Assembly: GCA_023485405.1 (NCBI GenBank) | Contig: JAMCZU010000032.1 | Span: 400 to 64,399 of the forward strand | From: Patescibacteria group bacterium | Lineage (GTDB): Bacteria; Patescibacteriota; UBA1384; UBA12157; JAENIV01 | Direction of reading: 5' to 3' | DNA length: 64,000 nucleotides | Shown: one piece after another, positions 1-64,000 of the stretch | Layout: each line of letters opens with the position of its first letter | How positions within the stretch are numbered: position 1 is the stretch's first letter | Position numbers and translations under genes: made by a program | Notes under the pieces: generated by a model | Seen by the model: the letters and a program-made list of their open reading frames with translations, nothing else | The model's database searches: none | Told to the model about the DNA's origin: nothing

Positions 1-211
1 CCCATGGTTGAATCGTAATCAAATTTGGGTCAGGTGTCGCGATATTGGCCATTTGTTTAAGCGGCACTTTTGATCCATAGTACACGACGGCAATATTTTC
101 AACCAAAGCGGAACTGGCTTTGCCAGTCCGAAGACCCTTAAGAGATTCTGATAATTTATCAACCACTTGCTGCATTTTTGGGTTGAGATTTCTTAGAATT
201 GATTGGTACAT
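1..211 (-). CDS. frr: ribosome recycling factor, N-terminal ~70 aa (gene runs off window start)
   Basis: minus-strand translation from ATG at 209-211 reads MYQSILRNLNPKMQQVVDKLSESLKGLRTGKASSALVENIAVVYYGSKVPLKQMANI, matching the RRF N-terminus (IRTGRASPSLLD..V.YYG...PL.QLA). Confidence 0.75.
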   Translation of the reverse strand, partial: MYQSILRNLNPKMQQVVDKLSESLKGLRTGKASSALVENIAVVYYGSKVPLKQMANIATPDPNLITIQPW

Positions 212-228
212 ATTCCCTCGCTTTAATC

Positions 229-549
229 TTAAAGTTCTTCGCCCAATTCGTATCTTATAAATCTTTTAATTTGGATATTTTCACCAATTTTGGCCGTTGC
301 CTGATCAATCAAATCTTTAATCGTCATGGCCTCATCTTTAATATAACTTCCCGCAAGTAGTTCTGGCAAGTCTTTTGGGTTCATTGAGGCAATTTGCATC
401 GCCAAATTGTGGGCAAGATCCTTAAACTCAGCATTGCGGACAACGAAATCACTTTCACAAGCAATTTCGAGTAAAACACCAATTTTACCAGCATGAACGT
501 AAGCTTCAACCAAACCTTGATTAGTTGAACGCTCGGCTTTTTTTTGAGC
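229..549 (-). pseudogene. tsf: elongation factor Ts, C-terminal part only; track ORF 229..609 continues into an inverted duplicate of itself
   Basis: GKIGVLLEIACESDFVVRNAEF... matches the EF-Ts core; the N-terminal ~55 aa expected between 549 and the rpsB stop are replaced by the right arm of the inverted repeat (550-689). Confidence 0.55.
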
Positions 550-689
550 AATTGCTTGTGAAAGTGATTTCGTTGTCCGCAATGCTGAGTTTAAGGATCT
601 TGCCCACAATTTGGCGATGCAAATTGCCTCAATGAACCCAAAAGACTTGCCAGAACTACTTGCGGGAAGTTATATTAAAGATGAGGCCA
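327..689. repeat. perfect inverted duplication: arms 327-466 and 550-689 (140 bp each) separated by an 83-bp spacer
   Basis: the reverse complement of 550-689 is identical base-for-base to 327-466; the right arm ends 3 nt from the rpsB stop. Confidence 0.9.
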
Positions 690-692
690 AGA

Positions 693-1400
693 TCATTTAG
701 TTTCCTCTTTAATCTCTTCTTTTTTTTCTTCTTTTTTCCCTTTAAGTTCTTCTTCAATTTTTCCTAAAATAATTTTAATCGTATTTTGTGAATCGTCGTT
801 GGCCGGAATTGGAATATCAATTAAATCCGGATTAGCGTTGGTATCACAAATTCCCACAATTGGCATATTAACTTTTTGTGCTTCTTTGACCGCCACCAAT
901 TCTTTGGCAGTGTCCACCACAAAAAGTACATCGGGCAAATTATTCAAATCTTTAATACCTTCGAAAATCAAATTTAATTTAGCCGCTTTTTCCTCAATTC
1001 TCTTTCTTTCTTTCTTAGTAAACTTTGTAAATTCCGGCGATTTAATTTGTTCTTCAAGACTAGCTAAAGTTTTCAAAGACTTTCGAATGGTTTCAAAATT
1101 TGTCAGTGTCCCACCGGGCCAACGTTCAACCATATAAGGCATATGCAAATTTAAAGCTGTATTTTTAACAATTTCTTTTGCCTGTGACTTAGTTCCCAAA
1201 AATAAAACGGTTTTACCCGCACCGATTTCTTTTTTTAAATAAACAATAGCTTTTTCAAGCTGTTCAAGTGTTTTTTCTAAATTAATGACATAAACGCTAT
1301 CACGAATAGTATAAATAAATTGTTTGGCTCGAGGGAAAGATTTTTCTTTCTTGTGCCCGAAATGCGCTCCCGCTTCTAACAATTGGGTTAGTGTTGGCAT
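693..1400 (-). CDS. rpsB: 30S ribosomal protein S2
   Basis: MPTLTQLLEAGAHFGHKKEKSFPRAKQFIY... is the S2 signature N-terminus. Confidence 0.95.
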   Translation of the reverse strand: MPTLTQLLEAGAHFGHKKEKSFPRAKQFIYTIRDSVYVINLEKTLEQLEKAIVYLKKEIGAGKTVLFLGTKSQAKEIVKNTALNLHMPYMVERWPGGTLTNFETIRKSLKTLASLEEQIKSPEFTKFTKKERKRIEEKAAKLNLIFEGIKDLNNLPDVLFVVDTAKELVAVKEAQKVNMPIVGICDTNANPDLIDIPIPANDDSQNTIKIILGKIEEELKGKKEEKKEEIKEETK

Positions 1401-1487
1401 TACAATGCTCCTATTAGATTAATTATTCTATCAATAGAAATCTTATCATATATCCTTATACTTGGCAATAGTCAAAGATTAAAATCC

Positions 1488-1516
1488 TTGTCAAATTACC
1501 TTCTTTATGTTAAGAT
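1488..1516 (+). promoter_or_regulatory. sigma70-like promoter, TTGTCA-17-TAAGAT with TG extension, ending ~7 nt before the rpmE ATG (possible leaderless mRNA)
   Basis: ttgtca at 1488-1493, 17-nt spacer, tgt-taagat at 1508-1516; no SD before the ATG at 1523. Confidence 0.35.
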
Positions 1517-1522
1517 ATATTT

Positions 1523-1753
1523 ATGAAAAAAGATATTCATCCTCAATACAATGAAAATACTAAAGTTACCTGTTCTTGCGGTAACACTTTTGAAGTCGGC
1601 TCCACCGTCGAAACAATTCATGTAGAGGTCTGCTCTGCTTGTCATCCGTTTTATACCGGCACGGCGAAATTTATTGATACCGCCGGCCGCGTTGATAAAT
1701 TCCAAGAAAAAGTCCGAAAAGCTCAAGAAATGCGGAAGAAAAAAGAAAAGTAA
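1523..1753 (+). CDS. rpmE: 50S ribosomal protein L31
   Basis: MKKDIHPQY...CSCG...[11 protein letters not shown]...GRVDKF is the L31 zinc-ribbon pattern. Confidence 0.95.
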
Positions 1754-1782
1754 AAATCCGATTATCTTAATTATGGACTATT

Positions 1783-2664
1783 ATGCCCGATAATTATCTC
1801 TTACAACAACTCAAAGAGGCTGAAGAACTCTTAAAAACCAGTGACGATTCTAGTATTCGTGAACTGGCCAAACTTGAAATTGAAGACTTACAAAAAAGAG
1901 TTTTTACCACCAAAGATGCTCACAAAAATCTTATTTTGGAAATTCGCGCCGGCACTGGTGGTGATGAAGCGGGACTTTTTGCCAATGAACTTTTTCGAAT
2001 GTATCAACGATTTGCCGAACGTCATGGTTGGCGAATAAATATTTTAAGTTCTAATCAAACTTCTTCGGGCGGGCTAAAAGAATTGGTAGCCGAAATTCAG
2101 GGTGAAGGCTCTTACCAAATGCTCAAATACGAATCAGGAGTTCATCGCGTGCAAAGAGTGCCAAAAACCGAAAAAAGCGGCCGACTTCACACTTCAGCCG
2201 CAACCGTCGCCGTGCTACCCGAAGTTGAAGAAACTGAAATTCAAATTAATCCTCAGGATTTACGGATTGATGTTTATCATGCCCAAGGCCATGGCGGTCA
2301 AGGTGTAAATACAACTGATTCCGCCGTTAGAATCACTCACCTACCAACCGGGCTGGTGGTTACTTGCCAAGATGAACGTTCACAAATCAAAAATCGCGCC
2401 AAGGCTTTAGGTGTACTTCGTTCCAGACTTTACGAAATTGAAGAAGAAAAAAAACGCCAAGAACAAGGAACAGCTAGACGTTCGCAAATTGGCACCGGTG
2501 ACCGTAGTGAAAAAATTAGAACTTATAACTTTCCGCAAGACCGAATCACTGATCATCGAATTAAAAAATCTTGGAGTAAAATTTCTCAAATTCTTGATGG
2601 CAATTTAGAACCAATAATTTCAGCTTTACAAAAAGCTGAAATGGATCTCAAACTAACCTCTTAA
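1783..2664 (+). CDS. prfA: peptide chain release factor 1 (short form, 293 aa)
   Basis: GGQ motif ([21 protein letters not shown]) and P-K-T tripeptide in [26 protein letters not shown] (RF1-type PxT). Confidence 0.85.
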
Positions 2665-2669
2665 ACCAA

Positions 2670-2694
2670 CTCTGACACCTACGAGGTGTCAGAG
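2670..2694. repeat. REP1 hairpin copy 1 (inverted orientation): ctctgacacct-acg-aggtgtcagag
   Basis: 11-bp stem, 3-nt loop; differs from copies 2 and 3 by a compensatory t/a versus c/g pair that preserves pairing. Confidence 0.8.
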
Positions 2695-2700
2695 TAATGA

Positions 2701-3378
2701 TTAACCAGTATAATTGTCAATCAATACATTCTTAATCAAAGATAATTCTTTTTGATAAGATTTTCTGCTCTCGACAAATTTTTTATATTCTTTTGGCGAT
2801 AACGTCAAAATATCTGAAAATGAACAAATTTTCTCTTTTTTAATATCTGAATCAATATACTCATAATATGACGAAAATTCCCAACTATTTAATTTATCTA
2901 CCAAACCAGCTGAAGTTGGATTTAGATGGATATATCTTGTTAAATGAAGTAATTGTTCATCGGAGGACACTACTATACTCTTAAATCTTCCTGTCCAAAG
3001 AGGTCCCACTCGTTTATGTTTGATATTAAAATATCTGGCATAACTATTGAGTAATTTAGACATATATTTCGCAATTCCTTTATCAGTAATTTGTTTCAAT
3101 AATAAATGCAAATGTGTTGGCATCAGACAATACGCTATAATCTCAACCAAAACATCATTATCTTTTCTTAAATTAGCAATAATAGCTTGTTGATTTGCAT
3201 CTGTGAGTTCATTAAAATTTGAATATTTATAAATAAAATCAATATAGCGATATAAATCCAAAATATCTAACATTCTCAAATAATCTTCGTTATTATTAAA
3301 AATCTTAAATTGAGCAATACTTCGGCTAAAAATATGATAATACTGATCATTAACTAAAGGGTCTTTACGACTTTGCAA
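2701..3378 (-). CDS. IS200/RAYT-family Y1 (HuH) tyrosine transposase
   Basis: HuH motif in AYCLMPTHLHLLL; catalytic-Tyr region SYARYFNIKHKRVGPLWTGRFKS; flanked by oppositely oriented REP hairpins. Confidence 0.8.
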   Translation of the reverse strand: MQSRKDPLVNDQYYHIFSRSIAQFKIFNNNEDYLRMLDILDLYRYIDFIYKYSNFNELTDANQQAIIANLRKDNDVLVEIIAYCLMPTHLHLLLKQITDKGIAKYMSKLLNSYARYFNIKHKRVGPLWTGRFKSIVVSSDEQLLHLTRYIHLNPTSAGLVDKLNSWEFSSYYEYIDSDIKKEKICSFSDILTLSPKEYKKFVESRKSYQKELSLIKNVLIDNYTG

Positions 3379-3413
3379 TTCTCCTCCTTAATGTAATTAT
3401 AACAGATTTGAAA

Positions 3414-3444
3414 CCACTCCGACACCTCGTAGGTGTCGGAGTGG
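3414..3444. repeat. REP1 hairpin copy 2: ccactccgacacct-cgt-aggtgtcggagtgg followed by tggttag tail
   Basis: 14-bp perfect stem; shares the agtggtggttag tail with copy 3. Confidence 0.8.
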
Positions 3445-3456
3445 TGGTTAGAGTCC

Positions 3457-4095
3457 CTAATTAATAGAATAGATGTCAAATCTAAATCCAGTTCTCCCAA
3501 TTTTGGATGCTAATAATTTTATATTTCTATCGTATTTCTTTGACAAATCTTTCAGCAACTTTTGATCAGCAAAATCAGCCCAAGCAAAATAAGCTCTACC
3601 ACCATCTTTTAAATAAAGATTAAACTCCTTAAAAAATCTTGTTAAAACACTATTATTCTCATCCCAAAAACAAATTTCGGTTAAATTGAGAGCTTTTGCT
3701 TGGGCTGATTTTGCTTTAATAGTTATAACATCAAATTTATCTTGAACAGTAGAGAATAAATCACTTATTAAAAATTTTATATTTCTAAAACTCAGTTTTT
3801 TCTTGTTAAAATTTGCATTCTTTATCGCTTCTGGATTTAAGTCCATTCCAACAACTTTACCAGCTCCTTTTTTAATAGCTCCAAAAGCAATTATTCCATT
3901 ACCGGTACACAAATCTAAAACACTGTCACCTTGATTAATCTGCATTTGATCAATCATCAATTCACTATCAGTTCCACCTGCATATACACCAGGAAAACAA
4001 GCCAAATCGATTCCGCATATTGTTTTTGACATTAATCCATTTTGGTTTCTGATTTTTTTAATGTATTTAGTTTGAGTCACCAAAGATTTTTTCAT
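3457..4095 (-). CDS. small class I SAM-dependent methyltransferase (MTS-type)
   Basis: motif I VLDLCTGNGIIAFGA and motif II-like VVGMDLNPEAI; flanked on both sides by REP1 copies. Confidence 0.65.
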   Translation of the reverse strand: MKKSLVTQTKYIKKIRNQNGLMSKTICGIDLACFPGVYAGGTDSELMIDQMQINQGDSVLDLCTGNGIIAFGAIKKGAGKVVGMDLNPEAIKNANFNKKKLSFRNIKFLISDLFSTVQDKFDVITIKAKSAQAKALNLTEICFWDENNSVLTRFFKEFNLYLKDGGRAYFAWADFADQKLLKDLSKKYDRNIKLLASKIGRTGFRFDIYSIN

Positions 4096-4141
4096 GAGTC
4101 TAGCGTATCATCTTATTAAATTAGTGTTTAATTAAACCTTT

Positions 4142-4176
4142 TCCGACACCTCGTAGGTGTCGGAGTGGTGGTTAGG
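4142..4176. repeat. REP1 hairpin copy 3 with agtggtggttagg tail
   Basis: tccgacacct-cgt-aggtgtcgga with the same tail as copy 2. Confidence 0.8.
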
Positions 4177-4182
4177 TTGGAA

Positions 4183-5355
4183 CTATTCGGTTGAGCCTAA
4201 TTTAAGTTTTACCGTTTGTTCTTTTTTATCGCGTAAAAACTTAATTTCAATTTCATCCCCAACTTGATATTTTTGGATTACTCCGCCCAATGGATGACTT
4301 TCGTCAATCCTCTCACCATTAATTTCTAAAATAATATCATTGGCTTTTAAGCCAGCAACATCCGCTGGACTACCCGCTACTACCGCTGGACTATTAGCGC
4401 CACCGGTGATTAAAGCACCGTAGTCAATGGATAAATTATTGCTTTTCGCAATTTCTTTATTTAAAGTGACATACCTCACTCCGATTTGTGGTTTAACAAT
4501 TTTACCTGTCTTTTTATAAGACTCGAGCGCGCCTTTAGCTTGGTTAATAGGAATTGCAAAACCAATACTTTGGGCATTACCAGCAATCGCTGTATTAATG
4601 CCAATGACTTGACCAGCTAAATTAACTAGTGGTCCGCCAGAATTACCAGGATTAATGGCGGCATCTGTTTGCAGTAAATTATTTAATTGTTCTTGGTCAT
4701 TACTACTCCCAGCCGTCAGCTGTCTTTCACGAGCTGAAATTACTCCCGCTGTCACCGTATTTTGAAGTTGCCCTAAAGCATTACCAATGGCTACCACCCA
4801 TTGACCAACCTGAAGATCATCCGAGTCACCCAAATCAACTACCGGAAGGCCACTTGCTTCAATTTTTAAAATCGCTAAATCGTTGGTCGGATCCAAGGCG
4901 ACAACTTTGGCATCGTAAGTTTTAGCATCGGCCGTAAGTACGGCTAAACTTTCACCGGCCTGGGCCACATGTTTATTGGTCAAAATAAGACCATCATTAG
5001 TAATGATAAAACCGGTACCACCACCTTGTTGCTGCGTTACTTGGCCAAAAATATCTCGAGCGTTAGTAGTAGTTGTAATTGAAACTACCGCTGGTGCCAC
5101 TTTTTTAGTCGCATCAATAATCGCCGATGATTCATCTAATCTTAGTTTTTCGGTTTTGGTAGTAGTAAGATTAACTGATCCACCTTTAATTCCAAAAACT
5201 TCCTGTAATTTGCTATTGGAAACTAAAAGTAAAGTTGCGCCAGTTCCACCCAAAAGACCCATTAAAAAACTTAAGACCAAAAATATAACGACGAATGTTC
5301 CCCCGCGTTTTAAATTGTTGTTTTTATTACCATCTAAATAATGAATCTTTGGCAT
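4183..5355 (-). CDS. htrA: HtrA/DegP-family serine protease (trypsin domain plus PDZ)
   Basis: catalytic triad contexts TNKHV, DLAILKI, GNSGGPLVN; N-terminal membrane anchor; C-terminal PDZ. Confidence 0.9.
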   Translation of the reverse strand: MPKIHYLDGNKNNNLKRGGTFVVIFLVLSFLMGLLGGTGATLLLVSNSKLQEVFGIKGGSVNLTTTKTEKLRLDESSAIIDATKKVAPAVVSITTTTNARDIFGQVTQQQGGGTGFIITNDGLILTNKHVAQAGESLAVLTADAKTYDAKVVALDPTNDLAILKIEASGLPVVDLGDSDDLQVGQWVVAIGNALGQLQNTVTAGVISARERQLTAGSSNDQEQLNNLLQTDAAINPGNSGGPLVNLAGQVIGINTAIAGNAQSIGFAIPINQAKGALESYKKTGKIVKPQIGVRYVTLNKEIAKSNNLSIDYGALITGGANSPAVVAGSPADVAGLKANDIILEINGERIDESHPLGGVIQKYQVGDEIEIKFLRDKKEQTVKLKLGSTE

Positions 5356-5604
5356 TTATTTCTCCTCTTCCTCTTTCGCTTCTTGGGTACTTTTACCCAA
5401 GAAATATGTGACTAGCACTGCTAATAAAGTCACGATAATAGCATATATTAATTTTGAAATAAATCCAGAACCCGCCTTAATAAAATGATCAATAAAATCT
5501 TTAATCGCCTCATTCCACGCTAAAGCTGCGACTAAGCCAAAACCAGCCGTCGCTAGTTGCGTCATGGTTTTTAAAAATTCCGACCTGAGATTATTTTTTT
5601 TCAT
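5356..5604 (-). CDS. small membrane protein, function unknown
   Basis: 82 aa, two hydrophobic helices, acidic tail; overlaps the gatB stop (operon-like). Confidence 0.35.
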   Translation of the reverse strand: MKKNNLRSEFLKTMTQLATAGFGLVAALAWNEAIKDFIDHFIKAGSGFISKLIYAIIVTLLAVLVTYFLGKSTQEAKEEEEK

Positions 5605-7025
5605 TTTATCCTTTCATTTAATAATTTGTTAACTATTTGAGGATTAGCTTTACCTTGGGTTTTTTTCATCACCTGCCCCACTAAAAAACCCAACGCTTCT
5701 TTTTTACCCTTTTTAAAATCTTCGACTGATTTTTGATTTTCTTTTGAAACTTCATCAATAATTTTAATAATTTCTGACTCATTACTGACTTGACCCAAAC
5801 CTTTTTCTTTGATAATTTCGCTAGCATTCTTGCCATTTGTAACCATCTCTGCCAAAACATTTTTGGCAATTTTCCCTGAAATTTCACCCTTTTCAATCAG
5901 TTGCAATAACTCAATTAAATTTCCGGATTTTATTTGACCGCCTTCACCTGACAGGTGGGGTTTATGGTTAGGTAGTTCATTAATAACCCAATTAGCAGCA
6001 AGTTTTGGTGAAACTTTTGTTGCTACTTCTTCAAAATATTCGGCCATTTGTTTATCTAAAGTTAAAACAGCGGCATCTTGCGGTGCCAGACCTAAATCAT
6101 CAATATACCTTTTTCTTTTTTCAGCTGGTAATTCCGGCATTTCCTCTTTAATTTTTGCTAAATTAAACTCAACTGTTTCAAATGGCGGGATGTCGGGCTC
6201 GGGAAAGTAACGATAGTCCTGAGCGTATTCTTTGCTTCTTTGAGAATATGTTTCGCCTTTACCGTCATTCCAACCCCGGGTTTCTTTCACTATTTTTTCA
6301 CCCTTTTCAAGCAATTGCCTTTGGCGTTTTTCTTCGTAAGCAAGAGCTCGTTCCACCATCTTGAAACTATTCATATTTTTAATTTCAACCGGTATCCCTA
6401 TTTCCCATTTCTCGTTTCTTATTTCTGCGACGCTAATATTAGCGTCGCACCGTAGGTGTCCACTTTCCATATTAGCGTCAGAAACTGAAAGAAACCTGAG
6501 AATAGTTCGAAGTTCTTGCATAAAAATTTTTGCTTCCTGGGGCGAAGAAATTTCCGGGTTCGTCACAATTTCCATCAAAGGCGTGCCTGCACGGTTTAAA
6601 TCAACTAAAGTGGCATTCTCAGTATGGATCAACTTACCAGCGTCTTCTTCAAGATGAATTCTGGTTAAATTAATTTTTCTTATTTCTTCTTTCTTATTTC
6701 TTATTTCTAAATACCCGCCAGTACAAAATGGCAGATCAAATTGAGAAATTTGATAATTTTTTGGTAAATCAGGATAAAAATAATGCTTACGATCAAACTT
6801 ACTTTTTTCGGCAATTTTAGAGTTTAAAGCCAGACCGGTTTTTAGTGTCCACTCGATTGCTTGACGGTTGGCTACCGGCAATACCCCAGGCAAACCCAAA
6901 CAAACTGGGCAGACCAAAGTATTTGGTTTTGCCTCTTCGGCTTTATTATTGCAACCACAAAACATTTTTGATTGAGTTTTTAATTGGACATGAATTTCCA
7001 AACCAATAATTGTCTTATATTCCAT
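5601..7025 (-). CDS. gatB: Asp/Glu-tRNA amidotransferase subunit B
   Basis: MEYKTIIGLEIHVQLKTQSKMFCGC... and the C-terminal GatB/YqeY domain. Confidence 0.95.
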   Translation of the reverse strand: MEYKTIIGLEIHVQLKTQSKMFCGCNNKAEEAKPNTLVCPVCLGLPGVLPVANRQAIEWTLKTGLALNSKIAEKSKFDRKHYFYPDLPKNYQISQFDLPFCTGGYLEIRNKKEEIRKINLTRIHLEEDAGKLIHTENATLVDLNRAGTPLMEIVTNPEISSPQEAKIFMQELRTILRFLSVSDANMESGHLRCDANISVAEIRNEKWEIGIPVEIKNMNSFKMVERALAYEEKRQRQLLEKGEKIVKETRGWNDGKGETYSQRSKEYAQDYRYFPEPDIPPFETVEFNLAKIKEEMPELPAEKRKRYIDDLGLAPQDAAVLTLDKQMAEYFEEVATKVSPKLAANWVINELPNHKPHLSGEGGQIKSGNLIELLQLIEKGEISGKIAKNVLAEMVTNGKNASEIIKEKGLGQVSNESEIIKIIDEVSKENQKSVEDFKKGKKEALGFLVGQVMKKTQGKANPQIVNKLLNERIK

Positions 7026-7028
7026 AAT

Positions 7029-7529
7029 TTATACTAATTCTCCAATTGCTTTTTTGAAATTTGAAATTGCCTCGCGAGCCATAAAATCAGTAATTTCATA
7101 TTGACTGTTATGAACTAATTCATTTCTAATTTTGTGACCACGCCAAGCTGCATCAAGTCCTTCGGGCGAAAAACGATTCTTCGAAGCCTTAAGCCGATCA
7201 CCCATTGTTAATCCTGGCGCACGCAAACCCTTTAATATATGGTCTAAAAGTTTATCTGCCTCTAAAACCGCGCGAGCAAAATTAGACGGCCGACCCAAAC
7301 GCATTAACTGCTCAATTTCTTGCCATTTAGTTTCAACGAAACTTCGGTCAATTCCACCACTACCATAACTTTCGTGCGATCTTCCTTTATGTTTTTTCCC
7401 AAATATCAACCGGAAAGGAAAAGATACAATCCACCATAAACCTTTAAATATATTTTCAACGATTTTTTGCTCAGTTGACCCGCCTTGCCGCGAGGCAGGT
7501 TTATAATATTTATGCACCTTGTAACCCAT
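7029..7529 (-). CDS. hypothetical membrane-anchored protein with HEPN-like Rx4H motif
   Basis: N-terminal hydrophobic segment; C-terminal KIRNELVHN (R-x4-H); sits between gatA and gatB. Confidence 0.3.
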   Translation of the reverse strand: MGYKVHKYYKPASRQGGSTEQKIVENIFKGLWWIVSFPFRLIFGKKHKGRSHESYGSGGIDRSFVETKWQEIEQLMRLGRPSNFARAVLEADKLLDHILKGLRAPGLTMGDRLKASKNRFSPEGLDAAWRGHKIRNELVHNSQYEITDFMAREAISNFKKAIGELV

Positions 7530-8964
7530 CTTTTACCCCCTCATATTTTTTTGCTAAATCAAAAATCTTAAAATCAGAAAATTGCGGCCCAATAATTTGC
7601 AAACCCACTGGCAAATCATCAACTTTTTTACAAGGCACTGAAATAGCCGGTAGCCCTGCTAGGTTCACCGCAATAGTATAAATATCAGATAAATACATTG
7701 TCAAAGGATCGGTGGTTTTTTCACCAATTTTAAAAGCGGTTGTTGGTGCCACTGGCCCTAAAATAAAATCAACTTCTTGAAAAACTTTGTCAAAATCTTT
7801 TTTAACCAAGCTTCTGACCTTTTGCGCTTTATTGTAATATTGATCAATATAGCCTGCCGATGAAGTATAAGTGCCAAGCATAATTCTTCTTTTGGCTTCT
7901 TTGCCAAATCCACTTGACCGACTTTTTAAATAAACATCTAACAAATTCTTAATTCTTAATTCTGAATTCTTAATTTCACTGTATCCATATTTAATCCCAT
8001 CGTAACGAGCTAAATTAGAAGCCACTTCCACCGGCATAATAATATAGTAGCACGAGAGAGCATATTTAGAGTTCGGTAAACTGACTTCCTTAATTTCTGC
8101 ACCCATTTCTTTAAATTTCGAAATTGCCTGTTCAATGACCTTTTTAACTTTTGGGTCCAAACCTTCCGCAAAATACTCATTCGGTATCCCTATTTTTAAA
8201 TCTCTTATTTCTATTTTCTTATTTCTTATTTCTTCTTTTAGACTGGTTGAGTCCTTTGGATCATATCCTGAAATTGCCTCAAATAATATTTCTACATCCT
8301 CAACGGATCTCGCCATCGGCCCAATTTGATCTAAGGACGAAGCCATCGCAAAAAGACCATAACGGGAAACCAAGCCATAAGTTGGTTTAAAACCAACAAT
8401 GCCACAGAAACTGGCTGGTTGTCTGATTGAACCACCAGTGTCCGAGCCTATTGCTAAAGGCGACATACCGGATGCCACCGCCACCGCCGAACCACCCGAG
8501 GAACCACCCGGCACTCGCGTTTTGTCGTGAGGATTTTTGGTTGGTCCAAAAACAGAAGTTTCCGTTGATGAACCCATCGCAAATTCATCTAAATTAGTTT
8601 TTCCCAAAATGACCGCGCCCGCTTCTTTTAATTTAGTAATTACTGTTGCTTCATAGGGCGGAACAAACCCCTGAAGTATCTTTGAAGCCGCTGCTGTCTC
8701 TATACCTTCAATCGCTATATTATCTTTAATCGCAATTGGCACACCATCCAACAAACCTTTGGGGTTACCTGCCTCAAATCTTTTTTGACTTTCTTCGGCT
8801 GCGTCAAGTGCATTGGAATTTAAAACTTTTACAAAAGCATTTAATTCGTGATTCAAATTAGTAATTTTTTCAAAACAAACTTTTGCCAGCTCAACTGGTG
8901 TTGTTTTTTTATTTTTGAATAGTTCAAAAGTCTCTTTAATATTTAATTCTTTTTTGTCAGTCAT
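7510..8964 (-). CDS. gatA: Asp/Glu-tRNA amidotransferase subunit A (amidase signature)
   Basis: GGSSGGSAVAVASG amidase signature; Ser-cisSer-Lys context. Confidence 0.95.
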   Translation of the reverse strand: MTDKKELNIKETFELFKNKKTTPVELAKVCFEKITNLNHELNAFVKVLNSNALDAAEESQKRFEAGNPKGLLDGVPIAIKDNIAIEGIETAAASKILQGFVPPYEATVITKLKEAGAVILGKTNLDEFAMGSSTETSVFGPTKNPHDKTRVPGGSSGGSAVAVASGMSPLAIGSDTGGSIRQPASFCGIVGFKPTYGLVSRYGLFAMASSLDQIGPMARSVEDVEILFEAISGYDPKDSTSLKEEIRNKKIEIRDLKIGIPNEYFAEGLDPKVKKVIEQAISKFKEMGAEIKEVSLPNSKYALSCYYIIMPVEVASNLARYDGIKYGYSEIKNSELRIKNLLDVYLKSRSSGFGKEAKRRIMLGTYTSSAGYIDQYYNKAQKVRSLVKKDFDKVFQEVDFILGPVAPTTAFKIGEKTTDPLTMYLSDIYTIAVNLAGLPAISVPCKKVDDLPVGLQIIGPQFSDFKIFDLAKKYEGVKDGLQGA

Positions 8965-9000
8965 TTTTATCTAATAATATCTTACTACAGATATAAGCTA

Positions 9001-9029
9001 TTGACAATGATAAAAATTTCTGTTATGAT
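9001..9029 (+). promoter_or_regulatory. consensus sigma70 promoter TTGACA-17-TATGAT with TGn extension, followed by a UUCG-tetraloop 5' hairpin (9040-9057)
   Basis: ttgaca 9001-9006; tgt-tatgat 9021-9029; gtctcgc-ttcg-gcaagac hairpin; SD aaggagg 9076-9082; GTG start 9091. Confidence 0.5.
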
Positions 9030-9090
9030 ATATTTTTGTGTCTCGCTTCGGCAAGACGTAAGAATACCAAAATCCAAGGAGGACAACTAA

Positions 9091-9453
9091 GTGAAGTTTC
9101 AGGACGCTACGGATGCCAAGCTCAAAATCCAAGTGGATAATCATCCTGAACACGTCTATCTAACTCTGGAAGGAGAAGTTGATCTGCTAGGCGAGTCGTT
9201 ACTTGATTTAGTGGCAAACGATGTGCCTTACAAAAGAAATATTATCGTTGATCTAAGAAAAACCGTCTTTTTCCTGCCTTCGATCGGTCGTAAGTTCTTA
9301 ATCAAGCTTGCCAAGAAGACAAGACGGGATAATGAGCTAAAGGTCATCGTACCACAAGACGGACCTGTCAAGAGAGCCTTTACGGTGATGACTTTCCATA
9401 GATACATCCCGGAAGACATCAATATTCATTACGAACCCAACAGCAATAACTAG
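9091..9453 (+). CDS. STAS-domain protein (anti-sigma-factor antagonist-like), GTG start
   Basis: SpoIIAA-like pattern (…GEVDLLGESLLDLV…IIVDLRKTVFFLPSIGRKFLIKL…); local GC ~45% versus ~33% around it; antisense to the surrounding gatCAB-ligA genes. Confidence 0.55.
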   Translation: MKFQDATDAKLKIQVDNHPEHVYLTLEGEVDLLGESLLDLVANDVPYKRNIIVDLRKTVFFLPSIGRKFLIKLAKKTRRDNELKVIVPQDGPVKRAFTVMTFHRYIPEDINIHYEPNSNN

Positions 9454-9460
9454 CCCAACA

Positions 9461-9484
9461 GCCCCGGCCTTGTGCCGGGGCTTT
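9461..9484. terminator. GC-rich hairpin gccccggc-cttgt-gccggggc after the STAS gene
   Basis: perfect 8-bp GC stem immediately after the stop; weak T tract. Confidence 0.45.
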
Positions 9485-9496
9485 CCATATCAGAAT

Positions 9497-9766
9497 TTAT
9501 TCAAAAATTTGTTTTGTTTTAATATAATTATCTTGTTTTGCCGGCGCATTTTGAAGCACTTTCTCAACTGGCAAACTCTTCTCCACTTCGTCAGTACGAC
9601 TAACATTTTTCAAATTGGAAATCTGGGAGATTGCTTCAATTTCATCCGTTGGCGCTTTTTCACACTCGGCGACATAATCTAAAATTTCCTCCAGATTTTC
9701 ACCATCAGATTTTAGTCGCGCTAAAGCGGCGGTGTGCTCAATTTCTTCTTTTGATATTTTAGCCAT
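9497..9766 (-). CDS. gatC: Asp/Glu-tRNA amidotransferase subunit C
   Basis: MAKISKEEIEHTAALARLKSDGENLEE... is the GatC pattern. Confidence 0.85.
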   Translation of the reverse strand: MAKISKEEIEHTAALARLKSDGENLEEILDYVAECEKAPTDEIEAISQISNLKNVSRTDEVEKSLPVEKVLQNAPAKQDNYIKTKQIFE

Positions 9767-11818
9767 TTAGTCCTTTCTTATTTTTAAAAACTCTTCTTCG
9801 GAAATTATTTTAACACCAAGTTTTTGGGCTTTTTCATATTTCTCACCCGGTTCATTTCCTGATACCACGTATGAAGTTTGATCACTGACTGATTCCGAAA
9901 TCTCTCCACCTAAATCACGCACTATTTTTTTGGCCTCATCTCGTGACAGCGTCTTTAATCCACCAGTAAAAACAAAAGTTAATCCGACGAATTTCTTATC
10001 ACGAATATGCACAAATTTTATTTTTACTCCAAAATTTAAAAGGCGATTAATAAAATCAAGATTATGTTTATCTTGAAAATAATCAAAAATTGATTTAGCT
10101 ACAATCGGCCCAATATCTTGAATCTCCTGCCAGTCTTCTGGTTTTTTATTTTTTAAGGCATTTGAAATTGATTTGAAATTTGAAATTTGAAATTTGAAAT
10201 TCATGGCGTCAGCCATATCGTACGCCGTTTCTTCCCCTACATTTGGAATGCCTAAAGCATAAATAAAGCGCGGCAATTCAATTTCTTTGTGCGCTTGGAT
10301 TGAATCAATAATATTTTGGGCGGATTTTTCTGCAAATCGTTCTAACGGTTCAATATCACCCTTTTTCAGTTCAAACAAATCAGCCGCATCTTTGACGAGC
10401 CCTATTTCCATAAATTTATTTAAAATTTTTGGACCAAGACCCGTAATATCAAAAGCACCACGTGAAACAAAATGCCTGAGCGCCCGAAGTTTTACCGTAA
10501 AACAGTTTTTATTGAGACAACGATAAGCCGCTTTTCCTTTTTCGCGCACGACTTTACCACCACACTGTGGACATTTTTTGGGAAACTTAAATTCTTTTTC
10601 TTTACCCGTGCGCAGTTCTTTAATCACTTTGGCCACTTCCGGGATCACATCACCAGCCTTGTGAACCACGATTGTATCCCCAATTCGAATATCTTTTTTT
10701 CTAATTTCATCTTCATTATGCAAAGTCGCTCGCGAGACTGTAGACCCAGCCACTATTACCGGTTTTAAAATCGCGACCGGCGTCAAAGTGCCCGTGCGAC
10801 CAACTTGAACAATAATATCTTGAACGGTAGTAGTTGCTTCTTCCGGCGCAAATTTATAAGCAATCATCCCGCGAGGCGCTTTGCCCACCACACCCAATTT
10901 TTCTCTTGTCAAATTGTCATTTATTACCGCTACAATACCATCAATTTGATAAGGCAATTTTTCGCGTGATTTTTCAACTTCAATTTTTACTTTTTCTACT
11001 TCGTTTAAATTCTTGCAATAACGATTTTGAGGCAGAGTTTTAAAACCCAAATCTTTCAAAGTTTCGTGGGATTCCTGATGGGTTTTAACCATTTCCACCC
11101 CATTTACGAAATGGGGTAAAAGGTCCCAAGCGATAAAATCAAGTTTTCGTGATGCGGAAATCTTTGGATTTAATTGGCGAATGGAACCAGCCGCGGCGTT
11201 GCGCGGGTTAGCCAAGAGCGGTAAATTTTGCTTTCGATACTGCGCATTCAAACTTTCAAATACTTTAATCGGCATATAAACCTCTCCCCGAATTTCAATA
11301 ATTTTGAGATTTGAGATTTGAGATTTGAGATTTGCGACTGGCAGTCGCAGTGGTATCGCTTCGATAGTCTTTAAATTTTGAGTCACCTCTTCACCAATTT
11401 TACCATCACCACGGGTAGCACCACGCACTAAAACACCATTTTCATAAATTAATGAAACCGCCAGACCATCCATCTTAAGTTCCGCAAAGTAATCAAACTT
11501 TTCATCTAAGATTTTTTTATTTCGCGTTTCCCAATCCTCAAGTTCTTCAAACGAAAAAGCATCGGTTAAAGAAAGCATTGGCTGCGAATGGGTTACTCTT
11601 TGAAATTTTTTTAAAGGCTCACCACCCACTCGCTGAGTGGGTGAATCGAGTGTTAAAAACTCAGGAAATTTATTTTCTAAATCTTGAAGTTCGTGCTTTA
11701 AAGAATCGTTCACTGCATCAGAAACTAAGGATTTATCTAAAACATGATAAGCGTAGCGATACTTCTCAATCAACTCTTTTAATTTTTCGATTCGATTTTT
11801 TGCCTCAACTTTGGTCAT
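9767..11818 (-). CDS. ligA: NAD-dependent DNA ligase
   Basis: adenylation motif KMDGLAVSL, Zn finger CPQCGGKVVREKGKAAYRCLNKNC, HhH and BRCT C-terminus; contains two in-frame heptamer-repeat tracts. Confidence 0.95.
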   Translation of the reverse strand: MTKVEAKNRIEKLKELIEKYRYAYHVLDKSLVSDAVNDSLKHELQDLENKFPEFLTLDSPTQRVGGEPLKKFQRVTHSQPMLSLTDAFSFEELEDWETRNKKILDEKFDYFAELKMDGLAVSLIYENGVLVRGATRGDGKIGEEVTQNLKTIEAIPLRLPVANLKSQISNLKIIEIRGEVYMPIKVFESLNAQYRKQNLPLLANPRNAAAGSIRQLNPKISASRKLDFIAWDLLPHFVNGVEMVKTHQESHETLKDLGFKTLPQNRYCKNLNEVEKVKIEVEKSREKLPYQIDGIVAVINDNLTREKLGVVGKAPRGMIAYKFAPEEATTTVQDIIVQVGRTGTLTPVAILKPVIVAGSTVSRATLHNEDEIRKKDIRIGDTIVVHKAGDVIPEVAKVIKELRTGKEKEFKFPKKCPQCGGKVVREKGKAAYRCLNKNCFTVKLRALRHFVSRGAFDITGLGPKILNKFMEIGLVKDAADLFELKKGDIEPLERFAEKSAQNIIDSIQAHKEIELPRFIYALGIPNVGEETAYDMADAMNFKFQISNFKSISNALKNKKPEDWQEIQDIGPIVAKSIFDYFQDKHNLDFINRLLNFGVKIKFVHIRDKKFVGLTFVFTGGLKTLSRDEAKKIVRDLGGEISESVSDQTSYVVSGNEPGEKYEKAQKLGVKIISEEEFLKIRKD

Positions 11819-11935
11819 AATATAATTATTGATCTTAAACTTAACCTGTTTACACCCATACCAGGTATGAGGGTAAAGGGTTAGATAATTATTCTCTTTC
11901 TTACCTTATTTTACTCTTTTTTCCCTCCTGTTACA

Positions 11936-11971
11936 ACAAAAAACCTCCGCAGAAACGAAGGTTTTTTTTAA
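11936..11971 (-). terminator. rho-independent terminator (A tract-hairpin-T tract, bidirectional) after the pilin gene
   Basis: aacctccg-cagaaa-cgaaggtt flanked by caaaaaa and tttttttt. Confidence 0.5.
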
Positions 11972-11988
11972 AAATTGATTTTAAACTA

Positions 11989-12546
11989 TTAATTTACGCT
12001 ACATATTTGACCACAGTTCTGTGTGTCGCCGCCCATTAATTGATAATTGCCACAAGCACTGTTTACTGCACCAGTTTCAGGTTGTTCCAGATTGGTACCT
12101 AAAATATAGCCATTACCATCATAGGATTGATATACATAACCTAAATCCGATGTTGGACCACCACCCAAATAAGCAGGGTTACCTGTACTTGTATCTTCTT
12201 TATTCGTAGGATCTACTGGTAGAGAAGCCAGATAATTATTACCCACCAAAACATTATAAAGAGTCCTATAGTCACCATTGGCAGTAGGAGGATATGGATT
12301 AGTACCAGTACCCCAATATGTCTTATCCCATGGAGAAAAGAAACATCCCTTCGGATAACTACTATTTTTATAATAGTAACTATCCAAAGCAGTTTGCATT
12401 GTCCGCATATCGGCTTTGCGTTTAGTGTCACGGGCTCTGACTCGGGCACTGGAAACTCCCACGGTGACCACTGCTGCCAAAATACCAATAATTGCTATCA
12501 CTACCAGAAGCTCAATTAATGTAAAACCTTTACGATTTGAGAACAT
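11989..12546 (-). CDS. type IV pilin (prepilin N-terminal methylation motif)
   Basis: KGFTLIELLVVIAIIGILAAVV class-III signal; Cys-rich C-terminal head. Confidence 0.8.
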   Translation of the reverse strand: MFSNRKGFTLIELLVVIAIIGILAAVVTVGVSSARVRARDTKRKADMRTMQTALDSYYYKNSSYPKGCFFSPWDKTYWGTGTNPYPPTANGDYRTLYNVLVGNNYLASLPVDPTNKEDTSTGNPAYLGGGPTSDLGYVYQSYDGNGYILGTNLEQPETGAVNSACGNYQLMGGDTQNCGQICSVN

Positions 12547-12560
12547 TTTTCTCCTAAAAT

Positions 12561-13172
12561 CTACTCTGACCAGAGATATGCACCGGAAGTATAAAGAGAA
12601 ACTGTTTTACTAGTGGGTGCTGCCGGATCATATATCTCACGAATAGAGGTAGAATTACAAGCATCACTTGGGCCAGTACCACAAATGGTTTCCATTTGAA
12701 GATTGGCTTTTAATTTATATTCCTTACCATCACTCGCATACGCATAGCAACCATGAAAATCTAAATCATTTGTATACTGTTGATTATTAGACGCAGGTAC
12801 CCCTTTTGGATCTTGAGGTAAAACTGAAATAAAATCAGGCGCCAAGTTTGGTATCCAACCGGTACTTCCTGAACTTGTAAGACCCGGTGGATTACTTTGG
12901 TTATAAGTTCGACAGAGTCCGCCCCAAGAAACACCAGGCGATAATAATACTCCGCTAACTTTAACACCAACGTTGCCGCTACTTATTGGGTAGCTACCAT
13001 TTTTATCATTATATTGCTCGAGTGCTCCTTGGAGTGACCTTAAATTTGCAATTCTTTTGGCATCACGAGCAGTTTTACGAGAATTGTTAACATTAACAAT
13101 CACGAGCGACGCTAAAAGACCAATAATAAACATCACTACCAAGAGTTCAATTAGAGTAAAACCCTTTTTCAT
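12561..13172 (-). CDS. type IV pilin (prepilin N-terminal methylation motif)
   Basis: MKKGFTLIELLVVMFIIGLLASL. Confidence 0.8.
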   Translation of the reverse strand: MKKGFTLIELLVVMFIIGLLASLVIVNVNNSRKTARDAKRIANLRSLQGALEQYNDKNGSYPISSGNVGVKVSGVLLSPGVSWGGLCRTYNQSNPPGLTSSGSTGWIPNLAPDFISVLPQDPKGVPASNNQQYTNDLDFHGCYAYASDGKEYKLKANLQMETICGTGPSDACNSTSIREIYDPAAPTSKTVSLYTSGAYLWSE

Positions 13173-13223
13173 AAGCCTCCTTTTAATAACTTAATTTAAG
13201 TATAAAAATAATAGTATTATATG

Positions 13224-13352
13224 TCAAATTTCTAAATCCAAATTTCTAATTTCTAATAAAATGTCCAATGATGCAATGTCTAATATCAAAACTTTTGGAC
13301 ATTGAGATTTTGACATTTGGATTTTTATTTGTCATTAGATATTAGGATTTTG
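13224..13352. repeat. AT-rich MITE-like element, copy A (~129 bp)
   Basis: shares the 5' end aaatttcta..ctaaatcc/aaatttctaatttctaataaaatg and the 3' end cattag..attaggattttg with copies at 14267 and 24881; ends are mutually inverted (ctaaatcctaat / attaggattt). Confidence 0.7.
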
Positions 13353-14261
13353 TTATTTACTGATCATCTCTCTTAATCTCTTTATTCTCTCCCCAACCGG
13401 TGGATGAGTGTCAAAAAGCCCGACCAGCCAGCCCCTTTTCTCATCTTTTTTAAAAGGACTTTCAATGTAAAGATGAGCAGTCGCTTTGTTGGCCACCTCT
13501 AGTGGTTCAGGATCTTGGGAAATTTTTTCCAAGGCCGAAGCTAGGCCTTCAGGATAACGAGTCAGTAATGCTCCCGTGGCGTCAGCTAAAAATTCACGCT
13601 TTCGGGAAATGGCTAACTGAATTAGAGTCGCCGCGATTGGCGCTAAAATGGCCATCACAATGGCTACAATAAAAAGAATCAGTTGAATTTGGCCACCACC
13701 GTCACTATCAGACCGGCGCCGACCGCCGCCAAACCATGTCCAGCGAAGAAAAAAATCAGAAAGCAAAGTGACCACTCCTACTAAAACCACCACGATCGTC
13801 ATTAACCTAATATCATAATTGCCCACGTGAGACATTTCATGGGCAATTACTCCTTCTAATTCCGTCTTATTAAGTTTTTCAAGGAGCCCGGAGGTCACCG
13901 CCAATGCCGCATGTTTTGGGTCACGGCCGGTGGCAAAAGCGTTCGGCGCACCGTCTTGGATTAAATAAATTCGTGGCTTGGGGAGCCCTGCCGTAATGCT
14001 TAAATTTTCAACGACGCGATGAAGCTCTAAAAACGGTTCCTTGCGTGGTACTTCTTTTGCCCCCGAAATTGCCAAAGTGATCGAATCAGAATAATAATAA
14101 GAAACCAAGGCTTGAATGGTGGCAAATAAAACGGCGATAACCAAAATCAATTGGTTGTTAAAATACCAAGAAAGCAAGTAACCCAAACCAATTACAAAAA
14201 CAAGAAAGACGAATATTAATAAAACTGTCCTCCTTTTATTCGAGTCTATTTCTTTATACAT
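13353..14261 (-). CDS. htpX: HtpX-family M48 zinc metalloprotease
   Basis: HEMSHV zinc-binding motif, multiple TM segments. Confidence 0.9.
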   Translation of the reverse strand: MYKEIDSNKRRTVLLIFVFLVFVIGLGYLLSWYFNNQLILVIAVLFATIQALVSYYYSDSITLAISGAKEVPRKEPFLELHRVVENLSITAGLPKPRIYLIQDGAPNAFATGRDPKHAALAVTSGLLEKLNKTELEGVIAHEMSHVGNYDIRLMTIVVVLVGVVTLLSDFFLRWTWFGGGRRRSDSDGGGQIQLILFIVAIVMAILAPIAATLIQLAISRKREFLADATGALLTRYPEGLASALEKISQDPEPLEVANKATAHLYIESPFKKDEKRGWLVGLFDTHPPVGERIKRLREMISK

Positions 14262-14266
14262 AATCT

Positions 14267-14392
14267 AAAAATTTCTAAGCCCTAAATCCTAATTTCTAAT
14301 AAAATGCCCAATGACTAAATTTCAAATTTTTGACATTTAATATTTGACATTTGAAATTTTATTAGACATTTGTTATTAGGATTTTGGATTTA
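14267..14392. repeat. AT-rich MITE-like element, copy B (~126 bp)
   Basis: aaatttctaagccctaaatcctaatttctaataaaatg ... ttaggattttggatttag; fills the htpX-lemA intergenic space exactly. Confidence 0.7.
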
Positions 14393-14941
14393 GAATTTTA
14401 CCTGTGGGGTTTCTTTTTCGGCTTCATTCATCCCAAATAACTCAAACTCTTTCGAACCAGTCATCCCCGCGACCATACTGTTGGGAAAAACTTGAATCTT
14501 GGTGTTAAAGTCACGGACATTGCCATTGTAAAAACGACGAGCTGCTTCGATTTTGTTTTCAGTATCAGTTAATTCGTCTTGCAGTTTTTGAAAATTCTCC
14601 GTTGCTCGAAGTTGAGGATAGTTCTCTGCTACCGCAAAAAGAGATTTCAAAGTATCGGTTAAAGCATTTTCCGCCTTACCTGCTTCTTCAGCTCCTTTAG
14701 CTTGCATTGCTTGCGAACGTGCTTCAGTTACTTTTTCAAAAACTTCTTTTTCGTGAGTAGCATAACCTTTAACTGTCTCAACTAAATTAGGAATTAAATC
14801 ATGACGACGTTTTAATTGCACATCAATGTCTGACCAGGCTTCTTTGGTCCGGTTTCTTAAAGTGACAATGCCATTGAAAACCGCAATAAACCAAATAATC
14901 AAAACTCCAAGTAACCCTAAACCAACCCATAGAATAATCAT
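14390..14941 (-). CDS. lemA: LemA-family protein
   Basis: N-terminal TM plus IVTLRNRTKEAWSDIDVQLKRRHDLIPNLVETVKGY (LemA); conserved LemA-HtpX pairing. Confidence 0.85.
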   Translation of the reverse strand: MIILWVGLGLLGVLIIWFIAVFNGIVTLRNRTKEAWSDIDVQLKRRHDLIPNLVETVKGYATHEKEVFEKVTEARSQAMQAKGAEEAGKAENALTDTLKSLFAVAENYPQLRATENFQKLQDELTDTENKIEAARRFYNGNVRDFNTKIQVFPNSMVAGMTGSKEFELFGMNEAEKETPQVKF

Positions 14942-14954
14942 AAATGCTCCTTTA

Positions 14955-15662
14955 TCACTCCAATGATGAATTTGTTACTTTATATATATTATACGAACCA
15001 GTTAAAGTGCCAGTGGAATCAGATTTGTCTTCCAAAACAGCAGTTAGTTCAAAATTCTGACCATCTGATTTATAACCGTAATAAAATTTTGGGGCTGAAG
15101 GATCGTTTGGCAAACTTTGAAGATATGTTGGCGCTAAGGCTTGGGCTAAAATACTTGTTTGATCGGAAGTTTTAATTTGATCGGTGCTGACGGGATATTC
15201 GGCTTTGACGGCATAATATTTCTTTAAAGCATCTTTAAGATTGGCTAAATCTTTTTTACGGGTTTGGTCATTGATGTTAACTGTTGTCTCAGATGACGAA
15301 CTGGCTGTGGGACTAGCGGTGGGCAGAACCGAAGAAATCGCCGGTGATATTTTAGGCGAAACTGTGGGCGAAGGTACGGGATTGCTACTCTTAAAAATCC
15401 AGCCTTTCCAACGAGCAAAGAATAAGGTACCCACAAACAAAAGAATTAGTAGAAAAATGATGACAATATAAGAAAAAATCGGCTTTTTGGGCCCGGGCAA
15501 AGGCGCATTATTTGGCGATACCGGCGGTGCTGGCATTGATACTGGTGCTGGCTTTTGTTCGCCCGGTTTTTGACCCATCGGCTCGGGCGCGGTGATATTG
15601 GGTGGCATCTCAAAAGGAGCTGGTCCTTCTGAAGATGAAGAATTTATAGTTGGCTGATCCAT
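14955..15662 (-). CDS. proline-rich single-pass membrane protein, unknown function
   Basis: Pro-rich N-terminus, one TM, Ser/Thr/Pro-rich linker and C-terminal globular part. Confidence 0.35.
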   Translation of the reverse strand: MDQPTINSSSSEGPAPFEMPPNITAPEPMGQKPGEQKPAPVSMPAPPVSPNNAPLPGPKKPIFSYIVIIFLLILLFVGTLFFARWKGWIFKSSNPVPSPTVSPKISPAISSVLPTASPTASSSSETTVNINDQTRKKDLANLKDALKKYYAVKAEYPVSTDQIKTSDQTSILAQALAPTYLQSLPNDPSAPKFYYGYKSDGQNFELTAVLEDKSDSTGTLTGSYNIYKVTNSSLE

Positions 15663-15748
15663 TTTTCCCCTCCCTAAATCCAGTTCTTTCAGAACTGGAT
15701 CGGGCGGCCCGCTTTTAGCGGGCTTAGCCTTTTACATTTATTATTGTA

Positions 15749-16030
15749 TCACTTTTTAGCTAATAATTCTGCTTTTCTTTTTTTGGCAATTTTTTGTTTT
15801 TCTGCTTGTTCGGCTTTTTTAGTTTCTTTAATTTTAGTTTTTTCTTCTTTTTCCTGTTTTTTATTTTTCATTTCAGCTAAAATCTCTTTTGCTTCTGGTG
15901 AATCAATTGAAACAGCCAACTTTTGCGGTAATAAATAATTGCGAGCAAAACCAGATTTAACTTGAACAATTTCCCCTCTTTGGCCTAAATTCTCTACTTC
16001 TTTTAGTAAAATAACTTGCGTATGAAACAT
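15749..16030 (-). CDS. rplI: 50S ribosomal protein L9, N-terminal domain only with Lys-rich tail
   Basis: [35 protein letters not shown] matches the L9 N-domain; the C-domain is replaced by [14 protein letters not shown]... Confidence 0.55.
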
Positions 16031-17230
16031 TTATTTTCCTGCCTCTTCTAGCGCTTTATCCAATTGTGGATCAAGGTTTTGAGATTGATCAGTTTCTGTT
16101 CGATCAACTTCAATATTAGGCTTAATTCCCTCTTTGTCAATGGTTCGGTCGTTAGGCGTCAGCCATTTGGCAATCGTTAGTTTTAAAACTGCCGAAGTAT
16201 CAAGATTTTGAAGTTCTTGAACAGAGCCTTTACCAAAAGTTTTTTTACCAATTAAAGTGGCACCGCGAAGATCTTGTAAGGCACCGGCCACAATTTCGGA
16301 GGCCGAAGCTGAACCCTCGTTGACCAAAACAATCACTTTATAATCTTTCAAAATTGGCTCGAAAGTTGTTTTTAACTCATCTTTATGACCATCTTTATAT
16401 TGCTCTTTAACTACCACTGAACCCTTTGGCACAAAAAGTGAGGAAACATCAACGGCTGAGTCTAAATAACCACCCGGATTATTACGCAAATCCAGCACGA
16501 TCGCTTTAGGTTTTTTCTGCGCCAATTCAGAAGCTGCTTTTTTAGCTAATTCAGATGTGTCACTACCAAACTGAGTAATTTGAATATAACCAATCTCGCC
16601 CTTCATTTCCCACTTGACCGAACTAACCGTAATTAAACCTCGAGTAATTTTAAATTCCTGAGGTGTTTGAAAACCCTGACGATTGATCAGTAGTGTTACT
16701 TCTGTACCTTTCGCTCCACGAATTTTCGAAACTGCTTCATCGAGCGATAAGTTAGATATATCCTTGCCATCAATCCCTAAAATTTGATCTTGAGCCTTAA
16801 GCCCAGCTTTTTCAGCCGGTGAATCACCAAGTGGCGCAATTATAATAATTTTCCCATCTTTTTTGGATAATTCCGCCCCAATGCCTTCAAATTTACCAGA
16901 AAGATCTTGTTGTAACGCGGTATTTTCAGTTTGATCCAAAAAATTTGAGTAAGGGTCGCCTAAAGCTTCGGTCATACCTTTAATCGCCCCGTAAACTAAC
17001 TTTTGCGCTGAATATGTCCCGACATATTTATCCGAAATTGTATTCCAAGCTTTCCAAAAAATACCAAAATCAACACTTTCCGGTTTTTTGAGCTCTAAAT
17101 TAGTAATTGTCGGCTTATAATTGGTCCCTAAAATTAAATTTTTATGACCAATTAAATAACCAGTAAAATAAAAAATGATCGCGATCCAAAGAACACCGAC
17201 GATGATAAGAATTTTTTTGAGATTTTTCAA
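16031..17230 (-). CDS. ctpA: carboxy-terminal processing protease (S41) with PDZ domain
   Basis: PDZ segment GIGAELSKKDGKIIIIAPLGDSPAEKAGL; S41 core LVNEGSASASEIVAGALQDLRGATLIGKKTFGKGSVQ. Confidence 0.9.
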   Translation of the reverse strand: MKNLKKILIIVGVLWIAIIFYFTGYLIGHKNLILGTNYKPTITNLELKKPESVDFGIFWKAWNTISDKYVGTYSAQKLVYGAIKGMTEALGDPYSNFLDQTENTALQQDLSGKFEGIGAELSKKDGKIIIIAPLGDSPAEKAGLKAQDQILGIDGKDISNLSLDEAVSKIRGAKGTEVTLLINRQGFQTPQEFKITRGLITVSSVKWEMKGEIGYIQITQFGSDTSELAKKAASELAQKKPKAIVLDLRNNPGGYLDSAVDVSSLFVPKGSVVVKEQYKDGHKDELKTTFEPILKDYKVIVLVNEGSASASEIVAGALQDLRGATLIGKKTFGKGSVQELQNLDTSAVLKLTIAKWLTPNDRTIDKEGIKPNIEVDRTETDQSQNLDPQLDKALEEAGK

Positions 17231-17240
17231 ATTCCTCTCC

Positions 17241-18371
17241 TTAATTTATTATTCCCCCACCTAAAACTTCTTCTCCTTTGTAAAAAACAATTGATTGACC
17301 GGGTGTAACCGCTCGTTGGGGCTTTTTAAATGTTACCTTAACTTGATTATTGTTTATAATTTTCAGCTTACAATTTTCTGCCGGATGACCGTAACGAATT
17401 TTTGCTTTAATATCGCTATAAGGTTTACTCAACCAATTTAAATCAGTAGCAATTAATTCTTTTTGCATTAAATCTTTCTCATCACCAACAATGAGAGTGT
17501 TCGTCTGACTATCCAATTTTACCACAAAGTAAGCTTTTGGGCCACCTAAACCTAAACGCTCTCGTTGACCAATAGTATAATCAATTAAACCACTATGTTG
17601 ACCTAAAATATTACCCTCAACATCAGTAATCACGCCTGGCTTAGTCAACTTTTTAGTGTGACGTCGTAAAAAAGTACAAATATCTCTGTTGGGGATAAAA
17701 CAAATACCTTGAGATTCTCGTCGCTCGGCTGTCGGCAATCCCCATTTTTTAGCCATTTTTCTAATGTCTGGTTTTGAATAATCACCTACCGGAAAAAGAA
17801 TATGTTTTAAATGTTCTTGCTTTAACATCCAGAGAAAATAAGTCTGATCTTTGGCTTTGTCTACAGCCGTGAGTAGTTTATATTTAACATTAGGATTTTG
17901 ACATTTAGATTTTTGTTTGTCATTTGAAATTTGGATTTTGCCATTTTCACTTCCAATGCGGGCATAATGTCCGGTCGCAAGGTAGTCCGCTTTCATCTCC
18001 AAAGTTTTTTTCAACAGTATTTCTCCTTTAATATCGCGGTTGCAAACCACGCACGGATTTGGCGTTCGACCATTTTCGTGTTCTTTAATATAGTAGTCAA
18101 CGACGCTTTTTTTAAATTCTTCTTCAAAATTGACGACATAAAAAGGAATGTTTAATTTGGCCGCTACGGCGCGCGCCGCCGTTGCCGCCTCCAATGAACA
18201 ACAAACATTTTCTCTCACTAAATCAGTTTGAGAAGTTTCTTCCGACCAAAGTTTCATAAAAATTCCAATTACCTCGTAACCTTGTTTTTGAAGGAGGGCG
18301 GCTGCCACTGACGAATCCACCCCGCCCGACATTGCACAAACCACCGCTTTATTTTTCATATTTTTTACCAT
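17241..18371 (-). CDS. mnmA: tRNA-specific 2-thiouridylase
   Basis: PP-loop AVVCAMSGGVDSSVAA; carries a ~17-aa in-frame insertion encoded by a MITE-like fragment (17890-17942). Confidence 0.9.
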   Translation of the reverse strand: MVKNMKNKAVVCAMSGGVDSSVAAALLQKQGYEVIGIFMKLWSEETSQTDLVRENVCCSLEAATAARAVAAKLNIPFYVVNFEEEFKKSVVDYYIKEHENGRTPNPCVVCNRDIKGEILLKKTLEMKADYLATGHYARIGSENGKIQISNDKQKSKCQNPNVKYKLLTAVDKAKDQTYFLWMLKQEHLKHILFPVGDYSKPDIRKMAKKWGLPTAERRESQGICFIPNRDICTFLRRHTKKLTKPGVITDVEGNILGQHSGLIDYTIGQRERLGLGGPKAYFVVKLDSQTNTLIVGDEKDLMQKELIATDLNWLSKPYSDIKAKIRYGHPAENCKLKIINNNQVKVTFKKPQRAVTPGQSIVFYKGEEVLGGGIIN

Positions 18372-18386
18372 AATATAAATAATTTC

Positions 18387-18433
18387 TTACATTCCTAAAC
18401 CTGTTGTCCACCTACGAGGTGGACATTTTGGTT
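18387..18433. repeat. REP2 element copy 1: ttacattcctaaacctgttgtccacct-acg-aggtggacattttggtt
   Basis: palindrome tgtccacct/aggtggaca with the same acg loop core as REP1; overlaps the folD 3' end. Confidence 0.75.
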
Positions 18434-19218
18434 GTCTCAACAATATTTTTCATCAGACAGGCCACTGTCACCGGACCAACGCCACCAGGCACGGGTGAGT
18501 AAGCTTTGATTTTTAAGTAGACCTCGGAATCTACGTCGCCTACTATTTTACCCGCTGCTTCGGAGTTACCAGCATCAATAATAATAGTATCGGCTTTGAC
18601 CATTTCGGGCTTAATTAAAGATGGTACACCAGCAGCGGTGACAATAATATCTGCTTCTAAAGTTTTTGCTTTTAAATCAACTGTTTTTGAATCACAAACT
18701 ACCGGTTTTAAGCCTTGGCCTTGAAGTATTTTCTCTAAAGGTTGCCCCACTAATCGACCATGACCAATAATAACTATTTTTTTGCCCTTGATATTTATTT
18801 TATAAAACTTTAAAATTTCTAAAATCGCCTGAGCCGTTGGTGCCATAAAAGAGCCATAAAATCCATCAACATCTTTTTCTCCTTTAATTTGCTTTAAAAT
18901 TTTCTCTGTTTGAAATTCAGGAGGGAGTGGCAATTGAACGACAATACCACTGATATATTTGTTAACATTTAGCTCACGAATTAATTCGGTCACTTTTTTT
19001 TCTGGCGTAATTCCTGACAAATGAAAAAGCTGAAAACCAAGACCAAGACTTGCCGCTTTTTTTTCCTTAATTTTGATATAACTAACACTTGATGAATCTT
19101 CGCCCACTAAAATGACACCAAGAGTTGGCGCAGTTTTGAGATCTTTTTTAATTTGAAGATAAATATTTTCCGCCACCGGTTTACCAAATAGAATCATTTC
19201 AACCTCTTTACTCAGCAA
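18412..19218 (-). CDS. folD: bifunctional methylene-THF dehydrogenase/cyclohydrolase
   Basis: GKKIVIIGHGRLVGQPL Rossmann motif and DVDGF motif. Confidence 0.9.
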   Translation of the reverse strand: MLSKEVEMILFGKPVAENIYLQIKKDLKTAPTLGVILVGEDSSSVSYIKIKEKKAASLGLGFQLFHLSGITPEKKVTELIRELNVNKYISGIVVQLPLPPEFQTEKILKQIKGEKDVDGFYGSFMAPTAQAILEILKFYKINIKGKKIVIIGHGRLVGQPLEKILQGQGLKPVVCDSKTVDLKAKTLEADIIVTAAGVPSLIKPEMVKADTIIIDAGNSEAAGKIVGDVDSEVYLKIKAYSPVPGGVGPVTVACLMKNIVETTKMSTS

Positions 19219-20155
19219 AATTTTGCGTCACCATTTTGCCATAAACACCGATATCAATAATACCAACACCAATTCGGCCATATTTTGGATCTAAAATATT
19301 ATCACGATGTTTAGGTGAATTCATAAAACCAATTTCCGCCAATTCCTCAGTTGGTGCCAGCGCAATATTTTCGCCAGCCAACCAATAATTTACACCACCT
19401 TCAGTCATTCTATCAGCCGGTGTTTTACTGGCTAAATCAACATGAGAAAAATAACCATTTTTTGCCATATCAATTGAATGAAACCGAGCAACTGTCCGAA
19501 TCGTCAGATCTAATTTTAAAGGCGGAAGACCCACTTTCACCCTTTCATTATTAACCTGATTAATCATGATATTTTCTGAATTTTCATCAATCGTAAATTT
19601 TTCTATTTTAAAATCGAGCTTAATTGTTTCTTCGCTTTGAGAGACGGTGCCAAAAAAGTTTAAAGAGTTAACACCGTCAAAAACTTTTTCCATTTGATTT
19701 TCGGCTTTAGCTGATGATTTAATGAAAAAACCAGAAATAGGAGATTTGACTAAACTATCTTTAAACGCCGGTGAAACAGGTAAGACAAAACAAATCATTA
19801 AAATAATCGCGGCCACAACAATTCCTTTGACTAGACCGGGAATAATGCCAAAAAAACGATTAAATTTATTTTCACCAACCCATAGTGGCACAAAACGAAA
19901 AATCAAAAGAGTAATTAAGTAAAAAATAAGCTGAAATAAAATCCACAGAGTTAGAAAACCAATTGGTTTAGCTAAGTTAGGATTTTGCCCCCAATGAGTA
20001 AAAATTGCAGCTGCCGCGTCAAAATAGTGTAATGACAGAATAAAAGATATTACAATACCAATCAAATCAAGAGTTTGAGACAAAAAACCACGGCGAAACC
20101 CCATCCAACCGTGGAGTATAATAATTAGGATAATCAAGATTTCAATATAAATCAT
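19208..20155 (-). CDS. CvpA-family membrane domain fused to a C-terminal CAP/SCP (YkwD-like) domain
   Basis: four TM helices typical of CvpA; C-terminal ...GYFSHV...GENIA...SPKHRDNIL...GVG... CAP signature. Confidence 0.55.
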   Translation of the reverse strand: MIYIEILIILIIILHGWMGFRRGFLSQTLDLIGIVISFILSLHYFDAAAAIFTHWGQNPNLAKPIGFLTLWILFQLIFYLITLLIFRFVPLWVGENKFNRFFGIIPGLVKGIVVAAIILMICFVLPVSPAFKDSLVKSPISGFFIKSSAKAENQMEKVFDGVNSLNFFGTVSQSEETIKLDFKIEKFTIDENSENIMINQVNNERVKVGLPPLKLDLTIRTVARFHSIDMAKNGYFSHVDLASKTPADRMTEGGVNYWLAGENIALAPTEELAEIGFMNSPKHRDNILDPKYGRIGVGIIDIGVYGKMVTQNFAE

Positions 20156-20179
20156 AGACCCATCATAACAAATTTTTTA

Positions 20180-20584
20180 CTACTGTTTAACCTTCTTTTT
20201 GTAATCGGCAATTGCTTTGACAAGTGCTTCTTCAGCCAAAACCGAACAATGTTGTTTGACCGGCGGTAAACCATCTAAAGATTCGACAATTGTTTGATTG
20301 CTAATTTTTTTAAGCTCTTTTAAGTCTTTGCCCACAATCATATCAGTTAACATTGATGAAGTCGCAATGGCAGCCCCACAACCAAAGGTTTGAAATTTTG
20401 CTTCTTTGATATATTCTTTGCCCGCTTTTTTTTCAACTTTGATTTGAAGTTCCATTAGATCGCCGCAGACAGGATTACCAACTCGACCGCGACCAGATGG
20501 ATTTTTAATCGTCCCCATATTACGAGGATGCGAGAAATGCTCCATCACTTTTTTTGAATAAAGTGAAGATATATTTTTACTCAT
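20180..20584 (-). CDS. iscU: Fe-S cluster scaffold, NifU/IscU N-terminal-domain type
   Basis: three conserved Cys contexts GNPVCGD, FGCGAAIA, KQHCSVLAEEA. Confidence 0.85.
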   Translation of the reverse strand: MSKNISSLYSKKVMEHFSHPRNMGTIKNPSGRGRVGNPVCGDLMELQIKVEKKAGKEYIKEAKFQTFGCGAAIATSSMLTDMIVGKDLKELKKISNQTIVESLDGLPPVKQHCSVLAEEALVKAIADYKKKVKQ

Positions 20585-21783
20585 TTTACTCCTAAAGGAC
20601 TAATTTCCCTTAATCTTTTAATAATTGTTTTTAAATTTGTTATCGTATAATCAATTTCTTCTTTGGTCGTTTTTTCTCCCAAAGTAAAGCGAATTGAGCC
20701 ATGAGAGCGTTCGGCATTATTGTAAGTGGCCATTAAAACATGGGAAGGCTTGAGTGACAACGAAGTGCAAGCCGAACCCGAAGAGGCGGCGATACCAACT
20801 AAGTCTAAACTCAAAAGAATAGATTCACCCTCGACATATTTAAAATAAAAATTGGCATTGTTGGGACTACGAGACTGCCTTGAACCATTAAGCTCAACCT
20901 CGGAGATTTCTTTTAGAACACGATCAATAAAATAATCTCTTAACTTTAATGTTTTTTCGGCTCTTATTTCATATTTCTTATCTCTCAAAACTTCTGTGGC
21001 TTTACCCAAAGCTACAATCCCCGCCACATTTTCCGTCCCCGCACGCAAATTCATCTCTTGTTCACCACCAAAAATAATTTTTCGCAGTGGTACATCCTTT
21101 CGAAAATAAAGCGCGCCAATTCCTTTAGGTGCACCAATTTTATGCCCGGAAATTGTTAAAAGATCAACATGCAAGAAATCAACATTCATTGGCAAATATT
21201 CCGCTGCCTGAACCGCATCGGTATGGAAATAAATTTTGTTTTCTCTTTTCTCGTTTTCTTTCTCAATCATTTTACCAATTTCACGAATAGGTTGGATAAC
21301 ACCAATTTCATTATTAACATATATGACGGAGGCTAAAACTGTATTTTTTTTGACTGCTTTTTTAACTTGTTCTTTTGTAATAAGTCCTTCTTTATTGGGT
21401 TTTAAATAGGTTATTTCGGCCAAATTATTTTTTTCTAAATATTCGCAAGTTCTTAAAATCGCATAATGTTCAATTGCACTAGTGATAATATGTGGTTTAG
21501 AATTTGAAATTTGAAATTTGCCTTTAGCAGACCAATTTGAAATTCCTCGCACAGCAAGATTATCCGCTTCCGTTCCACCAGAGGTAAAAATAATTTCTTC
21601 TGGCTTACTATTTAAAAATTCTGCTACTTGAGTGCGTGCTTTTTCAACCGCTGTTCTAGCAACTTGACCCCAACTATGAATACTTGAAGGATTACCAAAA
21701 TTATTTTCCAAAAAAGGTAAGAGTGCTTTTTTAACCTCATTTTTCACCGGACTGGTAGCTGAATAATCAAGATAAACTTTCAT
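20581..21783 (-). CDS. iscS: cysteine desulfurase (NifS/IscS class V aminotransferase)
   Basis: PLP-Lys motif SGHKIGAPKGIGALY; catalytic Cys in SSGSACTS. Confidence 0.9.
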   Translation of the reverse strand: MKVYLDYSATSPVKNEVKKALLPFLENNFGNPSSIHSWGQVARTAVEKARTQVAEFLNSKPEEIIFTSGGTEADNLAVRGISNWSAKGKFQISNSKPHIITSAIEHYAILRTCEYLEKNNLAEITYLKPNKEGLITKEQVKKAVKKNTVLASVIYVNNEIGVIQPIREIGKMIEKENEKRENKIYFHTDAVQAAEYLPMNVDFLHVDLLTISGHKIGAPKGIGALYFRKDVPLRKIIFGGEQEMNLRAGTENVAGIVALGKATEVLRDKKYEIRAEKTLKLRDYFIDRVLKEISEVELNGSRQSRSPNNANFYFKYVEGESILLSLDLVGIAASSGSACTSLSLKPSHVLMATYNNAERSHGSIRFTLGEKTTKEEIDYTITNLKTIIKRLREISPLGVK

Positions 21784-21986
21784 TATTTCGCCTTCTTCGC
21801 AATTTTTCTTAAGTCTTCAACGCAACGCTTACATTCACCGCGCAAAGAAAGAAAATCATCGTATGACAAAAGGACGGCGACCGGTTTTGAATAGCGCATG
21901 ACTTCAAAAATTTCACCATTTTGAACTTTTTGAACGACTTCTGAAATATTAGATTGTAGCTCATTGATGTTAATAGTTTGATTCAT
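21783..21986 (-). CDS. Phd/YefM-family antitoxin-like small protein, start/stop-overlapped with iscS
   Basis: EVMRYSKPVAVLLSYDDFLSL matches Phd/YefM; ATGA overlap with the iscS start; no toxin partner follows. Confidence 0.5.
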   Translation of the reverse strand: MNQTININELQSNISEVVQKVQNGEIFEVMRYSKPVAVLLSYDDFLSLRGECKRCVEDLRKIAKKAK

Positions 21987-21994
21987 ATTTTCTC

Positions 21995-22060
21995 CCGGGT
22001 AGTAGAAATTTGATATTTTCTTCGAAAATGCTTTAGCATTATCAAATTTTCACTACCCGG
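21995..22060 (-). promoter_or_regulatory. 66-bp operator-like nested palindrome upstream of phd-iscS-iscU
   Basis: 21-bp arms ccgggtagtagaaatttgata / tatcaaattttcactacccgg enclosing the smaller palindromes tttcgaaa and atgctttagcat; minus-strand TTGACA-18-TATATT promoter ~35 nt upstream. Confidence 0.5.
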
Positions 22061-22096
22061 CTCCACATCTAATATATCATCATATATAACATCTTG

Positions 22097-22282
22097 TCAA
22101 TCACTCAAGGGAGTATTTTGAGAACTGGCTTTTTTAGCCGAATCAGAAAAACTTTTAACGATCCTTTCTACTTTCCAGTAAATAAGTCCTACAAGGCTAA
22201 TTACTACTATTAATATAATAGTAGTAATGATCAAGCCTAAGTATTTCTTCGCCGGCTGGCGAATTTTTTTTTCCTTCTTCAT
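22097..22282 (-). CDS. small single-TM protein, unknown
   Basis: 61 aa, basic N-terminus plus one TM. Confidence 0.3.
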   Translation of the reverse strand: MKKEKKIRQPAKKYLGLIITTIILIVVISLVGLIYWKVERIVKSFSDSAKKASSQNTPLSD

Positions 22283-22356
22283 TATGTTTTTATTGTATCA
22301 AAAAGAATTTATTAAATCTTAATTTACTGATATGATAATAACACCGAAAGGATAAA

Positions 22357-23268
22357 ATGCGTATTTCTTACTCGGCATACGATACTTTTAACCGCTGTCC
22401 CCTTCAATATAAGTTCTCTTATATTGAACAAATTGAACGCCCAGAAAAACCGGAACTTTTTTTTGGCAGTCTGATTCATAAAACTGTCCAGTTTGCCTTA
22501 AAAAAAGATCCTATTTTACCTAAAGAACAAGAATTGATGGATTTTCTTAAAATTAAGTGGCAACCAGAAATCTTTTCTTCTAAAAATGAATCCCAACAAT
22601 ATTTTGAATTCGGCAAAGAAATGATTCGAAAATTCTACGCTGATTGGCAACCGGGACTTAGAAATATTGTGGCGACTGAAAAATATTTTCAAGTTCCCCT
22701 ATCTTCTAAACATATTTTATCTGGTTTAATTGACCGAATCGATAAATTACCATATGGAGCTTTTGAGATCATTGATTATAAAACTAATAAGGCTCTTCCG
22801 ACCCAATTAGAAATAGATACTGACAAACAATTGGCTATCTATAATTTAGCGGTCCAAAGTTTGTGGCCAGAAGCCCAAGATGTGCGATTAACCCTTTATT
22901 TTTTAAAACATAATTTAAAAATTACCACCAAAAGACAACCTTACGAAATTGAACAAATCAAAACTGAAGTTATCAATATCGCTGATAAAATTGAAAACGA
23001 AAAAGAATTTGCTCCAAAAGCTAACAAGTTTTGTGATTGGTGTGATTTTAGACATCTTTGTCCTTTGCAAGAAGGGAAAGTTGAAAATAGAGAACAAAAT
23101 GATGATATTAATAAAATTATCGAAGAATATATTGAAGCCCAACAAAAAATCAAAGATTTAGAACCACAAATTCATCAACATTTTGATTTGGAAAAAATTG
23201 AAGAATTTTCAAATAAAGAAATTACAATCACTAGAGATAAAGATAAAAAAATAATAATTAAAAATTAG
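22357..23268 (+). CDS. PD-(D/E)XK nuclease with Cas4/RecB-like Fe-S Cys cluster
   Basis: N-terminal Cys (RCPLQY), PD-(D/E)XK core (DRID...EIIDYKT), C-terminal CDWCDFRHLCP cluster. Confidence 0.6.
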   Translation: MRISYSAYDTFNRCPLQYKFSYIEQIERPEKPELFFGSLIHKTVQFALKKDPILPKEQELMDFLKIKWQPEIFSSKNESQQYFEFGKEMIRKFYADWQPGLRNIVATEKYFQVPLSSKHILSGLIDRIDKLPYGAFEIIDYKTNKALPTQLEIDTDKQLAIYNLAVQSLWPEAQDVRLTLYFLKHNLKITTKRQPYEIEQIKTEVINIADKIENEKEFAPKANKFCDWCDFRHLCPLQEGKVENREQNDDINKIIEEYIEAQQKIKDLEPQIHQHFDLEKIEEFSNKEITITRDKDKKIIIKN

Positions 23269-24023
23269 ATCTTAAATAACTTCTCAGCATTTTTAGTAGT
23301 TTGTGTTTCTACTTTTTCTAAAGGAATTTTTTTTATTTCAGCGATTTTTTTTGCCACTTCTATTACATAAGTTGGTTCATTTCTTTTACCACGATAAGGT
23401 TCCGGCGTCATATAAGGACAATCGGTTTCAATTAAAATTCTTTCCAATGGTGTTTCTTTTAAAACCTCGATTGTTTTTTGATTTTTGCTAAAAGTAATCA
23501 GGCCGGTAAAAGAAAGATAAAAACCCATTTCTAATACTGCCTGAGCAAATTGCCAATCTTCTTGAAAACAATGCATCACGCCTGAAGGAATTGGACTTTC
23601 GGTCATTAAAATTGGTAAAATGTCTGCCGCTGCTTCTCTTGAATGCACAATAATTGGCTTAGAAACTACTTGGGCCAATTTGATTGATTTTATTAAAACT
23701 TCTTTTTGATTTAACAAGTTAGATTTATCGTAATAATAATCCAAGCCAATCTCGCCAATAGCCACAACTTTTTTATTTTTAGCTAATTTTTGAAAATTTT
23801 CTTCATCAAAAGCTTCATCTTTGACATGAATTGGATGCAAACCCACGGCCGCAAAAACACCCTCAAATTTTTCAGCAATTTCAATCGCTTTAAGTGAAGT
23901 TTTCAAATTCGAACTTGGAATAATAATTTTTTCAACTCCAGCAATTTTAGCTCTCTCAATTACCTGACCGTTGTCGAGCTCAAAAGCTTCGAAGTTTAAA
24001 TGAGCATGAGTATCAATAAACAT
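23265..24023 (-). CDS. tatD: TatD-family metal-dependent DNase/hydrolase
   Basis: MFIDTHAHLNF N-terminus and the conserved His/Glu/Asp ladder. Confidence 0.9.
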   Translation of the reverse strand: MFIDTHAHLNFEAFELDNGQVIERAKIAGVEKIIIPSSNLKTSLKAIEIAEKFEGVFAAVGLHPIHVKDEAFDEENFQKLAKNKKVVAIGEIGLDYYYDKSNLLNQKEVLIKSIKLAQVVSKPIIVHSREAAADILPILMTESPIPSGVMHCFQEDWQFAQAVLEMGFYLSFTGLITFSKNQKTIEVLKETPLERILIETDCPYMTPEPYRGKRNEPTYVIEVAKKIAEIKKIPLEKVETQTTKNAEKLFKI

Positions 24024-24860
24024 TTATTTTCCTACCAACGAAGCATAGACAATACAACCTAAAATTACAATAGCCGAGATAACAGTCCTCAACTTTAATT
24101 TTTCGTGCAAAAAAATGGTTGAACAAATATAAACTAGAATTGGCGATAAGATTAACACCAGTGAGGTATAAACCACCCCAAATTGTTCAAAACCATAAAA
24201 TTTGCTAATCATTTGTAGTGTTCCAAGTGAAGCACTCGCCAAAATTAAAGCCGAGTTTTTCCCGGCCACTTTTTTAATTTGCGGATGATAAAACAAAAAG
24301 AAAAAAATGAAAAGTATGCCTGTTCTAATACAATACAAAGCCACGGGCGAAAAAACTACTAACAAAATTTTAATTAGAATTAACTCCACTGACATAAAAA
24401 GTACGGCTAAAAGTAACTTGTAACCACCAAGTGTTATTTCTAGATGAGCTTTATTAAGATGAGCTACAATAAGAAAAATGGCCGCGATAATAGCAACGAT
24501 TTCAATTTGTAAATTTTGCTCACCTTTAAGAAAAATGGTAGCTAAAAGAATCGTCAGCAAGGGCTGAAACATCATAATCAATTCAAATTCATGAACTTTT
24601 TCCGACTGAACGCCTTGATAATAAAAAATATTCCAAACAGTGGCCGCTATTATCATTGCCAAAAATATTAATAAATAGCGAAGTGAAAAAACCTCAATGG
24701 AAATTTTACCCAAAAATGGGAAAAGCAGAGCCGTTAATAAAAAAAGAAATAAAAACAAAATTGGCACAAAAACATGAACCGAAACTTGCCGACGAGTCAG
24801 AGTGATTTTATCAACCAGAATACCTCCGACCTGAGCTAAAGCCGAAATAAAAGGAAACAT
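24024..24860 (-). CDS. polytopic membrane protein (DMT/EamA-like), unknown substrate
   Basis: ~10 predicted TM helices. Confidence 0.4.
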   Translation of the reverse strand: MFPFISALAQVGGILVDKITLTRRQVSVHVFVPILFLFLFLLTALLFPFLGKISIEVFSLRYLLIFLAMIIAATVWNIFYYQGVQSEKVHEFELIMMFQPLLTILLATIFLKGEQNLQIEIVAIIAAIFLIVAHLNKAHLEITLGGYKLLLAVLFMSVELILIKILLVVFSPVALYCIRTGILFIFFFLFYHPQIKKVAGKNSALILASASLGTLQMISKFYGFEQFGVVYTSLVLILSPILVYICSTIFLHEKLKLRTVISAIVILGCIVYASLVGK

Positions 24861-24880
24861 TAAAAAAACCTCCGGTTTTT

Positions 24881-25001
24881 AAATTTCTAAGCTCTAAATC
24901 CTAATTTCAAATAAAATTTCAAATGATTAAATGTCTAATTTAGATTTTGAAATTTGAATTTGGATATTTTATTTGGCATTAGTCATTAGGATTTTGGATT
25001 T
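24881..25001. repeat. AT-rich MITE-like element, copy C (~121 bp)
   Basis: aaatttctaagctctaaatcctaatttcaaataaaat ... cattagtcattaggattttggattt; abuts the metG stop. Confidence 0.7.
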
Positions 25002-26435
25002 TTATTTGTGTCTGGGAAATAAGTGGTCCGGTTTCATTGATTTAAGTTGATCAATAATTAACCACGAAGTTTCTGGTAAAAATGGATCAATTTGAAAAGC
25101 AATTTGCGAAATTGCTTCCAGTAATTGGCTGATTACTTTTTCAAGTTTTTGGGGATCTTTTTCAAAAAGCTCCCAGGGTTTTTCAGTATCAATTTTTTTA
25201 TTTGCCTCAACCACAATATCCCAAATTAAATCCAAAGCTTTATGAAATTCCAAATTTTCAATCGCGCGATCAATTTGGAAATAAGATTTTGTGATCGTTT
25301 TATATCGCCATGGAACTTTATAACGATTAGCCATCGTAATCACGCGCTGGACTAAATTACCTAAATCATTAGCTAGATCCGAACAATAACGTTTCTCAAA
25401 ACGATCAATCGTAAAATCACCATCTTGACCAAAAGGCATTTCGCGAAAAAGAAAATAACGCAAAGCGTCCACGCCATAAATACGAGAAATTTGGAGTGGA
25501 TCAATAATGTTACCACGGCTTTTTGAAATTTTTTCACCATCAACTGTCAAGAATCCATGAATAAAAATCTTACGCGGTAATTCTAATCCTGCCGCCATCA
25601 ACATTGCTGGCCAAATAATACAATGAAAACGAAAAATATCTTTACCAATTAATTGTAATGATGGTGGCCAATGACCACGTGCACCGGTGATATAATTTAA
25701 AAGGGCATCAACCCAAACATAAATAGTTTGTGTTTTATCCCAAGGTACTGATATGCCCCAACTGACTTTACTACGAGAAATGGCCAAATCTCGCAAAGGT
25801 TCTCTTTTTAAAAAACTTAGAATCTCATTTCTTCTTTCGATTGGTTCAATTTCAATTTTGTTTTTTTCAATTACATCAATAAGTTGATTTTGATATTTTG
25901 AAAGTTTGAAAAAATAAATATTTTCAAAAACACCTTCACATTTTTTTTTATGAATCAAACAAACATTATTCGGACCAAGCTCATTTTTTGTTTTATATTC
26001 CTCACAACCAACACAATACAAACCTTCGTAACGATCTTTGTAAATTTCGTCAAGATCGCACAATTTTTGAACAAAATCCTGAACATATTTTTCATGAGCA
26101 GGATCGGTTGTTCGAATAAAATTATCGTATCGAATCTCTAGTGCCGCCCAGGCTGCTTTGTAATGCAAAGAGACTTCATCAACAAATTCCTTCGGCTTCA
26201 TTCCTCTTTTTTCAGCTGCTTGTATTATTTTTTGACCATGTTCATCGGTTCCCGCCAAATAAAAAGTATCTCGACCACGCCGGCGCCAATAACGAGCTAA
26301 AATATCAGCGGCGATCATTTCGTAAGCATGGCCAATATGAGGAATATCGGAAACATAATGAATGGCGGTCGTAATAAAAAAAGTCTCTTTTTCTTGAGAT
26401 GATTTTTCTGTTTGTGGTGTTGAAATTTCTGCCAT
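25002..26435 (-). CDS. metG: methionyl-tRNA synthetase
   Basis: HIGH motif (HIGHAYEM), KMSKS (KISKSRGN), CxxC zinc knuckles. Confidence 0.95.
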   Translation of the reverse strand: MAEISTPQTEKSSQEKETFFITTAIHYVSDIPHIGHAYEMIAADILARYWRRRGRDTFYLAGTDEHGQKIIQAAEKRGMKPKEFVDEVSLHYKAAWAALEIRYDNFIRTTDPAHEKYVQDFVQKLCDLDEIYKDRYEGLYCVGCEEYKTKNELGPNNVCLIHKKKCEGVFENIYFFKLSKYQNQLIDVIEKNKIEIEPIERRNEILSFLKREPLRDLAISRSKVSWGISVPWDKTQTIYVWVDALLNYITGARGHWPPSLQLIGKDIFRFHCIIWPAMLMAAGLELPRKIFIHGFLTVDGEKISKSRGNIIDPLQISRIYGVDALRYFLFREMPFGQDGDFTIDRFEKRYCSDLANDLGNLVQRVITMANRYKVPWRYKTITKSYFQIDRAIENLEFHKALDLIWDIVVEANKKIDTEKPWELFEKDPQKLEKVISQLLEAISQIAFQIDPFLPETSWLIIDQLKSMKPDHLFPRHK

Positions 26436-26438
26436 AAT

Positions 26439-27092
26439 TTACCTATTGATTAAAATAACAAATTCACCTTGCGGTCTAATGTTTAATAAAACTTCTGAAA
26501 TTTTTCCACGATAAATTTCTTCAAATTTCTTAGTTAATTCGCGACCAATAACAACTGAGTGGTCTCCCAAGACTTCTTTTAATTCTTCTAGAGTTTTTAG
26601 AATTCGATTCGGTGACTCAAAAAAAACAATGGGAAAATCAAGTTTCGAAATATTCTTTAATAATGTTTGGCGCCCTTTTTTCTTAGGCAAAAATCCCAAA
26701 AATAAAAACCTGTCTAATGGTTTGTCAGTCATAGAAATTAAGGTTGTCAAAGACGACACGCCAGAAACCGGAACTATTTCTATCTTACTTTTTATCGCCA
26801 CTTCTATCAAGACGCCGGCTGGATCACTAATGCCCGGTGTGCCAGCATCAGTAACAAGGGCAATGTCCTTACCACTCTCCAATTCGGCAATTAAAAATTG
26901 AATTTTTTGCAACTGCGAATGCTGGTGAAAGGAAATTAATGTTTTTTGAATCTCAAAATGTTTTAAAAGAATACCCGTGTGCCGTGTGTCTTCACAAGCA
27001 ATTAAATCCACTTCCTTTAGAATTCGTAATGCCCGCAATGTAATATCTTCTAAATTACCAATCGGGGTGGCGACAACATAAAGAGTGCCCAT
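26439..27092 (-). CDS. rsmI: 16S rRNA (cytidine1402-2'-O)-methyltransferase
   Basis: LYVVATPIGNLEDITLRALRILKEVDLIACEDTR tetrapyrrole-methylase fold. Confidence 0.9.
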   Translation of the reverse strand: MGTLYVVATPIGNLEDITLRALRILKEVDLIACEDTRHTGILLKHFEIQKTLISFHQHSQLQKIQFLIAELESGKDIALVTDAGTPGISDPAGVLIEVAIKSKIEIVPVSGVSSLTTLISMTDKPLDRFLFLGFLPKKKGRQTLLKNISKLDFPIVFFESPNRILKTLEELKEVLGDHSVVIGRELTKKFEEIYRGKISEVLLNIRPQGEFVILINR

Positions 27093-27105
27093 TTAAATCC
27101 TTTCT

Positions 27106-28503
27106 TTAAAAAAACGAATAAATAGTCGCCAAGCCTACAATAACCATCACAATGGTCGCCACCCAACCCATAAAGGTGATAAAACGATGATTAGCGCGCG
27201 CACCCATCACTTTTTTATTACTCGAAATTAAGACAATTAAAATTAAAATAACTGGCGCCACCAAACCGTTAGCCACCGCCGCATAAATTAAAGCTTTAAT
27301 TGGATCTAAGCCAATGAAATTAACTGCCAAACCAATCAGCATTGAAAAAATAATCACGCCGTAAAAAGCCTTGGCTTGAGAAAACTTACGAAATAAACCT
27401 TCTTTCCAACCAAAAGATTCGCTCACGGCGTATGAGGCCGCGCCAGCTAAAACTGGTATTCCCAAAAGACCAACACTGAAAATTCCAATCGCAAAGAGTA
27501 AATAAGCGTAATTTCCAGCCAATGGTTTAAGAGCAATAGCCGCATCCGAAGCCGAATTAATATTAGTAATGCCATTTGGAAATAATACAGCTCCACAAAC
27601 TGCAATAATAAAGAACATTGCTAAATTAGAAAAAAACATTCCCACCCACACATCAATCCGCATTTTTTTTATTGCCTTATCAGTTACCCCGTCTTCCATT
27701 TCTTTCTGTGATTTACCGTCAGCAATTTGTTCTTCAATCTCTTGAGAGGTTTCCCAAAAAAATAAATAAGGCGAGATGGTGGTACCAAAAATACCACAGA
27801 TTAAAATAATTTGCTCTTTGTTAAAAGAAATTTTCGGAATTAACCCATTTTTCAGCACTTGAAACCACGGAAAGTCTTTGATCACAAAAGCAGTTACCAC
27901 ATAAACACCTAAAAGAACGGCTAAATATTTCAGATACCGAGCATATTTTTCATATGAAATAAAAATCTGCAAAGATAAACAAAAAATCGTAAAAAAGATC
28001 ACTAAAATCGTAAATGACGCATTTGGCCAAAAGAGTTGACTTGCTTTAGCCAGAGCACCTAAATCGGCACCAATATTAAAAGAGTTGGCAAGCAGGACTA
28101 AAATTGCCACCAAATAAAGGACCGGCCGCGGAAAATATTGTCGAATATTATGAGCTAAACCTCGACCAGTATGCAAACCAATCCGAGCGCACATTTCTTG
28201 AACGATCGCCATTAAAGGAAAAGAGAAAGCGGCTAACCAAAGAAGTTGAAAACCATATTTTGCACCAGTTTGTGAGTAAGTCACAATTCCTGATGGATCA
28301 TCATCAGCCGAACCGGTCGTGAGTCCTGGTCCTAAACCACGCCAAAAATTTTTTGCTTGTCTTACTGGCGGCACTTCTGAAACTTTATAAGCAGCATCTT
28401 CAACTGCTTTGACACCTTCCTTACTTTCTCTTTCTACCTTAACTAAAATATCTTCGGCTTTTTGAAAAGTTTTATCTTTTTCTTGATTGTTATTTTTATT
28501 CAT
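27106..28503 (-). CDS. mntH: NRAMP-family divalent metal transporter
   Basis: GPGLTTGSADDDPSGIVTYSQTGAKYGF Nramp consensus; 11-12 TM helices. Confidence 0.85.
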   Translation of the reverse strand: MNKNNNQEKDKTFQKAEDILVKVERESKEGVKAVEDAAYKVSEVPPVRQAKNFWRGLGPGLTTGSADDDPSGIVTYSQTGAKYGFQLLWLAAFSFPLMAIVQEMCARIGLHTGRGLAHNIRQYFPRPVLYLVAILVLLANSFNIGADLGALAKASQLFWPNASFTILVIFFTIFCLSLQIFISYEKYARYLKYLAVLLGVYVVTAFVIKDFPWFQVLKNGLIPKISFNKEQIILICGIFGTTISPYLFFWETSQEIEEQIADGKSQKEMEDGVTDKAIKKMRIDVWVGMFFSNLAMFFIIAVCGAVLFPNGITNINSASDAAIALKPLAGNYAYLLFAIGIFSVGLLGIPVLAGAASYAVSESFGWKEGLFRKFSQAKAFYGVIIFSMLIGLAVNFIGLDPIKALIYAAVANGLVAPVILILIVLISSNKKVMGARANHRFITFMGWVATIVMVIVGLATIYSFF

Positions 28504-28548
28504 CTATTACAGTATAAATAAAAAAATCCAAAATCCAAAATCCAAATT

Positions 28549-29343
28549 TCAAAATTGATAGTTTTTAAGAACATTACATAACACGAACCATTGTTTTAAA
28601 GTTAGGTCTTCAGCGCGAAGCGATGGATCGATTTGTGCTTTTTTCAAAATATCAGTCACTTTATCTTTTTCCAATCTTAATGTCGCTGCCAAGGAATTTC
28701 GAATCTGTCGTCGCTTGGCCGAAAAACCAGCTTTGACAATTTGAAAAAACAACTTTGACCCAACCTTATCCGCATACCTGGTATGAGGGTATGGTTGGAG
28801 TTTTAAGATGGCGGCGTCAACTTGGGGTTGGGGGCGGAAACTATTTTTGGACACCGTCATAATAATTTCCGCATTGGCATAAAATTCAACCGCCAAGGTT
28901 AAAATACCCCGCTCCGAATCACCAGGCTTAGCAACGATTTTTTCAGCGACTTCTTTTTGCACCATCACTACCATTAATTCCGGTTGATTTTGGCTTTCTA
29001 AAAATTTCCGGATTAATGGCGAGGCAATATTAAAAGGCAAATTTGAAACGACTTTGTACTTTTTAAAAATTGATAAATCAAAAAAGAGAGCATCTTGATG
29101 AACGATAGTTAAATTTTTATTTTTACCCAACGCCTTACGCAGCATTTCTGCTAATTCAAAATCTTTTTCGATGGCATAAACTTTTGCCCCAGCATCTATT
29201 AACGCTTTGGTTAATATTCCCAAACCCGGCCCAATTTCAATAACAACATCATCCTTTTTAATTTCAGCAACCTTAATAATATCAGGAATGATTTTATCAT
29301 TGATTAAAAAATTTTGTCCCAGAAATTTTTTTTGTTTAAACAT
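28549..29343 (-). CDS. rsmA: 16S rRNA dimethyladenosine transferase
   Basis: FLGQNFLINDKII and EIGPGLGILT motifs. Confidence 0.9.
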   Translation of the reverse strand: MFKQKKFLGQNFLINDKIIPDIIKVAEIKKDDVVIEIGPGLGILTKALIDAGAKVYAIEKDFELAEMLRKALGKNKNLTIVHQDALFFDLSIFKKYKVVSNLPFNIASPLIRKFLESQNQPELMVVMVQKEVAEKIVAKPGDSERGILTLAVEFYANAEIIMTVSKNSFRPQPQVDAAILKLQPYPHTRYADKVGSKLFFQIVKAGFSAKRRQIRNSLAATLRLEKDKVTDILKKAQIDPSLRAEDLTLKQWFVLCNVLKNYQF

Positions 29344-30180
29344 TTATTCTTTCGTTAGCACTACTGGTATTACTCCTGCTCCAAGCGGGGCCAATTGTGA
29401 AAAAGCATCAGCAGAAAGATCGATTACGGCGTCCGACTGGATTCCCGCATCAATTATTCTTACAATGACTGATTTCCCAGAATTAACAGCCGTCACTCTT
29501 ACATAAGAATATCGAGGCAAGGTATTGGAAGCAGCTGTATTCCCAGAAATTAAATCATACCAAGTCGCATTTCCGCGCCCTAAAACAACAACTTTCGTAC
29601 CGTTATAAACAATTTTATCCTGCGGTTTTATTGTTACTTCCTCATTTAATAATTTTCGCGAAACTTCTTGGCCATTTTCTCGCCGCACGAGATAAGTCTT
29701 AACTTTTGTACCATTTTTTCCAGTCTGGTCAACTCTTGATTTTCCTTTTTCTAAATCTGGATCATCTTTGTTGATAATTTTATACGCTACTGTTTCTTCT
29801 TCTTTAAGCTCAGTTTCTGCAACTCTGGTGATATTAATCTTTAAATTTTCACGAAGCCACGTACTTTTGGCCGGGTCGATTTTATCTTGTTCACCCAAGT
29901 TAATATTTTGTTCCTCGAGGAGTTCTCCAATTTGTTTTTTCCATGTTCTAACAATAAAATTTTTTCCACCATCATTTATTTCAACTGGCAAAGCTCTTTG
30001 AATTTCAATTCGACTACCAATGCCAAGCTGTGGGTCAGGAAAAGTACTAAATTTATCTTCAGGATAAATATCAACATTTAGGTCGCTGGTCATATCTTTT
30101 AAAGTGCTAAACTTTGCACTACCAAAATAAACCTCACGCGGATGGTTAGGATCCGAAACATCAACTACGCCCGAGACCAT
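29344..30180 (-). CDS. YabE-like G5 plus RlpA-like double-psi beta-barrel (3D) domain protein; N-terminus may extend upstream via a non-canonical start
   Basis: C-terminal YSYVRVTAVNSGKSVIVRIIDAG...IDLSADAF (RlpA-like); central G5 region; an in-frame hydrophobic segment LAIFLAIYLSL lies upstream of the listed ATG. Confidence 0.6.
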   Translation of the reverse strand: MVSGVVDVSDPNHPREVYFGSAKFSTLKDMTSDLNVDIYPEDKFSTFPDPQLGIGSRIEIQRALPVEINDGGKNFIVRTWKKQIGELLEEQNINLGEQDKIDPAKSTWLRENLKINITRVAETELKEEETVAYKIINKDDPDLEKGKSRVDQTGKNGTKVKTYLVRRENGQEVSRKLLNEEVTIKPQDKIVYNGTKVVVLGRGNATWYDLISGNTAASNTLPRYSYVRVTAVNSGKSVIVRIIDAGIQSDAVIDLSADAFSQLAPLGAGVIPVVLTKE

Positions 30181-30369
30181 CGGCTCAACCGGTGGAGTAT
30201 GACTTTTAAGACTTAAGTAGATCGCTAAAAAAATTGCTAAAATAATGACTCCTTTATTTAGTCTATTTCAAATTTTACCCTATCCATTAATAAAATCAAA
30301 TTTCTGAATATTAAGATAAAATTAAAATAACCTTGTCATAACTCGCTCAAGAATTCAAGAAATAGTTAT

Positions 30370-31176
30370 CTAATCTAATTTTCCATTTTTATCTGTTTTG
30401 TTACCAAAAACAGGCCGAAAACTAAACAATTTTCCTGTTACTAATCCTATAAATTGGCACAAATAATAAAAATTTCTTTTACAGAAATCATATAAATCTT
30501 CTTTATTCGTAAAACCAACTGGATCCTCTTTTGCTAAATGATCAATTTTTTTAGCTTTTATAGCTGGGAAAGATTCGATTTCAGACATAGAAATTTGAAT
30601 ATTAATCGTACCTACTTTAAGTTGACCATAATGACTTGCAAAATCTCTTATTGAACGAGTCCCACTTTCAAAAATGCCAATTTCTTTAAAATAATTATTA
30701 AATTTTTTCAAAAGGCTTAAAATACTTTGTGCTTTCCTCGATTTTGCCTTAGGAACGTTCGAAAGTATATTGTGTAATTTTTTAAATGAATTATTATGTG
30801 AACCAAAAAACAAAGATATAACTCTAGCAATTACTTGTAAACAGGCTTCTTGTTGTAAAATAAAGGCTTCGTATTCGAAAACAATAGCTTCAGATGGTAC
30901 CCCAATAACACCTGGGTAAATACTCGTATGAATCTTGCTTATTTGATTATCATAAATTATTTTTTCTTCTTCCTCCTTTAGCCTTTTCATATGATAATAA
31001 CAAGCATTAATTTTATCAAAACAATCGAAAAGAATCTCTTTTAAATAATATTTTGGTATTTTTAAATTCGCTTTTTCCCTTGTGGGCCAAAAGTATGCAG
31101 ACCAATATTTGTGTCTATAGTTATAATGTGAGGCCACAAAAGATAGCATTTCTTTTGAAATTTCAGGAGGATTCAT
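30370..31176 (-). CDS. hypothetical protein in a very AT-rich (~25% GC) patch
   Basis: 268 aa, no recognizable motif; composition distinct from its neighbours. Confidence 0.3.
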   Translation of the reverse strand: MNPPEISKEMLSFVASHYNYRHKYWSAYFWPTREKANLKIPKYYLKEILFDCFDKINACYYHMKRLKEEEEKIIYDNQISKIHTSIYPGVIGVPSEAIVFEYEAFILQQEACLQVIARVISLFFGSHNNSFKKLHNILSNVPKAKSRKAQSILSLLKKFNNYFKEIGIFESGTRSIRDFASHYGQLKVGTINIQISMSEIESFPAIKAKKIDHLAKEDPVGFTNKEDLYDFCKRNFYYLCQFIGLVTGKLFSFRPVFGNKTDKNGKLD

Positions 31177-31262
31177 GTTAGTAAATACCTCTATAATTTT
31201 ATTTCTTTCGTATTATACCATAAATTAAGATTAAATTCCTCTCAAAAACATTTTTAAAAAAG

Positions 31263-31691
31263 TTAAATATCTTTTGGTTCTATAAATTTAATCTTATCAA
31301 TCGAGGCGCAACATATTTTTCCCTTGATAGAATTTTTGGTCAATTTTTTAAGAACTTTTACTAAAATTCTTTGCGCCGTTTTTGGTTTTGTATCAGTCGC
31401 TTCAATTAAAATCACTCCGTAACTTTTTCTTATCATTTCTTGGTATTTTGAGTCAATTATAAAATCTCTATCAAAAGCTAATAGAATTGCCTCTTCTTTA
31501 ATGCAAGTTTCCAGATGTTTTTGGTCTGTAAGCCCTGGTTTCTTTAAAATTTTGAGTCCTTCAACAACAGTTTGGCCTCGAGACTTTAAAAATTTCCCCG
31601 CCGGAACGGGGAAATTTTCATCTAAGTAGAATTTGAATTTATGCGGGTAAGTAGTCAACCCTCTCCTTAGCATAGCGAATTTTTTCATCAA
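31263..31691 (-). CDS. DUF5615-like PIN/Mut7-C-like putative toxin
   Basis: N-terminal YLDENFP motif; paired with the upstream DUF433 gene. Confidence 0.5.
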   Translation of the reverse strand: MMKKFAMLRRGLTTYPHKFKFYLDENFPVPAGKFLKSRGQTVVEGLKILKKPGLTDQKHLETCIKEEAILLAFDRDFIIDSKYQEMIRKSYGVILIEATDTKPKTAQRILVKVLKKLTKNSIKGKICCASIDKIKFIEPKDI

Positions 31692-31863
31692 AATAATTCA
31701 ACGCAGTTCTCACTTGCTCTCTTTTTAGATGAGGGTAGTCTTTATAGATCTGATCAATATTATCATCAATAATATAATTATAGACTATATCAAAAGATAT
31801 ACGAGTACCAGAAATTCGCTTTTTACCTCCTAAAATATTTTTAGTACAAATAATTTTTGCCAT
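31639..31863 (-). CDS. DUF433-family antitoxin-like protein
   Basis: GGKKRISGTRISFDIVYNYI...YPHLKREQVRTALNY matches the DUF433 pattern. Confidence 0.55.
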   Translation of the reverse strand: MAKIICTKNILGGKKRISGTRISFDIVYNYIIDDNIDQIYKDYPHLKREQVRTALNYFDEKIRYAKERVDYLPA

Positions 31864-31920
31864 TTTTACTCCGTTTAATTATATTATACAACTTTTTCTA
31901 TTATGTTCAATTTGTCAATT

Positions 31921-34887
31921 TTATATTCTTTCCAATAATTCCTCGGAAATTTCGGAAAGAAAACGCGATGGCATATTAGCTTGGATGGAACCATAAAGCA
32001 GGCGCGAACAGGCATAACTAAAATACAGTCTTTTTCGCGCACGGGTAATACCAACATAACAAAGCCGTCGTTCTTCTTCAAGCTCCGCCGGCTCCATGAG
32101 AGAATTGGCATGAGGGAACAAGCCTTCTTCCATTCCCACCATAAAAACAATTGGAAATTCTAAACCCTTGGCGTTATGCAAAGTCATCAATGTGATCGCG
32201 TCAGTCGAACGGTCAAGATTATCAATATCAGAAACTAAAGTAACTTGTTCTAAAAAACTTTCCAGATTTTCGGCCGATGCCGCGACCGATTTTAATTCTT
32301 CAATATTCTCCCACCGTCCTTCCCCTTCTTCGGTGCCATCTAAAATCCAATTTTTATAAGTTGATTTTAGAGCCACTAAATCAATGAGTTCAGAGACTTT
32401 TATTTTTTTTGAAGTTTGACGAAGTTCTTCAATCATTTCTAAAAACTTTAATACTTTTGGATTGTTTTTGTCTATTTGGGATTTCTCGCCAATTCCTCGT
32501 GGGGGGACATTGATAATTCTTTTTTGAGCGACCCGATCGGTTGGATTTAAAATTAATTTCAAATAAGCCAAAATATCCTTAATTTCTCGTCTTTCGTAGA
32601 ATCTTAAAGCGCCAATTAAACGATATGGAATGCCTTTTTGCATCAAGGCTTCTTCAAAAATTCGTGACTGGGCATTAGTTCGATATAAAATCACAAATTG
32701 ATTATAACCGCCTAACATTTTAAGGGCTTCGACTTCGTCAAGAATAAATTCGGCTTCTTCCTTTTCACTTCGTGCTTCAAAAACCGTCGGTGCGATACCA
32801 TCTTCATTGTCAGTCCAAAGTGTTTTTTTACTCCTAACACAATTTTTTTCGATCACACATTGAGCCGAAGCAATAATTTTTTTAGTCGAACGATAATTTT
32901 GTTCCATCTTAATAATTTTCGCCTTAGGATAATCTTTCTCAAAATCTAAAATATTTTTAAAATTAGCACCGCGAAAACCGTAGATGGAGTTGTGAACGAC
33001 AACCCCTTCAGCAATATAATTATGCAAATTTTCAATATCTAGATCGTAAAGAACTTCATTAGTCATCCGACAATTGATACCGATAATTTCGTCTTCAACT
33101 ATTTTGCCGTTGCGAAGAACAGGAATGACCATCCCTGGTCTTAAGTTACTCACCGGCATAAAATCAAAACTCGTTTTACTATCCGTTAGTCGGGCTGATT
33201 TGATAATATCTAAACTATTAATTCCGGCTAATTTTTCAGCCAAAACTAGAGCTTCACTATAATCTTTTCTGGAGGTTTCAATCCGCCAGCTTCTTTTATC
33301 CATTCTAGTTGCGAATCCCATATTTTCAAATTTTTCACGTAATCTAGGATCTGTCGTAGTAATTCTGACTCGATGAGCATGCCAAGGTCTTTGTTGACCA
33401 AGACGATCCTCACCAAACATATTTAAAGTAATAAATTGCCGTCCTTGATATTTTTGCGTAAATTCTAAAGTCACAGCTTGAGGACGATGATGCGGAAAAT
33501 CCCACTTTAGATCTAAATCTTCTAATAAATTTTTGGCTCTTTTTTTGGTATCTATATTTTTAAATAACATGTCAATGTGTTCTTGCCGAATTTGCATAGT
33601 TCTACCTTGATTAAAAAATATAGAAGTTGGTATACCATAATAACTTGAAAAAAAGGCTTCATAATACTTAGCCTCCGAAAGATTCTTACAGATTTTTAAA
33701 ATCCACATTCTATCTGCTTTTTCTTGATTTGCTCGTACCTGTAATCCGTGAGCCGTTTCATGACCTTTTTTCCCATATCTAATACTTTTAGTAAAACCTA
33801 TCCTATATCCTTTATCTCTGCGAAACATTAAATAAACAAAAAAACTATCCTTGATTAGTTTCCATTTAGAGAAGAAAATGTGTTCAGAACTCGCCTCGAT
33901 CATATGTCCACTTTTTGTTTCAATTTGCCAAACTTTTCCTTTAAAATTTCGTTTAAAAACTTTTGATACCTCTGATTTCGTAGTAGTACCGTATCCATTA
34001 GCACAGATAACTTTGTCTTTCGGCTTAATTAATCTTATTTCTTTCTGACCTTCAGAAGTTAGTACTTTAGTCTTGCCAGATAAACATTGAAAATCATCCC
34101 CCACCACACAAATATTTTGATATTTTTTAGCTAAAAGAGTACTAAAACGATATTGCGCAAAATTGGTATCTTGATACTCGTCAATTAAAATATAACGAAA
34201 TTGATCTTGGTAGCGTGCTAAAACTGCCGGAAATTTTTCGAAAAGTTCCACAGTTTTAAAAAGTAAATCATCAAAATCCAGGGCGTTCGCGATTTTTAAA
34301 TCTTTTTGATACTGCTGGTAAATTTTTAAAACAATTTCACCAAAATGACCTTTGGAAAATTTGGCATAATTTTGAGGATTTAGAAGTTCATTTTTAGCTC
34401 CAGAAATATAATTTCTAATCACTCGAGGGTTATATTGTTTTTTATCAATTCCCACAACATCCATCGCATGTTTTACCGCCGATAAAGAATCGTCGCTGTC
34501 ATAAATATTAAAAGAACGAGTGTAATCTAAATTTTGAATATTAAAACGCAAAATCTTGGCGCAGATAGAATGAAACGTCCCTAGCCATGGCAGCTTTGAA
34601 ATTTGAAATTTAGAATTTGAAATTCCGAGTAACTTTGTTACTCGACTGGCCATTTCTTCAGCCGCTTTGTTGGTAAAAGTCACAGCTAAAATATTTTCCG
34701 GATGAATTTTTTTTTCACAAATTAAATAAGCAATTCGATGAGTTAAAGCTTTAGTTTTACCAGAACCTGCCCCTGCTAAAATTAAAACCGGTCCTTCGGT
34801 TGTAATAACCGCTTCTTTTTGTTCGGTGTTTAAATTTTCTAAAATATCTAAATTCATTGCACGACTTATTATACAACAAGATAGCAA
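31921..34887 (-). CDS. uvrD: UvrD/PcrA-family DNA helicase containing an intein; likely true start is the ATG at 34857 (MNLDILENLN)
   Basis: Walker A AGAGSGKT, motif III VVGDDFQ|intein|SIYGFRGA, motifs V/VI (VTLMTLHNAKGLEF, YVGITRAR). Confidence 0.9.
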   Translation of the reverse strand: MLSCCIISRAMNLDILENLNTEQKEAVITTEGPVLILAGAGSGKTKALTHRIAYLICEKKIHPENILAVTFTNKAAEEMASRVTKLLGISNSKFQISKLPWLGTFHSICAKILRFNIQNLDYTRSFNIYDSDDSLSAVKHAMDVVGIDKKQYNPRVIRNYISGAKNELLNPQNYAKFSKGHFGEIVLKIYQQYQKDLKIANALDFDDLLFKTVELFEKFPAVLARYQDQFRYILIDEYQDTNFAQYRFSTLLAKKYQNICVVGDDFQCLSGKTKVLTSEGQKEIRLIKPKDKVICANGYGTTTKSEVSKVFKRNFKGKVWQIETKSGHMIEASSEHIFFSKWKLIKDSFFVYLMFRRDKGYRIGFTKSIRYGKKGHETAHGLQVRANQEKADRMWILKICKNLSEAKYYEAFFSSYYGIPTSIFFNQGRTMQIRQEHIDMLFKNIDTKKRAKNLLEDLDLKWDFPHHRPQAVTLEFTQKYQGRQFITLNMFGEDRLGQQRPWHAHRVRITTTDPRLREKFENMGFATRMDKRSWRIETSRKDYSEALVLAEKLAGINSLDIIKSARLTDSKTSFDFMPVSNLRPGMVIPVLRNGKIVEDEIIGINCRMTNEVLYDLDIENLHNYIAEGVVVHNSIYGFRGANFKNILDFEKDYPKAKIIKMEQNYRSTKKIIASAQCVIEKNCVRSKKTLWTDNEDGIAPTVFEARSEKEEAEFILDEVEALKMLGGYNQFVILYRTNAQSRIFEEALMQKGIPYRLIGALRFYERREIKDILAYLKLILNPTDRVAQKRIINVPPRGIGEKSQIDKNNPKVLKFLEMIEELRQTSKKIKVSELIDLVALKSTYKNWILDGTEEGEGRWENIEELKSVAASAENLESFLEQVTLVSDIDNLDRSTDAITLMTLHNAKGLEFPIVFMVGMEEGLFPHANSLMEPAELEEERRLCYVGITRARKRLYFSYACSRLLYGSIQANMPSRFLSEISEELLERI
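32989..34086 (-). other. intein (366 aa) inserted in UvrD motif III
   Basis: begins CLSGKTKV right after GDDFQ, ends VVHN immediately before SIYGFRGAN; extein junction reconstitutes GDDFQSIYGFRGA. Confidence 0.8.
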
Positions 34888-34920
34888 AAAGGCGTATCAA
34901 ATTGATACGCCTTGTCAAAA
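34886..34920 (-). terminator. hairpin terminator ggcgtatca-aat-tgatacgcc flanked by A and T tracts
   Basis: 9-bp perfect stem; on the minus strand it is followed by cttttt; lies between the GC-rich RNA-like locus and the uvrD start. Confidence 0.45.
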
Positions 34921-34926
34921 AATAGC

Positions 34927-35475
34927 GTCAGGAACGGATAGTTCTTAGTACGGATCGGATCAATCCATTCCCGAGTCCGGGGTTTGCTTGTCTCCCCACG
35001 CTCTGTGCCTGTGTACTCCGGCCGATTCCAGCCTTCCACAGAGTTCGCGTAGCCGGAAGTGGCTGTTAATTTTTGTGCTTTTTTATTTTCTGGTTTTTCG
35101 CGCCTTTTGCGCAGAATATAACCTTCAAGCTTGGCCTTTGCTTGAAGCCAGCCGCCAATTATAGATAGCACGGCCCGACCTATTTTATTGCTTCTGTTTC
35201 AAGACCTTCTTTTTCCTTTCCGTACTAAGGGAAATTTGGGTCTCTAGCTGGTCGGTCTGTTCCCAGCAAACTGATAATATTCTATCATAGATTAGTTACA
35301 ATGTCAAGACTTTTTGGTAAATTAAAAGGCGCGATCGGAATCGGCCCAAATATACTTTAAATTATTGGCCGTCGTCGCGCCTTTATGGTATGGGCAAAGT
35401 AATTGGCTTTGTCCCTACCATAAGCATAAGCTTACAGTAAGAACAGCATAACTCCACCCCTGTTCTTCTCATCGT
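34927..35475 (+). ncRNA. GC-rich ORF-free structured-RNA candidate (possibly RNase P RNA-like; strand and identity uncertain)
   Basis: 10-bp long-range complements cttagtacgg (34945) / ccgtactaag (35221) and cggccgattcc (35018) / ggaatcggcc (35338); gagtccgggg plus downstream acggcccgacc resemble RNase P CR-I/CR-V (a P4 with a bulged nucleotide); gcttgaagccag P15-like; terminal hairpin plus U tract near 35436-35480. Confidence 0.3.
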
Positions 35476-35530
35476 TTTATTTCGATGATTACATTATTAT
35501 ACCGTATTTTAGACCAAAAGTCAATGGTTC

Positions 35531-35578
35531 TTTACATTCCTAAACCTATTGTCCACCTACGAGGTGGACATTTCGGTT
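35531..35578. repeat. REP2 element copy 2: tttacattcctaaacctattgtccacct-acg-aggtggacatttcggtt
   Basis: near-identical to the copy at 18387; abuts the dnaB stop. Confidence 0.75.
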
Positions 35579-38183
35579 ATGTCTCCTTTAGCTTCTTTTC
35601 GATGGTAGCAAACTTCATATATTCTGGTTTCCAGTAAAGTTGAACGTCGCCAGTGGGACCATGACGATGCTTGCGGATTAAAATTTCGGCAATATTTTTC
35701 TTTTCGGAATCTTGTTCATACATCTCGTCACGATAAATAAACATCACCACGTCGGCGTCTTGTTCTATGGAATTATGAACAACAATATCGTTAGCGATAA
35801 AATTATGGTTTTTTGGCACCGTTATATCATAAACTGATTCAACACCAACTTCCTTAATTTCAGCTATTTCATCCCAAAAAATATCCGAATCAGCCAAATC
35901 ACTAAGCACACCATCTCCTAAAACTTGGGCGATACTAGAAAGACGATTTCTAGAAATGCCATTATTATATCGCTGCGTGCCAGAATATGCCCATTGCATT
36001 TCTTGGTGGAATTGTCTCGTTGTCCAACCTAAATCCGTAAATTTTTGCACAATTTTCTGCCAAATATCTTTAGGAATAATATCAACATTAGTGTTTGGCT
36101 CGATTTGCCTTAAATCTTTAATTGCTTTTTTAACAATTTTATCTTTGCGACCAAAAATCCCGATCTCTTCCATAAATTTTAATTGATTTTCCGACCCTGA
36201 AATTACAAGATCAAAGACTGGCAAATACCCCCTCTTTTTATTGATTTTAATTCTTGATTGTATCTCAAAACGAAGCAATAAATGCTGTAAGCTTTTAATT
36301 AGTTTTTCACTTTTAGAAGCATAATGTAATCGCCAAATTCCCGAAGAAAAAGTCAAACCACCATCAGTTGAAAAAAGATGTCTGACAAAAAGAGCCAATT
36401 GCTTTTGAGATAATGTAAAGATAAGCTCAGGAATTTCTTTTTCACCAGAACGTTGGTCAAAAATCCCCAATTCTTCATCGAGCCACTTTACGATGGGATT
36501 TCTCCGACCACGAGCCAATGGCGCTGGTGCAGAAAGGTAAAGATGAAACCAAGTTTTTTGTTTAACTAAACGATTTTTTGTTCCAAATGCTTTTTGAGAC
36601 GCTCGATCAACAATACTAATACTTTCTGGATCAGCATTGGTGTAATGAAGTGGTTGATGTTTAAGATAGCATCCATCACCAATTAAATGAGCAAGTACAA
36701 TAATTTTTTCGTCTGACATTGTCACAATATTTTTAAAATCAATTCGCCGAGGGGTTGCTAACCGATCACCACCCGCTAATTTATCTAATCTCTCCCAGCC
36801 ATTAATAGTCATAAATTGATGATTGGCTGTTGCCTTAATTTTCCGGCCGCTTTTAAAAATAAGTTCAAAAACTTTTTTTCTTCCTGTTGAAAAGACTTTA
36901 TTGGCTATTTCTTTGAGTAATTTACCTTGTCCATCAACTGTTAAAACAGTAAATTCTTTTTGACCAACTAGTTTTTCAATTGGCTGGCAAATGCCTGTTT
37001 TAGCATTAAAAATTAAAGTGTCGCCGGTTAAACAACCACTCTCTCTAAGATCAGCTAACATTGGTTTTTTATCTGGACGGTGCTCCACTGCTCGGGATAG
37101 TTGCGATAAAGCTAATATTGGTACATTTAATTCCCTAGCTAAGGCTTTGAGTGAGCGGGAAATTTCCGAAACTTCTTGGACCCGATTGTCAGAACCCTTC
37201 GTGCTCATCCCCGACATTAATTGCAAATAATCAATCACAATTAAACCAAGATCTTGCTCCATCAAAAGTCGGCGACCTTTAGTTCTAATTTCCATCACAT
37301 TTAAAAAGGGTGAGTCATCAATAAAAATGGGTGTTTCTGAAAGCATCCCCATGGCATAATTTAATTTACCGAAATCTTCATCTTCCAAATTACCGGTACG
37401 TAACTTCCAGGAATCAACTGAACCTCGAAGGCACAAGAGTCGGTCAATAATCTGTTCTTTGGACATTTCCAACGAGAAAATTCCGACCGCTTGTTTATGT
37501 TCACAAGCAACATGATCGGCAATATTTAAAGCAAAAGCCGATTTACCCACCGACGGCCGAGCCGCCAGGATCACTAAATCTGATTTTTGCAAACCAGCCA
37601 GGACATTGTCTAAATCCCGAAAACCAGTCGGCACGCCTCGAATTGCCCCTTTTTCTTTGTGCAACTTGTCAATTCGATCAAAAGAATCAGCTAAAATATC
37701 TTTAATTGGCGTGAAATACTGTTTAACATATTTTTGCGAAACACTAAATAAAGTACTTTCGGCCCGATCTAAAATTGTCTCGAGTTCAGAATTTTCATCA
37801 AAACCAAGCTCGGTGATAGTCGCCGCGGCTGTGACTAAGCGCCTTAAAGTTGCTTTTTGATGAACAATATTAGCATAAGTTGTGATATGAGCAGCGGTTG
37901 GTACCGAATTGACCAAAGTAGCAATGTACGATGCACCACCAATACTTTTCAGTTTCTTATCTTTTTCTAATTCGTTGGTCAAAGTGACCACGTCAATCGG
38001 TTTTCGTTTTTCAAACAGTTTAATAATACAACTATATATAGTAGCGTGATCTTCGCGGTAAAAATCATCCGATCGCAAAATATCAGCCACTTTAATAATG
38101 GCATTTTGATCCAAAAGCACTGAACCTAGAACTGATTGCTCTGCTTCAATATTTTGTGGGGGAACCTTTATGCCGTCGGGCAT
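35577..38183 (-). CDS. dnaB: replicative DNA helicase DnaB containing an intein
   Basis: Walker A ARPSVGKSAF; H4 motif split as KPMLADLRESG|intein|SIEQDADVVMF. Confidence 0.9.
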   Translation of the reverse strand: MPDGIKVPPQNIEAEQSVLGSVLLDQNAIIKVADILRSDDFYREDHATIYSCIIKLFEKRKPIDVVTLTNELEKDKKLKSIGGASYIATLVNSVPTAAHITTYANIVHQKATLRRLVTAAATITELGFDENSELETILDRAESTLFSVSQKYVKQYFTPIKDILADSFDRIDKLHKEKGAIRGVPTGFRDLDNVLAGLQKSDLVILAARPSVGKSAFALNIADHVACEHKQAVGIFSLEMSKEQIIDRLLCLRGSVDSWKLRTGNLEDEDFGKLNYAMGMLSETPIFIDDSPFLNVMEIRTKGRRLLMEQDLGLIVIDYLQLMSGMSTKGSDNRVQEVSEISRSLKALARELNVPILALSQLSRAVEHRPDKKPMLADLRESGCLTGDTLIFNAKTGICQPIEKLVGQKEFTVLTVDGQGKLLKEIANKVFSTGRKKVFELIFKSGRKIKATANHQFMTINGWERLDKLAGGDRLATPRRIDFKNIVTMSDEKIIVLAHLIGDGCYLKHQPLHYTNADPESISIVDRASQKAFGTKNRLVKQKTWFHLYLSAPAPLARGRRNPIVKWLDEELGIFDQRSGEKEIPELIFTLSQKQLALFVRHLFSTDGGLTFSSGIWRLHYASKSEKLIKSLQHLLLRFEIQSRIKINKKRGYLPVFDLVISGSENQLKFMEEIGIFGRKDKIVKKAIKDLRQIEPNTNVDIIPKDIWQKIVQKFTDLGWTTRQFHQEMQWAYSGTQRYNNGISRNRLSSIAQVLGDGVLSDLADSDIFWDEIAEIKEVGVESVYDITVPKNHNFIANDIVVHNSIEQDADVVMFIYRDEMYEQDSEKKNIAEILIRKHRHGPTGDVQLYWKPEYMKFATIEKKLKET
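35772..37034 (-). other. intein (421 aa) with double-motif LAGLIDADG homing endonuclease in the DnaB H4 motif
   Basis: starts CLTGDTLI after RESG, ends IVVHN before SIEQDAD; internal LAHLIGDGCY and FVRHLFSTDGG LAGLIDADG-like motifs. Confidence 0.85.
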
Positions 38184-38337
38184 TCTGCCCTCCTTTGAAT
38201 AAACTTAAAACTCAAAAGTTAAAACTACAACAGAAAGCTCAAACAATTATTATCTTTTTAGCTTTATCATGCAGTTTTCAGTTTTGCACTTTTAGTTTTT
38301 AGTTGCAACATGTGGAAACTGTGGATTATGGGGATAA

Positions 38338-39945
38338 CTATTCTTCAATATCAAAAACTTCCTTGGCGCCGTTTAAGAGTTCTTCTTCACTGTCAGTCGG
38401 TTTTCTAACCACTAACGCAGGGTCAACCACACAGTTAAGTTTATAATTAGTACCCGTATTTTTTTGAATGATGCCTTCAATAATTTGCGTATTGCGCTTG
38501 CCAGAGATCATGTCGGCATGAAATTTAAATTTAAAAGCTAAGGTGATAGTGTCATCTTGGGTTTCGGCTAAAACCGCATCTTTTAAAAGGGCAGATAAAG
38601 AATGATTATGAGCTTTGGCACCTTTAATAATTTCTTGCCAGAGATCTTGATTGAAGTTTTTTTTCTTAGCCTCGGGTCGTCCCTCACTCTCGGGCTCCCT
38701 AACCAACCTATTCCCTCGCTCCGCTCGGTCAACCGCCACTTCGTTCAGGACATCCCCTCGGCTATTAACATTTTTCTCTTCTATTTTTACATTTTCATTC
38801 AGAATTCTGAATTCTGAATTCTGAATTCCCTTTGTAAACTCAAAAACAATCATTTCGAGTGGCAACTGTGGCAAAGAGGCTGATTTAATTTGCGGTAAAG
38901 CTAGAGCGAATTTTTCGATCATTTTCATTAAAAAATTTACTTCAAACATCTCAGCTATTTTTTTTACTTTGTCCTGCTCTTCTTGGGTTAAATCAAAAAG
39001 TTGATCTTCTCCCAATTTCCACAAAGCAATTTTTCGCAAAACCTCAATCAATTTAATGGTAAAATTTTCAAAATCAACACCCTGCAAATGAAGTTTTGAA
39101 ATAAGTTCAAAAGCTAATTTTCGATTTCCCGCGGCGAGTGCTTCGGAAAAATCAAAAACACTTTTATCTTGGGCCAAACCTAAAATTTGTTGAATTTGTT
39201 CGAGGGTAATATTGGAAGCGGCTGTTTTTCTAATTGACGAAATTTGGCCAAACAGAGATAGAGCATCCCTGTACGAGCCAGCTGCCAGTTGTGACAAGAG
39301 GCCAATGGCCTCGTCATCAATCTTAATTCCTTCCACTTGAGCCACCTTTTTAAGTAATTTTTTTAGTTCCTCTAAATCCGCCCGACGAAAATCAAATCTT
39401 TGAACACGAGATAAAATCGTTGGCAAAATCTTTTGCGGTTCAGTGGTCGCCATAATAAAAATGGCATGAATAGGTGGTTCTTCTAAAGTTTTAAGAAGTG
39501 CATTAAAAGCCTCCTTGGTTAACATATGGACTTCGTCAATAATGTAGATCTTATAATTTGATTTGGTCGGCGCAAAACGAATTTTTTCCCGCAAGTCTCT
39601 AATTTCGTCAATGCCTCGATTAGAAGCGGCATCAATTTCAATCAAATCCAATGATTTTCCAAGTGTTATTTCTTTGCAAGTTGAACATTTATTACAAGGC
39701 TCGTATGAATCTTTTGCCAAAACTCTGCCCGTGCAATTTAAAGCTTTAGCCATAATTCGGGCTAGTGTTGTTTTTCCCGAACCCCTCGGTCCCGCAAATA
39801 AATAACCATGCGAAAAATCTCCTGACGAAAGAGCATTGGTCAAGGTTTGAACAATATGTTCCTGCCCCATAATATCAGCAAATTTTTGTGGTCTAAATTT
39901 TCGATAAAAAACCATACACGCTCCCTTAGGTCGCTTAATTTTCAA
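38338..39945 (-). CDS. dnaX: DNA polymerase III subunit gamma/tau; start probably the internal MVFYRKFRPQ Met
   Basis: GPRGSGKTTLARIMAKALNC Walker A; Zn module CNKCSTCKEI; SRVQRF sensor. Confidence 0.9.
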   Translation of the reverse strand: MKIKRPKGACMVFYRKFRPQKFADIMGQEHIVQTLTNALSSGDFSHGYLFAGPRGSGKTTLARIMAKALNCTGRVLAKDSYEPCNKCSTCKEITLGKSLDLIEIDAASNRGIDEIRDLREKIRFAPTKSNYKIYIIDEVHMLTKEAFNALLKTLEEPPIHAIFIMATTEPQKILPTILSRVQRFDFRRADLEELKKLLKKVAQVEGIKIDDEAIGLLSQLAAGSYRDALSLFGQISSIRKTAASNITLEQIQQILGLAQDKSVFDFSEALAAGNRKLAFELISKLHLQGVDFENFTIKLIEVLRKIALWKLGEDQLFDLTQEEQDKVKKIAEMFEVNFLMKMIEKFALALPQIKSASLPQLPLEMIVFEFTKGIQNSEFRILNENVKIEEKNVNSRGDVLNEVAVDRAERGNRLVREPESEGRPEAKKKNFNQDLWQEIIKGAKAHNHSLSALLKDAVLAETQDDTITLAFKFKFHADMISGKRNTQIIEGIIQKNTGTNYKLNCVVDPALVVRKPTDSEEELLNGAKEVFDIEE

Positions 39946-40115
39946 TTTTTAATTTTAAATTTTTATTGAATTTTAAAATTCGAATTTTGAATTTGATTTT
40001 AAATTTGAAATTTATAATTTAATCATTTTTACTATATTCTATTTTAGTAAAAACACAAATTATGCTACAATGTGGATAACAAGTTAGAAGCAGGCATAAA
40101 GATGTTGGAGGGGTT

Positions 40116-41990
40116 TTGACATCAACAGATTTAAAAAGAGCGATTGCTCAAAAAACAGCTATTCCACCAGAAGTAGTCGCTAAAACTCTTGATATTATTC
40201 AACAAACTATCAGTACCGAACTTTCGACCGGCCGAAGTGTTAATTTCCCAGGCTTTGGTAATTTTGTTTTAATTAAATATCCGCCCAGAACAATTAAAGA
40301 TGTTCGTAACCCCGCTAAAACTTATCTTTCTTTAGAAAAGAATAAAGCAAAATTCAGGCCAAGTCTTGACTTTAAAAAAGAGCTTCTTGAAAAACCAACG
40401 CCGCCAAAACAAGATACCACTCCAGAAAAAGAAAATAATTCTTTTGATCAGACAATTAATGTTTGTTATGTTGATTTATCGAAAACCACTGTGCCGAAAA
40501 AAATCTTAAATTTATTGCCGGAACACATCGCCCGTCATTATCAAATCGTTCCATTAGAAGAAAAAAATAACAAAATAGTAGTGGCAATGATTGATCCAGA
40601 AGATCGCGAAGCAATTGAATTTGTCAAAAAGAAGACGGGGATGGATCTAGATATTCGACTTTGCACTCAAGCAGATTTAAATCATGTTTTAGAACAGTAT
40701 TCGGCTGTTTCAGGCGAACTTAAGAAAATTATTGAATCCGCTGAAGAAGACGAGGAAATACCCACTCAAAAAGGACCAAGCAAAGAAAAAGTTGAAGAAA
40801 TCACTGAAACTGCCCCGGCCGCTAAAATTGTTCAATCACTGATTAAAAGAGCGGTTCGGGAAAAAGCTTCTGATATCCACATTGAACCTCAAGAAGAAGA
40901 AATTATTGTTCGATTTCGCGAAGACGGTATTTTAAAAGAAATCATTAAACTACCTAAAGAAATTCAAAGTGGTATTTCTTCACGAATTAAAATTCTTTCG
41001 GATATGAAAATTGACGAAACAAGATTGCCCCAAGATGGTCGCTTTCAAACTGTGCTTGATGGTGCCGAAGTTGATTTTCGCGTTTCCACTTTACCTACCG
41101 TCAACGGCGAAAAGGTAGTCATGAGAATTCTAGATAAATCAGCCGGTATTTTAACTCTGGAACAATTGGGACTGCGCGGCAGCGCTTTTGTCACACTTGA
41201 AGATAATATCCACAAAGCGCATGGGATGGTGTTAGTGACTGGCCCAACTGGTTCAGGTAAAACCACAACTCTATACGCTGTGATTGATAAAATCCAAAGT
41301 GTCGGGATAAATATTGTCACCTTGGAAGATCCGGTTGAGTACCGCATGCCTCGAGTTAATCAATCTCAAGTTTATACCAAAATCAATTTTACTTTTGCTA
41401 ACGGTCTTCGCTCGATTGTCCGTCAAGATCCAGATGTGATTATGATTGGGGAAATTCGAGACTACGAAACAGCCGATATGGCTATTCATGCCGCACTAAC
41501 GGGACATGTTGTTTTGTCAACCTTGCATACGAACGACGCCGCTGGTGCTATTCCTCGAATGATGGATATGAAAATTGAGCCATTTTTGATTAATTCATCG
41601 GTAAATTGTATTGTGGCGCAACGACTTTGCCGCCGGATTTGCGATAATTGCAAGGAAGAAATGACGGTTGACTCTTCTGAACAAAAACTGGCCGAAGAAG
41701 AACTAAAAAAAATGCCCGAAAAAGAAAAAAGACCAGAAAAAATTCAATTTTTCCACGGCAAAGGCTGCGAAAATTGTAATGGCACAGGTTACAAAGGCCG
41801 GATTGGTATTTTTGAAGTTTTTGATTTGAAAGATAATTTGAAAGAATTAGTTGCCAAACGGGCGTCAGGCACAATTTTAGGCCAAGAAGCCATTAAAAAC
41901 GGGATGGTGACAATGAAACAAGACGGTTTTTTAAAAGTAGTAGATGGCTTAACAACACTCGAGGAAGTCTGGCGAGTGACTAAAGACTAA
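40116..41990 (+). CDS. pilB: type IV pilus assembly ATPase PilB/GspE with an N-terminal HU/IHF-like DNA-binding domain; TTG start
   Basis: residues ~3-90 match the HU fold (GFGNFVL…RNPAKTY…KAKFRPSLDFKKEL); then GSPII_E N domain, Walker A VLVTGPTGSGKTTTLYA, and tetra-Cys CRRICDNC…CENCNGTGYKGR. Confidence 0.85.
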   Translation: MTSTDLKRAIAQKTAIPPEVVAKTLDIIQQTISTELSTGRSVNFPGFGNFVLIKYPPRTIKDVRNPAKTYLSLEKNKAKFRPSLDFKKELLEKPTPPKQDTTPEKENNSFDQTINVCYVDLSKTTVPKKILNLLPEHIARHYQIVPLEEKNNKIVVAMIDPEDREAIEFVKKKTGMDLDIRLCTQADLNHVLEQYSAVSGELKKIIESAEEDEEIPTQKGPSKEKVEEITETAPAAKIVQSLIKRAVREKASDIHIEPQEEEIIVRFREDGILKEIIKLPKEIQSGISSRIKILSDMKIDETRLPQDGRFQTVLDGAEVDFRVSTLPTVNGEKVVMRILDKSAGILTLEQLGLRGSAFVTLEDNIHKAHGMVLVTGPTGSGKTTTLYAVIDKIQSVGINIVTLEDPVEYRMPRVNQSQVYTKINFTFANGLRSIVRQDPDVIMIGEIRDYETADMAIHAALTGHVVLSTLHTNDAAGAIPRMMDMKIEPFLINSSVNCIVAQRLCRRICDNCKEEMTVDSSEQKLAEEELKKMPEKEKRPEKIQFFHGKGCENCNGTGYKGRIGIFEVFDLKDNLKELVAKRASGTILGQEAIKNGMVTMKQDGFLKVVDGLTTLEEVWRVTKD

Positions 41991-42001
41991 AAAGAGGTAT
42001 A

Positions 42002-43219
42002 ATGAAATTTATTTACAACGCAAAAAGTTCTAAAGGAGAAATTCAAAATGGCAATCTGGAAGCGCCGAACGAGACGGCAGCGGCCAAAATGCTTCAAGAG
42101 CAAGGACTTTTTGTTTTAAATTTAGCCAAAGAAGGGGAAAATAAACTGACCCAAAAAGGAAATATTAAAATTCCCTTTTTGTCAGACCGAGTCAGCTTAA
42201 AAGACAAAATTATTTTTACGCAGCAATTAGCAATGATGGTCAAATCTGGCCTGCCGCTGATTGATGCTTTTGGCGCTTTAAAAGAACAAACCGAAAATAA
42301 ATATTTCGCCGGGGTGATTGCTGACCTAGCCGAAAATGTCCGCGGCGGCAAAACATTTTCAGGAAGCCTTTTAAAATACCCCAAGATTTTTTCTAATTTT
42401 TATATTGCGATGATTTCTTCTGGTGAAAAAAGCGGTAAATTAGACGAGGTTTTAGGGAGATTAGCCGAAGAATTAGAAAAAGATTACGAACTTATCTCTA
42501 AAGTTAAAGCGGCAATTACTTATCCAATTTTAATCGTTTTCGCCTTGATTGGTATTATTATTTTAATGCTAATTTTTGTCGTGCCACAGCTTAAAAAAAT
42601 ATTTTCGGATATAGGTGTAGAATTACCTTTGATTACTAGAATAATTCTAGGCAGCAGCGACACAATGATTAAGTATTGGTATTTATTTTTAATTGGTCTA
42701 ATTGGTTTGGCTGTTGGTTTACGTTTTTACGGTAAAACCACCAAAGGTGGCTTAGTACTTGATAGCCTTAAAATTAAAGTGCCGGTGATTGGGAAACTTT
42801 TTCGTAAAATTTATATGGCTAGATTTTGCCGTACCGCTGGTTCACTGGTTGTTTCAGGACTGCCTATTCTAGATATTATTAAAACTACTTCCAAAGTTTT
42901 AGGAAATCGTGTTTATCAAGTGGCTTTAGAAAAAACTGGTGAAGATGTTAAAAATGGTCTGACTTTTTCGTCGGCGCTTAAAAAACAAAAAATATTTCCG
43001 GCCATGATTTATCATCTTGTTTCCATCGGTGAAAAAAGCGGTAAATTAGACGAAATATTATTGACGATGGCCGTTTTCTTTGATCGTGAAGTTGAAGCCA
43101 CCACCAACAGTTTAGCCAGTTTAATTGAGCCAATTCTAATTATTATTGTCGGTGCTGGTGTTGGTTTAGTGGTTGCTTCGGTGATTATGCCAATTTATTC
43201 ATTAGTCAATGTAATATAA
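42002..43219 (+). CDS. pilC: type IV pilus platform protein PilC (GspF family)
   Basis: two T2SF repeats, each with three TM segments. Confidence 0.9.
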   Translation: MKFIYNAKSSKGEIQNGNLEAPNETAAAKMLQEQGLFVLNLAKEGENKLTQKGNIKIPFLSDRVSLKDKIIFTQQLAMMVKSGLPLIDAFGALKEQTENKYFAGVIADLAENVRGGKTFSGSLLKYPKIFSNFYIAMISSGEKSGKLDEVLGRLAEELEKDYELISKVKAAITYPILIVFALIGIIILMLIFVVPQLKKIFSDIGVELPLITRIILGSSDTMIKYWYLFLIGLIGLAVGLRFYGKTTKGGLVLDSLKIKVPVIGKLFRKIYMARFCRTAGSLVVSGLPILDIIKTTSKVLGNRVYQVALEKTGEDVKNGLTFSSALKKQKIFPAMIYHLVSIGEKSGKLDEILLTMAVFFDREVEATTNSLASLIEPILIIIVGAGVGLVVASVIMPIYSLVNVI

Positions 43220-43222
43220 AAT

Positions 43223-44584
43223 ATGAAAAAAGGATTTACTTTAATTGAAGGGATTATTGTTGTTTTTGTTTTGTCGTTGGTGGCCTTGGCTATAATGACC
43301 GCTTATATTGGTGTTTATAAATCAATTGATTTGGCCAAAGCTAAAATTACGGCTGTTTCGATCGCCAATGAAAAAATGGAAATTCTAAGAAATATGCCTT
43401 ACGACAGTTTAGCCACAGTCCATGGACCAATTTTACCACAAGGTAGTATTCTTGATGACGAAACGGTTACTAGTTCAGGCAAAACCTTTAATGTTCATAC
43501 GGACATTAAATACGTTGATGATCCTTTCGATGGTCTGTTGCCAATTGATATCTATCCTTATGACTATAAAAAAGCCGAGATTACCGTCACTTCCACCAAA
43601 TATAATACCCGGCTGGCGCAACTTTCGACTAATATTGCCGCCAAAGCCGCCGAAACACCTTCTAACACTGGTATTATTAAAATCTGTGTCATTGATGTCG
43701 CCAATCTTCCAGTTGTCGGTGCCACTATTACCATTACCAATACCACGCTGACACCAACGGTTAATGTCACCACCACCACTGGTTCAGACGGCTGTGTGAT
43801 GGTACCAAAATTACCACCTGACAATAACAATAATTACCACTTGACCGCCACCAAAGATGGCTATTCAACTGATATGACTTATCCTCGAACCGCTCAAAAT
43901 CCCAATGAACCTTTGGCAGATGTTGATGTTTACGCCCAGCAAGTCACCAGTCAAACTTTTGTCATTGACCGTCTTGCCAATCTGACACTGCATTTTAGTA
44001 ATCCCGTTACTTTTACTTTACAAGGCAGTAAAAAAATGTACTTTAATCCCGTCACTTATAAATATTCTCAAACTTTTACCACTGATAGTGGTGGCAACAT
44101 TACCCTTAACAATTTGGAATTTGATAATTACCGAATAATTAATACTTCTTCGCCTTATTTTGTGGTCACCACCTCACCTCTTCGATCAGTTAATGTGGAA
44201 GGTCTTTGGTATTTTTATTTGGCCCCAGCTGCTAATTTAACCGTTCAGGTTAATTTAGCGTCAACAGGAAGTAATCCGTCAATTTATAACTATTTACCTT
44301 TAAGTGGTCAAGTTGGCAGTACGGTCAATATTGCCGTCAATGGTGGTAATATTCAAAATAACGCTTCAATTAAACTTCATAAAACAATTATGACGTATGT
44401 TGGTTCAACTCAAGTACCTCAAGATATCGAAATTGTGGGTACCAATATCACTGTTACGCCTCAAAATCAAATAATTGCTGACTTTAATTTAACGGGGGCC
44501 GAGTTAGGTAGTTGGGACCTAATAATCACTAATCCCAACACAGAAAGTGTGATTCAGACAAATGGCTTTGAAGTTACAAATTAA
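43223..44584 (+). CDS. large prepilin-like protein (N-terminal methylation motif plus beta-rich C-terminal domains)
   Basis: MKKGFTLIEGIIVVFVLSLVALAI; Thr/Val-rich Ig-like C-terminus. Confidence 0.6.
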   Translation: MKKGFTLIEGIIVVFVLSLVALAIMTAYIGVYKSIDLAKAKITAVSIANEKMEILRNMPYDSLATVHGPILPQGSILDDETVTSSGKTFNVHTDIKYVDDPFDGLLPIDIYPYDYKKAEITVTSTKYNTRLAQLSTNIAAKAAETPSNTGIIKICVIDVANLPVVGATITITNTTLTPTVNVTTTTGSDGCVMVPKLPPDNNNNYHLTATKDGYSTDMTYPRTAQNPNEPLADVDVYAQQVTSQTFVIDRLANLTLHFSNPVTFTLQGSKKMYFNPVTYKYSQTFTTDSGGNITLNNLEFDNYRIINTSSPYFVVTTSPLRSVNVEGLWYFYLAPAANLTVQVNLASTGSNPSIYNYLPLSGQVGSTVNIAVNGGNIQNNASIKLHKTIMTYVGSTQVPQDIEIVGTNITVTPQNQIIADFNLTGAELGSWDLIITNPNTESVIQTNGFEVTN

Positions 44585-45155
44585 AAAATATGACGGTTTT
44601 AGCCTAATGGAATTAATGGTAACAATTACGATTTTAATATTGATGAGTACGGCTTTTATGGTTTTATTTAGTAATGGCTACAAAACATATAGATACAACC
44701 GAGAGATGATTGGTAGCGCCGAACAAGCCGCCATTGGCATCAGAGCCTTTGAAAAAACTGCCCGCGGCGCGACCAATATTACTGAGGCCGCCAATAATCT
44801 TTTGACTTTCTTGGCTTATCAAAAAGGCGATAATTATCCGGCGCCCAGTAAAATTAGTTTTTACCTGACCGGCGCTAGCTTCTACAAATCAGTTATTCCT
44901 CCTACTCCTTCGGGCTCAACTTACATTTATCAAGATGCGGACAAAGTTGTCACCCTTATCACTGATCACGTCAGCAGTCAAAACATGTTTTCATATTATA
45001 ATGAAGCCGGAACATTGCTTTCGATGCCACCGGCTAAAGAGGCAATTAAAATGATTAATTTTTCTATCACCATTGATTTAGATCCGGCCCAAGCACCAAA
45101 TGGTGTCAACCAATCAACAAAAGTAGAACTTCGAAATTTAAAGACAAATCTTTAA
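44562..45155 (+). CDS. minor pilin/pseudopilin
   Basis: DG|FSLMELMVTITILILM prepilin cleavage/methylation motif. Confidence 0.6.
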   Translation: MALKLQIKKYDGFSLMELMVTITILILMSTAFMVLFSNGYKTYRYNREMIGSAEQAAIGIRAFEKTARGATNITEAANNLLTFLAYQKGDNYPAPSKISFYLTGASFYKSVIPPTPSGSTYIYQDADKVVTLITDHVSSQNMFSYYNEAGTLLSMPPAKEAIKMINFSITIDLDPAQAPNGVNQSTKVELRNLKTNL

Positions 45156-45156
45156 A

Positions 45157-46506
45157 ATGAAAATTAAAATAAATAAATTAAAATCAAAACACAAAGGTTC
45201 TCTTTTGCCATTGGTTTTAATCGCTTCATTTTTATTTATTGCTTTTGCTTATGCTCTAGTGGCCATTGCCATGAGTAATGTTAATACCGCTCGCTACCAC
45301 GAAAAAACTGTCTCCGCCCTAGAAGTCGCTGAAGCAGGCATCAATTATTATATGTGGCATTTGTCGCATTCTAACACCGATTACTGTGACGGCCAAACTT
45401 GCCCTGCGGGGTCACCTTACGGTCCTTACGTTCATAATTACCAAACAGAAAATGGCAGTATTATTGGTCAATACACCCTTACCATTACCCCACCCGCACC
45501 TGGCGATGCCATTGTTACAGTTAAATCGGTTGGTAAAATTAATGGCTCAAGTGCTAACCGAACCGTTGTGGCTGAAGTAGGAATGCCTTCTTTTGCTCGC
45601 TACGCATTTCTGACTGCCACCGAAGCATGGTTTGGTGACACCGAAACAACCAACGGACCGGTTCACTCTAATATTGGCATTCATTTTGACGGCACCGCTA
45701 ATGGGGTGGTTTCATCCTCATCAACAACTTATGTTCCTTCAACCAGTTTTGGCGGCGATGGTCATACTTCTCACAACGGTGTCTGGGGCAACGGTGGCCC
45801 AACTGGTTATTGGACTTTTCCCGTGCCAACAGTAGATTTTGGCCATGTCTCGGTTGATTTAACTACTTTAAAAAGTAAAGCCGGTAATGGTGGTATACTT
45901 CTTGGTAAAACAACGGGAGGTAATATTGGTTACTATTTAAAACTTAAGCCTAATAACACGATTGAAGTTTATTATGTTACCAGAGAAAGAACTTCTGGCA
46001 TTGCAATTAGTTCTCTTGTAGAAACTCGCAATGCACCGATCAATGGTGTTGTTTATGTTTCAGACAACATTTGGGTTGATGGTACTTATAACGCACCAAT
46101 CACTATTGCTGCTGTCGCCGATTCCGGCCAATACGCTAAAATTAAAATCAAAGACAATCTTCTTTATTCAACTAAAAACGGTTCAGTTAAAATTGGCTTA
46201 ATTGCTAAAGGTAATATTGAAGTGCCCCAATATGCTAACACTAATTTAGAAATTGATGCGGCTTTACTTTCACAAAACGGTCATGTTTGGTACCCACAAG
46301 CTGGTGGAGTTAAAAACAGTATCACTATTTATGGTTCAGTTTCATCTTTTGATTATTGGACATGGTCTTGGGTTAGTGGTGGCGGTACTGTTACCTCCGG
46401 CTACCAAACAACAACCCAAACCTACGATCAAAATTTAACTTTAGGACCACCGCCCCAGTTTCCGACTACCGGCAGCTATACCATTTTAACTTGGAAAGAA
46501 GAATGA
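45157..46506 (+). CDS. PilX-like pilus assembly protein
   Basis: N-terminal TM followed by ...NVNTARYHEKTVSALEVAEAGINYY (PilX_N-like). Confidence 0.5.
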   Translation: MKIKINKLKSKHKGSLLPLVLIASFLFIAFAYALVAIAMSNVNTARYHEKTVSALEVAEAGINYYMWHLSHSNTDYCDGQTCPAGSPYGPYVHNYQTENGSIIGQYTLTITPPAPGDAIVTVKSVGKINGSSANRTVVAEVGMPSFARYAFLTATEAWFGDTETTNGPVHSNIGIHFDGTANGVVSSSSTTYVPSTSFGGDGHTSHNGVWGNGGPTGYWTFPVPTVDFGHVSVDLTTLKSKAGNGGILLGKTTGGNIGYYLKLKPNNTIEVYYVTRERTSGIAISSLVETRNAPINGVVYVSDNIWVDGTYNAPITIAAVADSGQYAKIKIKDNLLYSTKNGSVKIGLIAKGNIEVPQYANTNLEIDAALLSQNGHVWYPQAGGVKNSITIYGSVSSFDYWTWSWVSGGGTVTSGYQTTTQTYDQNLTLGPPPQFPTTGSYTILTWKEE

Positions 46507-46536
46507 TATAATATAGTAAAGAAGAAATAAGGCTAA

Positions 46537-46580
46537 GCTCGCCTTCGGCGAGCCGCCCGATTCCGATGTAACATCGGAAT
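46537..46580 (+). promoter_or_regulatory. two tandem intra-operon hairpins between pilX-like and pilM (UUCG tetraloop stem; 9-bp stem attccgatg-taa-catcggaat)
   Basis: gctcgcc-ttcg-gcgagc and attccgatg-taa-catcggaat lie just before the SD gggagaggg and the pilM ATG. Confidence 0.35.
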
Positions 46581-46592
46581 TTAGGGAGAGGG

Positions 46593-47519
46593 ATGTACGA
46601 ATCAGTCTTGGGATTTAAAAAACCTATCCTAGGTTTAGATATTGGTTATAAAACTTTAAAAGTAATGCAACTTCGTGGCGATGGCCCCGGATCCAGTCTT
46701 TTAGGTGTGGCGGAAATTCAAATTCCTCCTAGAAGTTTGGGTAAAGAAGGTATTAAAGAAAAAGAAGCCATTGCCAAAGCAATTACCAATGCAATGCTTA
46801 GTGCTAAGCCACACTCAATCACCGCTAAAATTGTTTCTTCAGCTCTACCAGAATCATTAGTTTTTACCAAATCAGTTGATTTGCCAACAATGACTCCTCA
46901 AGAAATAAACAAAAATATTCCTTATCAAGCCGGTGAATTTTTCCCTATCCCGCCCAGTGAAACTTATATGGATTGGCAAGTAGTCGGAGAACTTCCTGGT
47001 ACAAACACCACTGATGTTTTGGTCGTCGCCGCTCCTAAAATAATTATTGATTCATTCGCCGAAACGATCAAAATGGCCGGATTAGAATTAATGAGTTTAG
47101 AAACCAAACCAGTAGCTGATGTCAGGGCTTTAATTTCAGGAAGTGACAGAGGACCTTATTTGATCTTAGATCTCGGCGCCAAAACATCGAGTCTTACCTG
47201 TTATGATCAAGGCACGGTTAAACTGACTTCGACAATTTCGATCGGCGGCGACGATTTGACAAATGATTTCCAACCAAATTTAAAAAATATGGTAACTGAA
47301 ATTATTCATTTTGCCAAGTATTATCAAAATCGTATTGGACAAGCAACTATTTTTCATAAAATTATTTTAGCTGGCGGTGGTGCCAATACCAACGGCCTGA
47401 GGAAAACACTGGAAGATGCCACGCGAATAAAAACAGAAATTACTTGGCCAATCATTAAAACAAAAACCTATAATCCTAAATACGCCACCGTCATAGGATT
47501 AGCGATGAAAAGAATATGA
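46593..47519 (+). CDS. pilM: type IV pilus assembly protein PilM (actin-like ATPase fold)
   Basis: ILGLDIGYKTLKVMQL N-terminal phosphate-1 motif; ~310 aa. Confidence 0.85.
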   Translation: MYESVLGFKKPILGLDIGYKTLKVMQLRGDGPGSSLLGVAEIQIPPRSLGKEGIKEKEAIAKAITNAMLSAKPHSITAKIVSSALPESLVFTKSVDLPTMTPQEINKNIPYQAGEFFPIPPSETYMDWQVVGELPGTNTTDVLVVAAPKIIIDSFAETIKMAGLELMSLETKPVADVRALISGSDRGPYLILDLGAKTSSLTCYDQGTVKLTSTISIGGDDLTNDFQPNLKNMVTEIIHFAKYYQNRIGQATIFHKIILAGGGANTNGLRKTLEDATRIKTEITWPIIKTKTYNPKYATVIGLAMKRI

Positions 47520-48079
47520 TAAATATTAATTTACTTCCCCCGGAATTAAAATTGCAAAGGATCGCCGCCAAAAGAAATGCTTCTCTTATCAGTATTTGTA
47601 TTGTGGCTGTTTTAATTGTGGCTATCTTGGGTATTATTAGCCAATCATTAAAGTCAACGGTTGAAACATATCTTAGTAGTACTAAAAATAATATCAAAAA
47701 AGAATCCGATCAAATTGATCAATACCAGGAGCTTCAAGATCTAGCCTTATTTACTAATGACCGTTGGCAGACAACCCAAGAAATTGAAAAAAATCATGTT
47801 TACTGGTCTCAAGTTCTCCAAGAACTAAGTAACTGTGCCCCCACCGATGTTCAATTCGAAAACTTAGTGGCTAACAGTGAAAAATCGCCTAATTTTATTC
47901 TTCAAGGAAATACCACCACTGAAAGAGAAATTATTAAATTTAAAGATAAATTGGAAGCTTCGCCATTTTTCAAAAACATTGCTTTTAAAAGTTCAAGTCT
48001 TTCCACCGATCAAGCTACTACCAATCAAAAATTAAAATTTACTTTAGAATTTGATTTAGAACAGAAGAAAGTTGAATGA
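47516..48079 (+). CDS. pilN: PilN
   Basis: INLLPPELKLQR followed by a single TM. Confidence 0.75.
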   Translation: MININLLPPELKLQRIAAKRNASLISICIVAVLIVAILGIISQSLKSTVETYLSSTKNNIKKESDQIDQYQELQDLALFTNDRWQTTQEIEKNHVYWSQVLQELSNCAPTDVQFENLVANSEKSPNFILQGNTTTEREIIKFKDKLEASPFFKNIAFKSSSLSTDQATTNQKLKFTLEFDLEQKKVE

Positions 48080-48819
48080 TGAAAAATAAATCATTATTTA
48101 TTTTAACCGTTACTTTTGTCATTATTTTGGGCATTGCAATATTTTTAATTAGACCAGTTGTCTCTTCAATCCTTGCTTCATATAAAGATTTATCTCAAAC
48201 AAAAGAAAATCTTAAATTAATTGAAGAAAAAAAACAGATTCTTGAATCTTTAAAAAGTAACCAAAACTTAACCAAAGTAGCTGACATTGCGGAAAAATAT
48301 ATTCCCAAAGAAGAAGAATCGGGTCAATTAATTATTGAATTAACTGCCATCGCCCAAGCTAATAACTTAAGAGTTGACCAAACCTCAATTGAAAAATCAA
48401 AAGATACTCCCACTGCTGATAGCACTGATACTAACACCACTGGTAAAGCAACGCCAACACCGTCATCTACCACTGCTGGTTCCACTATTAAAACAGTTAA
48501 TTTTACCGAAAAATTAAATGGCAGTTATGTTGACTTTATAAATTTTCTCAAAGCGCTGGAAGCAAGTTCACGATTAATTCTGGTAAAAAATATTTCAATG
48601 CAGACAAAAACCGAGCAAGGTAAACCCACCTCTTTCGATGTCCAGCTTTCTGGTTCGGCTTATTACAAAAGTAAAGTTGATTTAGAGCAAAATTTGACCA
48701 ACATTAAAATTACCGAAGAAACTTTAAATAAATTCTTAAATTTAAAAAGCTATGGTCAACCAATTAATCTGCCGGGCGAATCAGGTTTCGGTCGAACTAA
48801 TCCATTTGAGAGCTATTAA
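48076..48819 (+). CDS. pilO: PilO-like
   Basis: TM plus coiled coil; Thr-rich linker; gene order pilM-N-O. Confidence 0.6.
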   Translation: MMKNKSLFILTVTFVIILGIAIFLIRPVVSSILASYKDLSQTKENLKLIEEKKQILESLKSNQNLTKVADIAEKYIPKEEESGQLIIELTAIAQANNLRVDQTSIEKSKDTPTADSTDTNTTGKATPTPSSTTAGSTIKTVNFTEKLNGSYVDFINFLKALEASSRLILVKNISMQTKTEQGKPTSFDVQLSGSAYYKSKVDLEQNLTNIKITEETLNKFLNLKSYGQPINLPGESGFGRTNPFESY

Positions 48820-48908
48820 AGACTCACCAATAACTAATCTGAACGAATAACCAATAACAAATAAAATAGTATTAGTTATTAGATAAAATTAGTTATTAGC
48901 GTGGCTAC

Positions 48909-49289
48909 TTACTCGCCGAGGGCCTTTTTAATTTTGGCAATGACTTCACCAGGCATTGTTTCTGATTTAACAATATAGTCAGTCGCACCTAATTTTTTGC
49001 CCTGTGCCCGGTCAACATCTTGAATTAAAGCAGTCAGCATAATAATCGGTATATCTTTAAATTCTACGTCACCACGAAGATTCTTTAAAACATCAAAACC
49101 ATTTACTTTAGGCATCATGACATCTAAAATAACCAAGGCTGGTTTTATTTCTCGAGCTTTATTGAGTGCTTCTTCGCCATTTTTAGCTTGAACAATTGTA
49201 AAACCTTCGGCTTTGAGACGATCTTCGTACATTTCAAGTAATGTTAAATCGTCATCAACTAATAAAATTGTCTTTCCCGTCTGCTCCAT
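48909..49289 (-). CDS. single-domain CheY-like response regulator
   Basis: LLVDDD..., phospho-acceptor Asp in VILDVMMP, conserved T and K. Confidence 0.8.
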   Translation of the reverse strand: MEQTGKTILLVDDDLTLLEMYEDRLKAEGFTIVQAKNGEEALNKAREIKPALVILDVMMPKVNGFDVLKNLRGDVEFKDIPIIMLTALIQDVDRAQGKKLGATDYIVKSETMPGEVIAKIKKALGE

Positions 49290-49362
49290 AAAATTCCTTC
49301 TAGTTACAGTTACATTGTAACATGTAAATACAATCGGTCAAATTTGTCAAATCAATAGCTAA

Positions 49363-50088
49363 TCATTTGTTAACAATGAAGCGTAGATAAAAGAAGATAT
49401 CACTAGCGATAATTAAAAAAACAATCAAAACTAAAAAAAAGAGGACCAAAGATGAAGGTTTTTTTCGAGGTAGTGGTTCTGGTGGTGATTCTTTTAGTGC
49501 TAATGGTTCAAATTGAATTTCCGGTGATTCGGTCACATTTTGAGCCGAGGCGACCGGTGGAACAGGTGGCGGTGGAGGTGGTGGAGGGTTTTCTGGCGGT
49601 GGGGCAGCCGGTGGCGTAGCTGCTGGCGGTACGATTGGTGGGGCAGGATTTTCATTTTGCGGTTCAACATCCACCGCTTCAGTCACTGGTTTGGTTACCA
49701 CTTTTTTATGATACTTATTTAAAACATTTTCAATTTTTTTAATCACATCAGCCGGCATCACTTCTGATTTGATAATATAATCATCCGCGCCAGACTCAAT
49801 CGCCCGACTTTTGTTAATATCTCGAACTAGCGCCGACAAAATAATCACTGGTATATCTTTAGTCTGAGGATCGCTTTTAATTGAAGCTAATGTTTCGTAA
49901 CCATTGACTTTAGGCATCATAATGTCTAACAAAACAATGTCAGGTTTAACATGATGAATTTTGGCTAAACATTCTTCGCCATTACTCGATGTTTCCACCT
50001 TAAAACCGGCCAACTCCAACCTCTCCTTGTACATATCAAGGAGCATCTTGTCATCGTCAACCATTAAAACTTTAGTACTGTTGGGCAT
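49363..50088 (-). CDS. response-regulator receiver domain, proline-rich linker, C-terminal TM anchor (start at ATG 50088, not the upstream track Met)
   Basis: SD ggagggg then ATG CCC AAC (MPNSTKVLMVDDD); PPIVPPAATPPAAPPPENPPPPPPPP; C-terminal hydrophobic LVLFFLVLIVFLIIA. Confidence 0.6.
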   Translation of the reverse strand: MPNSTKVLMVDDDKMLLDMYKERLELAGFKVETSSNGEECLAKIHHVKPDIVLLDIMMPKVNGYETLASIKSDPQTKDIPVIILSALVRDINKSRAIESGADDYIIKSEVMPADVIKKIENVLNKYHKKVVTKPVTEAVDVEPQNENPAPPIVPPAATPPAAPPPENPPPPPPPPVPPVASAQNVTESPEIQFEPLALKESPPEPLPRKKPSSLVLFFLVLIVFLIIASDIFFYLRFIVNK

Positions 50089-50425
50089 TTCCCCTCCGCT
50101 CCGTGTTTTGCGTTCCTCACACGGAAGCAAAACCGGAAGTCCGCCAAAGTGAAATCTATTTGCAGATTCCAATAATTTGGATACTGCAAGAGATTGAACG
50201 CCGGCGGGTATCTACATTTATATATTTATTATACAACTAAATTTTGTGTCAAGCAACGTCAGTTGCACAATGGTCTTTTAAGCGAGCCATGTGTCTATCA
50301 AAGTAAATCGCGGAGCCGAGCGGGCAGGTGTGAACGCAGTGAACGAGCGAGGCGAGCGCTTAGGACCGATTTTCACGCTGGGAAAATCGAGTCCGGTACT
50401 TTGATGGACACTGGCGAGCGATCTC
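50089..50425. other. 337-nt region with no convincing ORF, GC-rich (~50%) at its pheS-proximal end; candidate ncRNA or structured leader
   Basis: the only ORF (50194..50472) is Arg-rich junk; contains stable hairpins (cgattttc..gaaaatcg, ccgtgt..acacgg); a TTGACA/TATAAT-like promoter for the response regulator sits near 50236-50262 (minus strand). Confidence 0.25.
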
Positions 50426-51148
50426 TTAAAACTGCTTTAAAAAACGTAAATCATTGGCATAAAAAACTCTAATATCAGAAATCCCATATTTCATCATTGT
50501 TAACCTATCTATGCCAACACCAAAAGCAAAACCAGAAACTTTTTCCGGATCATAATTTGCTGCCTTAAAAACATTTGGATGAACCATACCAGCACCCAAA
50601 AGTTCCACCCAACCGGTCTGTTTGCAAGTCTGACAACCCTTACCCCCACAAATAGTGCAACTGACATCCACTTCCATCCCTGGCTCCACAAAAGGAAAAT
50701 AACCTGGTCGCCATCTAATTTTTGTACTTTCGCCAAAAAACTCTTTGATAAATTGCGCTAAAGCGCCCTTTAAGTCAGCCATGGAAACATTTTTATCAAC
50801 TACTAGTCCTTCAATCTGGTAAAAATTGGGTGAATGGGAAGCATCGGCCGCATCACGACGAAAAACTTCTCCGGGAATAATAATTTTAAAAGGTGGTTGA
50901 TGTTTTTCCATATAAGCCACTTGGCCCGCCGAGGTTTGAGTGCGTAATACTTTGTTTTGTTGACCTTTAACCACAAAAGTGTCTTGCATGTCACGTGCAG
51001 GGTGGTCTTTCGGCATATTTAAGGCGTCAAAATTATACCATTCACTTTCGATATCTGGTCCTTCGACCATTTCAAAACCAAGCTTCTGGAAAATCGAAAC
51101 CAATTTTCGTTCGACTTGAGTTAAGGGGTGTAAATGACCTTTTAACAT
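50426..51148 (-). CDS. pheS: phenylalanyl-tRNA synthetase alpha subunit (short form)
   Basis: class II motifs (FRRDAADASHSPNFYQIEGL, GAGMVHPNV); no pheT follows. Confidence 0.9.
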   Translation of the reverse strand: MLKGHLHPLTQVERKLVSIFQKLGFEMVEGPDIESEWYNFDALNMPKDHPARDMQDTFVVKGQQNKVLRTQTSAGQVAYMEKHQPPFKIIIPGEVFRRDAADASHSPNFYQIEGLVVDKNVSMADLKGALAQFIKEFFGESTKIRWRPGYFPFVEPGMEVDVSCTICGGKGCQTCKQTGWVELLGAGMVHPNVFKAANYDPEKVSGFAFGVGIDRLTMMKYGISDIRVFYANDLRFLKQF

Positions 51149-51157
51149 AACCTTATT

Positions 51158-51586
51158 TTAGCAAGAGTGTATGTTAAATTCAAGAAATTGATTGACGGTG
51201 AGTATTTCAATATTTTTAAATTGCTTTAGTACTAACAAATGCTTATCACCTGTGACTAAATAACCCGCTCCTGCCATCAGCGCTGTTTCAATAATAAGAT
51301 TATCGTCTAGATCAGAAGAAATATTTTGCAAACTACCTCCTAATGGCACCATTTGGACCAATTCTAAAATTACTTCAATTAGTTCTTCGAGCTTTTCGTA
51401 AGGCAAGTTAAAATCTTCAGTCAACACCTCTTTTAATTCTTGTAATATGGCCATCGAACAAAAAATCTGGCATTTTTGTTGCGCCAGATCAATTGCTTTT
51501 TTGGGATTTCCGCCAAACAACACGGCCGAGATCCAAATATTGGTATCAAAAACAACTTTATTTTTCACCATACCGTCTTTCGGCAA
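51158..51586 (-). CDS. vapC: PIN-domain toxin (VapC-like)
   Basis: VVFDTNIWISAVLFGG and acidic residues of the PIN fold. Confidence 0.75.
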   Translation of the reverse strand: MPKDGMVKNKVVFDTNIWISAVLFGGNPKKAIDLAQQKCQIFCSMAILQELKEVLTEDFNLPYEKLEELIEVILELVQMVPLGGSLQNISSDLDDNLIIETALMAGAGYLVTGDKHLLVLKQFKNIEILTVNQFLEFNIHSC

Positions 51587-51821
51587 TAGCTTTATCTATC
51601 TTATCAGCATCGATTTTTTTACCTTTGGCAAATCTTTTTCCCCACCGAGAAATATTTTCCCAGTTCGATTTACTACGAATGTACTTTTTGGCACCAATCC
51701 GAAGAACATCGCTGCGGCTTAAAGCTTCTTTTTTGGCAAATTTGTCAATCTCATCAAGAGTTTGCTCCGTAAATGAAATATTGACTGTTTTTAAAACCAT
51801 TTTTATCCTTTCGCAACACAT
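51558..51821 (-). CDS. vapB: ribbon-helix-helix (CopG-like) antitoxin; probable start at the MVLKTVNISF Met
   Basis: KTVNISFTEQTLDEIDKFAKKEALSRSDVLRIGAKKY RHH pattern; overlaps vapC. Confidence 0.6.
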   Translation of the reverse strand: MCCERIKMVLKTVNISFTEQTLDEIDKFAKKEALSRSDVLRIGAKKYIRSKSNWENISRWGKRFAKGKKIDADKIDKAIAERRYGEK

Positions 51822-51959
51822 TAATTAATATATAAATAGTTGTTGCGCCCTCCATAGCTAAATCTATTTTGAGAAGAGAAATAATCATCTACTTCTCAAA
51901 GAGATTGAGCGAAGGATGGGCTATTCTTATAATATACAAATTTTGTATGTTTGTCAAAG

Positions 51960-52010
51960 TTACAACTCTTCGGCTTCTTTGGTGGGACGAGCCAGTGGTT
52001 TCATATCACC
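51960..52010 (-). repeat. punctuation repeat copy M1, encoding mini-ORF MKPLARPTKEAEEL (51960..52004) with its own SD
   Basis: ttacaactcttcggcttctttggtgggacgagccagtggtttcatatcacc; SD aggtga 3-4 nt before the ATG; minus-strand TTGACA-17-TATTAT promoter immediately downstream. Confidence 0.6.
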
Positions 52011-52011
52011 T

Positions 52012-52425
52012 TTATGTAATATTCGAGTTTTGATTCTGCGCCTTGAGATTATTCGGAAATAAATAGCTAATCAACCAAATAAAAATAATATTTGCAACTA
52101 TTAATGTAATAAAGAAATAAGAAAAATAAGTTATAAAGTTAAATTCCCAGGAACGGGAAAAGAAGTTACCAATAATTAAAATCATGATCAAGCTCCCTAA
52201 TTCACTTAATATTAAACTAAACCATCTTGCCCAAACTTTCCTTTTTATTTCACAGATAAAAATTAGTAACATAAAAATAAATATGGAATTTAAAGTGATC
52301 GCTTCAATAAAAAAGGTTATACTGAGACCAATATTATCATAACTTCCTGTTATACTGTTAGCCAATAAAAGTGATAATAAAGTTAAAAAGAATAAAGATA
52401 TCATGAAAATTATAAACTTACTCAT
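52012..52425 (-). CDS. small 4-TM membrane protein, unknown
   Basis: 137 aa, four hydrophobic helices. Confidence 0.4.
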   Translation of the reverse strand: MSKFIIFMISLFFLTLLSLLLANSITGSYDNIGLSITFFIEAITLNSIFIFMLLIFICEIKRKVWARWFSLILSELGSLIMILIIGNFFSRSWEFNFITYFSYFFITLIVANIIFIWLISYLFPNNLKAQNQNSNIT

Positions 52426-52642
52426 AACTTAGAATTCATTTTTTATTTTTATCCTTAAAGTTCTTCGGCTTTTGGGTTTAAATATTGCTCAATAATTTTA
52501 ATATTCTCTAAATCTTTTGGTATGTTCATCATCTTTTTCCAAGCAATCAAATCTTCAAGACGGATAAATTTAATTTTTTCAATTCATCTAATAAGTCTTT
52601 CATTTTGTCCTTTAGAAAAATTTAATCACAATACTAGTAAAA

Positions 52643-52981
52643 CTAACCTATTAAATAATCTATTATTCCAGTTAATATATACCATGTGGAGAAAAACATT
52701 AAAAATGAAGTTATTGTTACAGCCAATATTACAACAAAAGCATCACCAAACGAACGTCCTTCTCTTTTACATAAAATTAATTGAACAATTACCGAGATCA
52801 AACAAGTAAAGAAAATAAAAATTAGACCGTATATAAAAACACCTAAACTTGCCCCAAAGTCGCCATCGCCTATAATATAGTTATAAAATGAAAAACATAT
52901 TCCCACAACAGCTAAAAATGTTAGAACACTGCCGAAAATATATAAAGTTAACCTATTTTGTAACCAAGCTTCTCCATTCAT
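52643..52981 (-). CDS. small 3-TM membrane protein, unknown
   Basis: 112 aa; its start ATG overlaps the stop of mini-ORF M2 (TAATG). Confidence 0.4.
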   Translation of the reverse strand: MNGEAWLQNRLTLYIFGSVLTFLAVVGICFSFYNYIIGDGDFGASLGVFIYGLIFIFFTCLISVIVQLILCKREGRSFGDAFVVILAVTITSFLMFFSTWYILTGIIDYLIG

Positions 52982-53030
52982 TACAACTTCTCTGCCTCTT
53001 TGGACGGTTGAACTAATGGCTTCATATCGC
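52981..53030 (-). repeat. punctuation repeat copy M2, encoding mini-ORF MKPLVQPSKEAEKL (52981..53025)
   Basis: ttacaacttctctgcctctttggacggttgaactaatggcttcatatcgcc; in-frame with hicA, separated from it by a single TAA. Confidence 0.6.
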
Positions 53031-53037
53031 CTATTTT

Positions 53038-53268
53038 TTAGCCTTTAAGTAATCTACGAAATTCTTCAACTGAAAGACCAGCCCTTCTAATTTGCGAATG
53101 AAGTAATCCTGGGGCTAATTCTTTATGATTTGGTATTGAAAGCGGTGGTCGACCGGGACTGTTGGAATATAAAATCATATGGCTACCTTCTTGATGATCT
53201 AATTGATAGCCAATTTTTGAGAAAACTTTTACCGCTTTCTTACCAGAAATATTAGATAATATCCCCAA
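53038..53268 (-). CDS. hicA: HicA-family (YcfA-like) mRNA interferase toxin
   Basis: KVFSKIGYQLDHQEGSHMILYSN...PLSIPNHKELAPGLLHSQIRRAGL. Confidence 0.65.
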   Translation of the reverse strand: MGILSNISGKKAVKVFSKIGYQLDHQEGSHMILYSNSPGRPPLSIPNHKELAPGLLHSQIRRAGLSVEEFRRLLKG

Positions 53269-53517
53269 TTAAACTCCTACAGTTACATAACGAATTTCTT
53301 CAGATGGAACAATTTTGTGATGTTTTTTGATAACTTTTAAATATCCACTGATAGCTTCTTGAATATTTTTTAAAGCTTCTTCTTCGGTTTTCCCCTGACT
53401 CATACAGCCGGGAAGAGTTGGAGCATCAGCAATAAACCCCTCATATTCAGGATCATATTCTAGATAAATTTTGAATTTTTTCATTTTAAATCTCCGCAAT
53501 ATAAATATATCAGTCAA
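53269..53517 (-). CDS. hicB: HicB-family (UPF0150) antitoxin, TTG start
   Basis: YEGFIADAPTLPGCMSQGKTEEEALKNIQEAISGYL. Confidence 0.65.
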   Translation of the reverse strand: MTDIFILRRFKMKKFKIYLEYDPEYEGFIADAPTLPGCMSQGKTEEEALKNIQEAISGYLKVIKKHHKIVPSEEIRYVTVGV

Positions 53518-53560
53518 ACAAGCAATTGTAAATAATCATAATTTTCGATTATTTAATCAT

Positions 53561-53599
53561 TTACAACTCCTCGGCTTCTTTGGCTAGGATGAATAATAT
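53561..53599 (-). repeat. punctuation repeat copy M3 (degenerate; no ATG, peptide remnant ..ILAKEAEEL)
   Basis: ttacaactcctcggcttctttggctaggatgaataatattt. Confidence 0.5.
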
Positions 53600-54217
53600 T
53601 TAATTAAATTTAACAGTTGTTAAGATTTCTTGGAAATAAACAGGATCAGCTAGTCCGTCCTTTATGATAGCTAAAAGATAATGTCGGTCTTTCACAAATA
53701 TCTCAGTGGTCCCTTGTCCAAATCTTTGCTTTTCTGCTTGAGTCTCATTTAAAGCTTCGTGACTATCTATTGTTGTCATCGATGTTTGTCCGTCGGGATT
53801 TTCTTGTTGCCATTGCTTCGCCATATCATCAAACGATAAGTCATTAACATCACGAATATCACTCTCAGGCGAAACGCTACTATCAAATTGGGCATTAAAA
53901 CTAATCGCCTTAGCTTCTTGATCCGATAATATTTCTTTTGGATTATATTTCTCTGGTTGGACTGTTATCAATCCTAAATTACTGTCATATAAATACCAAT
54001 TAGAAGGATATTTAAAAGAATAGCCATATTTCGTATTTGCAAAAGTTTTCCAGTCAGAAGTATCGATATTTGGTGCTAGACTAGTAGAATTTGGAGTATT
54101 TGTTGGCGAAGTCTGAAATTTAGTCGAGCTATTTTTAGACAACCAAAAAATTACTCCTACCGATACTAACAATAGAACCCCCAAAATAATTAATAAAATC
54201 TTTAAAGTTTTGGTCAT
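53600..54217 (-). CDS. signal-anchored secreted protein, unknown
   Basis: N-terminal TM/signal then a polar 180-aa domain; its ATG directly abuts the stop of mini-ORF M4 (TTATAAATG). Confidence 0.4.
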   Translation of the reverse strand: MTKTLKILLIILGVLLLVSVGVIFWLSKNSSTKFQTSPTNTPNSTSLAPNIDTSDWKTFANTKYGYSFKYPSNWYLYDSNLGLITVQPEKYNPKEILSDQEAKAISFNAQFDSSVSPESDIRDVNDLSFDDMAKQWQQENPDGQTSMTTIDSHEALNETQAEKQRFGQGTTEIFVKDRHYLLAIIKDGLADPVYFQEILTTVKFN

Positions 54218-54262
54218 TTATAATTCTTCGGCTTCTTTGGGCGGCTGGGCTAATGGCTTCAC
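54218..54262 (-). repeat. punctuation repeat copy M4, encoding mini-ORF (V/M)KPLAQPPKEAEEL with GTG start
   Basis: ttataattcttcggcttctttgggcggctgggctaatggcttcac; GTG overlaps the TGA of the upstream gene (GTGA); closest in sequence to the kinase tail. Confidence 0.55.
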
Positions 54263-54555
54263 AACCCAAGCGATTTGGCAAATTCGATTACTTTTTCTTC
54301 AGTGATTTCGTTTACAACATAGGTAATACGAAAATAAACTTTATTATCTATTGTGTCAATGCTAAAAATCCCCGGAATATGATTATTCCCTTGGGTATAC
54401 TCAAGATACTCGCATAAGTCACTATGAAACTTTTTTAAAATATCTTGGTTTTTATCTAAAATTTCAAAATAAAGATCTCGACTTTTGAAATTAGCAAAGA
54501 TTGTAAAACCTCGTTTAAATTTGGGAATATCTTTTGGAAGAATTTGTTTAACCAT
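54259..54555 (-). CDS. hypothetical small protein
   Basis: 98 aa, no recognizable motif. Confidence 0.3.
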   Translation of the reverse strand: MVKQILPKDIPKFKRGFTIFANFKSRDLYFEILDKNQDILKKFHSDLCEYLEYTQGNNHIPGIFSIDTIDNKVYFRITYVVNEITEEKVIEFAKSLGL

Positions 54556-54634
54556 CTAATTGTATCCTTATATTTGTATTATATATTGAATTTGCAAATT
54601 TAAAAGGGATTAGTATTGAACTAACCCCCAAATG

Positions 54635-55294
54635 TTACCATACAAGAAAAGGCAATGCCGCAACAGAAATTACGGCGGCAGTATAAGCAATCGAGGAAGC
54701 AGCCCACGATGGTAAGGATGTTGACTGAGAAATTGCATCGCGTACTGTTTTTCGTATATTTGTAAAAGTGCCTCTTGTTGTTCGACAAAAACCGCTCGGT
54801 GGGTTCCAAATCCCAAACTGTGGACCATTTTGCCACCATGATATTAGATGAGCATTAAAGAGATCTTGGTTAGTCCACCTATCCTTAATATGCAAATTCA
54901 AATGCCAACCATTTCTTCCGATACAACCACCGACATTTCCTGGTTCCCAACGAATCATACAACGGTATCTGCCAACATTCCAACCAGCTCTCGTTTGAGA
55001 TTGAGTTTGAGATTGACTTACCTCTTCGACATCGAATTCAATATCAGACTCGTTTTGTGCTGACGCTGTTGCTACTACCTTCAACCGCTCAACTTCAGAA
55101 CCAGTTGGCTCATCGAAAGATGTTAACTGGAACTCTCCATTGTCATCACTAAAAATAACAATGGCGGATCCAGAATTTGTACTTTCTGCATCAGATGCTG
55201 ATCCTGTTGCAACAACCGTTTCATTGTGCCCACCGCCACCACCACAACCAGCAAGAATTACACAAACAACAAACAATACGAGTAATACTTTCAA
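54635..55294 (-). CDS. lipoprotein (TTG start at 55294; the track ORF extends upstream to 55333)
   Basis: SD aaaaggggga then TTG AAA GTA... giving MKVLLVLFVVCVILAGC with lipobox LAGC; GC-richer than neighbours. Confidence 0.5.
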   Translation of the reverse strand: MKVLLVLFVVCVILAGCGGGGGHNETVVATGSASDAESTNSGSAIVIFSDDNGEFQLTSFDEPTGSEVERLKVVATASAQNESDIEFDVEEVSQSQTQSQTRAGWNVGRYRCMIRWEPGNVGGCIGRNGWHLNLHIKDRWTNQDLFNAHLISWWQNGPQFGIWNPPSGFCRTTRGTFTNIRKTVRDAISQSTSLPSWAASSIAYTAAVISVAALPFLVW

Positions 55295-55388
55295 GGTACT
55301 TTCCCCCTTTTGATCGTGTAGCACTAAAAACAATACCAGCTATATTAAAAGGAATTTCTAATATTATGTCAATATTTTGAGTACTTTT

Positions 55389-57236
55389 TTACAACTCTTC
55401 GGCTTCTTTGGGCGGCTGGGCTAAAGGTTTTAATTCTTCTTTGTTTTTGGGCACTTGGGCCTCAAGATCTTGGATCTCTTTTTGCACTTTAGCCTCGGGC
55501 AAAGAAAAAGTAAAAGTCGAACCTTTGCCTTGACCTTCGCTGTCAGCCCAGACCCGACCATGATGAAGCTCAACTAAGGCTCGGGTAATATAGAGTCCTA
55601 AACCAGTGCCCTGCGATTCGGCGGTGGTGTAATCGCCCACTCGATGAAATTTCTTAAATAATTTCGGCAATTCTTCTTTAGGAATACCAATGCCTTGATC
55701 TTTAACATGAATTAAAATTTGCCGTGGACCTACCAATCGCTTTAGCCGCTCATCCACCGCCGATTTAATCGCCTCTTGATCATCTAATGGCCCGTCCTTA
55801 ATCATTCCTTCAATTTTACTCCAAGTTGCTTGGACTTGCTCCGTTGGCACGGTTTCGATAAGGAGCTGAATTTCGCCCGGCTCTTTGGAATATTTAATCG
55901 AGTTACCAATTAAATTCACCAAAATTTCCTTGATTTTATCGGAATCGCCAAAAGTTTCCCAATGATTGGCATTTTGAAAAACAATTTTTTGCTTTCTTTC
56001 CTCGGCCTTGAATTTTAATTCATCAATGGTTTGTTCAATGACGCCCGTCAGACTGACTTCTTTCTTTTCAACCAAGAGTCTTCCTTCTTCGATGCGAGAG
56101 ACATTTAACATATCTGTGACGAGCCTGGCCAAGCGCTTGGCCGAAGCATAAACCCGATCCATATAATGAATGGCCTTGGGATCATCAATTCTCGCCAATT
56201 TTTCATCCAGCATCATTGAAAGATAACCTTCGATCGCTGAAACAGGTGTTAATAATTCATGGCTCGCCAAGGATACAAATTCGGTTTTCATCTTGTCGAG
56301 TTCCTTGAGATGTTCGTTGGCATGAGCCAATTGTTCAGCTGTTTCTTCTAGTTGCTTGCGAAATTCAATTTCTCGCTTAACAGACTTAATTAGAAGATAG
56401 CCGCCATAACAAACTATTGTTAAAATAATGAAATCAATAAATCTTTCTTCGATAGTTTCCGAAAAAATAAGTTGAGCTAAAAGCGCTAGCACGACAACCC
56501 CTAAAGCTGTTTCGGTTAAAATAACTTTAATATCAAAAAGCTCGTACTTAATAATTGCATATGCCGTAAAACTTACTAAAATAACTGATGAAACATAGCC
56601 AAAGTTACTTAAAAACTCAAATGTTGTTCCAAAAAATGCAGGTAATATAACATCTGTAACAATTATTACTGAACTAGAAATTATTGCTCCAGCAAATAAC
56701 CACTTTATTTTTTTCTTGGATTCTTCGTTAGATTTTTTATAATTGATTAAAATTAACGAGATAAAAATAATTAGATTAATAAGAATACCTATTAAAAATA
56801 CTGGTAACAATTGTCCGTACTCAAAGGTAAGTATATTATTTTGAAAATAAATTCTTCCAATAAAACTTGGACTCAAGGCAATTATCGAAATAAATATTGA
56901 GATTAATAAACAAAAAACATCAACAAATTTCATAATTTTTATATTTTCTGAGATTTTTTGAGGAAAATAAATAATAAAATGTACTAACAAATAAAGTACA
57001 AGAGCACCTAAGGTATACGTTAGTCTTGCCCAAAGTAAATTTAAATTATATGTTTGGTTAATTAATGTTAAAAGATTTACAGCTTGCCAAACCGCAATAG
57101 AAAAAGCTAGATATGAAAAGTTAAGAGAATTATTTTTCTTCCATCCTTCATTAGTAACTAGAGTTATAAAACCTAAAAATAAGGTTAAACAAATTATTAT
57201 AATTAGAAAAGAAAGTAATGTATTACTCAAATCCAT
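55389..57236 (-). CDS. multi-TM sensor histidine kinase; last 14 codons (55389-55432) are punctuation-repeat copy M5
   Basis: ~8 TM helices, HisKA H-box LASHELLTPVSAIEGY, HATPase_c G-boxes; C-terminal KPLAQPPKEAEEL identical to mini-ORF M4. Confidence 0.85.
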   Translation of the reverse strand: MDLSNTLLSFLIIIICLTLFLGFITLVTNEGWKKNNSLNFSYLAFSIAVWQAVNLLTLINQTYNLNLLWARLTYTLGALVLYLLVHFIIYFPQKISENIKIMKFVDVFCLLISIFISIIALSPSFIGRIYFQNNILTFEYGQLLPVFLIGILINLIIFISLILINYKKSNEESKKKIKWLFAGAIISSSVIIVTDVILPAFFGTTFEFLSNFGYVSSVILVSFTAYAIIKYELFDIKVILTETALGVVVLALLAQLIFSETIEERFIDFIILTIVCYGGYLLIKSVKREIEFRKQLEETAEQLAHANEHLKELDKMKTEFVSLASHELLTPVSAIEGYLSMMLDEKLARIDDPKAIHYMDRVYASAKRLARLVTDMLNVSRIEEGRLLVEKKEVSLTGVIEQTIDELKFKAEERKQKIVFQNANHWETFGDSDKIKEILVNLIGNSIKYSKEPGEIQLLIETVPTEQVQATWSKIEGMIKDGPLDDQEAIKSAVDERLKRLVGPRQILIHVKDQGIGIPKEELPKLFKKFHRVGDYTTAESQGTGLGLYITRALVELHHGRVWADSEGQGKGSTFTFSLPEAKVQKEIQDLEAQVPKNKEELKPLAQPPKEAEEL

Positions 57237-57398
57237 ATAATTCTCCTGTTAACTTTATTATACCATCATAATTACAATTTTATTACTATCAAGTAGTCTT
57301 TGTTGCAAAAACATTTTTATAACAGGAAATGAAAAGTCTTGACAGGAAACGATATTATATGTTCTACTATATTTAAAAGGCAAAAGGAGGTGGTCAAA

Positions 57399-57518
57399 TT
57401 GGATAGCAACACCTGCCCTTCGTGTCAATCAAGAATAAGCTCACACTGTAAAGTATGCCCATATTGTGGGCATATAATCAAAAAAGAAGACGATCACGAG
57501 TACAAACCACCAGACTGA
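57399..57518 (+). CDS. 39-aa Cys-rich zinc-ribbon-like peptide (TTG start, strong SD); alternative precursor candidate
   Basis: SD aaggagg 8 nt upstream; LDSNTCPSCQSRISSHCKVCPYCGHIIKKEDDHEYKPPD with CPxC…CPYCG knuckles. Confidence 0.4.
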   Translation: MDSNTCPSCQSRISSHCKVCPYCGHIIKKEDDHEYKPPD

Positions 57519-57596
57519 AGTTTTTCACTATCATAATTGCATTTTAACTCTCAACTATGAGTTGGGAGTTATTTTTAACATTTTATATGCGAGAAC

Positions 57597-57625
57597 TTGA
57601 CAACTAATTGAGACGAGTCCATAAT
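57597..57625 (+). promoter_or_regulatory. sigma70-like promoter TTGACA-17-CATAAT driving the short peptide gene and the rSAM gene
   Basis: ttgaca 57597-57602; cataat 57620-57625; two small hairpins in the ~90-nt leader. Confidence 0.4.
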
Positions 57626-57716
57626 ACAAACTAAAGCTAATGGATTTTGGCAATCCGTTAGTAGTTCGATCCTCTGTATCGAGGATAGCACTTTCACAAA
57701 GAAAGGAGTGACAAAC

Positions 57717-57830
57717 ATGAAACGAAAGAAAAAACTTGTCTCTGCTGCGTTGACCAAGAAAGATTGCACTCTCCGACTCACTCAGGCCTTGAATTCAGGC
57801 AGTCAAGGCCCAGACACCAGTAGAACATAG
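57717..57830 (+). CDS. 37-aa peptide MKRKKKLVSAALTKKDCTLRLTQALNSGSQGPDTSRT, candidate RiPP precursor
   Basis: SD aaaggagtg 7 nt before the ATG; absent from the track because <60 aa; immediately upstream of the PqqD-rSAM-SPASM gene. Confidence 0.4.
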   Translation: MKRKKKLVSAALTKKDCTLRLTQALNSGSQGPDTSRT

Positions 57831-57852
57831 ACAGGCAACAGAAAACGGTACC

Positions 57853-57882
57853 GATCAAGGCCTTGATCTTTTGGTCAAGGCC
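57853..57882 (+). promoter_or_regulatory. 16-bp perfect palindrome gatcaaggccttgatc plus tttt and a further tcaaggcc half-site, between the peptide gene and the rSAM gene (attenuator/operator candidate)
   Basis: four tcaaggcc/ggccttga half-sites within 57783-57882. Confidence 0.4.
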
Positions 57883-57911
57883 TAATACTTTTACAGGAGG
57901 GAAGCAGGAAA

Positions 57912-59300
57912 ATGGATGGTTATATAGCTTTGGAGGATAATTTCACATTACGCAGTTCGGAATCTGAGAAAACATTGCTAGATCTACAAACTGGCGAAAA
58001 GTATGTTATTGCCAACGATCAATTCGAGTTTCTTGCAGCATGCGATGGTTCTAAAAAGCTAGCAGAAATAAGTTCAGAATATAACAAAGCTTCACGCAAG
58101 GTGATAGCAAACCTTATCAGTAATCTGAATACTATCGAAGCTATTAAATTCTCGGATTCACCACACCAAAGAATCCTGCCTATTCATACCGTAGACGAGC
58201 CGAGATTGATGGGAGTTCAACTCGAAGCAACTAGTCGATGTAATATGAAATGCGTACATTGTCATCAAGGCGATTTTTATAGTCATTTTCAAGACTTAAG
58301 TCTTGCAGAAATTGAACGTTTGGTTGATGAAATGCAAGACCTACAAGTCGAGAATGTTAGCCTTAGTGGTGGAGAACCTCTTTTTAGCAATCTTACATTT
58401 GATATTGCGAATCTCATCGAGCAAAAGGACATTCGTATTTCATCCATTTTTACAAATGGATGGCTTATCGATGATGATGTTATTAAAAAAATTTTATCAT
58501 GGCGCAGTAGGGTTACGGTTTTTGTTAGTTTAGATGCTATTACCACTGAAGGAATGCGATTCCGCGGTTTTAAGCCAAATCAAGGTGCAAGAATATTAAA
58601 GATAATTCTAAATAATATTTTTGCACTCAGAAAAGCTGCTATTCCAGTCATTGTTAACACAGTAATGACGCCATACAATATTTTCCACCTTGATGAAATG
58701 TATGAATTTATGAGAAAAATTGATGTTACTAGCTGGAGGCTTGGTTTTCCTAAACGCGCAGGGTCTTTTAAGCAAAACTACCAACAATATGAGCTTAAAT
58801 GGGAAGATATGTCGTCGGCAGCACTTCGTTTGATAAAAACACATCTCCGATTAGAAAGGCCTTTCGATCTGCAAGTAGAATTTCTCTATCGGGAAAGATT
58901 ATTCAAAAACTTCCAACTACTTGTTGATGAAGACTTTATTTGCAACTACGAAGAAAGACGTGAGAGTTGCTGCATAAAATCAAACGGCAACGTTGTTTCT
59001 TGTTCTTACTGTAATGATATGCCAGTAGGTAATATCCGCAAGCAGTCATTGAGGACAATTTGGTATTCACCTCAAATGCAGTCAATCAAAAATTTACAAA
59101 TCAGAGACATTGGAGAATGTTGCGATTGTGAGTTAAGAATATTGTGTGCGACTGGCTGCAGAGCCAACGCTTATTTCCTTAATCATGAATTTCTAAATAG
59201 CAAAGATGAACAAGCATGCAGATCGGTAAAGTTTTTCATTGAAAGTCTATTGCCAGTCTTACAGGCTGAAGGCATTTTGCCCAAAAACTGGCCCCGGTAA
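57912..59300 (+). CDS. radical SAM/SPASM peptide-modifying enzyme with N-terminal PqqD-like RRE domain
   Basis: residues ~20-90 PqqD-like (LLDLQTGEKYVIANDQFEFLAACDGSKKLAEI); CNMKCVHC CX3CX2C; C-terminal SPASM Cys pattern CSYCND…CCDCELRILCATGC. Confidence 0.85.
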   Translation: MDGYIALEDNFTLRSSESEKTLLDLQTGEKYVIANDQFEFLAACDGSKKLAEISSEYNKASRKVIANLISNLNTIEAIKFSDSPHQRILPIHTVDEPRLMGVQLEATSRCNMKCVHCHQGDFYSHFQDLSLAEIERLVDEMQDLQVENVSLSGGEPLFSNLTFDIANLIEQKDIRISSIFTNGWLIDDDVIKKILSWRSRVTVFVSLDAITTEGMRFRGFKPNQGARILKIILNNIFALRKAAIPVIVNTVMTPYNIFHLDEMYEFMRKIDVTSWRLGFPKRAGSFKQNYQQYELKWEDMSSAALRLIKTHLRLERPFDLQVEFLYRERLFKNFQLLVDEDFICNYEERRESCCIKSNGNVVSCSYCNDMPVGNIRKQSLRTIWYSPQMQSIKNLQIRDIGECCDCELRILCATGCRANAYFLNHEFLNSKDEQACRSVKFFIESLLPVLQAEGILPKNWPR

Positions 59301-59357
59301 ATCCTTCCGGGGCATTTTATTCAATAGTTAACCACAACATGACATTTATTCATAGCT

Positions 59358-60068
59358 ATGAAAAATAATATATATTCACCTTATCAAAAATTAGCTTCTT
59401 TTTATGATAAAACATATGATGGAAAATTTTATTTTAAATATGCTAATTTTATTAGTAAACTAGCAAAAAAAAATAAAATTAAAAATCCTATAGTTTTAGA
59501 TTTAGCATGTGGCACAGGCAGTTTGATCAAAGAATTGAATAAAAAGCTTAAAAATGTCGAAGGTGCTGACATTTCTACTGAAATGTTGCAAGTAGCTAAA
59601 TTGAAAAATCCGAAAAACAAATTTTATAGTCAAAGTTTTCAAGATTTACACTTGAATAAAACTTACGACATTATTACTTGTACATTTGATTCGATAAATT
59701 ATCTATTAAAAAAAGAAGATTTATATCGAACCATCAAAAACATTTCTCGACATCTTAAAAATAATGGCTTATTTATTTTTGACTTCAACACAACTAATAA
59801 AAAAATTGATTCAAAATTTATAAATAACAATATTATATTTAATAATTCGATAAACAAAAATTATTGGGATGCCAAAATTGAAATAATCGAAGATGGTAAA
59901 GCCAATATAGAAAATCACAGAGAAAGACTTTATACTTTAAAAGAAATAGAAAATGTCCTAGAAAAATATGGAATCAAAATTATCGAACTGTACTCCAATT
60001 TTAATGAACAAGTGAACGAAAAAAGTAAATCTAATAGATTATTTGTTATTGCTAAAAAAATTAAATAG
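59358..60068 (+). CDS. class I SAM-dependent methyltransferase
   Basis: motif I VLDLACGTGSL, acidic motif II; very AT-rich (~27% GC). Confidence 0.8.
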   Translation: MKNNIYSPYQKLASFYDKTYDGKFYFKYANFISKLAKKNKIKNPIVLDLACGTGSLIKELNKKLKNVEGADISTEMLQVAKLKNPKNKFYSQSFQDLHLNKTYDIITCTFDSINYLLKKEDLYRTIKNISRHLKNNGLFIFDFNTTNKKIDSKFINNNIIFNNSINKNYWDAKIEIIEDGKANIENHRERLYTLKEIENVLEKYGIKIIELYSNFNEQVNEKSKSNRLFVIAKKIK

Positions 60069-60203
60069 AAATAAAATTATTTCAAGGTTTAAATTGTTTT
60101 ATTTTTTCAAAACCAATCTTGGTTTTGTGCGATTGAGATTATCGCAAAAAGGTCCTTCACCATTTTCAAATATTTCAATTGGGCCTTACCGATCAAAAAA
60201 AAT

Positions 60204-60225
60204 AGAGCCCTTTTAAGGGGGCTCT
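60204..60225. terminator. bidirectional hairpin terminator agagccc-ttttaagg-gggctct between the convergent methyltransferase and AOS genes
   Basis: A tract before, T-rich loop; convergent gene ends on both sides. Confidence 0.45.
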
Positions 60226-60242
60226 AACATAATTGGGCCGCT

Positions 60243-61496
60243 TTAGGCCATTTTACTCAACAAATTCTGAGGGCTATGTTGCAAATACTTGCTAAAAAGC
60301 CCTTTTATCACACCGAGAAGATGATCTATATCCTCCAGATCATGTAAGGCTGTGGGGCAAAACCGCAAAACAGCTTCGCCTTTGGGAACTGCCGGATATT
60401 CAAAGGGTGGACAAAATATCCCCTTTTCCTCAAGATCATCAGCAAACTGGCGAGCGAGCAATTCATCACCAATCAGAATCGGAACGACCTGCGTAGAGCT
60501 ACTCAAGGTGTCGAATCCGATTTGTTTTAAGCCGAAACGAAGCTTATCTGCCAGAGCTAAGACCTGTTGCCTTCTCCACGGTTCTGATTGAGCTATCTCT
60601 AGCGCCTTAATGGCAGCGCCGCATTCACCCGGTGACAAAGGCATACTATGGATTTGTGGACGACTATGTCTAATATATTCGATGAACCATTTTTCACCAA
60701 CGATAAATCCACCCATAGACCCCAACGCTTTGGAGATGACCCCCATTTTAACATCCACTCGGTTTCCCACACCAGCAAGTTCACATGTTCCTCTACCTTT
60801 TTTGCCTAGAATACCAGTAGCATGAGCATCGTCAACATACACGACGGCTCCGAATACTTCAGCAATAACGCAAATATCCTCAAGGGGAGCGATACCTCCA
60901 CTGGTTGAGAATATTCCGTCGGTTACAATAAGATTCAGGTCTGTCTTATGAAGATTTAACTTATGCTCAAGGTCCTGCATATCCCCAGATCGGTAATTTA
61001 TTACCTTGACGTTCGCACCCCTGGTTAAATAGGCCGCATCTTTTGCACTGGAATGTGATAATTCGTCAATAAACACTGCTCTCGACGCACGAGTATTTTC
61101 GCCAGGACAAAGATAAGAAAGTGGCGAAGCGATTACTGCAGGTATGGTGCCATGATTTGCAGCAGAGCCCGAAGTAAAAACAACAGAATCCTCTTCCCCC
61201 ATAAATCCTGCTATTTTCCTTTCGAGTTCTTTATTGATGTCCATCTCGATTACCATACGAGACGGCAAAGCTCCACAACCATATTTACGAGCCGCTTTTG
61301 CCTCTGCCTCAATAACTCTTTCGTCACTCGCAAGACCCAAATAATCAAGTGACCCAAACTGCAAAAGTTCTTTGCCGCCCAATACAATATATGGACGAAC
61401 TGCCTGGCCTTTCGCAATCCTTCTTTCAGGATAGTAATCAGACATCTCTTTTATATTCAGCTGGGCAGCTATCACATTTTTCAATCTTTCACTCAT
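60243..61496 (-). CDS. alpha-oxoamine synthase family PLP enzyme (BioF/KBL/SPT-like)
   Basis: PLP-Lys context VISKALGSMGGF, His/Asp residues of fold type I; GC ~47%. Confidence 0.8.
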   Translation of the reverse strand: MSERLKNVIAAQLNIKEMSDYYPERRIAKGQAVRPYIVLGGKELLQFGSLDYLGLASDERVIEAEAKAARKYGCGALPSRMVIEMDINKELERKIAGFMGEEDSVVFTSGSAANHGTIPAVIASPLSYLCPGENTRASRAVFIDELSHSSAKDAAYLTRGANVKVINYRSGDMQDLEHKLNLHKTDLNLIVTDGIFSTSGGIAPLEDICVIAEVFGAVVYVDDAHATGILGKKGRGTCELAGVGNRVDVKMGVISKALGSMGGFIVGEKWFIEYIRHSRPQIHSMPLSPGECGAAIKALEIAQSEPWRRQQVLALADKLRFGLKQIGFDTLSSSTQVVPILIGDELLARQFADDLEEKGIFCPPFEYPAVPKGEAVLRFCPTALHDLEDIDHLLGVIKGLFSKYLQHSPQNLLSKMA

Positions 61497-61509
61497 CCTT
61501 CTTTACCCC

Positions 61510-61773
61510 CTATCTTCCATATTTAAGATAACCAGTCAAAGCTAAAATAGCAGCAGGCAGACTTATAGCACCAAGCATAAACACCGGCCACTCACGGATG
61601 GTAATTCCATAATTAAGCCACGCAATTTCATCTAACAAAAGAGCTACAAGAAGGGCCATTGTAAAATCCTTGGCACTTTTTGTCTTAAACATCTTGACGA
61701 CTTGCGCGTACATTCCATAAACAAGTACGATACTTGTTAAGAAAGCAAAAACGCGACTTCCGTCAGTATACAC
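61510..61773 (-). CDS. SemiSWEET/PQ-loop-like 3-TM transporter (tentative)
   Basis: 87 aa, three TM helices, W..YG motif; 14-nt gap from the upstream AOS gene. Confidence 0.4.
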   Translation of the reverse strand: MYTDGSRVFAFLTSIVLVYGMYAQVVKMFKTKSAKDFTMALLVALLLDEIAWLNYGITIREWPVFMLGAISLPAAILALTGYLKYGR

Positions 61774-62198
61774 AGGAATGTCCTCCTTTTATTTTCAAGT
61801 TTCATCCGCCCAAAACGGAATGTGTCAAATTTAGACCAAAAGTTCAATCCAATTCAGTCCAAATTTATATTAAATTTTCTCACATTTTTATCAAAATGTC
61901 AATGGGTTTGAGACCAAAATCATAAATTATTACTCTAGTAATTATACTATTTTATTGACGATAGGAAGTTTCTTTAGTAAGTTAGTTGATTTTCCATAGT
62001 TTTATTATACCGCCGAATACTGCGATATATCAAATGAATCCAATATGTTATGGATCACGACAAAAAATTAATTTATATCTGTTACAACATTAAAATAATA
62101 GCACAATAATAAAAACTCCCCGTACTCCGCTATGCTTCAGATGAGATTTCCCGTTAGAATTTAAAAAGAGGCTTGTTAACCAGGCCTCTTTTCGATCG

Positions 62199-63224
62199 TT
62201 AAAAAAGTAGTTTTTGTGCGTTTTTTGAAAAAATCCGCGCCTTAATTTCCTTGCTATCGCCGAATACATCTTCGACAGCACGTCTTAAAGCAATTACCAT
62301 TTTCAGTCCAGAATACACGAAAACCAAACTGTGATTGATATGATAGTATAATTGCTCATCAGGATCCGCCCAGTGGTAATTAAAATCGGTCGCATAACGC
62401 TGGCCCAACACAGGGTGTATAACAGGCTGAACTCTTAAAAGGTTAAATGGTTGGTCTGTTGCAAAAAGCATCCTCTCTGACCCGAAGGTCTCTAGAGCTG
62501 CACGAAATATCTTGACATCATCCACTGCCGACGTATCGACGTAGACATTTTCATATCTTGACAAGGTTTCATAAGCCGCGAGAAGGTCGTCACTATAGAT
62601 TCTGTCCGTACCCATATGAGCTAAAATCAAACACAGTTGGGGAAATCTTTGAACGACTGATTCTACATCATTTATCTGGCTACTCAAGAAAGATGGCAAG
62701 TGCATTACTAACGGCAAACCCGATTTATTCAGTTCATTGAGCATTAAATCGGGATAAGATCTTCCAAGTGTCTTGTCACCAGGTATCGGGTAAAGTTTCA
62801 CTCCGTGAAAATGGAAATGCTCCATATCCTTTTGATATAACTTCAAATCATCGGCTGTTCCTGTCCAAAAAGGAATGAAACTCTGATCATGTTCTGAAAG
62901 CTCGGCCAAGTAGTTATTGGCACTGGCAAAATCAAATCCAGGAAATGGAAAGGCAAAAGCAACCTGACGCATCACTTTATCAGAAAAAAACATTTCTCTT
63001 AACCGATAGTGAATTTCAGCATCAGCATAGAGAAAAGTACTGCCCATGTAACGATCCCAATTTTCAGAAAGCGGTCGGATACACTTCGCAGGCATTACGT
63101 GAGTATGGAAATCAAGTATTTCACTTGGAATCCAATCGAGAACCTCTTGCAAAAGGGCAATTTCTTCATTGTTGATTTTGAAACCATATTGCAGATAGGA
63201 ATCAGTTCGGTTTTTCAGGTACAT
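62199..63224 (-). CDS. amidohydrolase-2 (TIM-barrel metal-dependent hydrolase) family protein
   Basis: LDFHTHVMP metal-binding start, HMGTD, DQPF motifs; GC ~45%. Confidence 0.65.
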   Translation of the reverse strand: MYLKNRTDSYLQYGFKINNEEIALLQEVLDWIPSEILDFHTHVMPAKCIRPLSENWDRYMGSTFLYADAEIHYRLREMFFSDKVMRQVAFAFPFPGFDFASANNYLAELSEHDQSFIPFWTGTADDLKLYQKDMEHFHFHGVKLYPIPGDKTLGRSYPDLMLNELNKSGLPLVMHLPSFLSSQINDVESVVQRFPQLCLILAHMGTDRIYSDDLLAAYETLSRYENVYVDTSAVDDVKIFRAALETFGSERMLFATDQPFNLLRVQPVIHPVLGQRYATDFNYHWADPDEQLYYHINHSLVFVYSGLKMVIALRRAVEDVFGDSKEIKARIFSKNAQKLLF

Positions 63225-63320
63225 TCACATATCCCCCTTTTGAAATTACTTTATATTATAACCAGAATCGCTAGATAAGTAAAGACTAAAGGTCTCTAAG
63301 ATTTTAATAAAATAAAAAAG

Positions 63321-63347
63321 CCCCCATAGTATAAAAACCTATGGGGG
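63321..63347 (-). terminator. hairpin terminator cccccatag-tataaaaac-ctatggggg with T tract on the minus strand
   Basis: 9-bp GC-rich stem; on the minus strand followed by cttttttatttt. Confidence 0.5.
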
Positions 63348-63504
63348 GACATGGACATTGGCGTCCGTCGTAGAGTTCGACCTCTACTTGTAGCTTCCGC
63401 TAGTTGAGCATGTGTTCTTACACACTTTGATCTTTCGAATTTTCTTGATCATTCTAACCAACCCCCTTTCGTTAATTTTAGAGTATCATATTTCGCACCT
63501 TTAT

Positions 63505-63987
63505 TCAAACAGAGACCAGAACCTGAGACTCAAAAGTCCGGTAATCTACATCCGCCTGTCTGACTAATTCGCGCAACTTAAGGTTATTCTCGATAAATGT
63601 CGTGATTTCTCTTGGATCATACGACCGCAAATATAGCAATCCAATATGAATCCCAATCTTGAAGAAATCCGTGCTGTGATACTGCAATGTCGACGAAAAA
63701 ACATTGTGGTTGTAGTCGAAATCAGTTGAGCCCGCTGATCTGTCAAAACAAAAACTATCAAGAAATTCTTTCATAGTCACTTCTGTTTCTGCCTCAAAAG
63801 TGAAACCAGTTTGGAAATGTAGAGAAATGATCTTGAGATATTTCTGAATCGTCAAACCAGGGTTCATTAAGCGCAAAAGACCAGCTTTAAAATCGGCAAA
63901 GCCCTGTCCGCTCTGATCATAAAGAGTGTGATCGGAAACGTAGCCAAAACGCTCGATAGTCAGGTCGGGTCTGTTCATTATTTCCAC
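63505..63987 (-). CDS. hypothetical protein
   Basis: 160 aa, no recognizable motif; continues to the window edge region. Confidence 0.3.
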   Translation of the reverse strand: MEIMNRPDLTIERFGYVSDHTLYDQSGQGFADFKAGLLRLMNPGLTIQKYLKIISLHFQTGFTFEAETEVTMKEFLDSFCFDRSAGSTDFDYNHNVFSSTLQYHSTDFFKIGIHIGLLYLRSYDPREITTFIENNLKLRELVRQADVDYRTFESQVLVSV

Positions 63988-64000
63988 AAGATGTGGGGTG

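Follow-up and report, generated by a model that had tools for sequence, protein, structure and literature searches.

A gene of the pilus operon in the DNA analysed here, a stretch of 64,000 nucleotides hereafter called the window, encodes a PilB-type ATPase that begins with an HU/IHF-fold domain. This HU-PilB fusion is real; it arose once and has been vertically inherited throughout a branch of the ultra-small Patescibacteria. The bacterium is Berkelbacteria-like, and the fusion protein is the extension ATPase of its secretin-less type IV pilus. The HU domain stands in for the MshEN_N subdomain of PilB and is not merely added in front of it. The fusion suggests that the pilus motor may be physically tied to DNA inside the cell.

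The HU-pilB gene and its product

The preliminary description had the HU part running without a stop into PilB, which the uninterrupted 624-aa reading frame bears out (Table 1). The gene starts with a TTG codon behind a Shine-Dalgarno sequence, and related loci keep GGAGGGG followed by a TTG/GTG/ATG-AC(A/T) start. The next methionine, M158, lies within MshEN_C, so no alternative start is available. Protein P0003 is identical to the window protein. Three significant Pfam domains are found in HU-PilB (PF00216, PF05157 and PF00437), and public annotations of proteins of this type read just GspE, PilB or TadA.

Table 1. Features of the HU-pilB locus, with positions in the window
Feature	Position	Strand	Basis and remarks
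dnaX	38338–39945	−	Pfam DNA_pol3_delta2/gamma3; divergent from HU-pilB
Shine-Dalgarno GGAGGGG	40107–40113	+	Read from sequence; ahead of the TTG start of HU-pilB
HU-pilB gene	40116–41990	+	624 aa plus stop; one continuous ORF without internal stop
HU/IHF-fold domain, residues 1–90	40116–40385	+	Pfam PF00216, PDB profile match, AF2, Foldseek
Disordered acidic/proline-rich linker 1, residues 91–117	40386–40466	+	AF2 pLDDT <50 for residues 93–115
MshEN_C (α/β half of the GSPII_E N-terminal domain), residues 118–197	40467–40706	+	Pfam PF05157
Acidic linker 2, residues 198–232	40707–40811	+	AF2 pLDDT <50 for residues 197–232; net charge −6
PilB/GspE N2 domain (residues 233–345) and C-terminal ATPase domain (residues 346–624)	40812–41987	+	Pfam T2SSE, NCBIfam; AF2 pLDDT mostly >85
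Walker A GPTGSGKT, residues 376–383 (G376–T383)	41241–41264	+	Conservation in 52 homologues
Tetra-Cys zinc-site region (C509, C512, C551, C554)	41640–41777	+	4 of 4 Cys invariant in 52 homologues; metal binding predicted
pilC (platform protein)	42002–43219	+	Pfam T2SSF, two repeats, E = 2.5e-62; 11 nt downstream of pilB
Two pilin-like genes (43223–44584 and 44562–45155)	43223–45155	+	N_methyl in both; CarboxypepD_reg/SpaA-like domains in the first
449-aa protein in the pilus operon	45157–46506	+	No Pfam match
pilM (46593–47519), pilN (47516–48079), pilO-like (48076–48819)	46593–48819	+	Pfam PilM_2, PilN, PilO/T2SSM_b

Fold of the N-terminal domain

The PF00216 (Bac_DNA_binding) match spans residues 1–90 and profile positions 1–89/90 (E = 7.9e-13; 48.9 bits against a cut-off of 22.4), and a profile of the N-terminal family matches Thermotoga HU (1b8z) end to end over residues 1–90 (E = 1.7e-17). 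AlphaFold (AF2) modeling of residues 1–95 (pLDDT 89.8) predicts the topology α1-α2-β1-β2-arm-β3-α3, with α1 at residues 3–14, α2 at 18–37, β1 at 42–44, β2 at 48–61, an apical loop at 62–68 that contains P66, β3 at 69–82 and α3 at 84–91. In a Foldseek search with this model all 45 matches at E ≤ 1e-3 were HU/IHF-type proteins. The model superposes on HU/IHF crystal structures, DNA complexes included, with TM scores of 0.78–0.84, for example on Anabaena HU-DNA 1p51 (TM 0.84, rmsd 2.2 Å). Weak secondary Pfam matches point to the HU-CCDC81/HU-HIG models. The domain is seen by profile and structure methods only: tblastn with E. coli HupA and B. subtilis Hbs against the window gave no match at 40116 and revealed no other hup gene.

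In this model the HU fold is complete, and its extended arm is strongly basic and carries a proline at the apex. The Pfam, PDB profile, AF2 and Foldseek results uphold the earlier assignment of the first ~90 residues to an HU fold with β-arm and C-terminal helix. The RNP tripeptide that had been read as the canonical motif is, in contrast, out of register: R64-N65-P66 of the window protein do not correspond to HU R61-N62-P63, and a valine (Val63) occupies the Pro63 position. Compared with stand-alone HU/IHF proteins (1B8Z, Anabaena 1P51/1P71, E. coli IHF 1IHF), HU-PilB shares the full-length fold, the GFGxF/F79 dimer core, the long β-arm with most of its basic residues, the apical proline and the equivalents of R58, K/R78 and K86. 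It differs from them in being covalently joined to a 530-aa motor, in an arm signature 'Y-P-S-R-T-I' with R55 changed to Tyr and G60 to Ile/Val, in the loss of K3, and in an apical loop that is one residue longer, with the window valine at the canonical Pro63.

Replacement of the MshEN_N subdomain

MshEN_N is a c-di-GMP-binding four-helix bundle with two tandem 24-residue RLGxx(L/V/I)(L/V/I)xxG... motifs (PMC5013675). Relatives of the window protein that have no HU domain carry ~59 helical residues ahead of the Pfam MshEN match; in the window protein the HU domain and its linker occupy this place. A four-helix MshEN_N with c-di-GMP motifs is absent from the window protein, residues 1–117 of which are HU domain and disordered linker. 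Linker 1 measures 26 aa in the window and 200–300 aa in a subclade, with a mean pairwise identity of 17% across the family. The MshEN_C part that follows is recognized by PF05157 over residues 118–197 (E = 1.9e-16) and aligns to residues 54–118 of V. cholerae MshEN (5htl) and to residues 71–161 of Geobacter PilB (5tsg).

The motor itself is matched by T2SSE (PF00437) over residues 230–620 with E = 1.6e-129, and among 52 homologues six Walker A residues are invariant, S380 and T383 being conserved in at least 90%. Three NCBIfam models match below their cut-offs: PilB TIGR02538 at 568.5 bits (equivalog cut-off 675.65; match from model position 48 of 564, which leaves the N-terminal subdomain unmatched), GspE TIGR02533 at 572.7 bits (cut-off 630.25) and ComGA NF041000 at 257.4 bits (cut-off 300; core matched only). 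The preliminary description of a canonical PilB holds for Walker A and the tetra-Cys site, and has to be narrowed for GSPII_E_N, of which only the α/β C-terminal subdomain is present. It was likewise right that the fusion is real, and overlooked that HU replaces the four-helix MshEN_N.

Canonical PilB (Geobacter metallireducens 5TSG/5TSH; Myxococcus 3JC8) and HU-PilB have in common the MshEN_C, N2 and ATPase domains, Walker A and the tetra-Cys site, and a gene that directly precedes pilC and shares its operon with pilins and pilM/N/O. HU-PilB differs in that the first ~50–60 residues (MshEN_N) are missing, with a 90-aa HU domain and a 26-aa disordered linker instead, and in scoring under the NCBIfam PilB equivalog cut-off. 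The MshE and Thermus PilF ATPases (5HTL; PMC5013675, PMC11731258) also combine a regulatory N-terminal module with the same ATPase core, and MshEN_C is common to them and HU-PilB; however, HU-PilB has neither of the two 24-residue c-di-GMP motifs and bears a nucleic-acid-binding fold rather than a second-messenger receptor.

Gene neighbourhood

The pilus operon order, with pilC, the pilins and pilM/N/O after pilB, is kept in relatives: where the flank is long enough to show it, pilC comes next after pilB in nearly all related loci, and homologues of the 449-aa protein recur in pilus loci of other Patescibacteria. No secretin gene was present among the annotated genes of the window, and no second PilB, PilT or stand-alone HU was found there. 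The secretin-less type IV pilus set of the preliminary description is thus confirmed, with pilB, pilC, pilins, pilM, pilN and pilO all found.

Upstream, the divergent dnaX, with dnaB and uvrD further away, is conserved in the HU-PilB clade; dnaX synteny holds in 24 of the 28 loci labelled HU, three degenerate ones included. This proximity to dnaX-dnaB-uvrD may simply reflect gene order passed down by descent and is not taken as functional evidence. An AT-rich AATTTTA array in the dnaX/pilB intergenic region was considered as a possible HU target and dropped, being conserved in the nearest relatives only. Promoter and terminator scans around HU-pilB returned sites no more numerous than in shuffled sequence.

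Distribution and single origin of the fusion

The combination PF00216, PF05157 and PF00437 was detected in ~100 of the best 120 homologue clusters, at 53–100% identity and in many independent assemblies drawn from NCBI, JGI, ENA and Logan. Among species representatives of the Patescibacteria, an HU domain or a remnant of one is carried by 30 of 75 PilBs. In a tree of the N2 and ATPase region, from which the HU domain was left out, all 30 of these form one clade with no non-HU member inside. The search for the fusion in related genomes, proposed as a check in the preliminary description, thus had a clear outcome: it is present in all close relatives and defines a deep monophyletic clade.

In an artefact reading, a frameshift in sequencing or assembly, or a wrong start call, would have merged separate hup and pilB genes. 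A single case favors it, contig L081, where HU (111 aa) and PilB (517 aa) are encoded as separate overlapping ORFs (P0223 and P0051). However, this split results from one extra C in a C-run of the linker, a 1-nt indel disrupts the adjacent dnaX as well, and the same gene is intact, in exact sequence, on 24 other contigs (27 blocks in the index). The breadth of the ~100 clusters from four sources, the monophyly of the HU-bearing clade, the conserved Shine-Dalgarno sequence and start codon and the lack of an alternative start in the window protein speak against it as well. The lone split copy being a 1-nt indel, a frameshift or mis-assembly origin is rejected, and the chance of an artefact is negligible. 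A search for a free-standing HU of the HU-PilB clade, word-indexed and of limited sensitivity, found only the frameshift fragment; its further matches were ordinary HUs at ≤73 bits.

Conservation and charge of the HU domain

Residue conservation was computed over 114 unique domains of the HU-PilB family. The dimer core is conserved (F47 97%, G48 100%, F50 92%, F79 91% with a further 7% W, P81 92%), and arginine or lysine dominates at positions 58 (94%), 64 (85%), 78 (96%) and 86 (81%). Other canonical contacts have changed: K3 is replaced by S/T, the R55 position is Tyr in 76% of the family, Gly60 is replaced by Ile/Val, and only 48% have a basic residue at position 61. Pro63 is kept in 50% of the family; the window protein has Val63 there, with Pro66 three residues later, and at least one apical proline is found in 93% of the domains. 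In H. pylori Hup the apical proline is important for binding DNA (PMC9089689).

The HU domain has a net charge of +8 (pI 10.1; family median +8), the remainder of PilB being acidic, and the arm contributes a net charge of +6 in the window (family median +5). The domain is under purifying selection, and diverges about twice as fast as the other parts of the protein (35–41% versus 63–72% mean pairwise identity), with similar values for arm and body (36% versus 35%). In 12 database homologues and in several genome-locus copies (L012, L021, L023, L024 and L026), the arm and α3 are lost or a degenerate remnant is all that is left. Such arm-less members make up about a tenth of HU-PilB relatives; the arm is therefore dispensable in some lineages.

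A possible link between the pilus motor and DNA

We hypothesize that an HU dimer on a flexible tether connects the pilus motor in the cytoplasm with DNA, the most likely reading, to which we give a probability of roughly 0.45. In a single ancient event, the MshEN_N of PilB was swapped for an HU fold on a flexible linker. Since HU folds always occur as intertwined dimers, PilB protomers would pair through their N-termini, so that a hexamer would have at most three HU dimers, or pairing would join one hexamer to another. The HU dimers would clamp nucleic acid, most probably chromosomal double-stranded DNA, and the cytoplasmic base of the pilus machine would thereby be tethered to the nucleoid, or its assembly and activity would respond to DNA. 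Such a response could take the place of the lost small-molecule or partner input. The positive charge of the HU domain, the R/K-rich positions 58/64/78/86, the apical proline and the disordered, hypervariable linker argue for the tether; the loss of the K3 and R55 contacts, an R61 position that is basic in only 48%, the replacement of Gly60, the valine in place of Pro63 in the window, the faster divergence of the HU domain and the arm-less relatives argue against it.

A tether of this kind matches one half of the function proposed in the preliminary description. Nucleoid tethering is plausible for a basic, arm-bearing domain on a flexible linker, whereas the capture of DNA outside the cell is topologically excluded because PilB is a cytoplasmic ATPase. 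The HU domain could meet incoming DNA only after its transport into the cytoplasm.

An alternative is that the HU fold was exapted and kept only as an obligate dimer, which would pair PilB protomers or dock to PilM, PilC or acidic membrane lipids in the adaptor role of the lost MshEN_N, with no part for DNA. The best-conserved positions are indeed those of the hydrophobic dimer core and not the canonical DNA contacts, several lineages retain α1-α2-β1 without arm and α3, and the domain sits at the exact site of the partner-binding subdomain of other PilB/GspE proteins; HU derivatives that do not bind DNA have been proposed before (PMC5499826). Against this, the arm is conserved as much as the body and is strongly basic within an otherwise acidic protein, an apical proline persists in most members, and linkers of 200–300 aa suit rigid structural pairing poorly. 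We regard such an exaptation as possible, though somewhat unlikely.

The tether can also be cast in a stronger form, in which the pilus motor is a DNA-bound machine. Its HU dimers would fasten either the chromosome or freshly imported DNA to the pilus base, the pilus would serve these ultra-small cells as a nucleoid anchor or organiser or as the cytoplasmic DNA receptor of uptake, and DNA would replace c-di-GMP as the motor input. We consider this version unlikely.

A coupling to competence would have the HU domain take transforming DNA on the cytoplasmic side near ComEC and protect it or hand it over, so that pilus cycles and import are co-localised. PilB-type ATPases such as ComGA and Thermus PilF are essential for natural transformation, which counts in its favor, as does the basic HU domain with its HU arm. 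Yet incoming DNA is single-stranded and HU is mainly a binder of double-stranded or distorted DNA, the genes make up a pilMNO (type IVa-like) set with the ComGA model under its cut-off, and no comEC, comEA or dprA is linked to the pilus cluster in the annotated parts of the window. A further point in favor of the coupling is that these bacteria are enriched in type IV pili and competence genes, which occur widely among them and for which a role in DNA uptake has been suggested (PMC6744442). With extracellular capture impossible for a cytoplasmic domain, a dedicated role in competence seems quite improbable.

Relation to known HU fusions and significance

Bacterial proteins that combine HU-CCDC81 with a transmembrane helix and SPOR/LysM domains have been described, as have halobacterial TM-HU fusions (Burroughs et al. 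2017, PMC5499826), and nucleoid-to-envelope tethering was proposed for those versions taken to retain DNA binding (PMC5499826). Like HU-PilB, they place an HU domain on an envelope-associated component; the partner in HU-PilB, in contrast, is a soluble hexameric pilus ATPase and not a membrane or peptidoglycan anchor. The eukaryotic fusion of HU-CCDC81 to a dynein heavy chain (PMC5499826) resembles HU-PilB in joining the HU fold to a ring ATPase motor, but it involves an unrelated motor class (AAA+ dynein) in an unrelated lineage, and the dynein-linked HU is predicted not to bind DNA (PMC5499826). The same survey mentions no PilB, GspE or secretion ATPase, and in the literature searched we found no description of an HU-PilB fusion or of any pilus or secretion ATPase with a built-in nucleoid-protein domain.

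Host attachment, movement and DNA uptake in the ultra-small, host-dependent Patescibacteria are believed to depend largely on type IV pili. The lineage-wide swap of a second-messenger- or partner-binding subdomain for HU offers a concrete handle on how the pilus motor is regulated. If the HU domain does not bind DNA, HU-PilB would be a clean case in which an HU fold was co-opted for pairing proteins. If it does, the fusion would provide a direct physical link from the pilus motor to intracellular DNA, and would bear on how a quarter of bacterial diversity organises the nucleoid, takes up DNA and regulates its motors.

An HU fold at the N-terminus of PilB

The preliminary description had read a continuous open reading frame in which an HU-type N-terminus runs into PilB, and the 624-codon frame, which has no internal stops and encodes three significant Pfam domains, bears this out. 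The Shine-Dalgarno sequence and start context (TTG, GTG or ATG, then AC(A/T)) are kept across related loci, which fixes the N-terminus; the next methionine, M158, lies within the domain after HU, so that a shorter HU-less product is implausible. Across 52 homologues the Walker A motif and all four cysteines of the zinc site are kept, two Walker A positions being at least 90% conserved and not invariant. The full-length AlphaFold model (pLDDT 80.6) shows folded parts separated by two disordered linkers.

Coordinates of features in the HU-PilB protein and in the window
Feature	Position	Strand	Remark
Bac_DNA_binding (HU/IHF, PF00216)	residues 1-90		Pfam, full-length match; 48.9 bits against a cut-off of 22.4, E=7.9e-13
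MshEN (PF05157)	residues 118-197		Pfam
T2SSE (PF00437)	residues 230-620		Pfam, E=1.6e-129
HU domain, folded	residues 1-91		AlphaFold
Linker 1, disordered	residues 93-115		AlphaFold
MshEN part, folded	residues 118-193		AlphaFold
Linker 2, disordered, acidic	residues 197-232		AlphaFold
N2 and ATPase domains	C-terminal to linker 2		AlphaFold
IS200-like Y1 transposase gene	2701-3378	-	
Three pilin-like genes (N_methyl, T2SSG)	11989-13172, 14955-15662	-	about 25 kb from pilus operon
UvrD-type helicase	31921-34887	-	intein splicing domain
DnaB helicase	35577-38183	-	intein
AT-rich degenerate tandem array	39935-40023		about 12x AATTTTA
Shine-Dalgarno GGAGGGG	40107-40113		just 5' of TTG start
HU-pilB	40116-41990	+	TTG start
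pilC, two pilin-like genes, 449-aa gene, pilM, pilN, pilO-like gene	3' of HU-pilB		
449-aa gene	45157-46506	+	no Pfam match
Two response-regulator genes and a 7TM-domain histidine kinase	48909-50172, 55389-57236	-	response regulators directly after pilus operon, kinase nearby

The HU assignment is supported by more than one model: Pfam, a family profile and the predicted structure. The profile, derived from 24 diverse N-terminal regions, finds Thermotoga maritima HU (1b8z) over its whole length at E=1.7e-17 and, after it, numerous other HU and IHF chains. Residues 1-95 are modeled with HU topology and an extended beta-arm (pLDDT 89.8), and the model superposes at TM 0.78-0.84 on crystal structures of HU and IHF, among them the Anabaena HU-DNA complex 1p51 (rmsd 2.2 Å). 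By profile, fold and core, the domain belongs to the HU/IHF superfamily. Its sequence is divergent; plain tblastn of E. coli or B. subtilis HU against the window left it undetected, the arm signature (Y-P-S-R-T-I...) is non-canonical, and the RNP element noted previously is present as R64-N65-P66 but three residues out of register with the canonical one.

Distribution and origin of the fusion

Searching the protein collection with the full-length sequence gave an identical protein in a Patescibacteria MAG, named 'Flp pilus assembly complex ATPase component TadA' by NCBI, and an 89%-identical homologue in Berkelbacteria GW2011_GWA1_36_9, named GspE. The PF00216+PF05157+PF00437 architecture occurs in about 100 further 90%-clusters (identity down to 53%), and the exact sequence of one relative was found on 24 independent contigs. 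Among GTDB species representatives, 30 of the 75 usable Patescibacteria PilB genes carry an HU domain or recognisable remnant; a neighbour-joining tree calculated from the N2+ATPase region, with HU left out and no bootstrap, unites them in a single clade without HU-less members, which implies that the fusion is ancient, happened once and has been inherited vertically. Most members that carry a label are Berkelbacteria or 'Patescibacteria group', and the PilBs of Moran-, Nomura-, Doudna-, Falkow- and Parcubacteria have no HU.

That the fusion is an artefact is practically inconceivable, since the clusters sharing it are drawn from NCBI, JGI, ENA and Logan assemblies, and the single split copy (P0223, a 111-aa HU, and P0051, a 517-aa PilB, called as separate, overlapping genes at 2700-4554 of locus L081, ENA ERZ25039512 contig_69030) has a C-run in the linker that is one C longer than in intact copies. 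The adjoining dnaX is likewise broken by a 1-nt indel, which suggests homopolymer errors in this assembly. The split is not the ancestral state but an assembly error or recent lesion. Of the two doubts raised earlier, a frameshifted junction and absence from relatives, the first comes down to this 1-nt lesion and the second is answered by the roughly 100 clusters and the 30-member clade. Apart from the L081 fragment, a word-indexed search of limited sensitivity found no free-standing HU of this clade.

The full-length search also returned PilB relatives that lack HU, measure about 1,010 aa and show many extra P-loop family matches (P0088, P0101, P0103, P0106-P0109, P0114, P0119); inteins or a duplication of the ATPase may account for them. 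Three large proteins from the representative search (P0164, P0168, P0176) carry three or four HU domains with long charged low-complexity spacers, the first two with hydrophobic N-terminal segments.

Replacement of the MshEN_N subdomain

The MshEN crystal structure comprises MshEN_N (1-64), a four-helix bundle with both 24-residue c-di-GMP-binding motifs, and MshEN_C (65-145), an alpha/beta unit (PMC5013675). The MshEN part of HU-PilB aligns to V. cholerae MshEN residues 54-118 and Geobacter PilB residues 71-161, and is half a domain only. In Patescibacteria PilBs without HU, about 59 helical residues precede the Pfam MshEN match, at the position held in the window protein by HU and linker, and the NCBIfam PilB model matches HU-PilB only from position 48 of 564 onward. 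The half domain, together with the helices of HU-less relatives, indicates that HU took the place of a regulatory/adaptor subdomain and was not appended to a complete PilB. The earlier view of a canonical PilB with GSPII_E_N holds for the core, Walker A and cysteine site, but overlooked the absent MshEN_N half and its replacement. HU-PilB scores under both the PilB and GspE NCBIfam equivalog cut-offs and so fails the strict test for type IVa PilB, yet it resembles this type in core, operon context and zinc site and probably works like it; the c-di-GMP-sensing MshE/PilF type differs in its defining MshEN_N subdomain, which HU-PilB lacks.

Genomic context

A secretin-less type IV pilus set had been proposed, in agreement with the pil genes present; secretin, PilT, a second PilB and stand-alone HU genes were looked for in the window and not found. 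The order uvrD, dnaB, dnaX, divergent from HU-pilB, pilC ... pilM (window 31921-48819; loci L001-L037), is kept in nearly all HU-PilB loci, even at DnaX identity of just 31-40%, whereas HU-less Patescibacteria pilB is often preceded instead by a same-strand response-regulator gene. The AATTTTA array fills the dnaX/HU-pilB intergenic region and is conserved in the nearest relatives at most. Conservation does extend to the Shine-Dalgarno and start context and to a short motif, 'acaaattgtg..acaat'. The DnaB intein includes a LAGLIDADG homing-endonuclease domain, and the UvrD-type helicase has an intein splicing domain. The 449-aa gene has recognisable homologues in distant Patescibacteria pilus loci. 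A 7TM-domain histidine kinase lies near the two response regulators, and response regulators flank pilB in many other Patescibacteria too.

Features bearing on DNA binding

HU is an intertwined obligate dimer whose chains share one hydrophobic core and whose arms embrace DNA. Counted in favour of predicted DNA binding are the conserved core (F47 97%, G48 100%, F50 92%, F79 91%, P81 92%), a net charge of +8 (pI 10.1, arm +6; family median +8) beside an otherwise acidic PilB, basic residues at positions 58 (94%), 64 (85%), 78 (96%), 80 (R 69%) and 86 (81%), an arm as conserved as the domain body, and at least one apical-loop proline in 93% of 114 unique domains. In H. pylori Hup, mutation of the apical proline attenuated DNA binding (PMC9089689).

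Counted against it are the loss of canonical K3 and R55, Ile/Val in place of G60, a basic residue at position 61 (canonical R61) in just half of the family, and Val for canonical Pro63 in the window and near relatives. To these are added copies reduced to alpha1-alpha2-beta1 or a degenerate remnant (12 database homologues; genome loci L012, L021, L023, L024, L026), and evolution about twice as fast as in the rest of the protein (35-41% vs 63-72% mean pairwise identity), although well above the 17% identity of the linker.

Several of P0061-P0075, as well as P0113, have lost the arm and C-terminal helix or retain a barely recognisable HU remnant, with the PilB core kept. In one subclade (L016, L017, L019, L027, L029, L031, L032; P0111, P0121, P0124), a low-complexity charged linker of 200-300 residues joins HU to MshEN_C, and Trp replaces Phe at HU position 79.

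Proposed role

The fusion, in which a complete, basic HU fold on a flexible linker has supplanted MshEN_N of PilB, is real, ancient and selected; the function of the domain we infer from HU itself. The N-termini of PilB protomers would pair through HU, the 26-residue linker giving enough reach between neighbours in the hexamer, and the paired dimers would bind nucleic acid, with chromosomal dsDNA as the likeliest target. In this way they may anchor the pilus machine, at its cytoplasmic base, to the nucleoid or, alternatively, make motor assembly or activity DNA-responsive, a reading to which we assign a probability of about 0.45. Linkers of 200-300 residues, as in one subclade, are more in keeping with a tether than with a rigid structural part. 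A DNA-independent dimerisation or adaptor module, favoured by the lineages without an arm and by the place that HU occupies in PilB, is somewhat unlikely. A cytoplasmic receiver of imported DNA is improbable, as uptake delivers DNA in single-stranded form and the annotated parts of the window show no competence gene linked to the cluster. Since PilB is cytoplasmic, the HU-mediated DNA capture by the pilus envisaged in the preliminary description is excluded on topology, while its nucleoid tethering is retained tentatively; its observation is confirmed and its interpretation partly supported.

Literature searches found no description of any HU-PilB protein, and papers on Patescibacteria pili handle PilB as ordinary (e.g. 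PMC6744442). The nearest conceptual precedents are the HU-CCDC81 fusions surveyed by Burroughs et al. 2017 (PMC5499826), in bacteria to membrane/peptidoglycan anchors, proposed as nucleoid-envelope tethers, and in eukaryotes to dynein; a PilB/GspE fusion is absent from the HU fusions in that survey. HU-PilB is thus apparently a new form of a familiar machine component, one not described before and common to a whole clade.

What the first reader, a model, noticed from the sequence alone, without database searches (positions are those of the whole stretch)
51958..55435. Accessory-gene array punctuated by five direct repeats that encode a coupled 14-aa proline-rich mini-ORF, the same sequence that forms the C-terminal tail of the adjacent histidine kinase
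Five copies of a 45-50-bp motif (consensus TTACAACTCTTCGGCTTCTTTGGGCGGCTGGGCTAATGGCTTCATATCGCC) start at 51960, 52981, 53561, 54218 and 55389, all in the same orientation. Each lies immediately 3' of one minus-strand gene and 5' of the next. On the coding strand four copies read as a tiny ORF: MKPLARPTKEAEEL (own SD AGGTGA), MKPLVQPSKEAEKL, (V)KPLAQPPKEAEEL (GTG start overlapping the upstream TGA), and the true C-terminus of the sensor kinase (…KPLAQPPKEAEEL*). The third copy is a decayed remnant. In two copies the mini-ORF stop overlaps or abuts the next gene's ATG (TAATG at 52981; TTATAAATG at 54217), the classic geometry of translational coupling or a leader peptide. The HicA stop is in-frame with mini-ORF M2, separated only by a TAA. 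The genes between the repeats are classic cargo: VapBC, HicAB, two tiny polytopic membrane proteins, a secreted protein and a lipoprotein, with patchy GC. Copies nearest the kinase are most similar and distal ones decay, as expected from serial insertion at one site (the kinase 3' end) or from a cassette system whose recombination site doubles as a uORF. No integrase is visible nearby. I am not aware of a described system with this architecture. The PPK motif in the peptide could make coupling depend on ribosome stalling.
Basis: seen in the sequence. Interest (0 to 1): 0.85.

Follow-up and report, generated by a model that had tools for sequence, protein, structure and literature searches.

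The report
Displaced kinase gene ends mark insertions
The repeated "mini-ORF" is real, but it is a series of left-over 3' ends of a sensor kinase gene, which mark where small foreign gene packets were inserted one after another behind that kinase in an uncultured Patescibacteria genome, and not a new leader-peptide or cassette machine.

Summary
There are five direct copies at the stated coordinates, plus a sixth remnant at 52455-52475, and none elsewhere in the 64 kb. An independent assembly is 100% identical across the array.

The interpretation needs changing. About 120 homologous kinases end in ...KPLA.P.K.AEE[LI], and KPLA.P is invariant in 32 aligned. The "start codon plus SD" of two mini-ORFs are the codons K-G-D-M of a kinase tail variant found in the closest relatives.

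A relative (L002) has kinase and PheS 78 nt apart, so 51149-55388 is inserted DNA. The same kinase/downstream-gene gap is empty or filled with 0.4-7 kb in related genomes. Roughly 10 of 35 related loci carry one to four extra kinase-end fragments.

These fragments stop at the kinase stop codon but start 24-190 nt upstream. They differ mostly at synonymous sites (pS 0.5-0.8, pN 0-0.15). No fold, Rfam match or integrase was found.

Best reading: a gene-transfer hotspot. Foreign segments of [donor kinase end + adjacent cargo] entered by recombination anchored in the kinase gene, and each left a kinase end behind. This resembles Rhs/CDI "C-terminal displacement". A hidden site-specific recombinase is not excluded.

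The parts
55389..57236 (-). Sensor histidine kinase (7TM-HisKA-HATPase_c), 615 aa. Its last 13 codons plus stop (55389-55430) are repeat copy R5, the active tail.
   Evidence: Pfam hits to HisKA_7TM, HisKA and HATPase_c. 120 homologues share the tail. KPLA.P is invariant in 32 aligned sequences.
54259..55333 (-). Insert segment next to the kinase: a 232-aa ORF with an LAGC lipobox-like motif (54635-55333) and a 98-aa protein of unknown family (54259-54555).
   Evidence: ORFs. No family reaches its curated Pfam cutoff, and there are no NCBIfam or PADLOC hits. Lipobox-like motif noted by eye only. Terminator-like hairpin at 54605-54629.
54218..54262 (-). Copy R4: kinase-end fragment (V)KPLAQPPKEAEEL*. 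Its stop abuts the ATG of the next gene (TAAATG).
   Evidence: It differs from R5 by four changes, all synonymous.
53600..54217 (-). Cargo: 205-aa PsbP_2-like protein with an N-terminal membrane anchor.
   Evidence: Pfam PF18933, E 4.6e-7. No homologue other than itself among 5.8 billion proteins.
53561..53584 (-). Copy R3: truncated kinase-end remnant, ...AKEAEEL* (8 codons).
53038..53517 (-). Cargo: HicB (probable start at 53486) and HicA toxin-antitoxin pair, with a promoter-like site at 53504-53532.
   Evidence: Pfam; promoter scan. Homologues with 78-85% nucleotide identity occur in L095 (inside a kinase-end array) and in L089 and L092 (at other loci, without kinase ends).
52981..53034 (-). 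Copy R2: kinase-end fragment (I)GDMKPLVQPSKEAEKL*. Its stop overlaps the ATG of the next gene (TAATG).
   Evidence: The GDM tail type is the one carried by kinases P0002 and P0003.
52643..52981 (-). Cargo: 112-aa hydrophobic protein (membrane protein by eye).
   Evidence: ORF. A 35%-identical homologue lies directly behind the active kinase end in L095.
52455..52475 (-).
   Evidence: Matches GCCGARGARYTNTAA, with 0.01 matches expected by chance in the window. Translation.
52012..52425 (-). Cargo: 137-aa hydrophobic protein (membrane protein by eye).
   Evidence: ORF. No family hit.
51960..52016 (-). Copy R1: kinase-end fragment (L)HKGDMKPLARPTKEAEEL*. It is 89-93% identical to the kinase ends of L001.
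51158..51957 (-). VapB (RHH, 51558-51800) and VapC (PIN_3, 51158-51586), with a promoter TTGACA-17-TATTAT (51929-51957) that starts 2 nt after the R1 stop codon.
   Evidence: Pfam; promoter scan, 11 of 12 matches. The same promoter lies directly behind the active kinase stop in L003 and L008.
48909..51148 (-). Conserved downstream flank: PheS (50426-51148) and two response regulators (49363-50172, 48909-49289).
   Evidence: Syntenic with L002, where PheS starts 78 nt after the kinase stop. Pfam Response_reg.

Best explanation
The six repeat units are 3'-terminal fragments of histidine kinase genes. One is the working end of the resident kinase. The other five are relics.

The interval between this kinase and the next conserved gene (PheS here, a response regulator in most relatives) is a horizontal-transfer hotspot in Berkelbacteria-like Patescibacteria. 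DNA from related lineages entered repeatedly. Each incoming piece carried the end of the donor's kinase gene plus whatever small accessory genes lay directly behind it in the donor.

I infer that integration was anchored by homology in the conserved 3' part of the kinase gene. There are two possible routes. One is homologous exchange at one end with an illegitimate join at the other. The other is a single crossover with a circularised fragment. Either route leaves an intact kinase, the new cargo, and an extra kinase end that runs to the stop codon but begins at a variable point upstream.

Repeating this gives the observed order: kinase - end - cargo - end - cargo, and so on. The 'mini-ORFs', their Met codon, the apparent Shine-Dalgarno sequence, and the stop/start overlaps with the next gene are then inherited features of former kinase-to-cargo junctions.

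Shown here: the identity of the repeats as kinase ends, the empty site, the recurrence in other genomes, and the foreign or once-functional origin of the copies. Inferred: the recombination route, and the order in which the pieces arrived.
For: 1. The tail belongs to the kinase family. Nearly all of the 120 listed homologues end in ...KPLA[RKQ]P.K.AEE[LI], and K603, P604, L605, A606 and P608 are invariant in 32 aligned sequences. P0002 and P0003 end in GDMKPLARPTKQAEEL, which matches R1 and R2 including the 'start' and the 'SD'.

2. There is an empty site. In L002 the kinase stop and the PheS start are 78 nt apart, and the PheS, response-regulator and PilMNO genes are syntenic with the window. 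L087 has a single 0.4-kb insert, and L085 has 6 kb with four extra kinase ends.

3. A second clade shows the same pattern. L092 and L093 are empty, while L090, L094 and L096 carry 3.8-6.7 kb. In these three the right border maps to one point about 20 nt after the kinase stop.

4. Extra kinase ends recur in L001/L085, L003, L004/L081, L016, L094, L095 and L096, and also in L025 and L033, whose kinases have an unrelated tail type.

5. The copies end at the stop codon, or beyond it at +17 in L095 and +48 including a terminator hairpin in L016. They begin anywhere from 24 to 190 nt upstream.

6. The copies diverged under coding constraint. In the window pS is 0.48-0.84 and pN is 0-0.15. In L025, over 38 codons of a catalytic-domain fragment, pS is 0.45 and pN is 0.03.

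7. One copy is clearly foreign. The L096 fragment at 6221-6372 is 89% identical to the L092 kinase but only 78% identical to its own kinase.

8. Kinase end and cargo appear to travel together. The VapB promoter sits 2-8 nt after the tail stop in the window (R1) and after the active kinase ends of L003 and L008. HicBA in L095, whose kinase has a different tail type, is preceded by an EEL-type remnant ending GAGTTGTAA-A, as in the window. The CYTH gene abuts a copy as TAAATG in L001.

9. Illegitimate joins are visible. Cargo ORFs end in a kinase tail (L033, L096) or start inside a kinase fragment (L096).

10. There is no sign of a dedicated site or enzyme. No Rfam match and no fold beyond shuffled controls (z -0.4 to -1.1). 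No tyrosine or serine recombinase among all 56 window ORFs of at least 140 aa, plus several smaller ones in and beside the array. None was recognised by eye in the arrays of relatives, most of which were not scanned against Pfam. No viral contig carries the tail or the kinase.

11. The background is plausible. Hotspots without mobile elements that turn over by recombination in flanking core genes are over-represented in transformable bacteria (PMC5635113). One-sided homologous integration, and single crossovers that duplicate the homologous segment, are documented (PMC3240628). Natural competence has been shown in Saccharibacteria, and com genes are conserved across CPR (PMC10633639).
Against: The recombination route is inferred only. 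No donor/recipient pair or polymorphic population was found: all contigs carrying the same kinase carried the same array, and no relative closer than 63% kinase identity exists in the databases.

It is not settled which copy is the native tail. R5 is as similar to L002 as the rest of the gene is (77-81%). R1 is 88-90% identical to L085. With 57 nt these figures do not discriminate.

Homologous exchange between segments that are only 70-90% identical over 45-120 nt would be inefficient.

The genome outside the 64-kb window could not be searched, because the MAG is not in the genome collection. A recombinase encoded elsewhere cannot therefore be excluded.

Some inserts carry no extra kinase end (L087, L090), so more than one route operates at this site.
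Confidence: 0.6

Rival explanations
1. A dedicated cassette platform, integron-like or resembling tandem accretion of integrase-less cis-mobilizable elements. A site-specific recombinase encoded elsewhere recognises a site in the kinase 3' end and inserts circular cassettes that each carry one copy of that site.
For: Direct repeats bound one- or two-gene units of 0.6-1.2 kb in a single orientation, with typical cassette cargo such as toxin-antitoxin pairs. Insertions map within about 20 nt of the kinase stop in several genomes. The 3' edge of the repeat is sharp at the stop codon. The rest of this genome could not be searched.
Against: No tyrosine or serine recombinase was found among all 56 window ORFs of at least 140 aa, and none was recognised in any of about ten arrays in other genomes.

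The repeat length varies from 24 to 190 nt instead of having fixed ends. There is no hairpin or inverted-repeat structure.

Arrays exist on kinases with unrelated tail sequences (KPLARMG*, HEGEGPVLQLK*), which would require many co-evolved enzymes.

Internal kinase fragments that lack the stop-proximal part occur (L096, at -186 to -35).

The HicBA operon found at other loci has no flanking tail. The cassettes carry their own promoters.
Confidence: 0.2
2. The relic tails have been kept, or co-opted, as translated mini-ORFs. Their translation is coupled to the gene behind them and drives or tunes its expression.
For: R1 and R2 have an ATG with a purine-rich stretch upstream, and R4 has a GTG. 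R2 and R4 overlap or abut the next start codon. The reading frames are intact, and differences between copies are mostly synonymous.
Against: The start and the 'SD' are ordinary kinase codons (K-G-D-M) present in working kinases. Synonymous-dominated divergence is equally seen in a 38-codon catalytic-domain fragment that cannot be a leader peptide (L025).

Copies in L016 have stops directly upstream and no start. R3 and the 52455 remnant are truncated. R1 and R3 are followed by cargo with its own promoter 75-160 nt away. PPK is not conserved across the tail family.
Confidence: 0.1
3. Local duplication. The kinase end was copied in place by slippage or unequal crossing-over, and unrelated genes later landed between the copies.
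For: The copies are direct repeats of one short segment, close together and all in one orientation.
Against: Synonymous divergence between the copies is close to saturation (pS up to 0.84) while the peptide is preserved. This is not expected for untranslated duplicates drifting in place. R1 is closer to another species' kinase end than to the resident one. The L096 fragment is closer to the L092 kinase than to its own.
Confidence: 0.04

Closest known systems
Rhs and CdiA 'orphan' arrays (C-terminal displacement; Jackson et al. 2009 as cited in PMC3150448; Poole et al. 2011, PMC3150448)
   Same: A full-length gene is followed by an ordered series of 3' fragments of that same gene. Each fragment is followed by small associated genes. 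The fragments usually lack translation initiation signals and keep varying amounts of upstream homology. The modules are exchanged between genomes. No dedicated recombinase is known.
   Different: In Rhs and CdiA the displaced part is a polymorphic toxin domain with a cognate immunity gene, and the conserved homology lies upstream of it. Here the displaced part is a short conserved tail (8-60 codons) of a signalling kinase, and the cargo is unrelated accessory genes. No toxin-delivery function is involved.
Horizontal-transfer hotspots between core genes that lack mobile elements (Oliveira, Touchon and Rocha 2017, PMC5635113)
   Same: Gene content is variable between two conserved flanking genes across relatives. 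There is no integrase or transposase. Turnover is attributed to recombination in the flanking core genes, especially in transformable bacteria.
   Different: The general model is double homologous exchange, which leaves no scars. Here many events left partial copies of one flanking gene, so individual acquisition events can be counted.
Integrative elements at the 3' end of a gene (tRNA, tmRNA or protein-coding genes), and their tandem accretion with integrase-less cis-mobilizable elements (from my own knowledge of ICESt1/ICESt3-type elements at the 3' end of fda; not checked in a paper here)
   Same: The insertion restores the target gene's 3' end and leaves a displaced copy. The result is a set of direct repeats that end at the end of the gene, and elements can pile up in tandem.
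   Different: Those repeats are att sites of defined length, recombined by an integrase carried on at least one element. Here no integrase was found, the units are 0.6-1.2 kb, and repeat length varies widely.
Integron cassette arrays
   Same: Small units, mostly of one or two genes in the same orientation, separated by a recurring sequence, with frequent toxin-antitoxin cargo.
   Different: No intI gene and no attI. The recurring sequence is coding sequence of the neighbouring gene, without attC-type inverted repeats or folding. The cassettes have their own promoters.
Homology-facilitated illegitimate recombination, and single-crossover integration of fragments with one homologous segment (PMC3240628)
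   Same: Both need only one region of homology. The single-crossover route duplicates that region on either side of the insert (109-950 bp in the cited experiments).
   Different: Those are laboratory events in other bacteria. Nothing here shows directly which route was used.

Membership tests
Integron | An intI tyrosine recombinase gene next to the first cassette (attI and Pc platform) | tested here: not met
   Pfam scans of all 56 window ORFs of at least 140 aa, plus several smaller ones, found no Phage_integrase or resolvase domain. The gene next to the array is the kinase.
Integron | attC sites: imperfect inverted repeats (R''-L''...L'-R') that fold as a hairpin on one strand | tested here: not met
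   No inverted repeat lies within the units. Folding of four copies and both strands gave z-scores between -1.1 and +1.2 against shuffles.
Integrative element / cis-mobilizable element accretion | Direct repeats (att) flanking each unit, ending at the 3' end of the target gene | tested here: met
   Six copies, all ending at the stop codon.
Integrative element / cis-mobilizable element accretion | An integrase on at least one element, and att sites with a common core of fixed extent | tested here: not met
   No integrase was found in the window (Pfam) or recognised in about ten related arrays, most examined as ORF lists only. Repeat extents are 24, 21, 45, 54 and 57 nt in the window and 24-190 nt elsewhere.
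Rhs/CdiA-type C-terminal displacement array | A full-length gene followed by 3' fragments of the same gene, each with associated downstream genes | tested here: met
   Kinase plus five downstream kinase-end fragments, each followed by cargo. The same layout occurs in L001, L016, L095 and L096.
Rhs/CdiA-type C-terminal displacement array | The displaced part is a polymorphic toxin domain paired with an immunity gene | tested here: not met
   The displaced part is a conserved 8-19-residue tail of a HisKA/HATPase_c kinase. The cargo has no PADLOC hit.
Leader peptide / upstream ORF with translational coupling | Own initiation signals, conserved wherever the element occurs | tested here: not met
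   Only R1 and R2 have an ATG, and it is the Met of the GDM tail variant of working kinases. R3 and the 52455 remnant have none. The L016, L025 and L033 copies have no start or are fused to other ORFs.
Leader peptide / upstream ORF with translational coupling | Translation of the small ORF, and dependence of the downstream gene on it | not testable with these tools
   Needs ribosome profiling or reporter fusions.
REP/BIME-type dispersed repeat | Many copies dispersed through the genome; palindromic | tested here: not met
   Copies occur only behind the kinase in 64 kb, and only behind kinases in 167 related loci. They are not palindromic. Genome-wide distribution could not be checked.
Mobile-element-free HGT hotspot between core genes | Conserved flanking genes with variable content between them across related genomes, and no mobility genes | tested here: met
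   The gap is 78 nt in L002, 0.5 kb in L087, 4.2 kb in the window and 6 kb in L085. It is about 0.1 kb in L092 and L093 and 3.8-6.7 kb in L090, L094 and L096.

The most novel reading that the evidence does not exclude
The kinase 3' end is the docking site of a genuine, so far undescribed gene-capture system of Patescibacteria. A recombinase encoded elsewhere in the genome (or a host factor) would insert and excise small promoter-bearing cassettes at the end of a conserved sensor kinase gene. The retained kinase-tail ORFs would then give translational coupling to some cassettes. That would be an integron-like platform with neither an intI gene next to the array nor structured attC sites.
Probability: 0.12. 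Interest if true: 0.8.

Novelty: new variant of a known kind. Interest (0 to 1): 0.42.

Why it matters
The array works as a readable log of gene acquisition in an uncultured, ultra-small bacterium. Each relic kinase end marks one import and carries sequence from its donor lineage, so events can be counted and in principle traced. Ordinary transfer hotspots leave no such scars.

The same site is used across many Berkelbacteria-like genomes and carries toxin-antitoxin pairs, small membrane proteins, CYTH, radical-SAM and methyltransferase genes. This points to recombination anchored in a conserved core gene as a practical route of gene gain in Patescibacteria, where mobile elements are scarce and natural competence has been demonstrated.

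It also extends 3'-end displacement, so far described for polymorphic toxin genes, to an ordinary signalling gene.

For annotation, it is a warning that short conserved ORFs with plausible start signals behind a gene may be fragments of that gene.

Tried and rejected
- **Generic dispersed repeat:** rejected. There are no copies outside the kinase locus in the window or in 167 related loci.
- **Structured RNA or attC-like site:** rejected. No Rfam hit at E up to 1 and no fold beyond shuffled controls.
- **Phage or plasmid carrier of the site:** two scans of viral contigs, one for the tail DNA and one for kinase relatives, found nothing.
- **Integrase in the window:** all 56 ORFs of at least 140 aa were scanned, plus several smaller ones. 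The only mobility-type protein is a REP-associated Y1 transposase-like ORF 48 kb away. It has its own palindromic repeats and is unrelated to the kinase-end repeat.
- **Strain-level polymorphism of arrays:** contigs carrying identical kinases (P0027 on 9 contigs, P0002 on 4) all had the same array, so no gain or loss event was caught.
- **Homologues of the PsbP_2-like cargo, to find a donor context:** none exist apart from the protein itself.
- **Which copy is the native tail:** not resolved. The identity differences over 57 nt are too small to decide.
- **The tail as part of a self-contained HicBA cassette:** rejected. The same operon in L089 and L092 sits at other loci without any tail.
- **Diversity-generating retroelement (template and variable repeat at a gene's 3' end):** considered and dropped. 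There are six copies, the differences are synonymous rather than adenine-specific, and no reverse transcriptase is present.
- **The sixth 'copy' reported by the repeat finder inside the kinase (55428-55460, 73%):** it is only the similar neighbouring stretch PKNKEEL / PKEAEEL, and I did not count it.

Full report

Yes. The repeat finder reports a family of direct repeats starting at 51960, 52981, 53561, 54218 and 55389. The 23-mer TTACAACTCTTCGGCTTCTTTGG matches four of these with at most 3 mismatches, against none in 100 shuffles. The degenerate core GCCGARGARYTNTAA has five matches against 0.01 expected, and one of them is a further remnant at 52455-52469 (...NPKAEEL*) between the two small hydrophobic-protein genes. 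No copy lies elsewhere in the 64 kb. A Logan contig assembled from run SRR10267473 is 100% identical to window 51135-55608, so the array is not a binning or assembly artefact.

Pfam confirms a 7TM-HisKA-HATPase_c kinase at 55389-57236 and the cargo HicB/HicA, RHH/PIN_3 (VapBC-like) and a PsbP_2-like anchored protein. Three further cargo proteins have no family: a 232-aa ORF with a lipobox-like LAGC motif (noted by eye) and two hydrophobic small proteins.

**2. What the repeated sequence is**

The kinase has about 650 homologues at E up to 1e-20. The window's own protein comes from a Patescibacteria MAG, and the nearest relative, 63% identical, is from Berkelbacteria. The last 60 residues of the 120 best hits show that almost all end in ...KPLA[RKQ]P.K.AEE[LI]. 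In an alignment of 32 of them, K603, P604, L605, A606 and P608 are invariant. The 'mini-ORF' peptide is therefore the conserved C-terminal tail of this kinase family.

Two of the nearest kinases, P0002 and P0003, end in ...GDMKPLARPTKQAEEL. R1 reads HKGDMKPLARPTKEAEEL and R2 reads IGDMKPLVQPSKEAEKL. The ATG of these two mini-ORFs is thus the Met of that tail variant, and the 'AGGTGA' Shine-Dalgarno sequence is the codons Lys-Gly-Asp.

**3. The empty site and the hotspot**

A scan of species-representative genomes with the kinase alignment returned 80 loci. In L002 the kinase stop is followed after 78 nt by PheS (86% identical to the window's PheS). After that come the two response regulators and PilO/N/M, in the same order as in the window. 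Hence window 51149-55388, VapBC included, is inserted DNA relative to that arrangement.

In the same clade, L087 has one 123-aa gene between the kinase and PheS with no extra kinase end. L085 (identical array to L001) has 6 kb with four extra kinase ends.

In a second clade found in metagenomes, L092 and L093 have the response regulator about 0.1 kb behind the kinase, whereas L090, L094 and L096 carry 3.8, 6.7 and 5.2 kb. In these three, homology to the empty sites stops at the kinase stop codon and resumes at one point about 20 nt behind it. In most distant relatives the kinase is followed directly by its response regulator. The kinase/downstream-gene junction is therefore a recurrent insertion point.

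**4. Extra kinase ends are common at this site**

I searched the last 75-150 nt of each kinase against its own downstream DNA. Copies turned up in these loci:
- L001/L085: four copies.
- L003: one copy, behind a VapBC pair.
- L004/L081: one copy.
- L016: three copies, tail type KPLARMG*.
- L094: two copies.
- L095: two copies plus a remnant of another tail type.
- L096: three copies.
- L025 and L033: copies of an unrelated tail, ...HEGEGPVLQLK*, from a kinase subfamily only about 34% identical to the window's.

By my count about 10 of 35 distinct loci of the KPLA-tail type carry at least one copy.

The copies end at the stop codon, or run on into the native flank (+17 nt in L095; +48 nt including a terminator hairpin in L016). 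Their 5' limit ranges from 24 to about 190 nt upstream of the stop. L025 copy 1 covers 39 codons reaching into the ATPase domain (WFESKGEGRGTTFFFTLP...). L096 6221-6372 is an internal fragment (-186 to -35).

Some copies are fused to cargo. A methyltransferase in L033 and a 146-aa ORF in L096 end in the kinase tail, and a 198-aa ORF in L096 begins inside a kinase fragment.

**5. The copies were once parts of working kinase genes, mostly foreign ones**

Between the window's copies, differences are overwhelmingly synonymous. R5 against R4 shows four synonymous and no non-synonymous changes. Other pairs give pS 0.61-0.84 and pN 0.08-0.15. The same holds in L001 (pS 0.28-0.51, pN 0.04-0.08) and in the 38-codon L025 fragment (pS 0.45, pN 0.03). 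The L025 fragment cannot function on its own, so this pattern cannot there be ascribed to selection on a small peptide.

The simplest reading is that the copies diverged while they were ends of functional kinases in different lineages and were then brought together. R1 is 89-93% identical to the L001 kinase ends, while the window's and L001's kinase genes are 81% identical over their last 317 nt. The L096 fragment is 89% identical to the L092 kinase but 78% to its own.

**6. What moved**

Several observations suggest that the transferred unit was a kinase end together with the cargo behind it.
- The VapB promoter (TTGACA-17-TATTAT, with an internal palindrome) begins 2-8 nt after the tail stop codon in three genomes: behind R1 in the window, and behind the active kinase ends of L003 and L008.
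- HicBA of the window has a homologue in L095 with 78% nucleotide identity. The L095 kinase has a long, different tail (...FENFPITDEELKKRNHEK*), yet its HicBA is preceded by a decayed EEL-type remnant ending GAGTTGTAA-A, as in the window. It is followed by a copy of the local tail with its native +17 flank.
- Stop/start abutments (TAAATG behind R4 and behind an L001 copy; TAATG behind R2) look like operon junctions with a real upstream gene.
- The same HicBA operon (82-85% nucleotide identity) sits at other loci in L089 and L092 with no kinase tail on either side. The tail is therefore a property of the kinase locus, not of a self-contained cassette.

**7. Mechanism**

I found nothing that points to a dedicated site-specific system.
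- No tyrosine or serine recombinase among all 56 window ORFs of at least 140 aa, plus several smaller ones in and beside the array.
- None recognised in the arrays of relatives. L081/L082 and L085/L086 have precomputed Pfam annotation; the others I examined only as ORF lists.
- No viral contig with the tail or the kinase.
- No Rfam match, no inverted repeats, and no folding beyond shuffled controls.
- No fixed repeat length.

The features seen are a sharp 3' limit, a ragged 5' limit, allelic copies, gene fusions and occasional inserts without any copy. They fit integration of related foreign DNA anchored by homology in the conserved 3' part of the kinase gene. This could be homologous exchange at one end with an illegitimate join at the other. 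It could also be a single crossover with a circularised fragment, which duplicates the homologous segment. Both are documented experimentally (PMC3240628).

Hotspots without mobile elements that turn over by recombination in flanking core genes are known and are enriched in transformable species (PMC5635113). Natural competence has been shown for Saccharibacteria, and com genes are conserved across CPR (PMC10633639). The window itself encodes a type IV pilus cluster next to the locus.

This step is inference. I found no donor/recipient pair, and I could not settle whether R1 or R5 is the native tail. A recombinase encoded outside the window remains possible, because this genome is not in the searchable genome collection.

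**8. Comparison with known systems**

The architecture is closest to the 'orphan' arrays behind rhs and cdiA genes. There, 3' fragments of the main gene retain varying amounts of upstream homology and usually lack initiation signals, and they lie in series with their associated small genes (PMC3150448, which cites Jackson et al. 2009 for 'C-terminal displacement'). The difference is that here the gene is a signalling kinase, the displaced piece is a short conserved tail rather than a polymorphic toxin, and the cargo is unrelated accessory genes.

The array is not an integron: there is no intI, no attC structure, and the cargo has its own promoters. It does not meet the definition of accreted integrative elements: there is no integrase and no fixed att core. 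It is not a REP-type repeat.

**9. Verdict**

The proposed coupled mini-ORF or new cassette system is not supported. What remains is a recurrent acquisition hotspot in Patescibacteria that leaves readable scars. That is a new variant of known phenomena, of moderate interest.

Noticed in passing
window 2671-4175: A 225-aa Y1 (IS200-like) transposase ORF at 2701-3378(-) resembles REP-associated tyrosine transposases (Pfam Y1_Tnp E 5e-10; NCBIfam NF047646 at 60.6 bits, below its cutoff of 80). It is bracketed by three copies of a 34-nt palindromic element (TCCGACACCTCGTAGGTGTCGGAG...) at 2671, 3418 and 4142. This looks like a REP/RAYT unit in a Patescibacteria genome.
   Followed up: partly
window 18349-18438 and 35494-35583: A 90-nt direct repeat (76% identical) containing the hairpin GTCCACCTACGAGGTGGAC. 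The hairpin resembles the palindromes next to the Y1 transposase.
   Followed up: no
window 13226-13358, 14269-14392, 17887-17946, 24881-25002: An AT-rich intergenic repeat family of about 60-130 nt (TTTGACATTTGGATTTT... and AAATTTCTAAGCCCTAAATCC...) at four intergenic places. Its function is unknown.
   Followed up: no
window 40116-41990 (+): The PilB-type secretion ATPase (T2SSE with an MshEN domain) carries an N-terminal HU-type DNA-binding domain (Bac_DNA_binding, E 8e-13). This is an unusual fusion for a pilus motor in a possibly competent organism.
   Followed up: no
window 35577-38183 (-) and 31921-34887 (-): The DnaB helicase carries an intein with a LAGLIDADG domain, and the UvrD-like helicase also contains an intein splicing domain.
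   Followed up: no
L016 958-1041, 2368-2451, 4442-4521: In this relative the repeated unit includes the last roughly 35 nt of the kinase and also 48 nt beyond the stop, with a GC-rich hairpin (CCCGCCTTTGGCGGG). The whole gene end, terminator included, was copied.
   Followed up: partly
L096 2492-2932 and 6333-6929; L033 13559-14263: Cargo ORFs are fused to kinase fragments. Two end in the kinase tail, and one starts with MEAQAPKKESLKP from a kinase fragment. These look like chimeric genes made by the insertion events.
   Followed up: partly
L089 4747-5177 and L092 5533-5985: Close homologues (82-85% nucleotide identity) of the window's HicBA operon sit several kb upstream of the kinase in these genomes, without kinase-end remnants. 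The operon moves between loci as well as between genomes.
   Followed up: partly
window 55428-55460: Just upstream of the tail, the kinase contains a similar stretch (PKNKEEL against PKEAEEL; 73% nucleotide identity to the repeat). It may be an old internal duplication of the tail, or chance similarity in a charged low-complexity region.
   Followed up: no

Follow-up and report, generated by a model that had tools for sequence, protein, structure and literature searches.

A conserved gene cassette for a peptide, a radical SAM enzyme and a methyltransferase, probably producing a RiPP of an undescribed family, in Patescibacteria and DPANN archaea

Introduction

Several peptide maturases combine a RiPP-recognition element (RRE), a radical SAM barrel and a SPASM domain within one enzyme. 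In the streptide system (SuiA/SuiB, StrB and streptococcal relatives), the SPASM domain holds two auxiliary clusters, the enzyme gene is immediately preceded by a short precursor gene, and the chemistry is a Lys-to-Trp link. The maturases of sactipeptides and ranthipeptides (CteB, SkfB, StsB and PapB) and of SCIFF have the same three domains, and these classes depend on a Cys thiol as donor. The mycofactocin (MftA/B/C) and PQQ (PqqA/D/E) pathways begin with very small precursors that have an extremely conserved core and carry their reactive residues close to the C-terminus; their SPASM enzymes are RRE-dependent, and their clusters contain no exporter. Both CPR bacteria and DPANN archaea possess minimal genomes, and secondary metabolism is believed to be very scarce in them.

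Here, we analyze a locus from a Patescibacteria group bacterium, contained in a 64,000-nucleotide stretch of contig JAMCZU010000032.1 (the window). We estimate a probability of roughly 80% that three of its genes, encoding a peptide, a radical SAM enzyme and a methyltransferase, form a cassette for a RiPP of an undescribed family. A full-text literature search, covering the LTQALN motif and radical SAM RiPPs of CPR, Patescibacteria or Parcubacteria, returned no description of this cassette family.

A recurrent cassette of three genes

The features of the locus are as follows.

57399-57518, same strand as the cassette: zinc-ribbon ORF, 39 aa
57545-57571: terminator-like hairpin after the zinc-ribbon ORF
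57597-57625, + strand: sigma-70-type promoter-like site
57626-57716, + strand: 5′ untranslated leader
57717-57830, + strand: precursor peptide gene, 37 aa
57774-57794, + strand: RLTQALN codons, proposed core and modification site
57858-57883, + strand: stem-loop between precursor and enzyme genes
57912-59300, + strand: RRE-like/radical SAM/SPASM peptide maturase, 462 aa
57912-58196, + strand: N-terminal RRE-like winged-helix domain of the maturase, residues 1-95
58239-58262, + strand: C110-x3-C114-x2-C117, radical SAM [4Fe-4S] ligands
58941-59219, + strand: SPASM region
59358-60068, + strand: class I SAM-dependent methyltransferase, 236 aa
59496-59519, + strand: methyltransferase SAM motif

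This architecture recurs at 27 distinct related loci, found in Patescibacteria, DPANN archaea (Nanoarchaeota and Aenigmatarchaeota) and a few other MAGs; in every case the homologues are metagenome or MAG sequences. Directly upstream of the enzyme, these 27 loci encode homologous basic peptides of 26 to 63 aa, and the peptide accompanies the maturase at practically all loci with sequence available upstream. One locus (L022) carries an intact enzyme with no peptide within its 240 nt of upstream sequence. Co-conservation of a short precursor gene with a modifying enzyme is a general property of RiPP clusters, and the cassette enzyme is predicted to modify the 37-aa peptide. The family is rare and patchily distributed: a set of 5.8 billion proteins contains ~40 clusters of the enzyme and 32 of the peptide, and the peptide homologues are all unnamed. 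Neither the 37-aa peptide nor the zinc-ribbon ORF is present in a 15-billion-protein collection, and both are therefore unannotated in the source record, where the maturase is named only as a ‘radical SAM protein’. An association with anti-phage defence was considered and rejected, as PADLOC reports only generic viperin-core and methyltransferase similarity. Carriage by phages or plasmids was also rejected, the best tblastn matches being unrelated radical SAM genes with 21-26% identity.

A first-pass annotation, made from the DNA letters alone, had proposed a compact RiPP-like locus, possibly of an undescribed class, in an organism with a reduced genome. Both conditions that it had named for dropping this claim, a lack of co-occurrence and clustering with anaerobic sulfatase maturases, turned out in its favor. 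Its main claim holds, inasmuch as peptide, enzyme and methyltransferase are conserved as a cassette, and every feature it listed is in place: the promoter, the two unannotated small genes with strong SD sequences (one with a Lys-rich N-terminus), the CX3CX2C radical SAM core with its C-terminal SPASM Cys cluster, and the SAM-dependent methyltransferase. Three of its interpretations are revised or narrowed below.

The maturase

The maturase exceeds the Pfam cutoffs for both of its catalytic regions, scoring 75.1 bits against Radical_SAM (PF04055; cutoff 29.5) and 36.8 bits against SPASM (PF13186; cutoff 21.5). The three radical SAM ligands are invariant in 23 homologues, as are the SPASM cysteines, which are arranged as C344, C354-x4-G-x4-C364, C403-x2-C406-x5-C412-x3-C416 and C436; by their number, these cysteines would be enough for two auxiliary clusters. 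None of the curated radical SAM families in NCBIfam reaches its cutoff for this enzyme, which belongs to a distinct family of ~40 homologues with 37-60% identity. The best Foldseek matches to its AF2 model (pLDDT 91.6) are SuiB, CteB, SkfB and TigE.

In the same model, the N-terminal domain has strands at residues 11-16, 20-24 and 30-33, followed by helices at 35-43, 50-54 and 59-74. This order, three strands forming a sheet and then three helices ahead of the catalytic domain, is what defines an RRE structurally, and the domain is predicted to bind a peptide. HMM alignment matches it to CteB 16-219 and StsB 14-287, and Foldseek aligns the full-length enzyme to SuiB and CteB. The first-pass annotation had called this domain PqqD-like. 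Its RRE-like character is supported by its fold and by its alignment to CteB, StsB and SuiB, but the Pfam PqqD model (PF05402) does not match the window's enzyme, and among five homologous N-terminal domains it matched one, with 13.4 bits against a cutoff of 23.4. Across the family, 9 of the 102 conserved maturase positions are located in the RRE domain.

The precursor peptide

The 37-aa peptide, MKRKKKLVSAALTKKDCTLRLTQALNSGSQGPDTSRT, is preceded by a GGAG sequence 8 nt upstream. It contains a basic N-terminal part (net charge +6), a weak L-x-x-S/A-x-L motif and the invariant sequence R20-L-T-Q-A-L-N26, and an alignment of homologues shows that the spacing between the two motifs is fixed and gap-free. 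RLTQALN is replaced by QLKVxIHPVG or NLKATLN in variant groups, and the variant cores in relatives read LKVAIH, LKATLN and LKTGLN. Across 24 distinct DNA versions, RLTQALN is encoded using 6 Arg codons, 6 codons at each Leu, 4 Thr, 2 Gln, 4 Ala and 2 Asn codons, and this synonymous variation shows that selection acts on the amino-acid sequence. Five maturase positions switch between the LTQALN and LKVxIH groups (F180L, G278A, L325F, V362T and Y366L), and all five are in the barrel or the SPASM region. It is from codon variation and enzyme covariation that we propose RLTQALN as the core and modification site.

A search of Pfam and NCBIfam with 24 of the peptides yielded no match at E<=10. No Cys is conserved in more than 50 peptides, and the conserved core RLTQALN and its tail have neither Cys nor an aromatic residue; His occurs only in the minor variant group. 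A core of this composition excludes chemistry of the sactipeptide, ranthipeptide, streptide, PQQ and mycofactocin types.

The methyltransferase

A methyltransferase gene lies directly downstream of the enzyme in ~26 of the 27 loci with enough downstream sequence, making it a conserved partner of the maturase, with synteny retained throughout the main family. In the variant groups (L014, L031, L107 and L102), the gene after the enzyme encodes a different methyltransferase subtype, and the distant relatives L098 and L100 have none. The window's protein scores 64.3 bits against Methyltransf_25 of Pfam, falls in a distinct clade of ~24 proteins and carries the SAM motif L47-D-L-A-C-G-T-G54, of which LDxACGTG is invariant.

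Its AF2 model (pLDDT 91.3) has the class I fold of the TylM1/CypM type, with 1y8c, TylM1, CalS10, CypM and CgnL as PDB neighbors. Foldseek TM values are 0.75-0.83 for these five structures and 0.75-0.82 for the N-methyltransferases of this fold (CypM of cypemycin, CgnL of crocagin, TylM1, DesVI and CalS10), and phmmer finds TylM1 (E 7e-16) and CypM (E 2e-6), although sequence identity to these enzymes is only 15-20%. We know of no function for 1y8c, the closest structure. The C-methyltransferases PsmD and SeMT have the same fold, and consequently the fold does not specify the methylated atom.

Promoter, leader and hairpins

A scan of 3.1 kb (57200-60300) gave 22 promoter-like sites, of which TTGACA-17-CATAAT is the best, with 11 of 12 matches; it is located just downstream of the preceding gene's terminator. 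The 5′ leader that follows contains a local hairpin at ~57636-57662 and the GGAG ribosome-binding site at 57705-57708. It is not conserved in the closest relative, L096. A riboswitch or other known RNA within the leader was rejected, since an Rfam search found no family at the gathering threshold or at E<=1.

The palindromic control sites of the first-pass annotation are present as palindromes, but they have the form of two intrinsic-terminator-like hairpins. The first follows the zinc-ribbon ORF; the second, between the precursor and enzyme genes, has 11 bp, a 4-nt loop and a weak T-tract. A strong hairpin is found in the peptide-enzyme gap of all 27 loci (z <= -2.2 in 24), its sequence is not conserved, and a T-run follows it in many of them. 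The window's stem-loop is probably a partial terminator or 3′ stabilizer that sets the ratio of peptide to enzyme transcript.

A proposed route to the product

According to the proposed mechanism, the single promoter would drive expression of the highly basic precursor, and read-through past the terminator-like hairpin after its gene would express the maturase and methyltransferase. As leader, the peptide's N-terminal half, which is variable and basic, would be held by the enzyme's RRE-like domain, while the invariant C-proximal motif would enter the radical SAM active site as the core; this motif is RLTQALN in the window and generalizes to L-[T/K]-x-small-[L/I/M]-[N/H] across the wider clade. 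The 5′-deoxyadenosyl radical would then take a hydrogen from a core residue, the most likely site being the invariant Asn/His or a position beside it. The completeness of the SPASM domain, which would hold two auxiliary clusters, favors a net two-electron oxidation, forming a cross-link or a desaturation, over a redox-neutral epimerization. Finally, the methyltransferase, with its TylM1/CypM/CgnL fold, would methylate most likely a nitrogen, adding 14 or 28 Da. Overall, we infer two steps, oxidative modification near the invariant Asn/His and then N-methylation.

Alternative roles for the peptide and enzyme

The peptide could be the precursor of a small cofactor or metabolite, made in the manner of PQQ or mycofactocin, with a few invariant core residues cross-linked, methylated and excised by housekeeping proteases. 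A tiny precursor, a core near the C-terminus that is absolutely conserved across two domains of life, and hosts with reduced genomes are all consistent with such a role. So is a minimal cassette without an exporter, immunity gene or dedicated protease; indeed, no protease, exporter or transporter, immunity gene or second radical SAM gene is consistently found beside the cassette across loci, and the missing protease, exporter and immunity genes also weigh against the RiPP reading. We nevertheless regard this role as unlikely. The rare and patchy distribution of enzyme and peptide clusters would be odd for a cofactor, no conserved redox-enzyme partner is nearby, and aromatic or acidic residues such as PQQ and mycofactocin use are absent from the core. 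The corresponding enzyme models are far below their cutoffs (87.3 against 265 for TIGR03962, MftC; 53.2 against 381 for TIGR02109, PqqE), and the peptides have neither the C-terminal Gly-Val-Tyr of mycofactocin precursors nor the Glu-x3-Tyr of PQQ precursors.

The charge of the peptide raises a different possibility. Its N-terminal part has a net charge of +5 to +11 in all members, including the one from a GC-rich genome, and a match between this basic leader and an acidic RRE was rejected because the mean net charge of the RRE domain is about 0. Leader recognition therefore does not explain the basic region. The peptide may instead be a small polycationic protein that binds nucleic acid, the ribosome or a membrane, is kept whole and undergoes modification in situ at the C-terminal motif, in keeping with the lack of a conserved protease or exporter. 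Some loci lie next to translation genes: L096 is beside rpsM-rpsK-rpsD-rpoA and infA, and L009, L098, L100 and L107 are beside aminoacyl-tRNA synthetases. As conserved neighbors, however, the synthetases were rejected (5 of 111 neighbors, compared to ~2.5 expected, which is not an enrichment). The peptides also have no similarity to ribosomal or other protein families, even at E<=10, and they are patchy rather than universal within the host phyla. Such a protein is, in our estimate, also improbable.

Much harder to sustain is the proposal that the small ORF and hairpin form a leader-peptide attenuator, with the enzyme, as a SPASM protein resembling sulfatase maturases or heme-biosynthesis enzymes, acting on something else. 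Part of the window's QALN codons, AGGCCTTGA, is able to pair with the region of either terminator arm, giving alternatives of the 1-2-3-4 style with a duplex z-score of -2.5, but where a score was obtained elsewhere (25 other loci), z is scattered around 0, from -1.9 to +1.5. Attenuation by this pairing was accordingly rejected as a family mechanism; it is the peptide sequence, not the RNA, that is conserved across phyla and domains. The heme enzymes AhbD and NirJ do provide the maturase's best NCBIfam scores, yet the best match reaches 102.3 against a cutoff of 500 and covers residues 104-278 only. The anaerobic sulfatase maturase model (TIGR03942) reaches 64.6 bits against 349, so that the clustering with these enzymes that the first-pass annotation had named as grounds for abandoning its claim is not seen. 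Neither AhbD nor the sulfatase maturases have the N-terminal, 95-residue peptide-recognition domain of the maturase.

Least credible of all is the zinc-ribbon ORF as a substrate, or second substrate, of the maturase: it adjoins the cassette and has four Cys in two CPxC knuckles (CPSC...CPYCG), but no counterpart exists in 37 related loci or in L096, and a 12-bp terminator with a T-run separates it from the cassette promoter. For these two reasons we consider it a bystander and not, as the first-pass annotation had it, part of the system. With a TTG start and GGAGG 8 nt upstream, it fits ordinary zinc-ribbon families of Pfam (UPF0547 at 30.0 bits, cutoff 29; zinc_ribbon models are also reached). 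The distant relative L105 encodes a UPF0547-domain protein of 146 aa ~850 nt upstream.

Significance of a RiPP cassette

As a RiPP system, the cassette would be a conserved peptide-modification unit common to CPR bacteria and DPANN archaea, and one of the few candidate specialized products there. The core does not contain the partner residues of characterized SPASM cross-linkers (Cys sulfur or aromatic rings), and the chemistry therefore likely extends their reaction range. We tentatively suggest, as a possibility we would not yet favor, that ultra-small CPR bacteria and DPANN archaea have passed the cassette between them and that it makes a new class of modified peptide by an undescribed radical SAM reaction, in which an oxidative bond forms at an Asn/His-centered aliphatic motif without a sulfur or aromatic partner and N-methylation follows. 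The polycationic product might then serve the episymbiotic lifestyle, for example in host contact or nucleic acid binding. The peptide alignment is a ready search model for an unrecognized short-gene family that current pipelines miss, and the small size of the system (37, 462 and 236 aa) makes it directly testable by heterologous co-expression.

Comparison with known systems

The cassette matches no described class of peptide natural product, and the peptide has none of the Cys, aromatic or C-terminal motifs that mark SCIFF, PQQ, mycofactocin, streptide and darobactin precursors. The enzyme shares the RRE-radical SAM-SPASM arrangement of the sactipeptide, ranthipeptide and SCIFF maturases, and a generic genome-mining tool would probably assign the locus to these classes; the peptides have no conserved core Cys, and the enzyme scores 88 against a cutoff of 625 for StsB and 56 against 340 for PapB. 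With mycofactocin and PQQ, the cassette shares precursor size, placement and conservation of the core, an RRE-dependent SPASM enzyme and a cluster without an exporter, but here RRE and enzyme form one protein instead of two, and the partner genes are different.

Gln and Asn carbons are known sites of hydrogen abstraction by SPASM peptide maturases (PMC11851443), and the invariant core of the cassette peptide offers Thr-Gln and Asn, with no Cys partner. In rotapeptides (TqqB-type), an ether joins a Thr/Ser oxygen to the Gln alpha carbon of a TQQ-type motif. The main peptide group has the T-Q pair, but the variant cores have not kept Gln, and thus a Thr-Gln ether would not be the family-wide reaction.

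The streptide system is similar in architecture. Its enzymes share with the maturase the N-terminal RRE, the radical SAM barrel and a SPASM domain with two auxiliary clusters, and its short precursor gene is also directly upstream. No structure matches the maturase better than SuiB (E 1e-19, TM 0.65-0.69 over 458 aligned columns). Sequence identity to the streptide enzymes is only 14-16%. The aromatic residue (Trp, Tyr, Phe or His) expected in a streptide-, triceptide- or darobactin-type motif is not found in RLTQALN or its tail, and the models for DynA (78 against 450) and WgkB (86 against 650) fall below their cutoffs. Compared to streptide, the cassette has a polycationic leader, a core without an aromatic residue and a methyltransferase in place of a transporter or protease, and its hosts are CPR bacteria and DPANN archaea.

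The locus and its two transcription units

Between 57250 and 60300, the plus strand is organized as two transcription units: one for a small zinc-ribbon ORF, the other for a cassette of a 37-aa peptide gene, a radical SAM/SPASM maturase gene and a methyltransferase gene. The peptides, promoter, enzyme and methyltransferase that the first-pass annotation had described here are all present in the sequence, and the zinc-ribbon and 37-aa ORFs are, as it said, both uncalled as genes. In the source record, the enzyme appears simply as 'radical SAM protein [Patescibacteria group bacterium]'.

Features of the locus (window coordinates)
57399-57518, plus strand: zinc-ribbon ORF, 39 aa, MDSNTCPSCQSRISSHCKVCPYCGHIIKKEDDHEYKPPD; TTG start, strong ribosome-binding site (GGAGG 8 nt upstream)
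57545-57571: hairpin 3' of the zinc-ribbon ORF, 12 bp and a T-run; intrinsic terminator
57597-57625, plus strand: promoter-like site TTGACA-17-CATAAT, 11/12 matches, the region's best promoter-like site; start of the cassette
Downstream of the promoter, plus strand: cassette 5' leader, 85-90 nt long; no match in Rfam
57717-57830, plus strand: peptide ORF, 37 aa, MKRKKKLVSAALTKKDCTLRLTQALNSGSQGPDTSRT
57858-57883: terminator-like hairpin, 11 bp, between the peptide and enzyme genes
57912-59300, plus strand: enzyme ORF, 462 aa
59358-60068, plus strand: methyltransferase ORF, 236 aa
60243-61496, convergent: BioF/Kbl-like PLP enzyme gene, closing the region; own terminator at 60226-60203

The zinc-ribbon ORF, which matches Pfam UPF0547 and zinc-ribbon models, had been counted as part of the RiPP locus, but a small CxxC...CxxC ORF occurs in 0 of 37 family loci, and in L096, the closest related locus, a divergent M16 peptidase gene lies upstream in its place. 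The unit's own terminator precedes the cassette promoter. The zinc-ribbon gene is an independent small gene and a bystander to the cassette. At L105, whose enzyme is a distant relative of the maturase (215 bits), a UPF0547 zinc-ribbon-domain protein of 146 aa is encoded some 850 nt upstream (L105 716-1156); this single case of a shared Pfam family is probably a coincidence.

Elsewhere in the window, the minus strand encodes a HicA toxin (76 aa, PF07927, 50 bits) and a HicB-like antitoxin (82 aa, PF15919, 33 bits) at 53038-53517, within an AT-rich stretch (52000-53600, GC 0.24-0.35). A SemiSWEET-type (MtN3_slv) single-repeat sugar transporter of 87 aa (61510-61773, minus strand) adjoins the PLP enzyme gene and an Amidohydro_2 protein (62199-63224).

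A peptide family upstream of the maturase

A word-indexed search with the enzyme returned about 40 homologues at 37-60% identity, followed by a drop to 1e-20; 15 of the family loci came from a one-genome-per-species scan and about 22 from JGI metagenomes, while the closer relative L096 was reached through the methyltransferase. At 27 distinct loci, the enzyme gene is preceded, 60-110 nt upstream, by an ORF of 26-63 aa, so that the 37-aa peptide does co-occur with maturase homologues, a check the first-pass annotation had proposed. These peptides share a Lys/Arg-rich N-terminal part and a weak h-x-x-S-x-L-basic motif; the invariant RLTQALN follows this motif at a distance of exactly eight residues, usually with A-S-x-P-G-T/S/E C-terminal to it. 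The L096 peptide (...YRLTQALNSGTQGPGK) is similar to the window peptide's unusual tail. Departing from this pattern are L022, where the enzyme is intact and the peptide absent from the 240 nt upstream, and L027 and L028, which have an N-terminally truncated enzyme. The motif is encoded by 24 distinct DNA versions, using 6, 6, 4, 2, 4, 6 and 2 different codons for R, L, T, Q, A, L and N, and this synonymous variety shows that selection acts on the peptide and not on the RNA. A peptide profile run against 5.8 billion proteins found only 32 clusters, each of them 'hypothetical' and lacking a Pfam domain, and at E<=10 Pfam and NCBIfam matched 0 of 24 peptides.

A strong GC-rich stem-loop lies within 90 nt past the peptide stop codon at each locus (z <= -2.2 in 24 of 27); T-runs follow many of them, and their sequence is not conserved. 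RiPP operons commonly place a partial terminator or stabilizing hairpin after the precursor gene, yielding more precursor transcript than enzyme transcript, and by its layout the cassette hairpin may well act in this way. The palindromic control sites reported earlier correspond to the hairpins at 57545-57571 and 57858-57883, which are terminator-like. The stretch 57784-57883 of the window contains five occurrences of the 9-mer AGGCCTTGA and its complement TCAAGGCCT, among them ones in the QALN codons and in both terminator arms, and these permit attenuator-like alternative RNA pairings. We rejected attenuation as a family mechanism, since this pairing is absent from the 26 other loci, none of which exceeds codon-shuffled controls.

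The maturase and its RRE-like domain

The window enzyme has Radical_SAM and SPASM domains above Pfam cutoffs, and 23 homologues share without exception its C110-x3-C114-x2-C117 motif, its GGEP motif and eight cysteines of the SPASM region, in agreement with the domain assignment made from the sequence. All NCBIfam families score far under their cutoffs (the highest scores are AhbD 102 vs 500; StsB 88 vs 625; MftC 87 vs 265; anSME 65 vs 349; PqqE 53 vs 381), and the enzyme is thus claimed neither by a curated rSAM-SPASM family nor by the sulfatase-maturating enzymes against which a comparison had been suggested. An AlphaFold2 model built from the family alignment (mean pLDDT 91.6) has as its top PDB matches the peptide maturases SuiB (E 1e-19, 458 aligned columns), CteB, SkfB and TigE, followed by a sulfatase maturase and PqqE.

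Residues 1-95 are modeled as three strands and then three helices, and their sequence profile aligns with the recognition domains of CteB and StsB; the Pfam PqqD model is not matched. Together, these comparisons indicate a domain that is RRE-like by fold and outside the PqqD family by sequence, so that the recognition element of the earlier reading is kept and its PqqD-like label is not.

A fixed methyltransferase partner

A methyltransferase homologue lies directly 3' of the enzyme gene in about 26 of the 27 loci having enough sequence, as in the window, and 5' of it in L013. Its identity to the window protein is 33-49% (68% in L096) and parallels that of the enzyme, the two genes having diverged in parallel. 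The close homologues group apart, in a clade of about 24 proteins. GC content is much lower in the methyltransferase gene than in the adjacent maturase gene, both in the window (0.228 vs 0.374; GC3 0.18 vs 0.32) and in all seven further loci compared: L096 (0.236 vs 0.432), L017, L016, L019, L003, L005 and the GC-rich L004 (0.485 vs 0.61). For the methyltransferase model (pLDDT 91.3), the best superposition is on 1y8c, a structure without known function. The model also fits the N-methyltransferases TylM1, CalS10, DesVI and CcbJ, together with CypM and CgnL from RiPP pathways; the C-methyltransferases PsmD and SeMT have the same fold. Besides the methyltransferase, no neighbor is conserved across the family loci, proteases and exporters included.

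Core variants and the wider clade

In a minority group, L014 (Aenigmatarchaeota), L015, L031 and P0088, the core reads Q/S-L-K-V/I-A/S/G-I-H-P-V-G-x-D, and these loci have the most divergent enzymes (36-42% identity). An exhaustive profile search, with 899 representatives at E<=1e-30, revealed a continuum of remoter full-length enzyme relatives; loci sampled from it have basic peptides.

Ends of basic peptides in distant relatives
L098: NLKTGLNDYE
L100: TLKTSMNDNN
L102: NLKATMNNDNA
L107: VNLKATLNNQGGI
L109: GNLKGMPNFA

The sampled peptides have in common L-[T/K]-x-small-[L/I/M]-[N/H] near the C-terminus. Methyltransferases of other subtypes occur in L102, L107, L014 and L031, and L098 and L100 have none. 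Among sister lineages, L104 and L106 are linked to YcaO, and L108 to a repeat precursor and a B12-dependent radical SAM gene.

Several neighborhoods merit record. The L098 peptide-maturase pair (1474-3845) lies between an 85-aa fragment duplicating the leucyl-tRNA synthetase N-terminus and a seemingly intact leuS, an arrangement suggestive of insertion with duplication of the target. L009 (LeuRS), L100 (MetRS) and L107 (AlaRS) likewise have aminoacyl-tRNA synthetase genes beside them; their enrichment among cassette neighbors (5/111) is not significant. In the Nealsonbacteria contig L002, a second radical SAM/SPASM gene (348 aa, 4478-5524) just 3' of the cassette adjoins a 76-codon stop-to-stop open frame (about 5498-5725) ending SLCSYCDCQCDCGYCPCSVCHYE; the two, present alike in L021, may form a separate Cys-rich RiPP locus. 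L096 has, 4 kb downstream of the cassette, an additional radical SAM gene (472 aa, CxxC-rich C-terminus) and, after it, another class I methyltransferase (10080-12711); a 2',5'-RNA-ligase-family gene precedes this pair. The MAGs of L005, L009 and L015 are labeled Gammaproteobacteria, Bdellovibrionales and Nitrospirota; because the L005 enzyme is closely similar to one from a Kuenenbacteria MAG (L006), part of this labeling may stem from mis-binning and not from true hosts.

A proposed mechanism

Gene order, co-conservation, cofactor-binding residues and fold relationships are established; the reaction itself is a proposal. The recognition domain holds only 9 of the 102 family-conserved enzyme positions, and the five positions at which the LTQALN group differs from the LKVxIH group (F180L, G278A, L325F, V362T and Y366L) all fall in the barrel/SPASM region. 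From this distribution we infer that RLTQALN is the core: a variable leader would pair with the variable recognition domain, and the invariant motif with the invariant active site. Reactions that oxidize the substrate radical (cross-links, dehydrogenation) typically go with a full SPASM domain, and redox-neutral epimerization typically does not, which suggests an oxidation of the first type. Neither Cys nor an aromatic residue is conserved in the core, and Thr is found in most, not all, variants; Asn/His is the sole polar position kept in all of them. Since Asn and Gln carbons are also known sites of hydrogen abstraction by NxxcB, QmpB and TqqB (PMC11851443), a reaction at Asn26 or an adjacent residue is favored. 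The methyltransferase would then act on nitrogen and, judging from its structural model, the product is most likely N-methylated.

The peptide's N-terminal part has a net charge of +5 to +11 in every member, and we looked for a matching acidic recognition domain and found that it is not acidic. Since nothing matches this charge and the cassette brings no protease or exporter along, two rival and less likely readings are that the product retains the cationic part or that the peptide is the precursor of a small metabolite.

Comparison with known systems

Full-text searches of the literature, on the RLTQALN motif and on radical SAM RiPPs of CPR, Patescibacteria or Parcubacteria, turned up no account of the family; curated libraries lack the peptide, and none of their enzyme families claims the maturase; phage and plasmid records hold no close relative. 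That its chemistry is itself new has somewhat less than an even chance. Radical SAM/SPASM RiPPs are a well-known kind of system; what is undescribed is the precursor family, its core free of Cys and aromatic residues, the fixed methyltransferase partner and the distribution across CPR bacteria and DPANN archaea.
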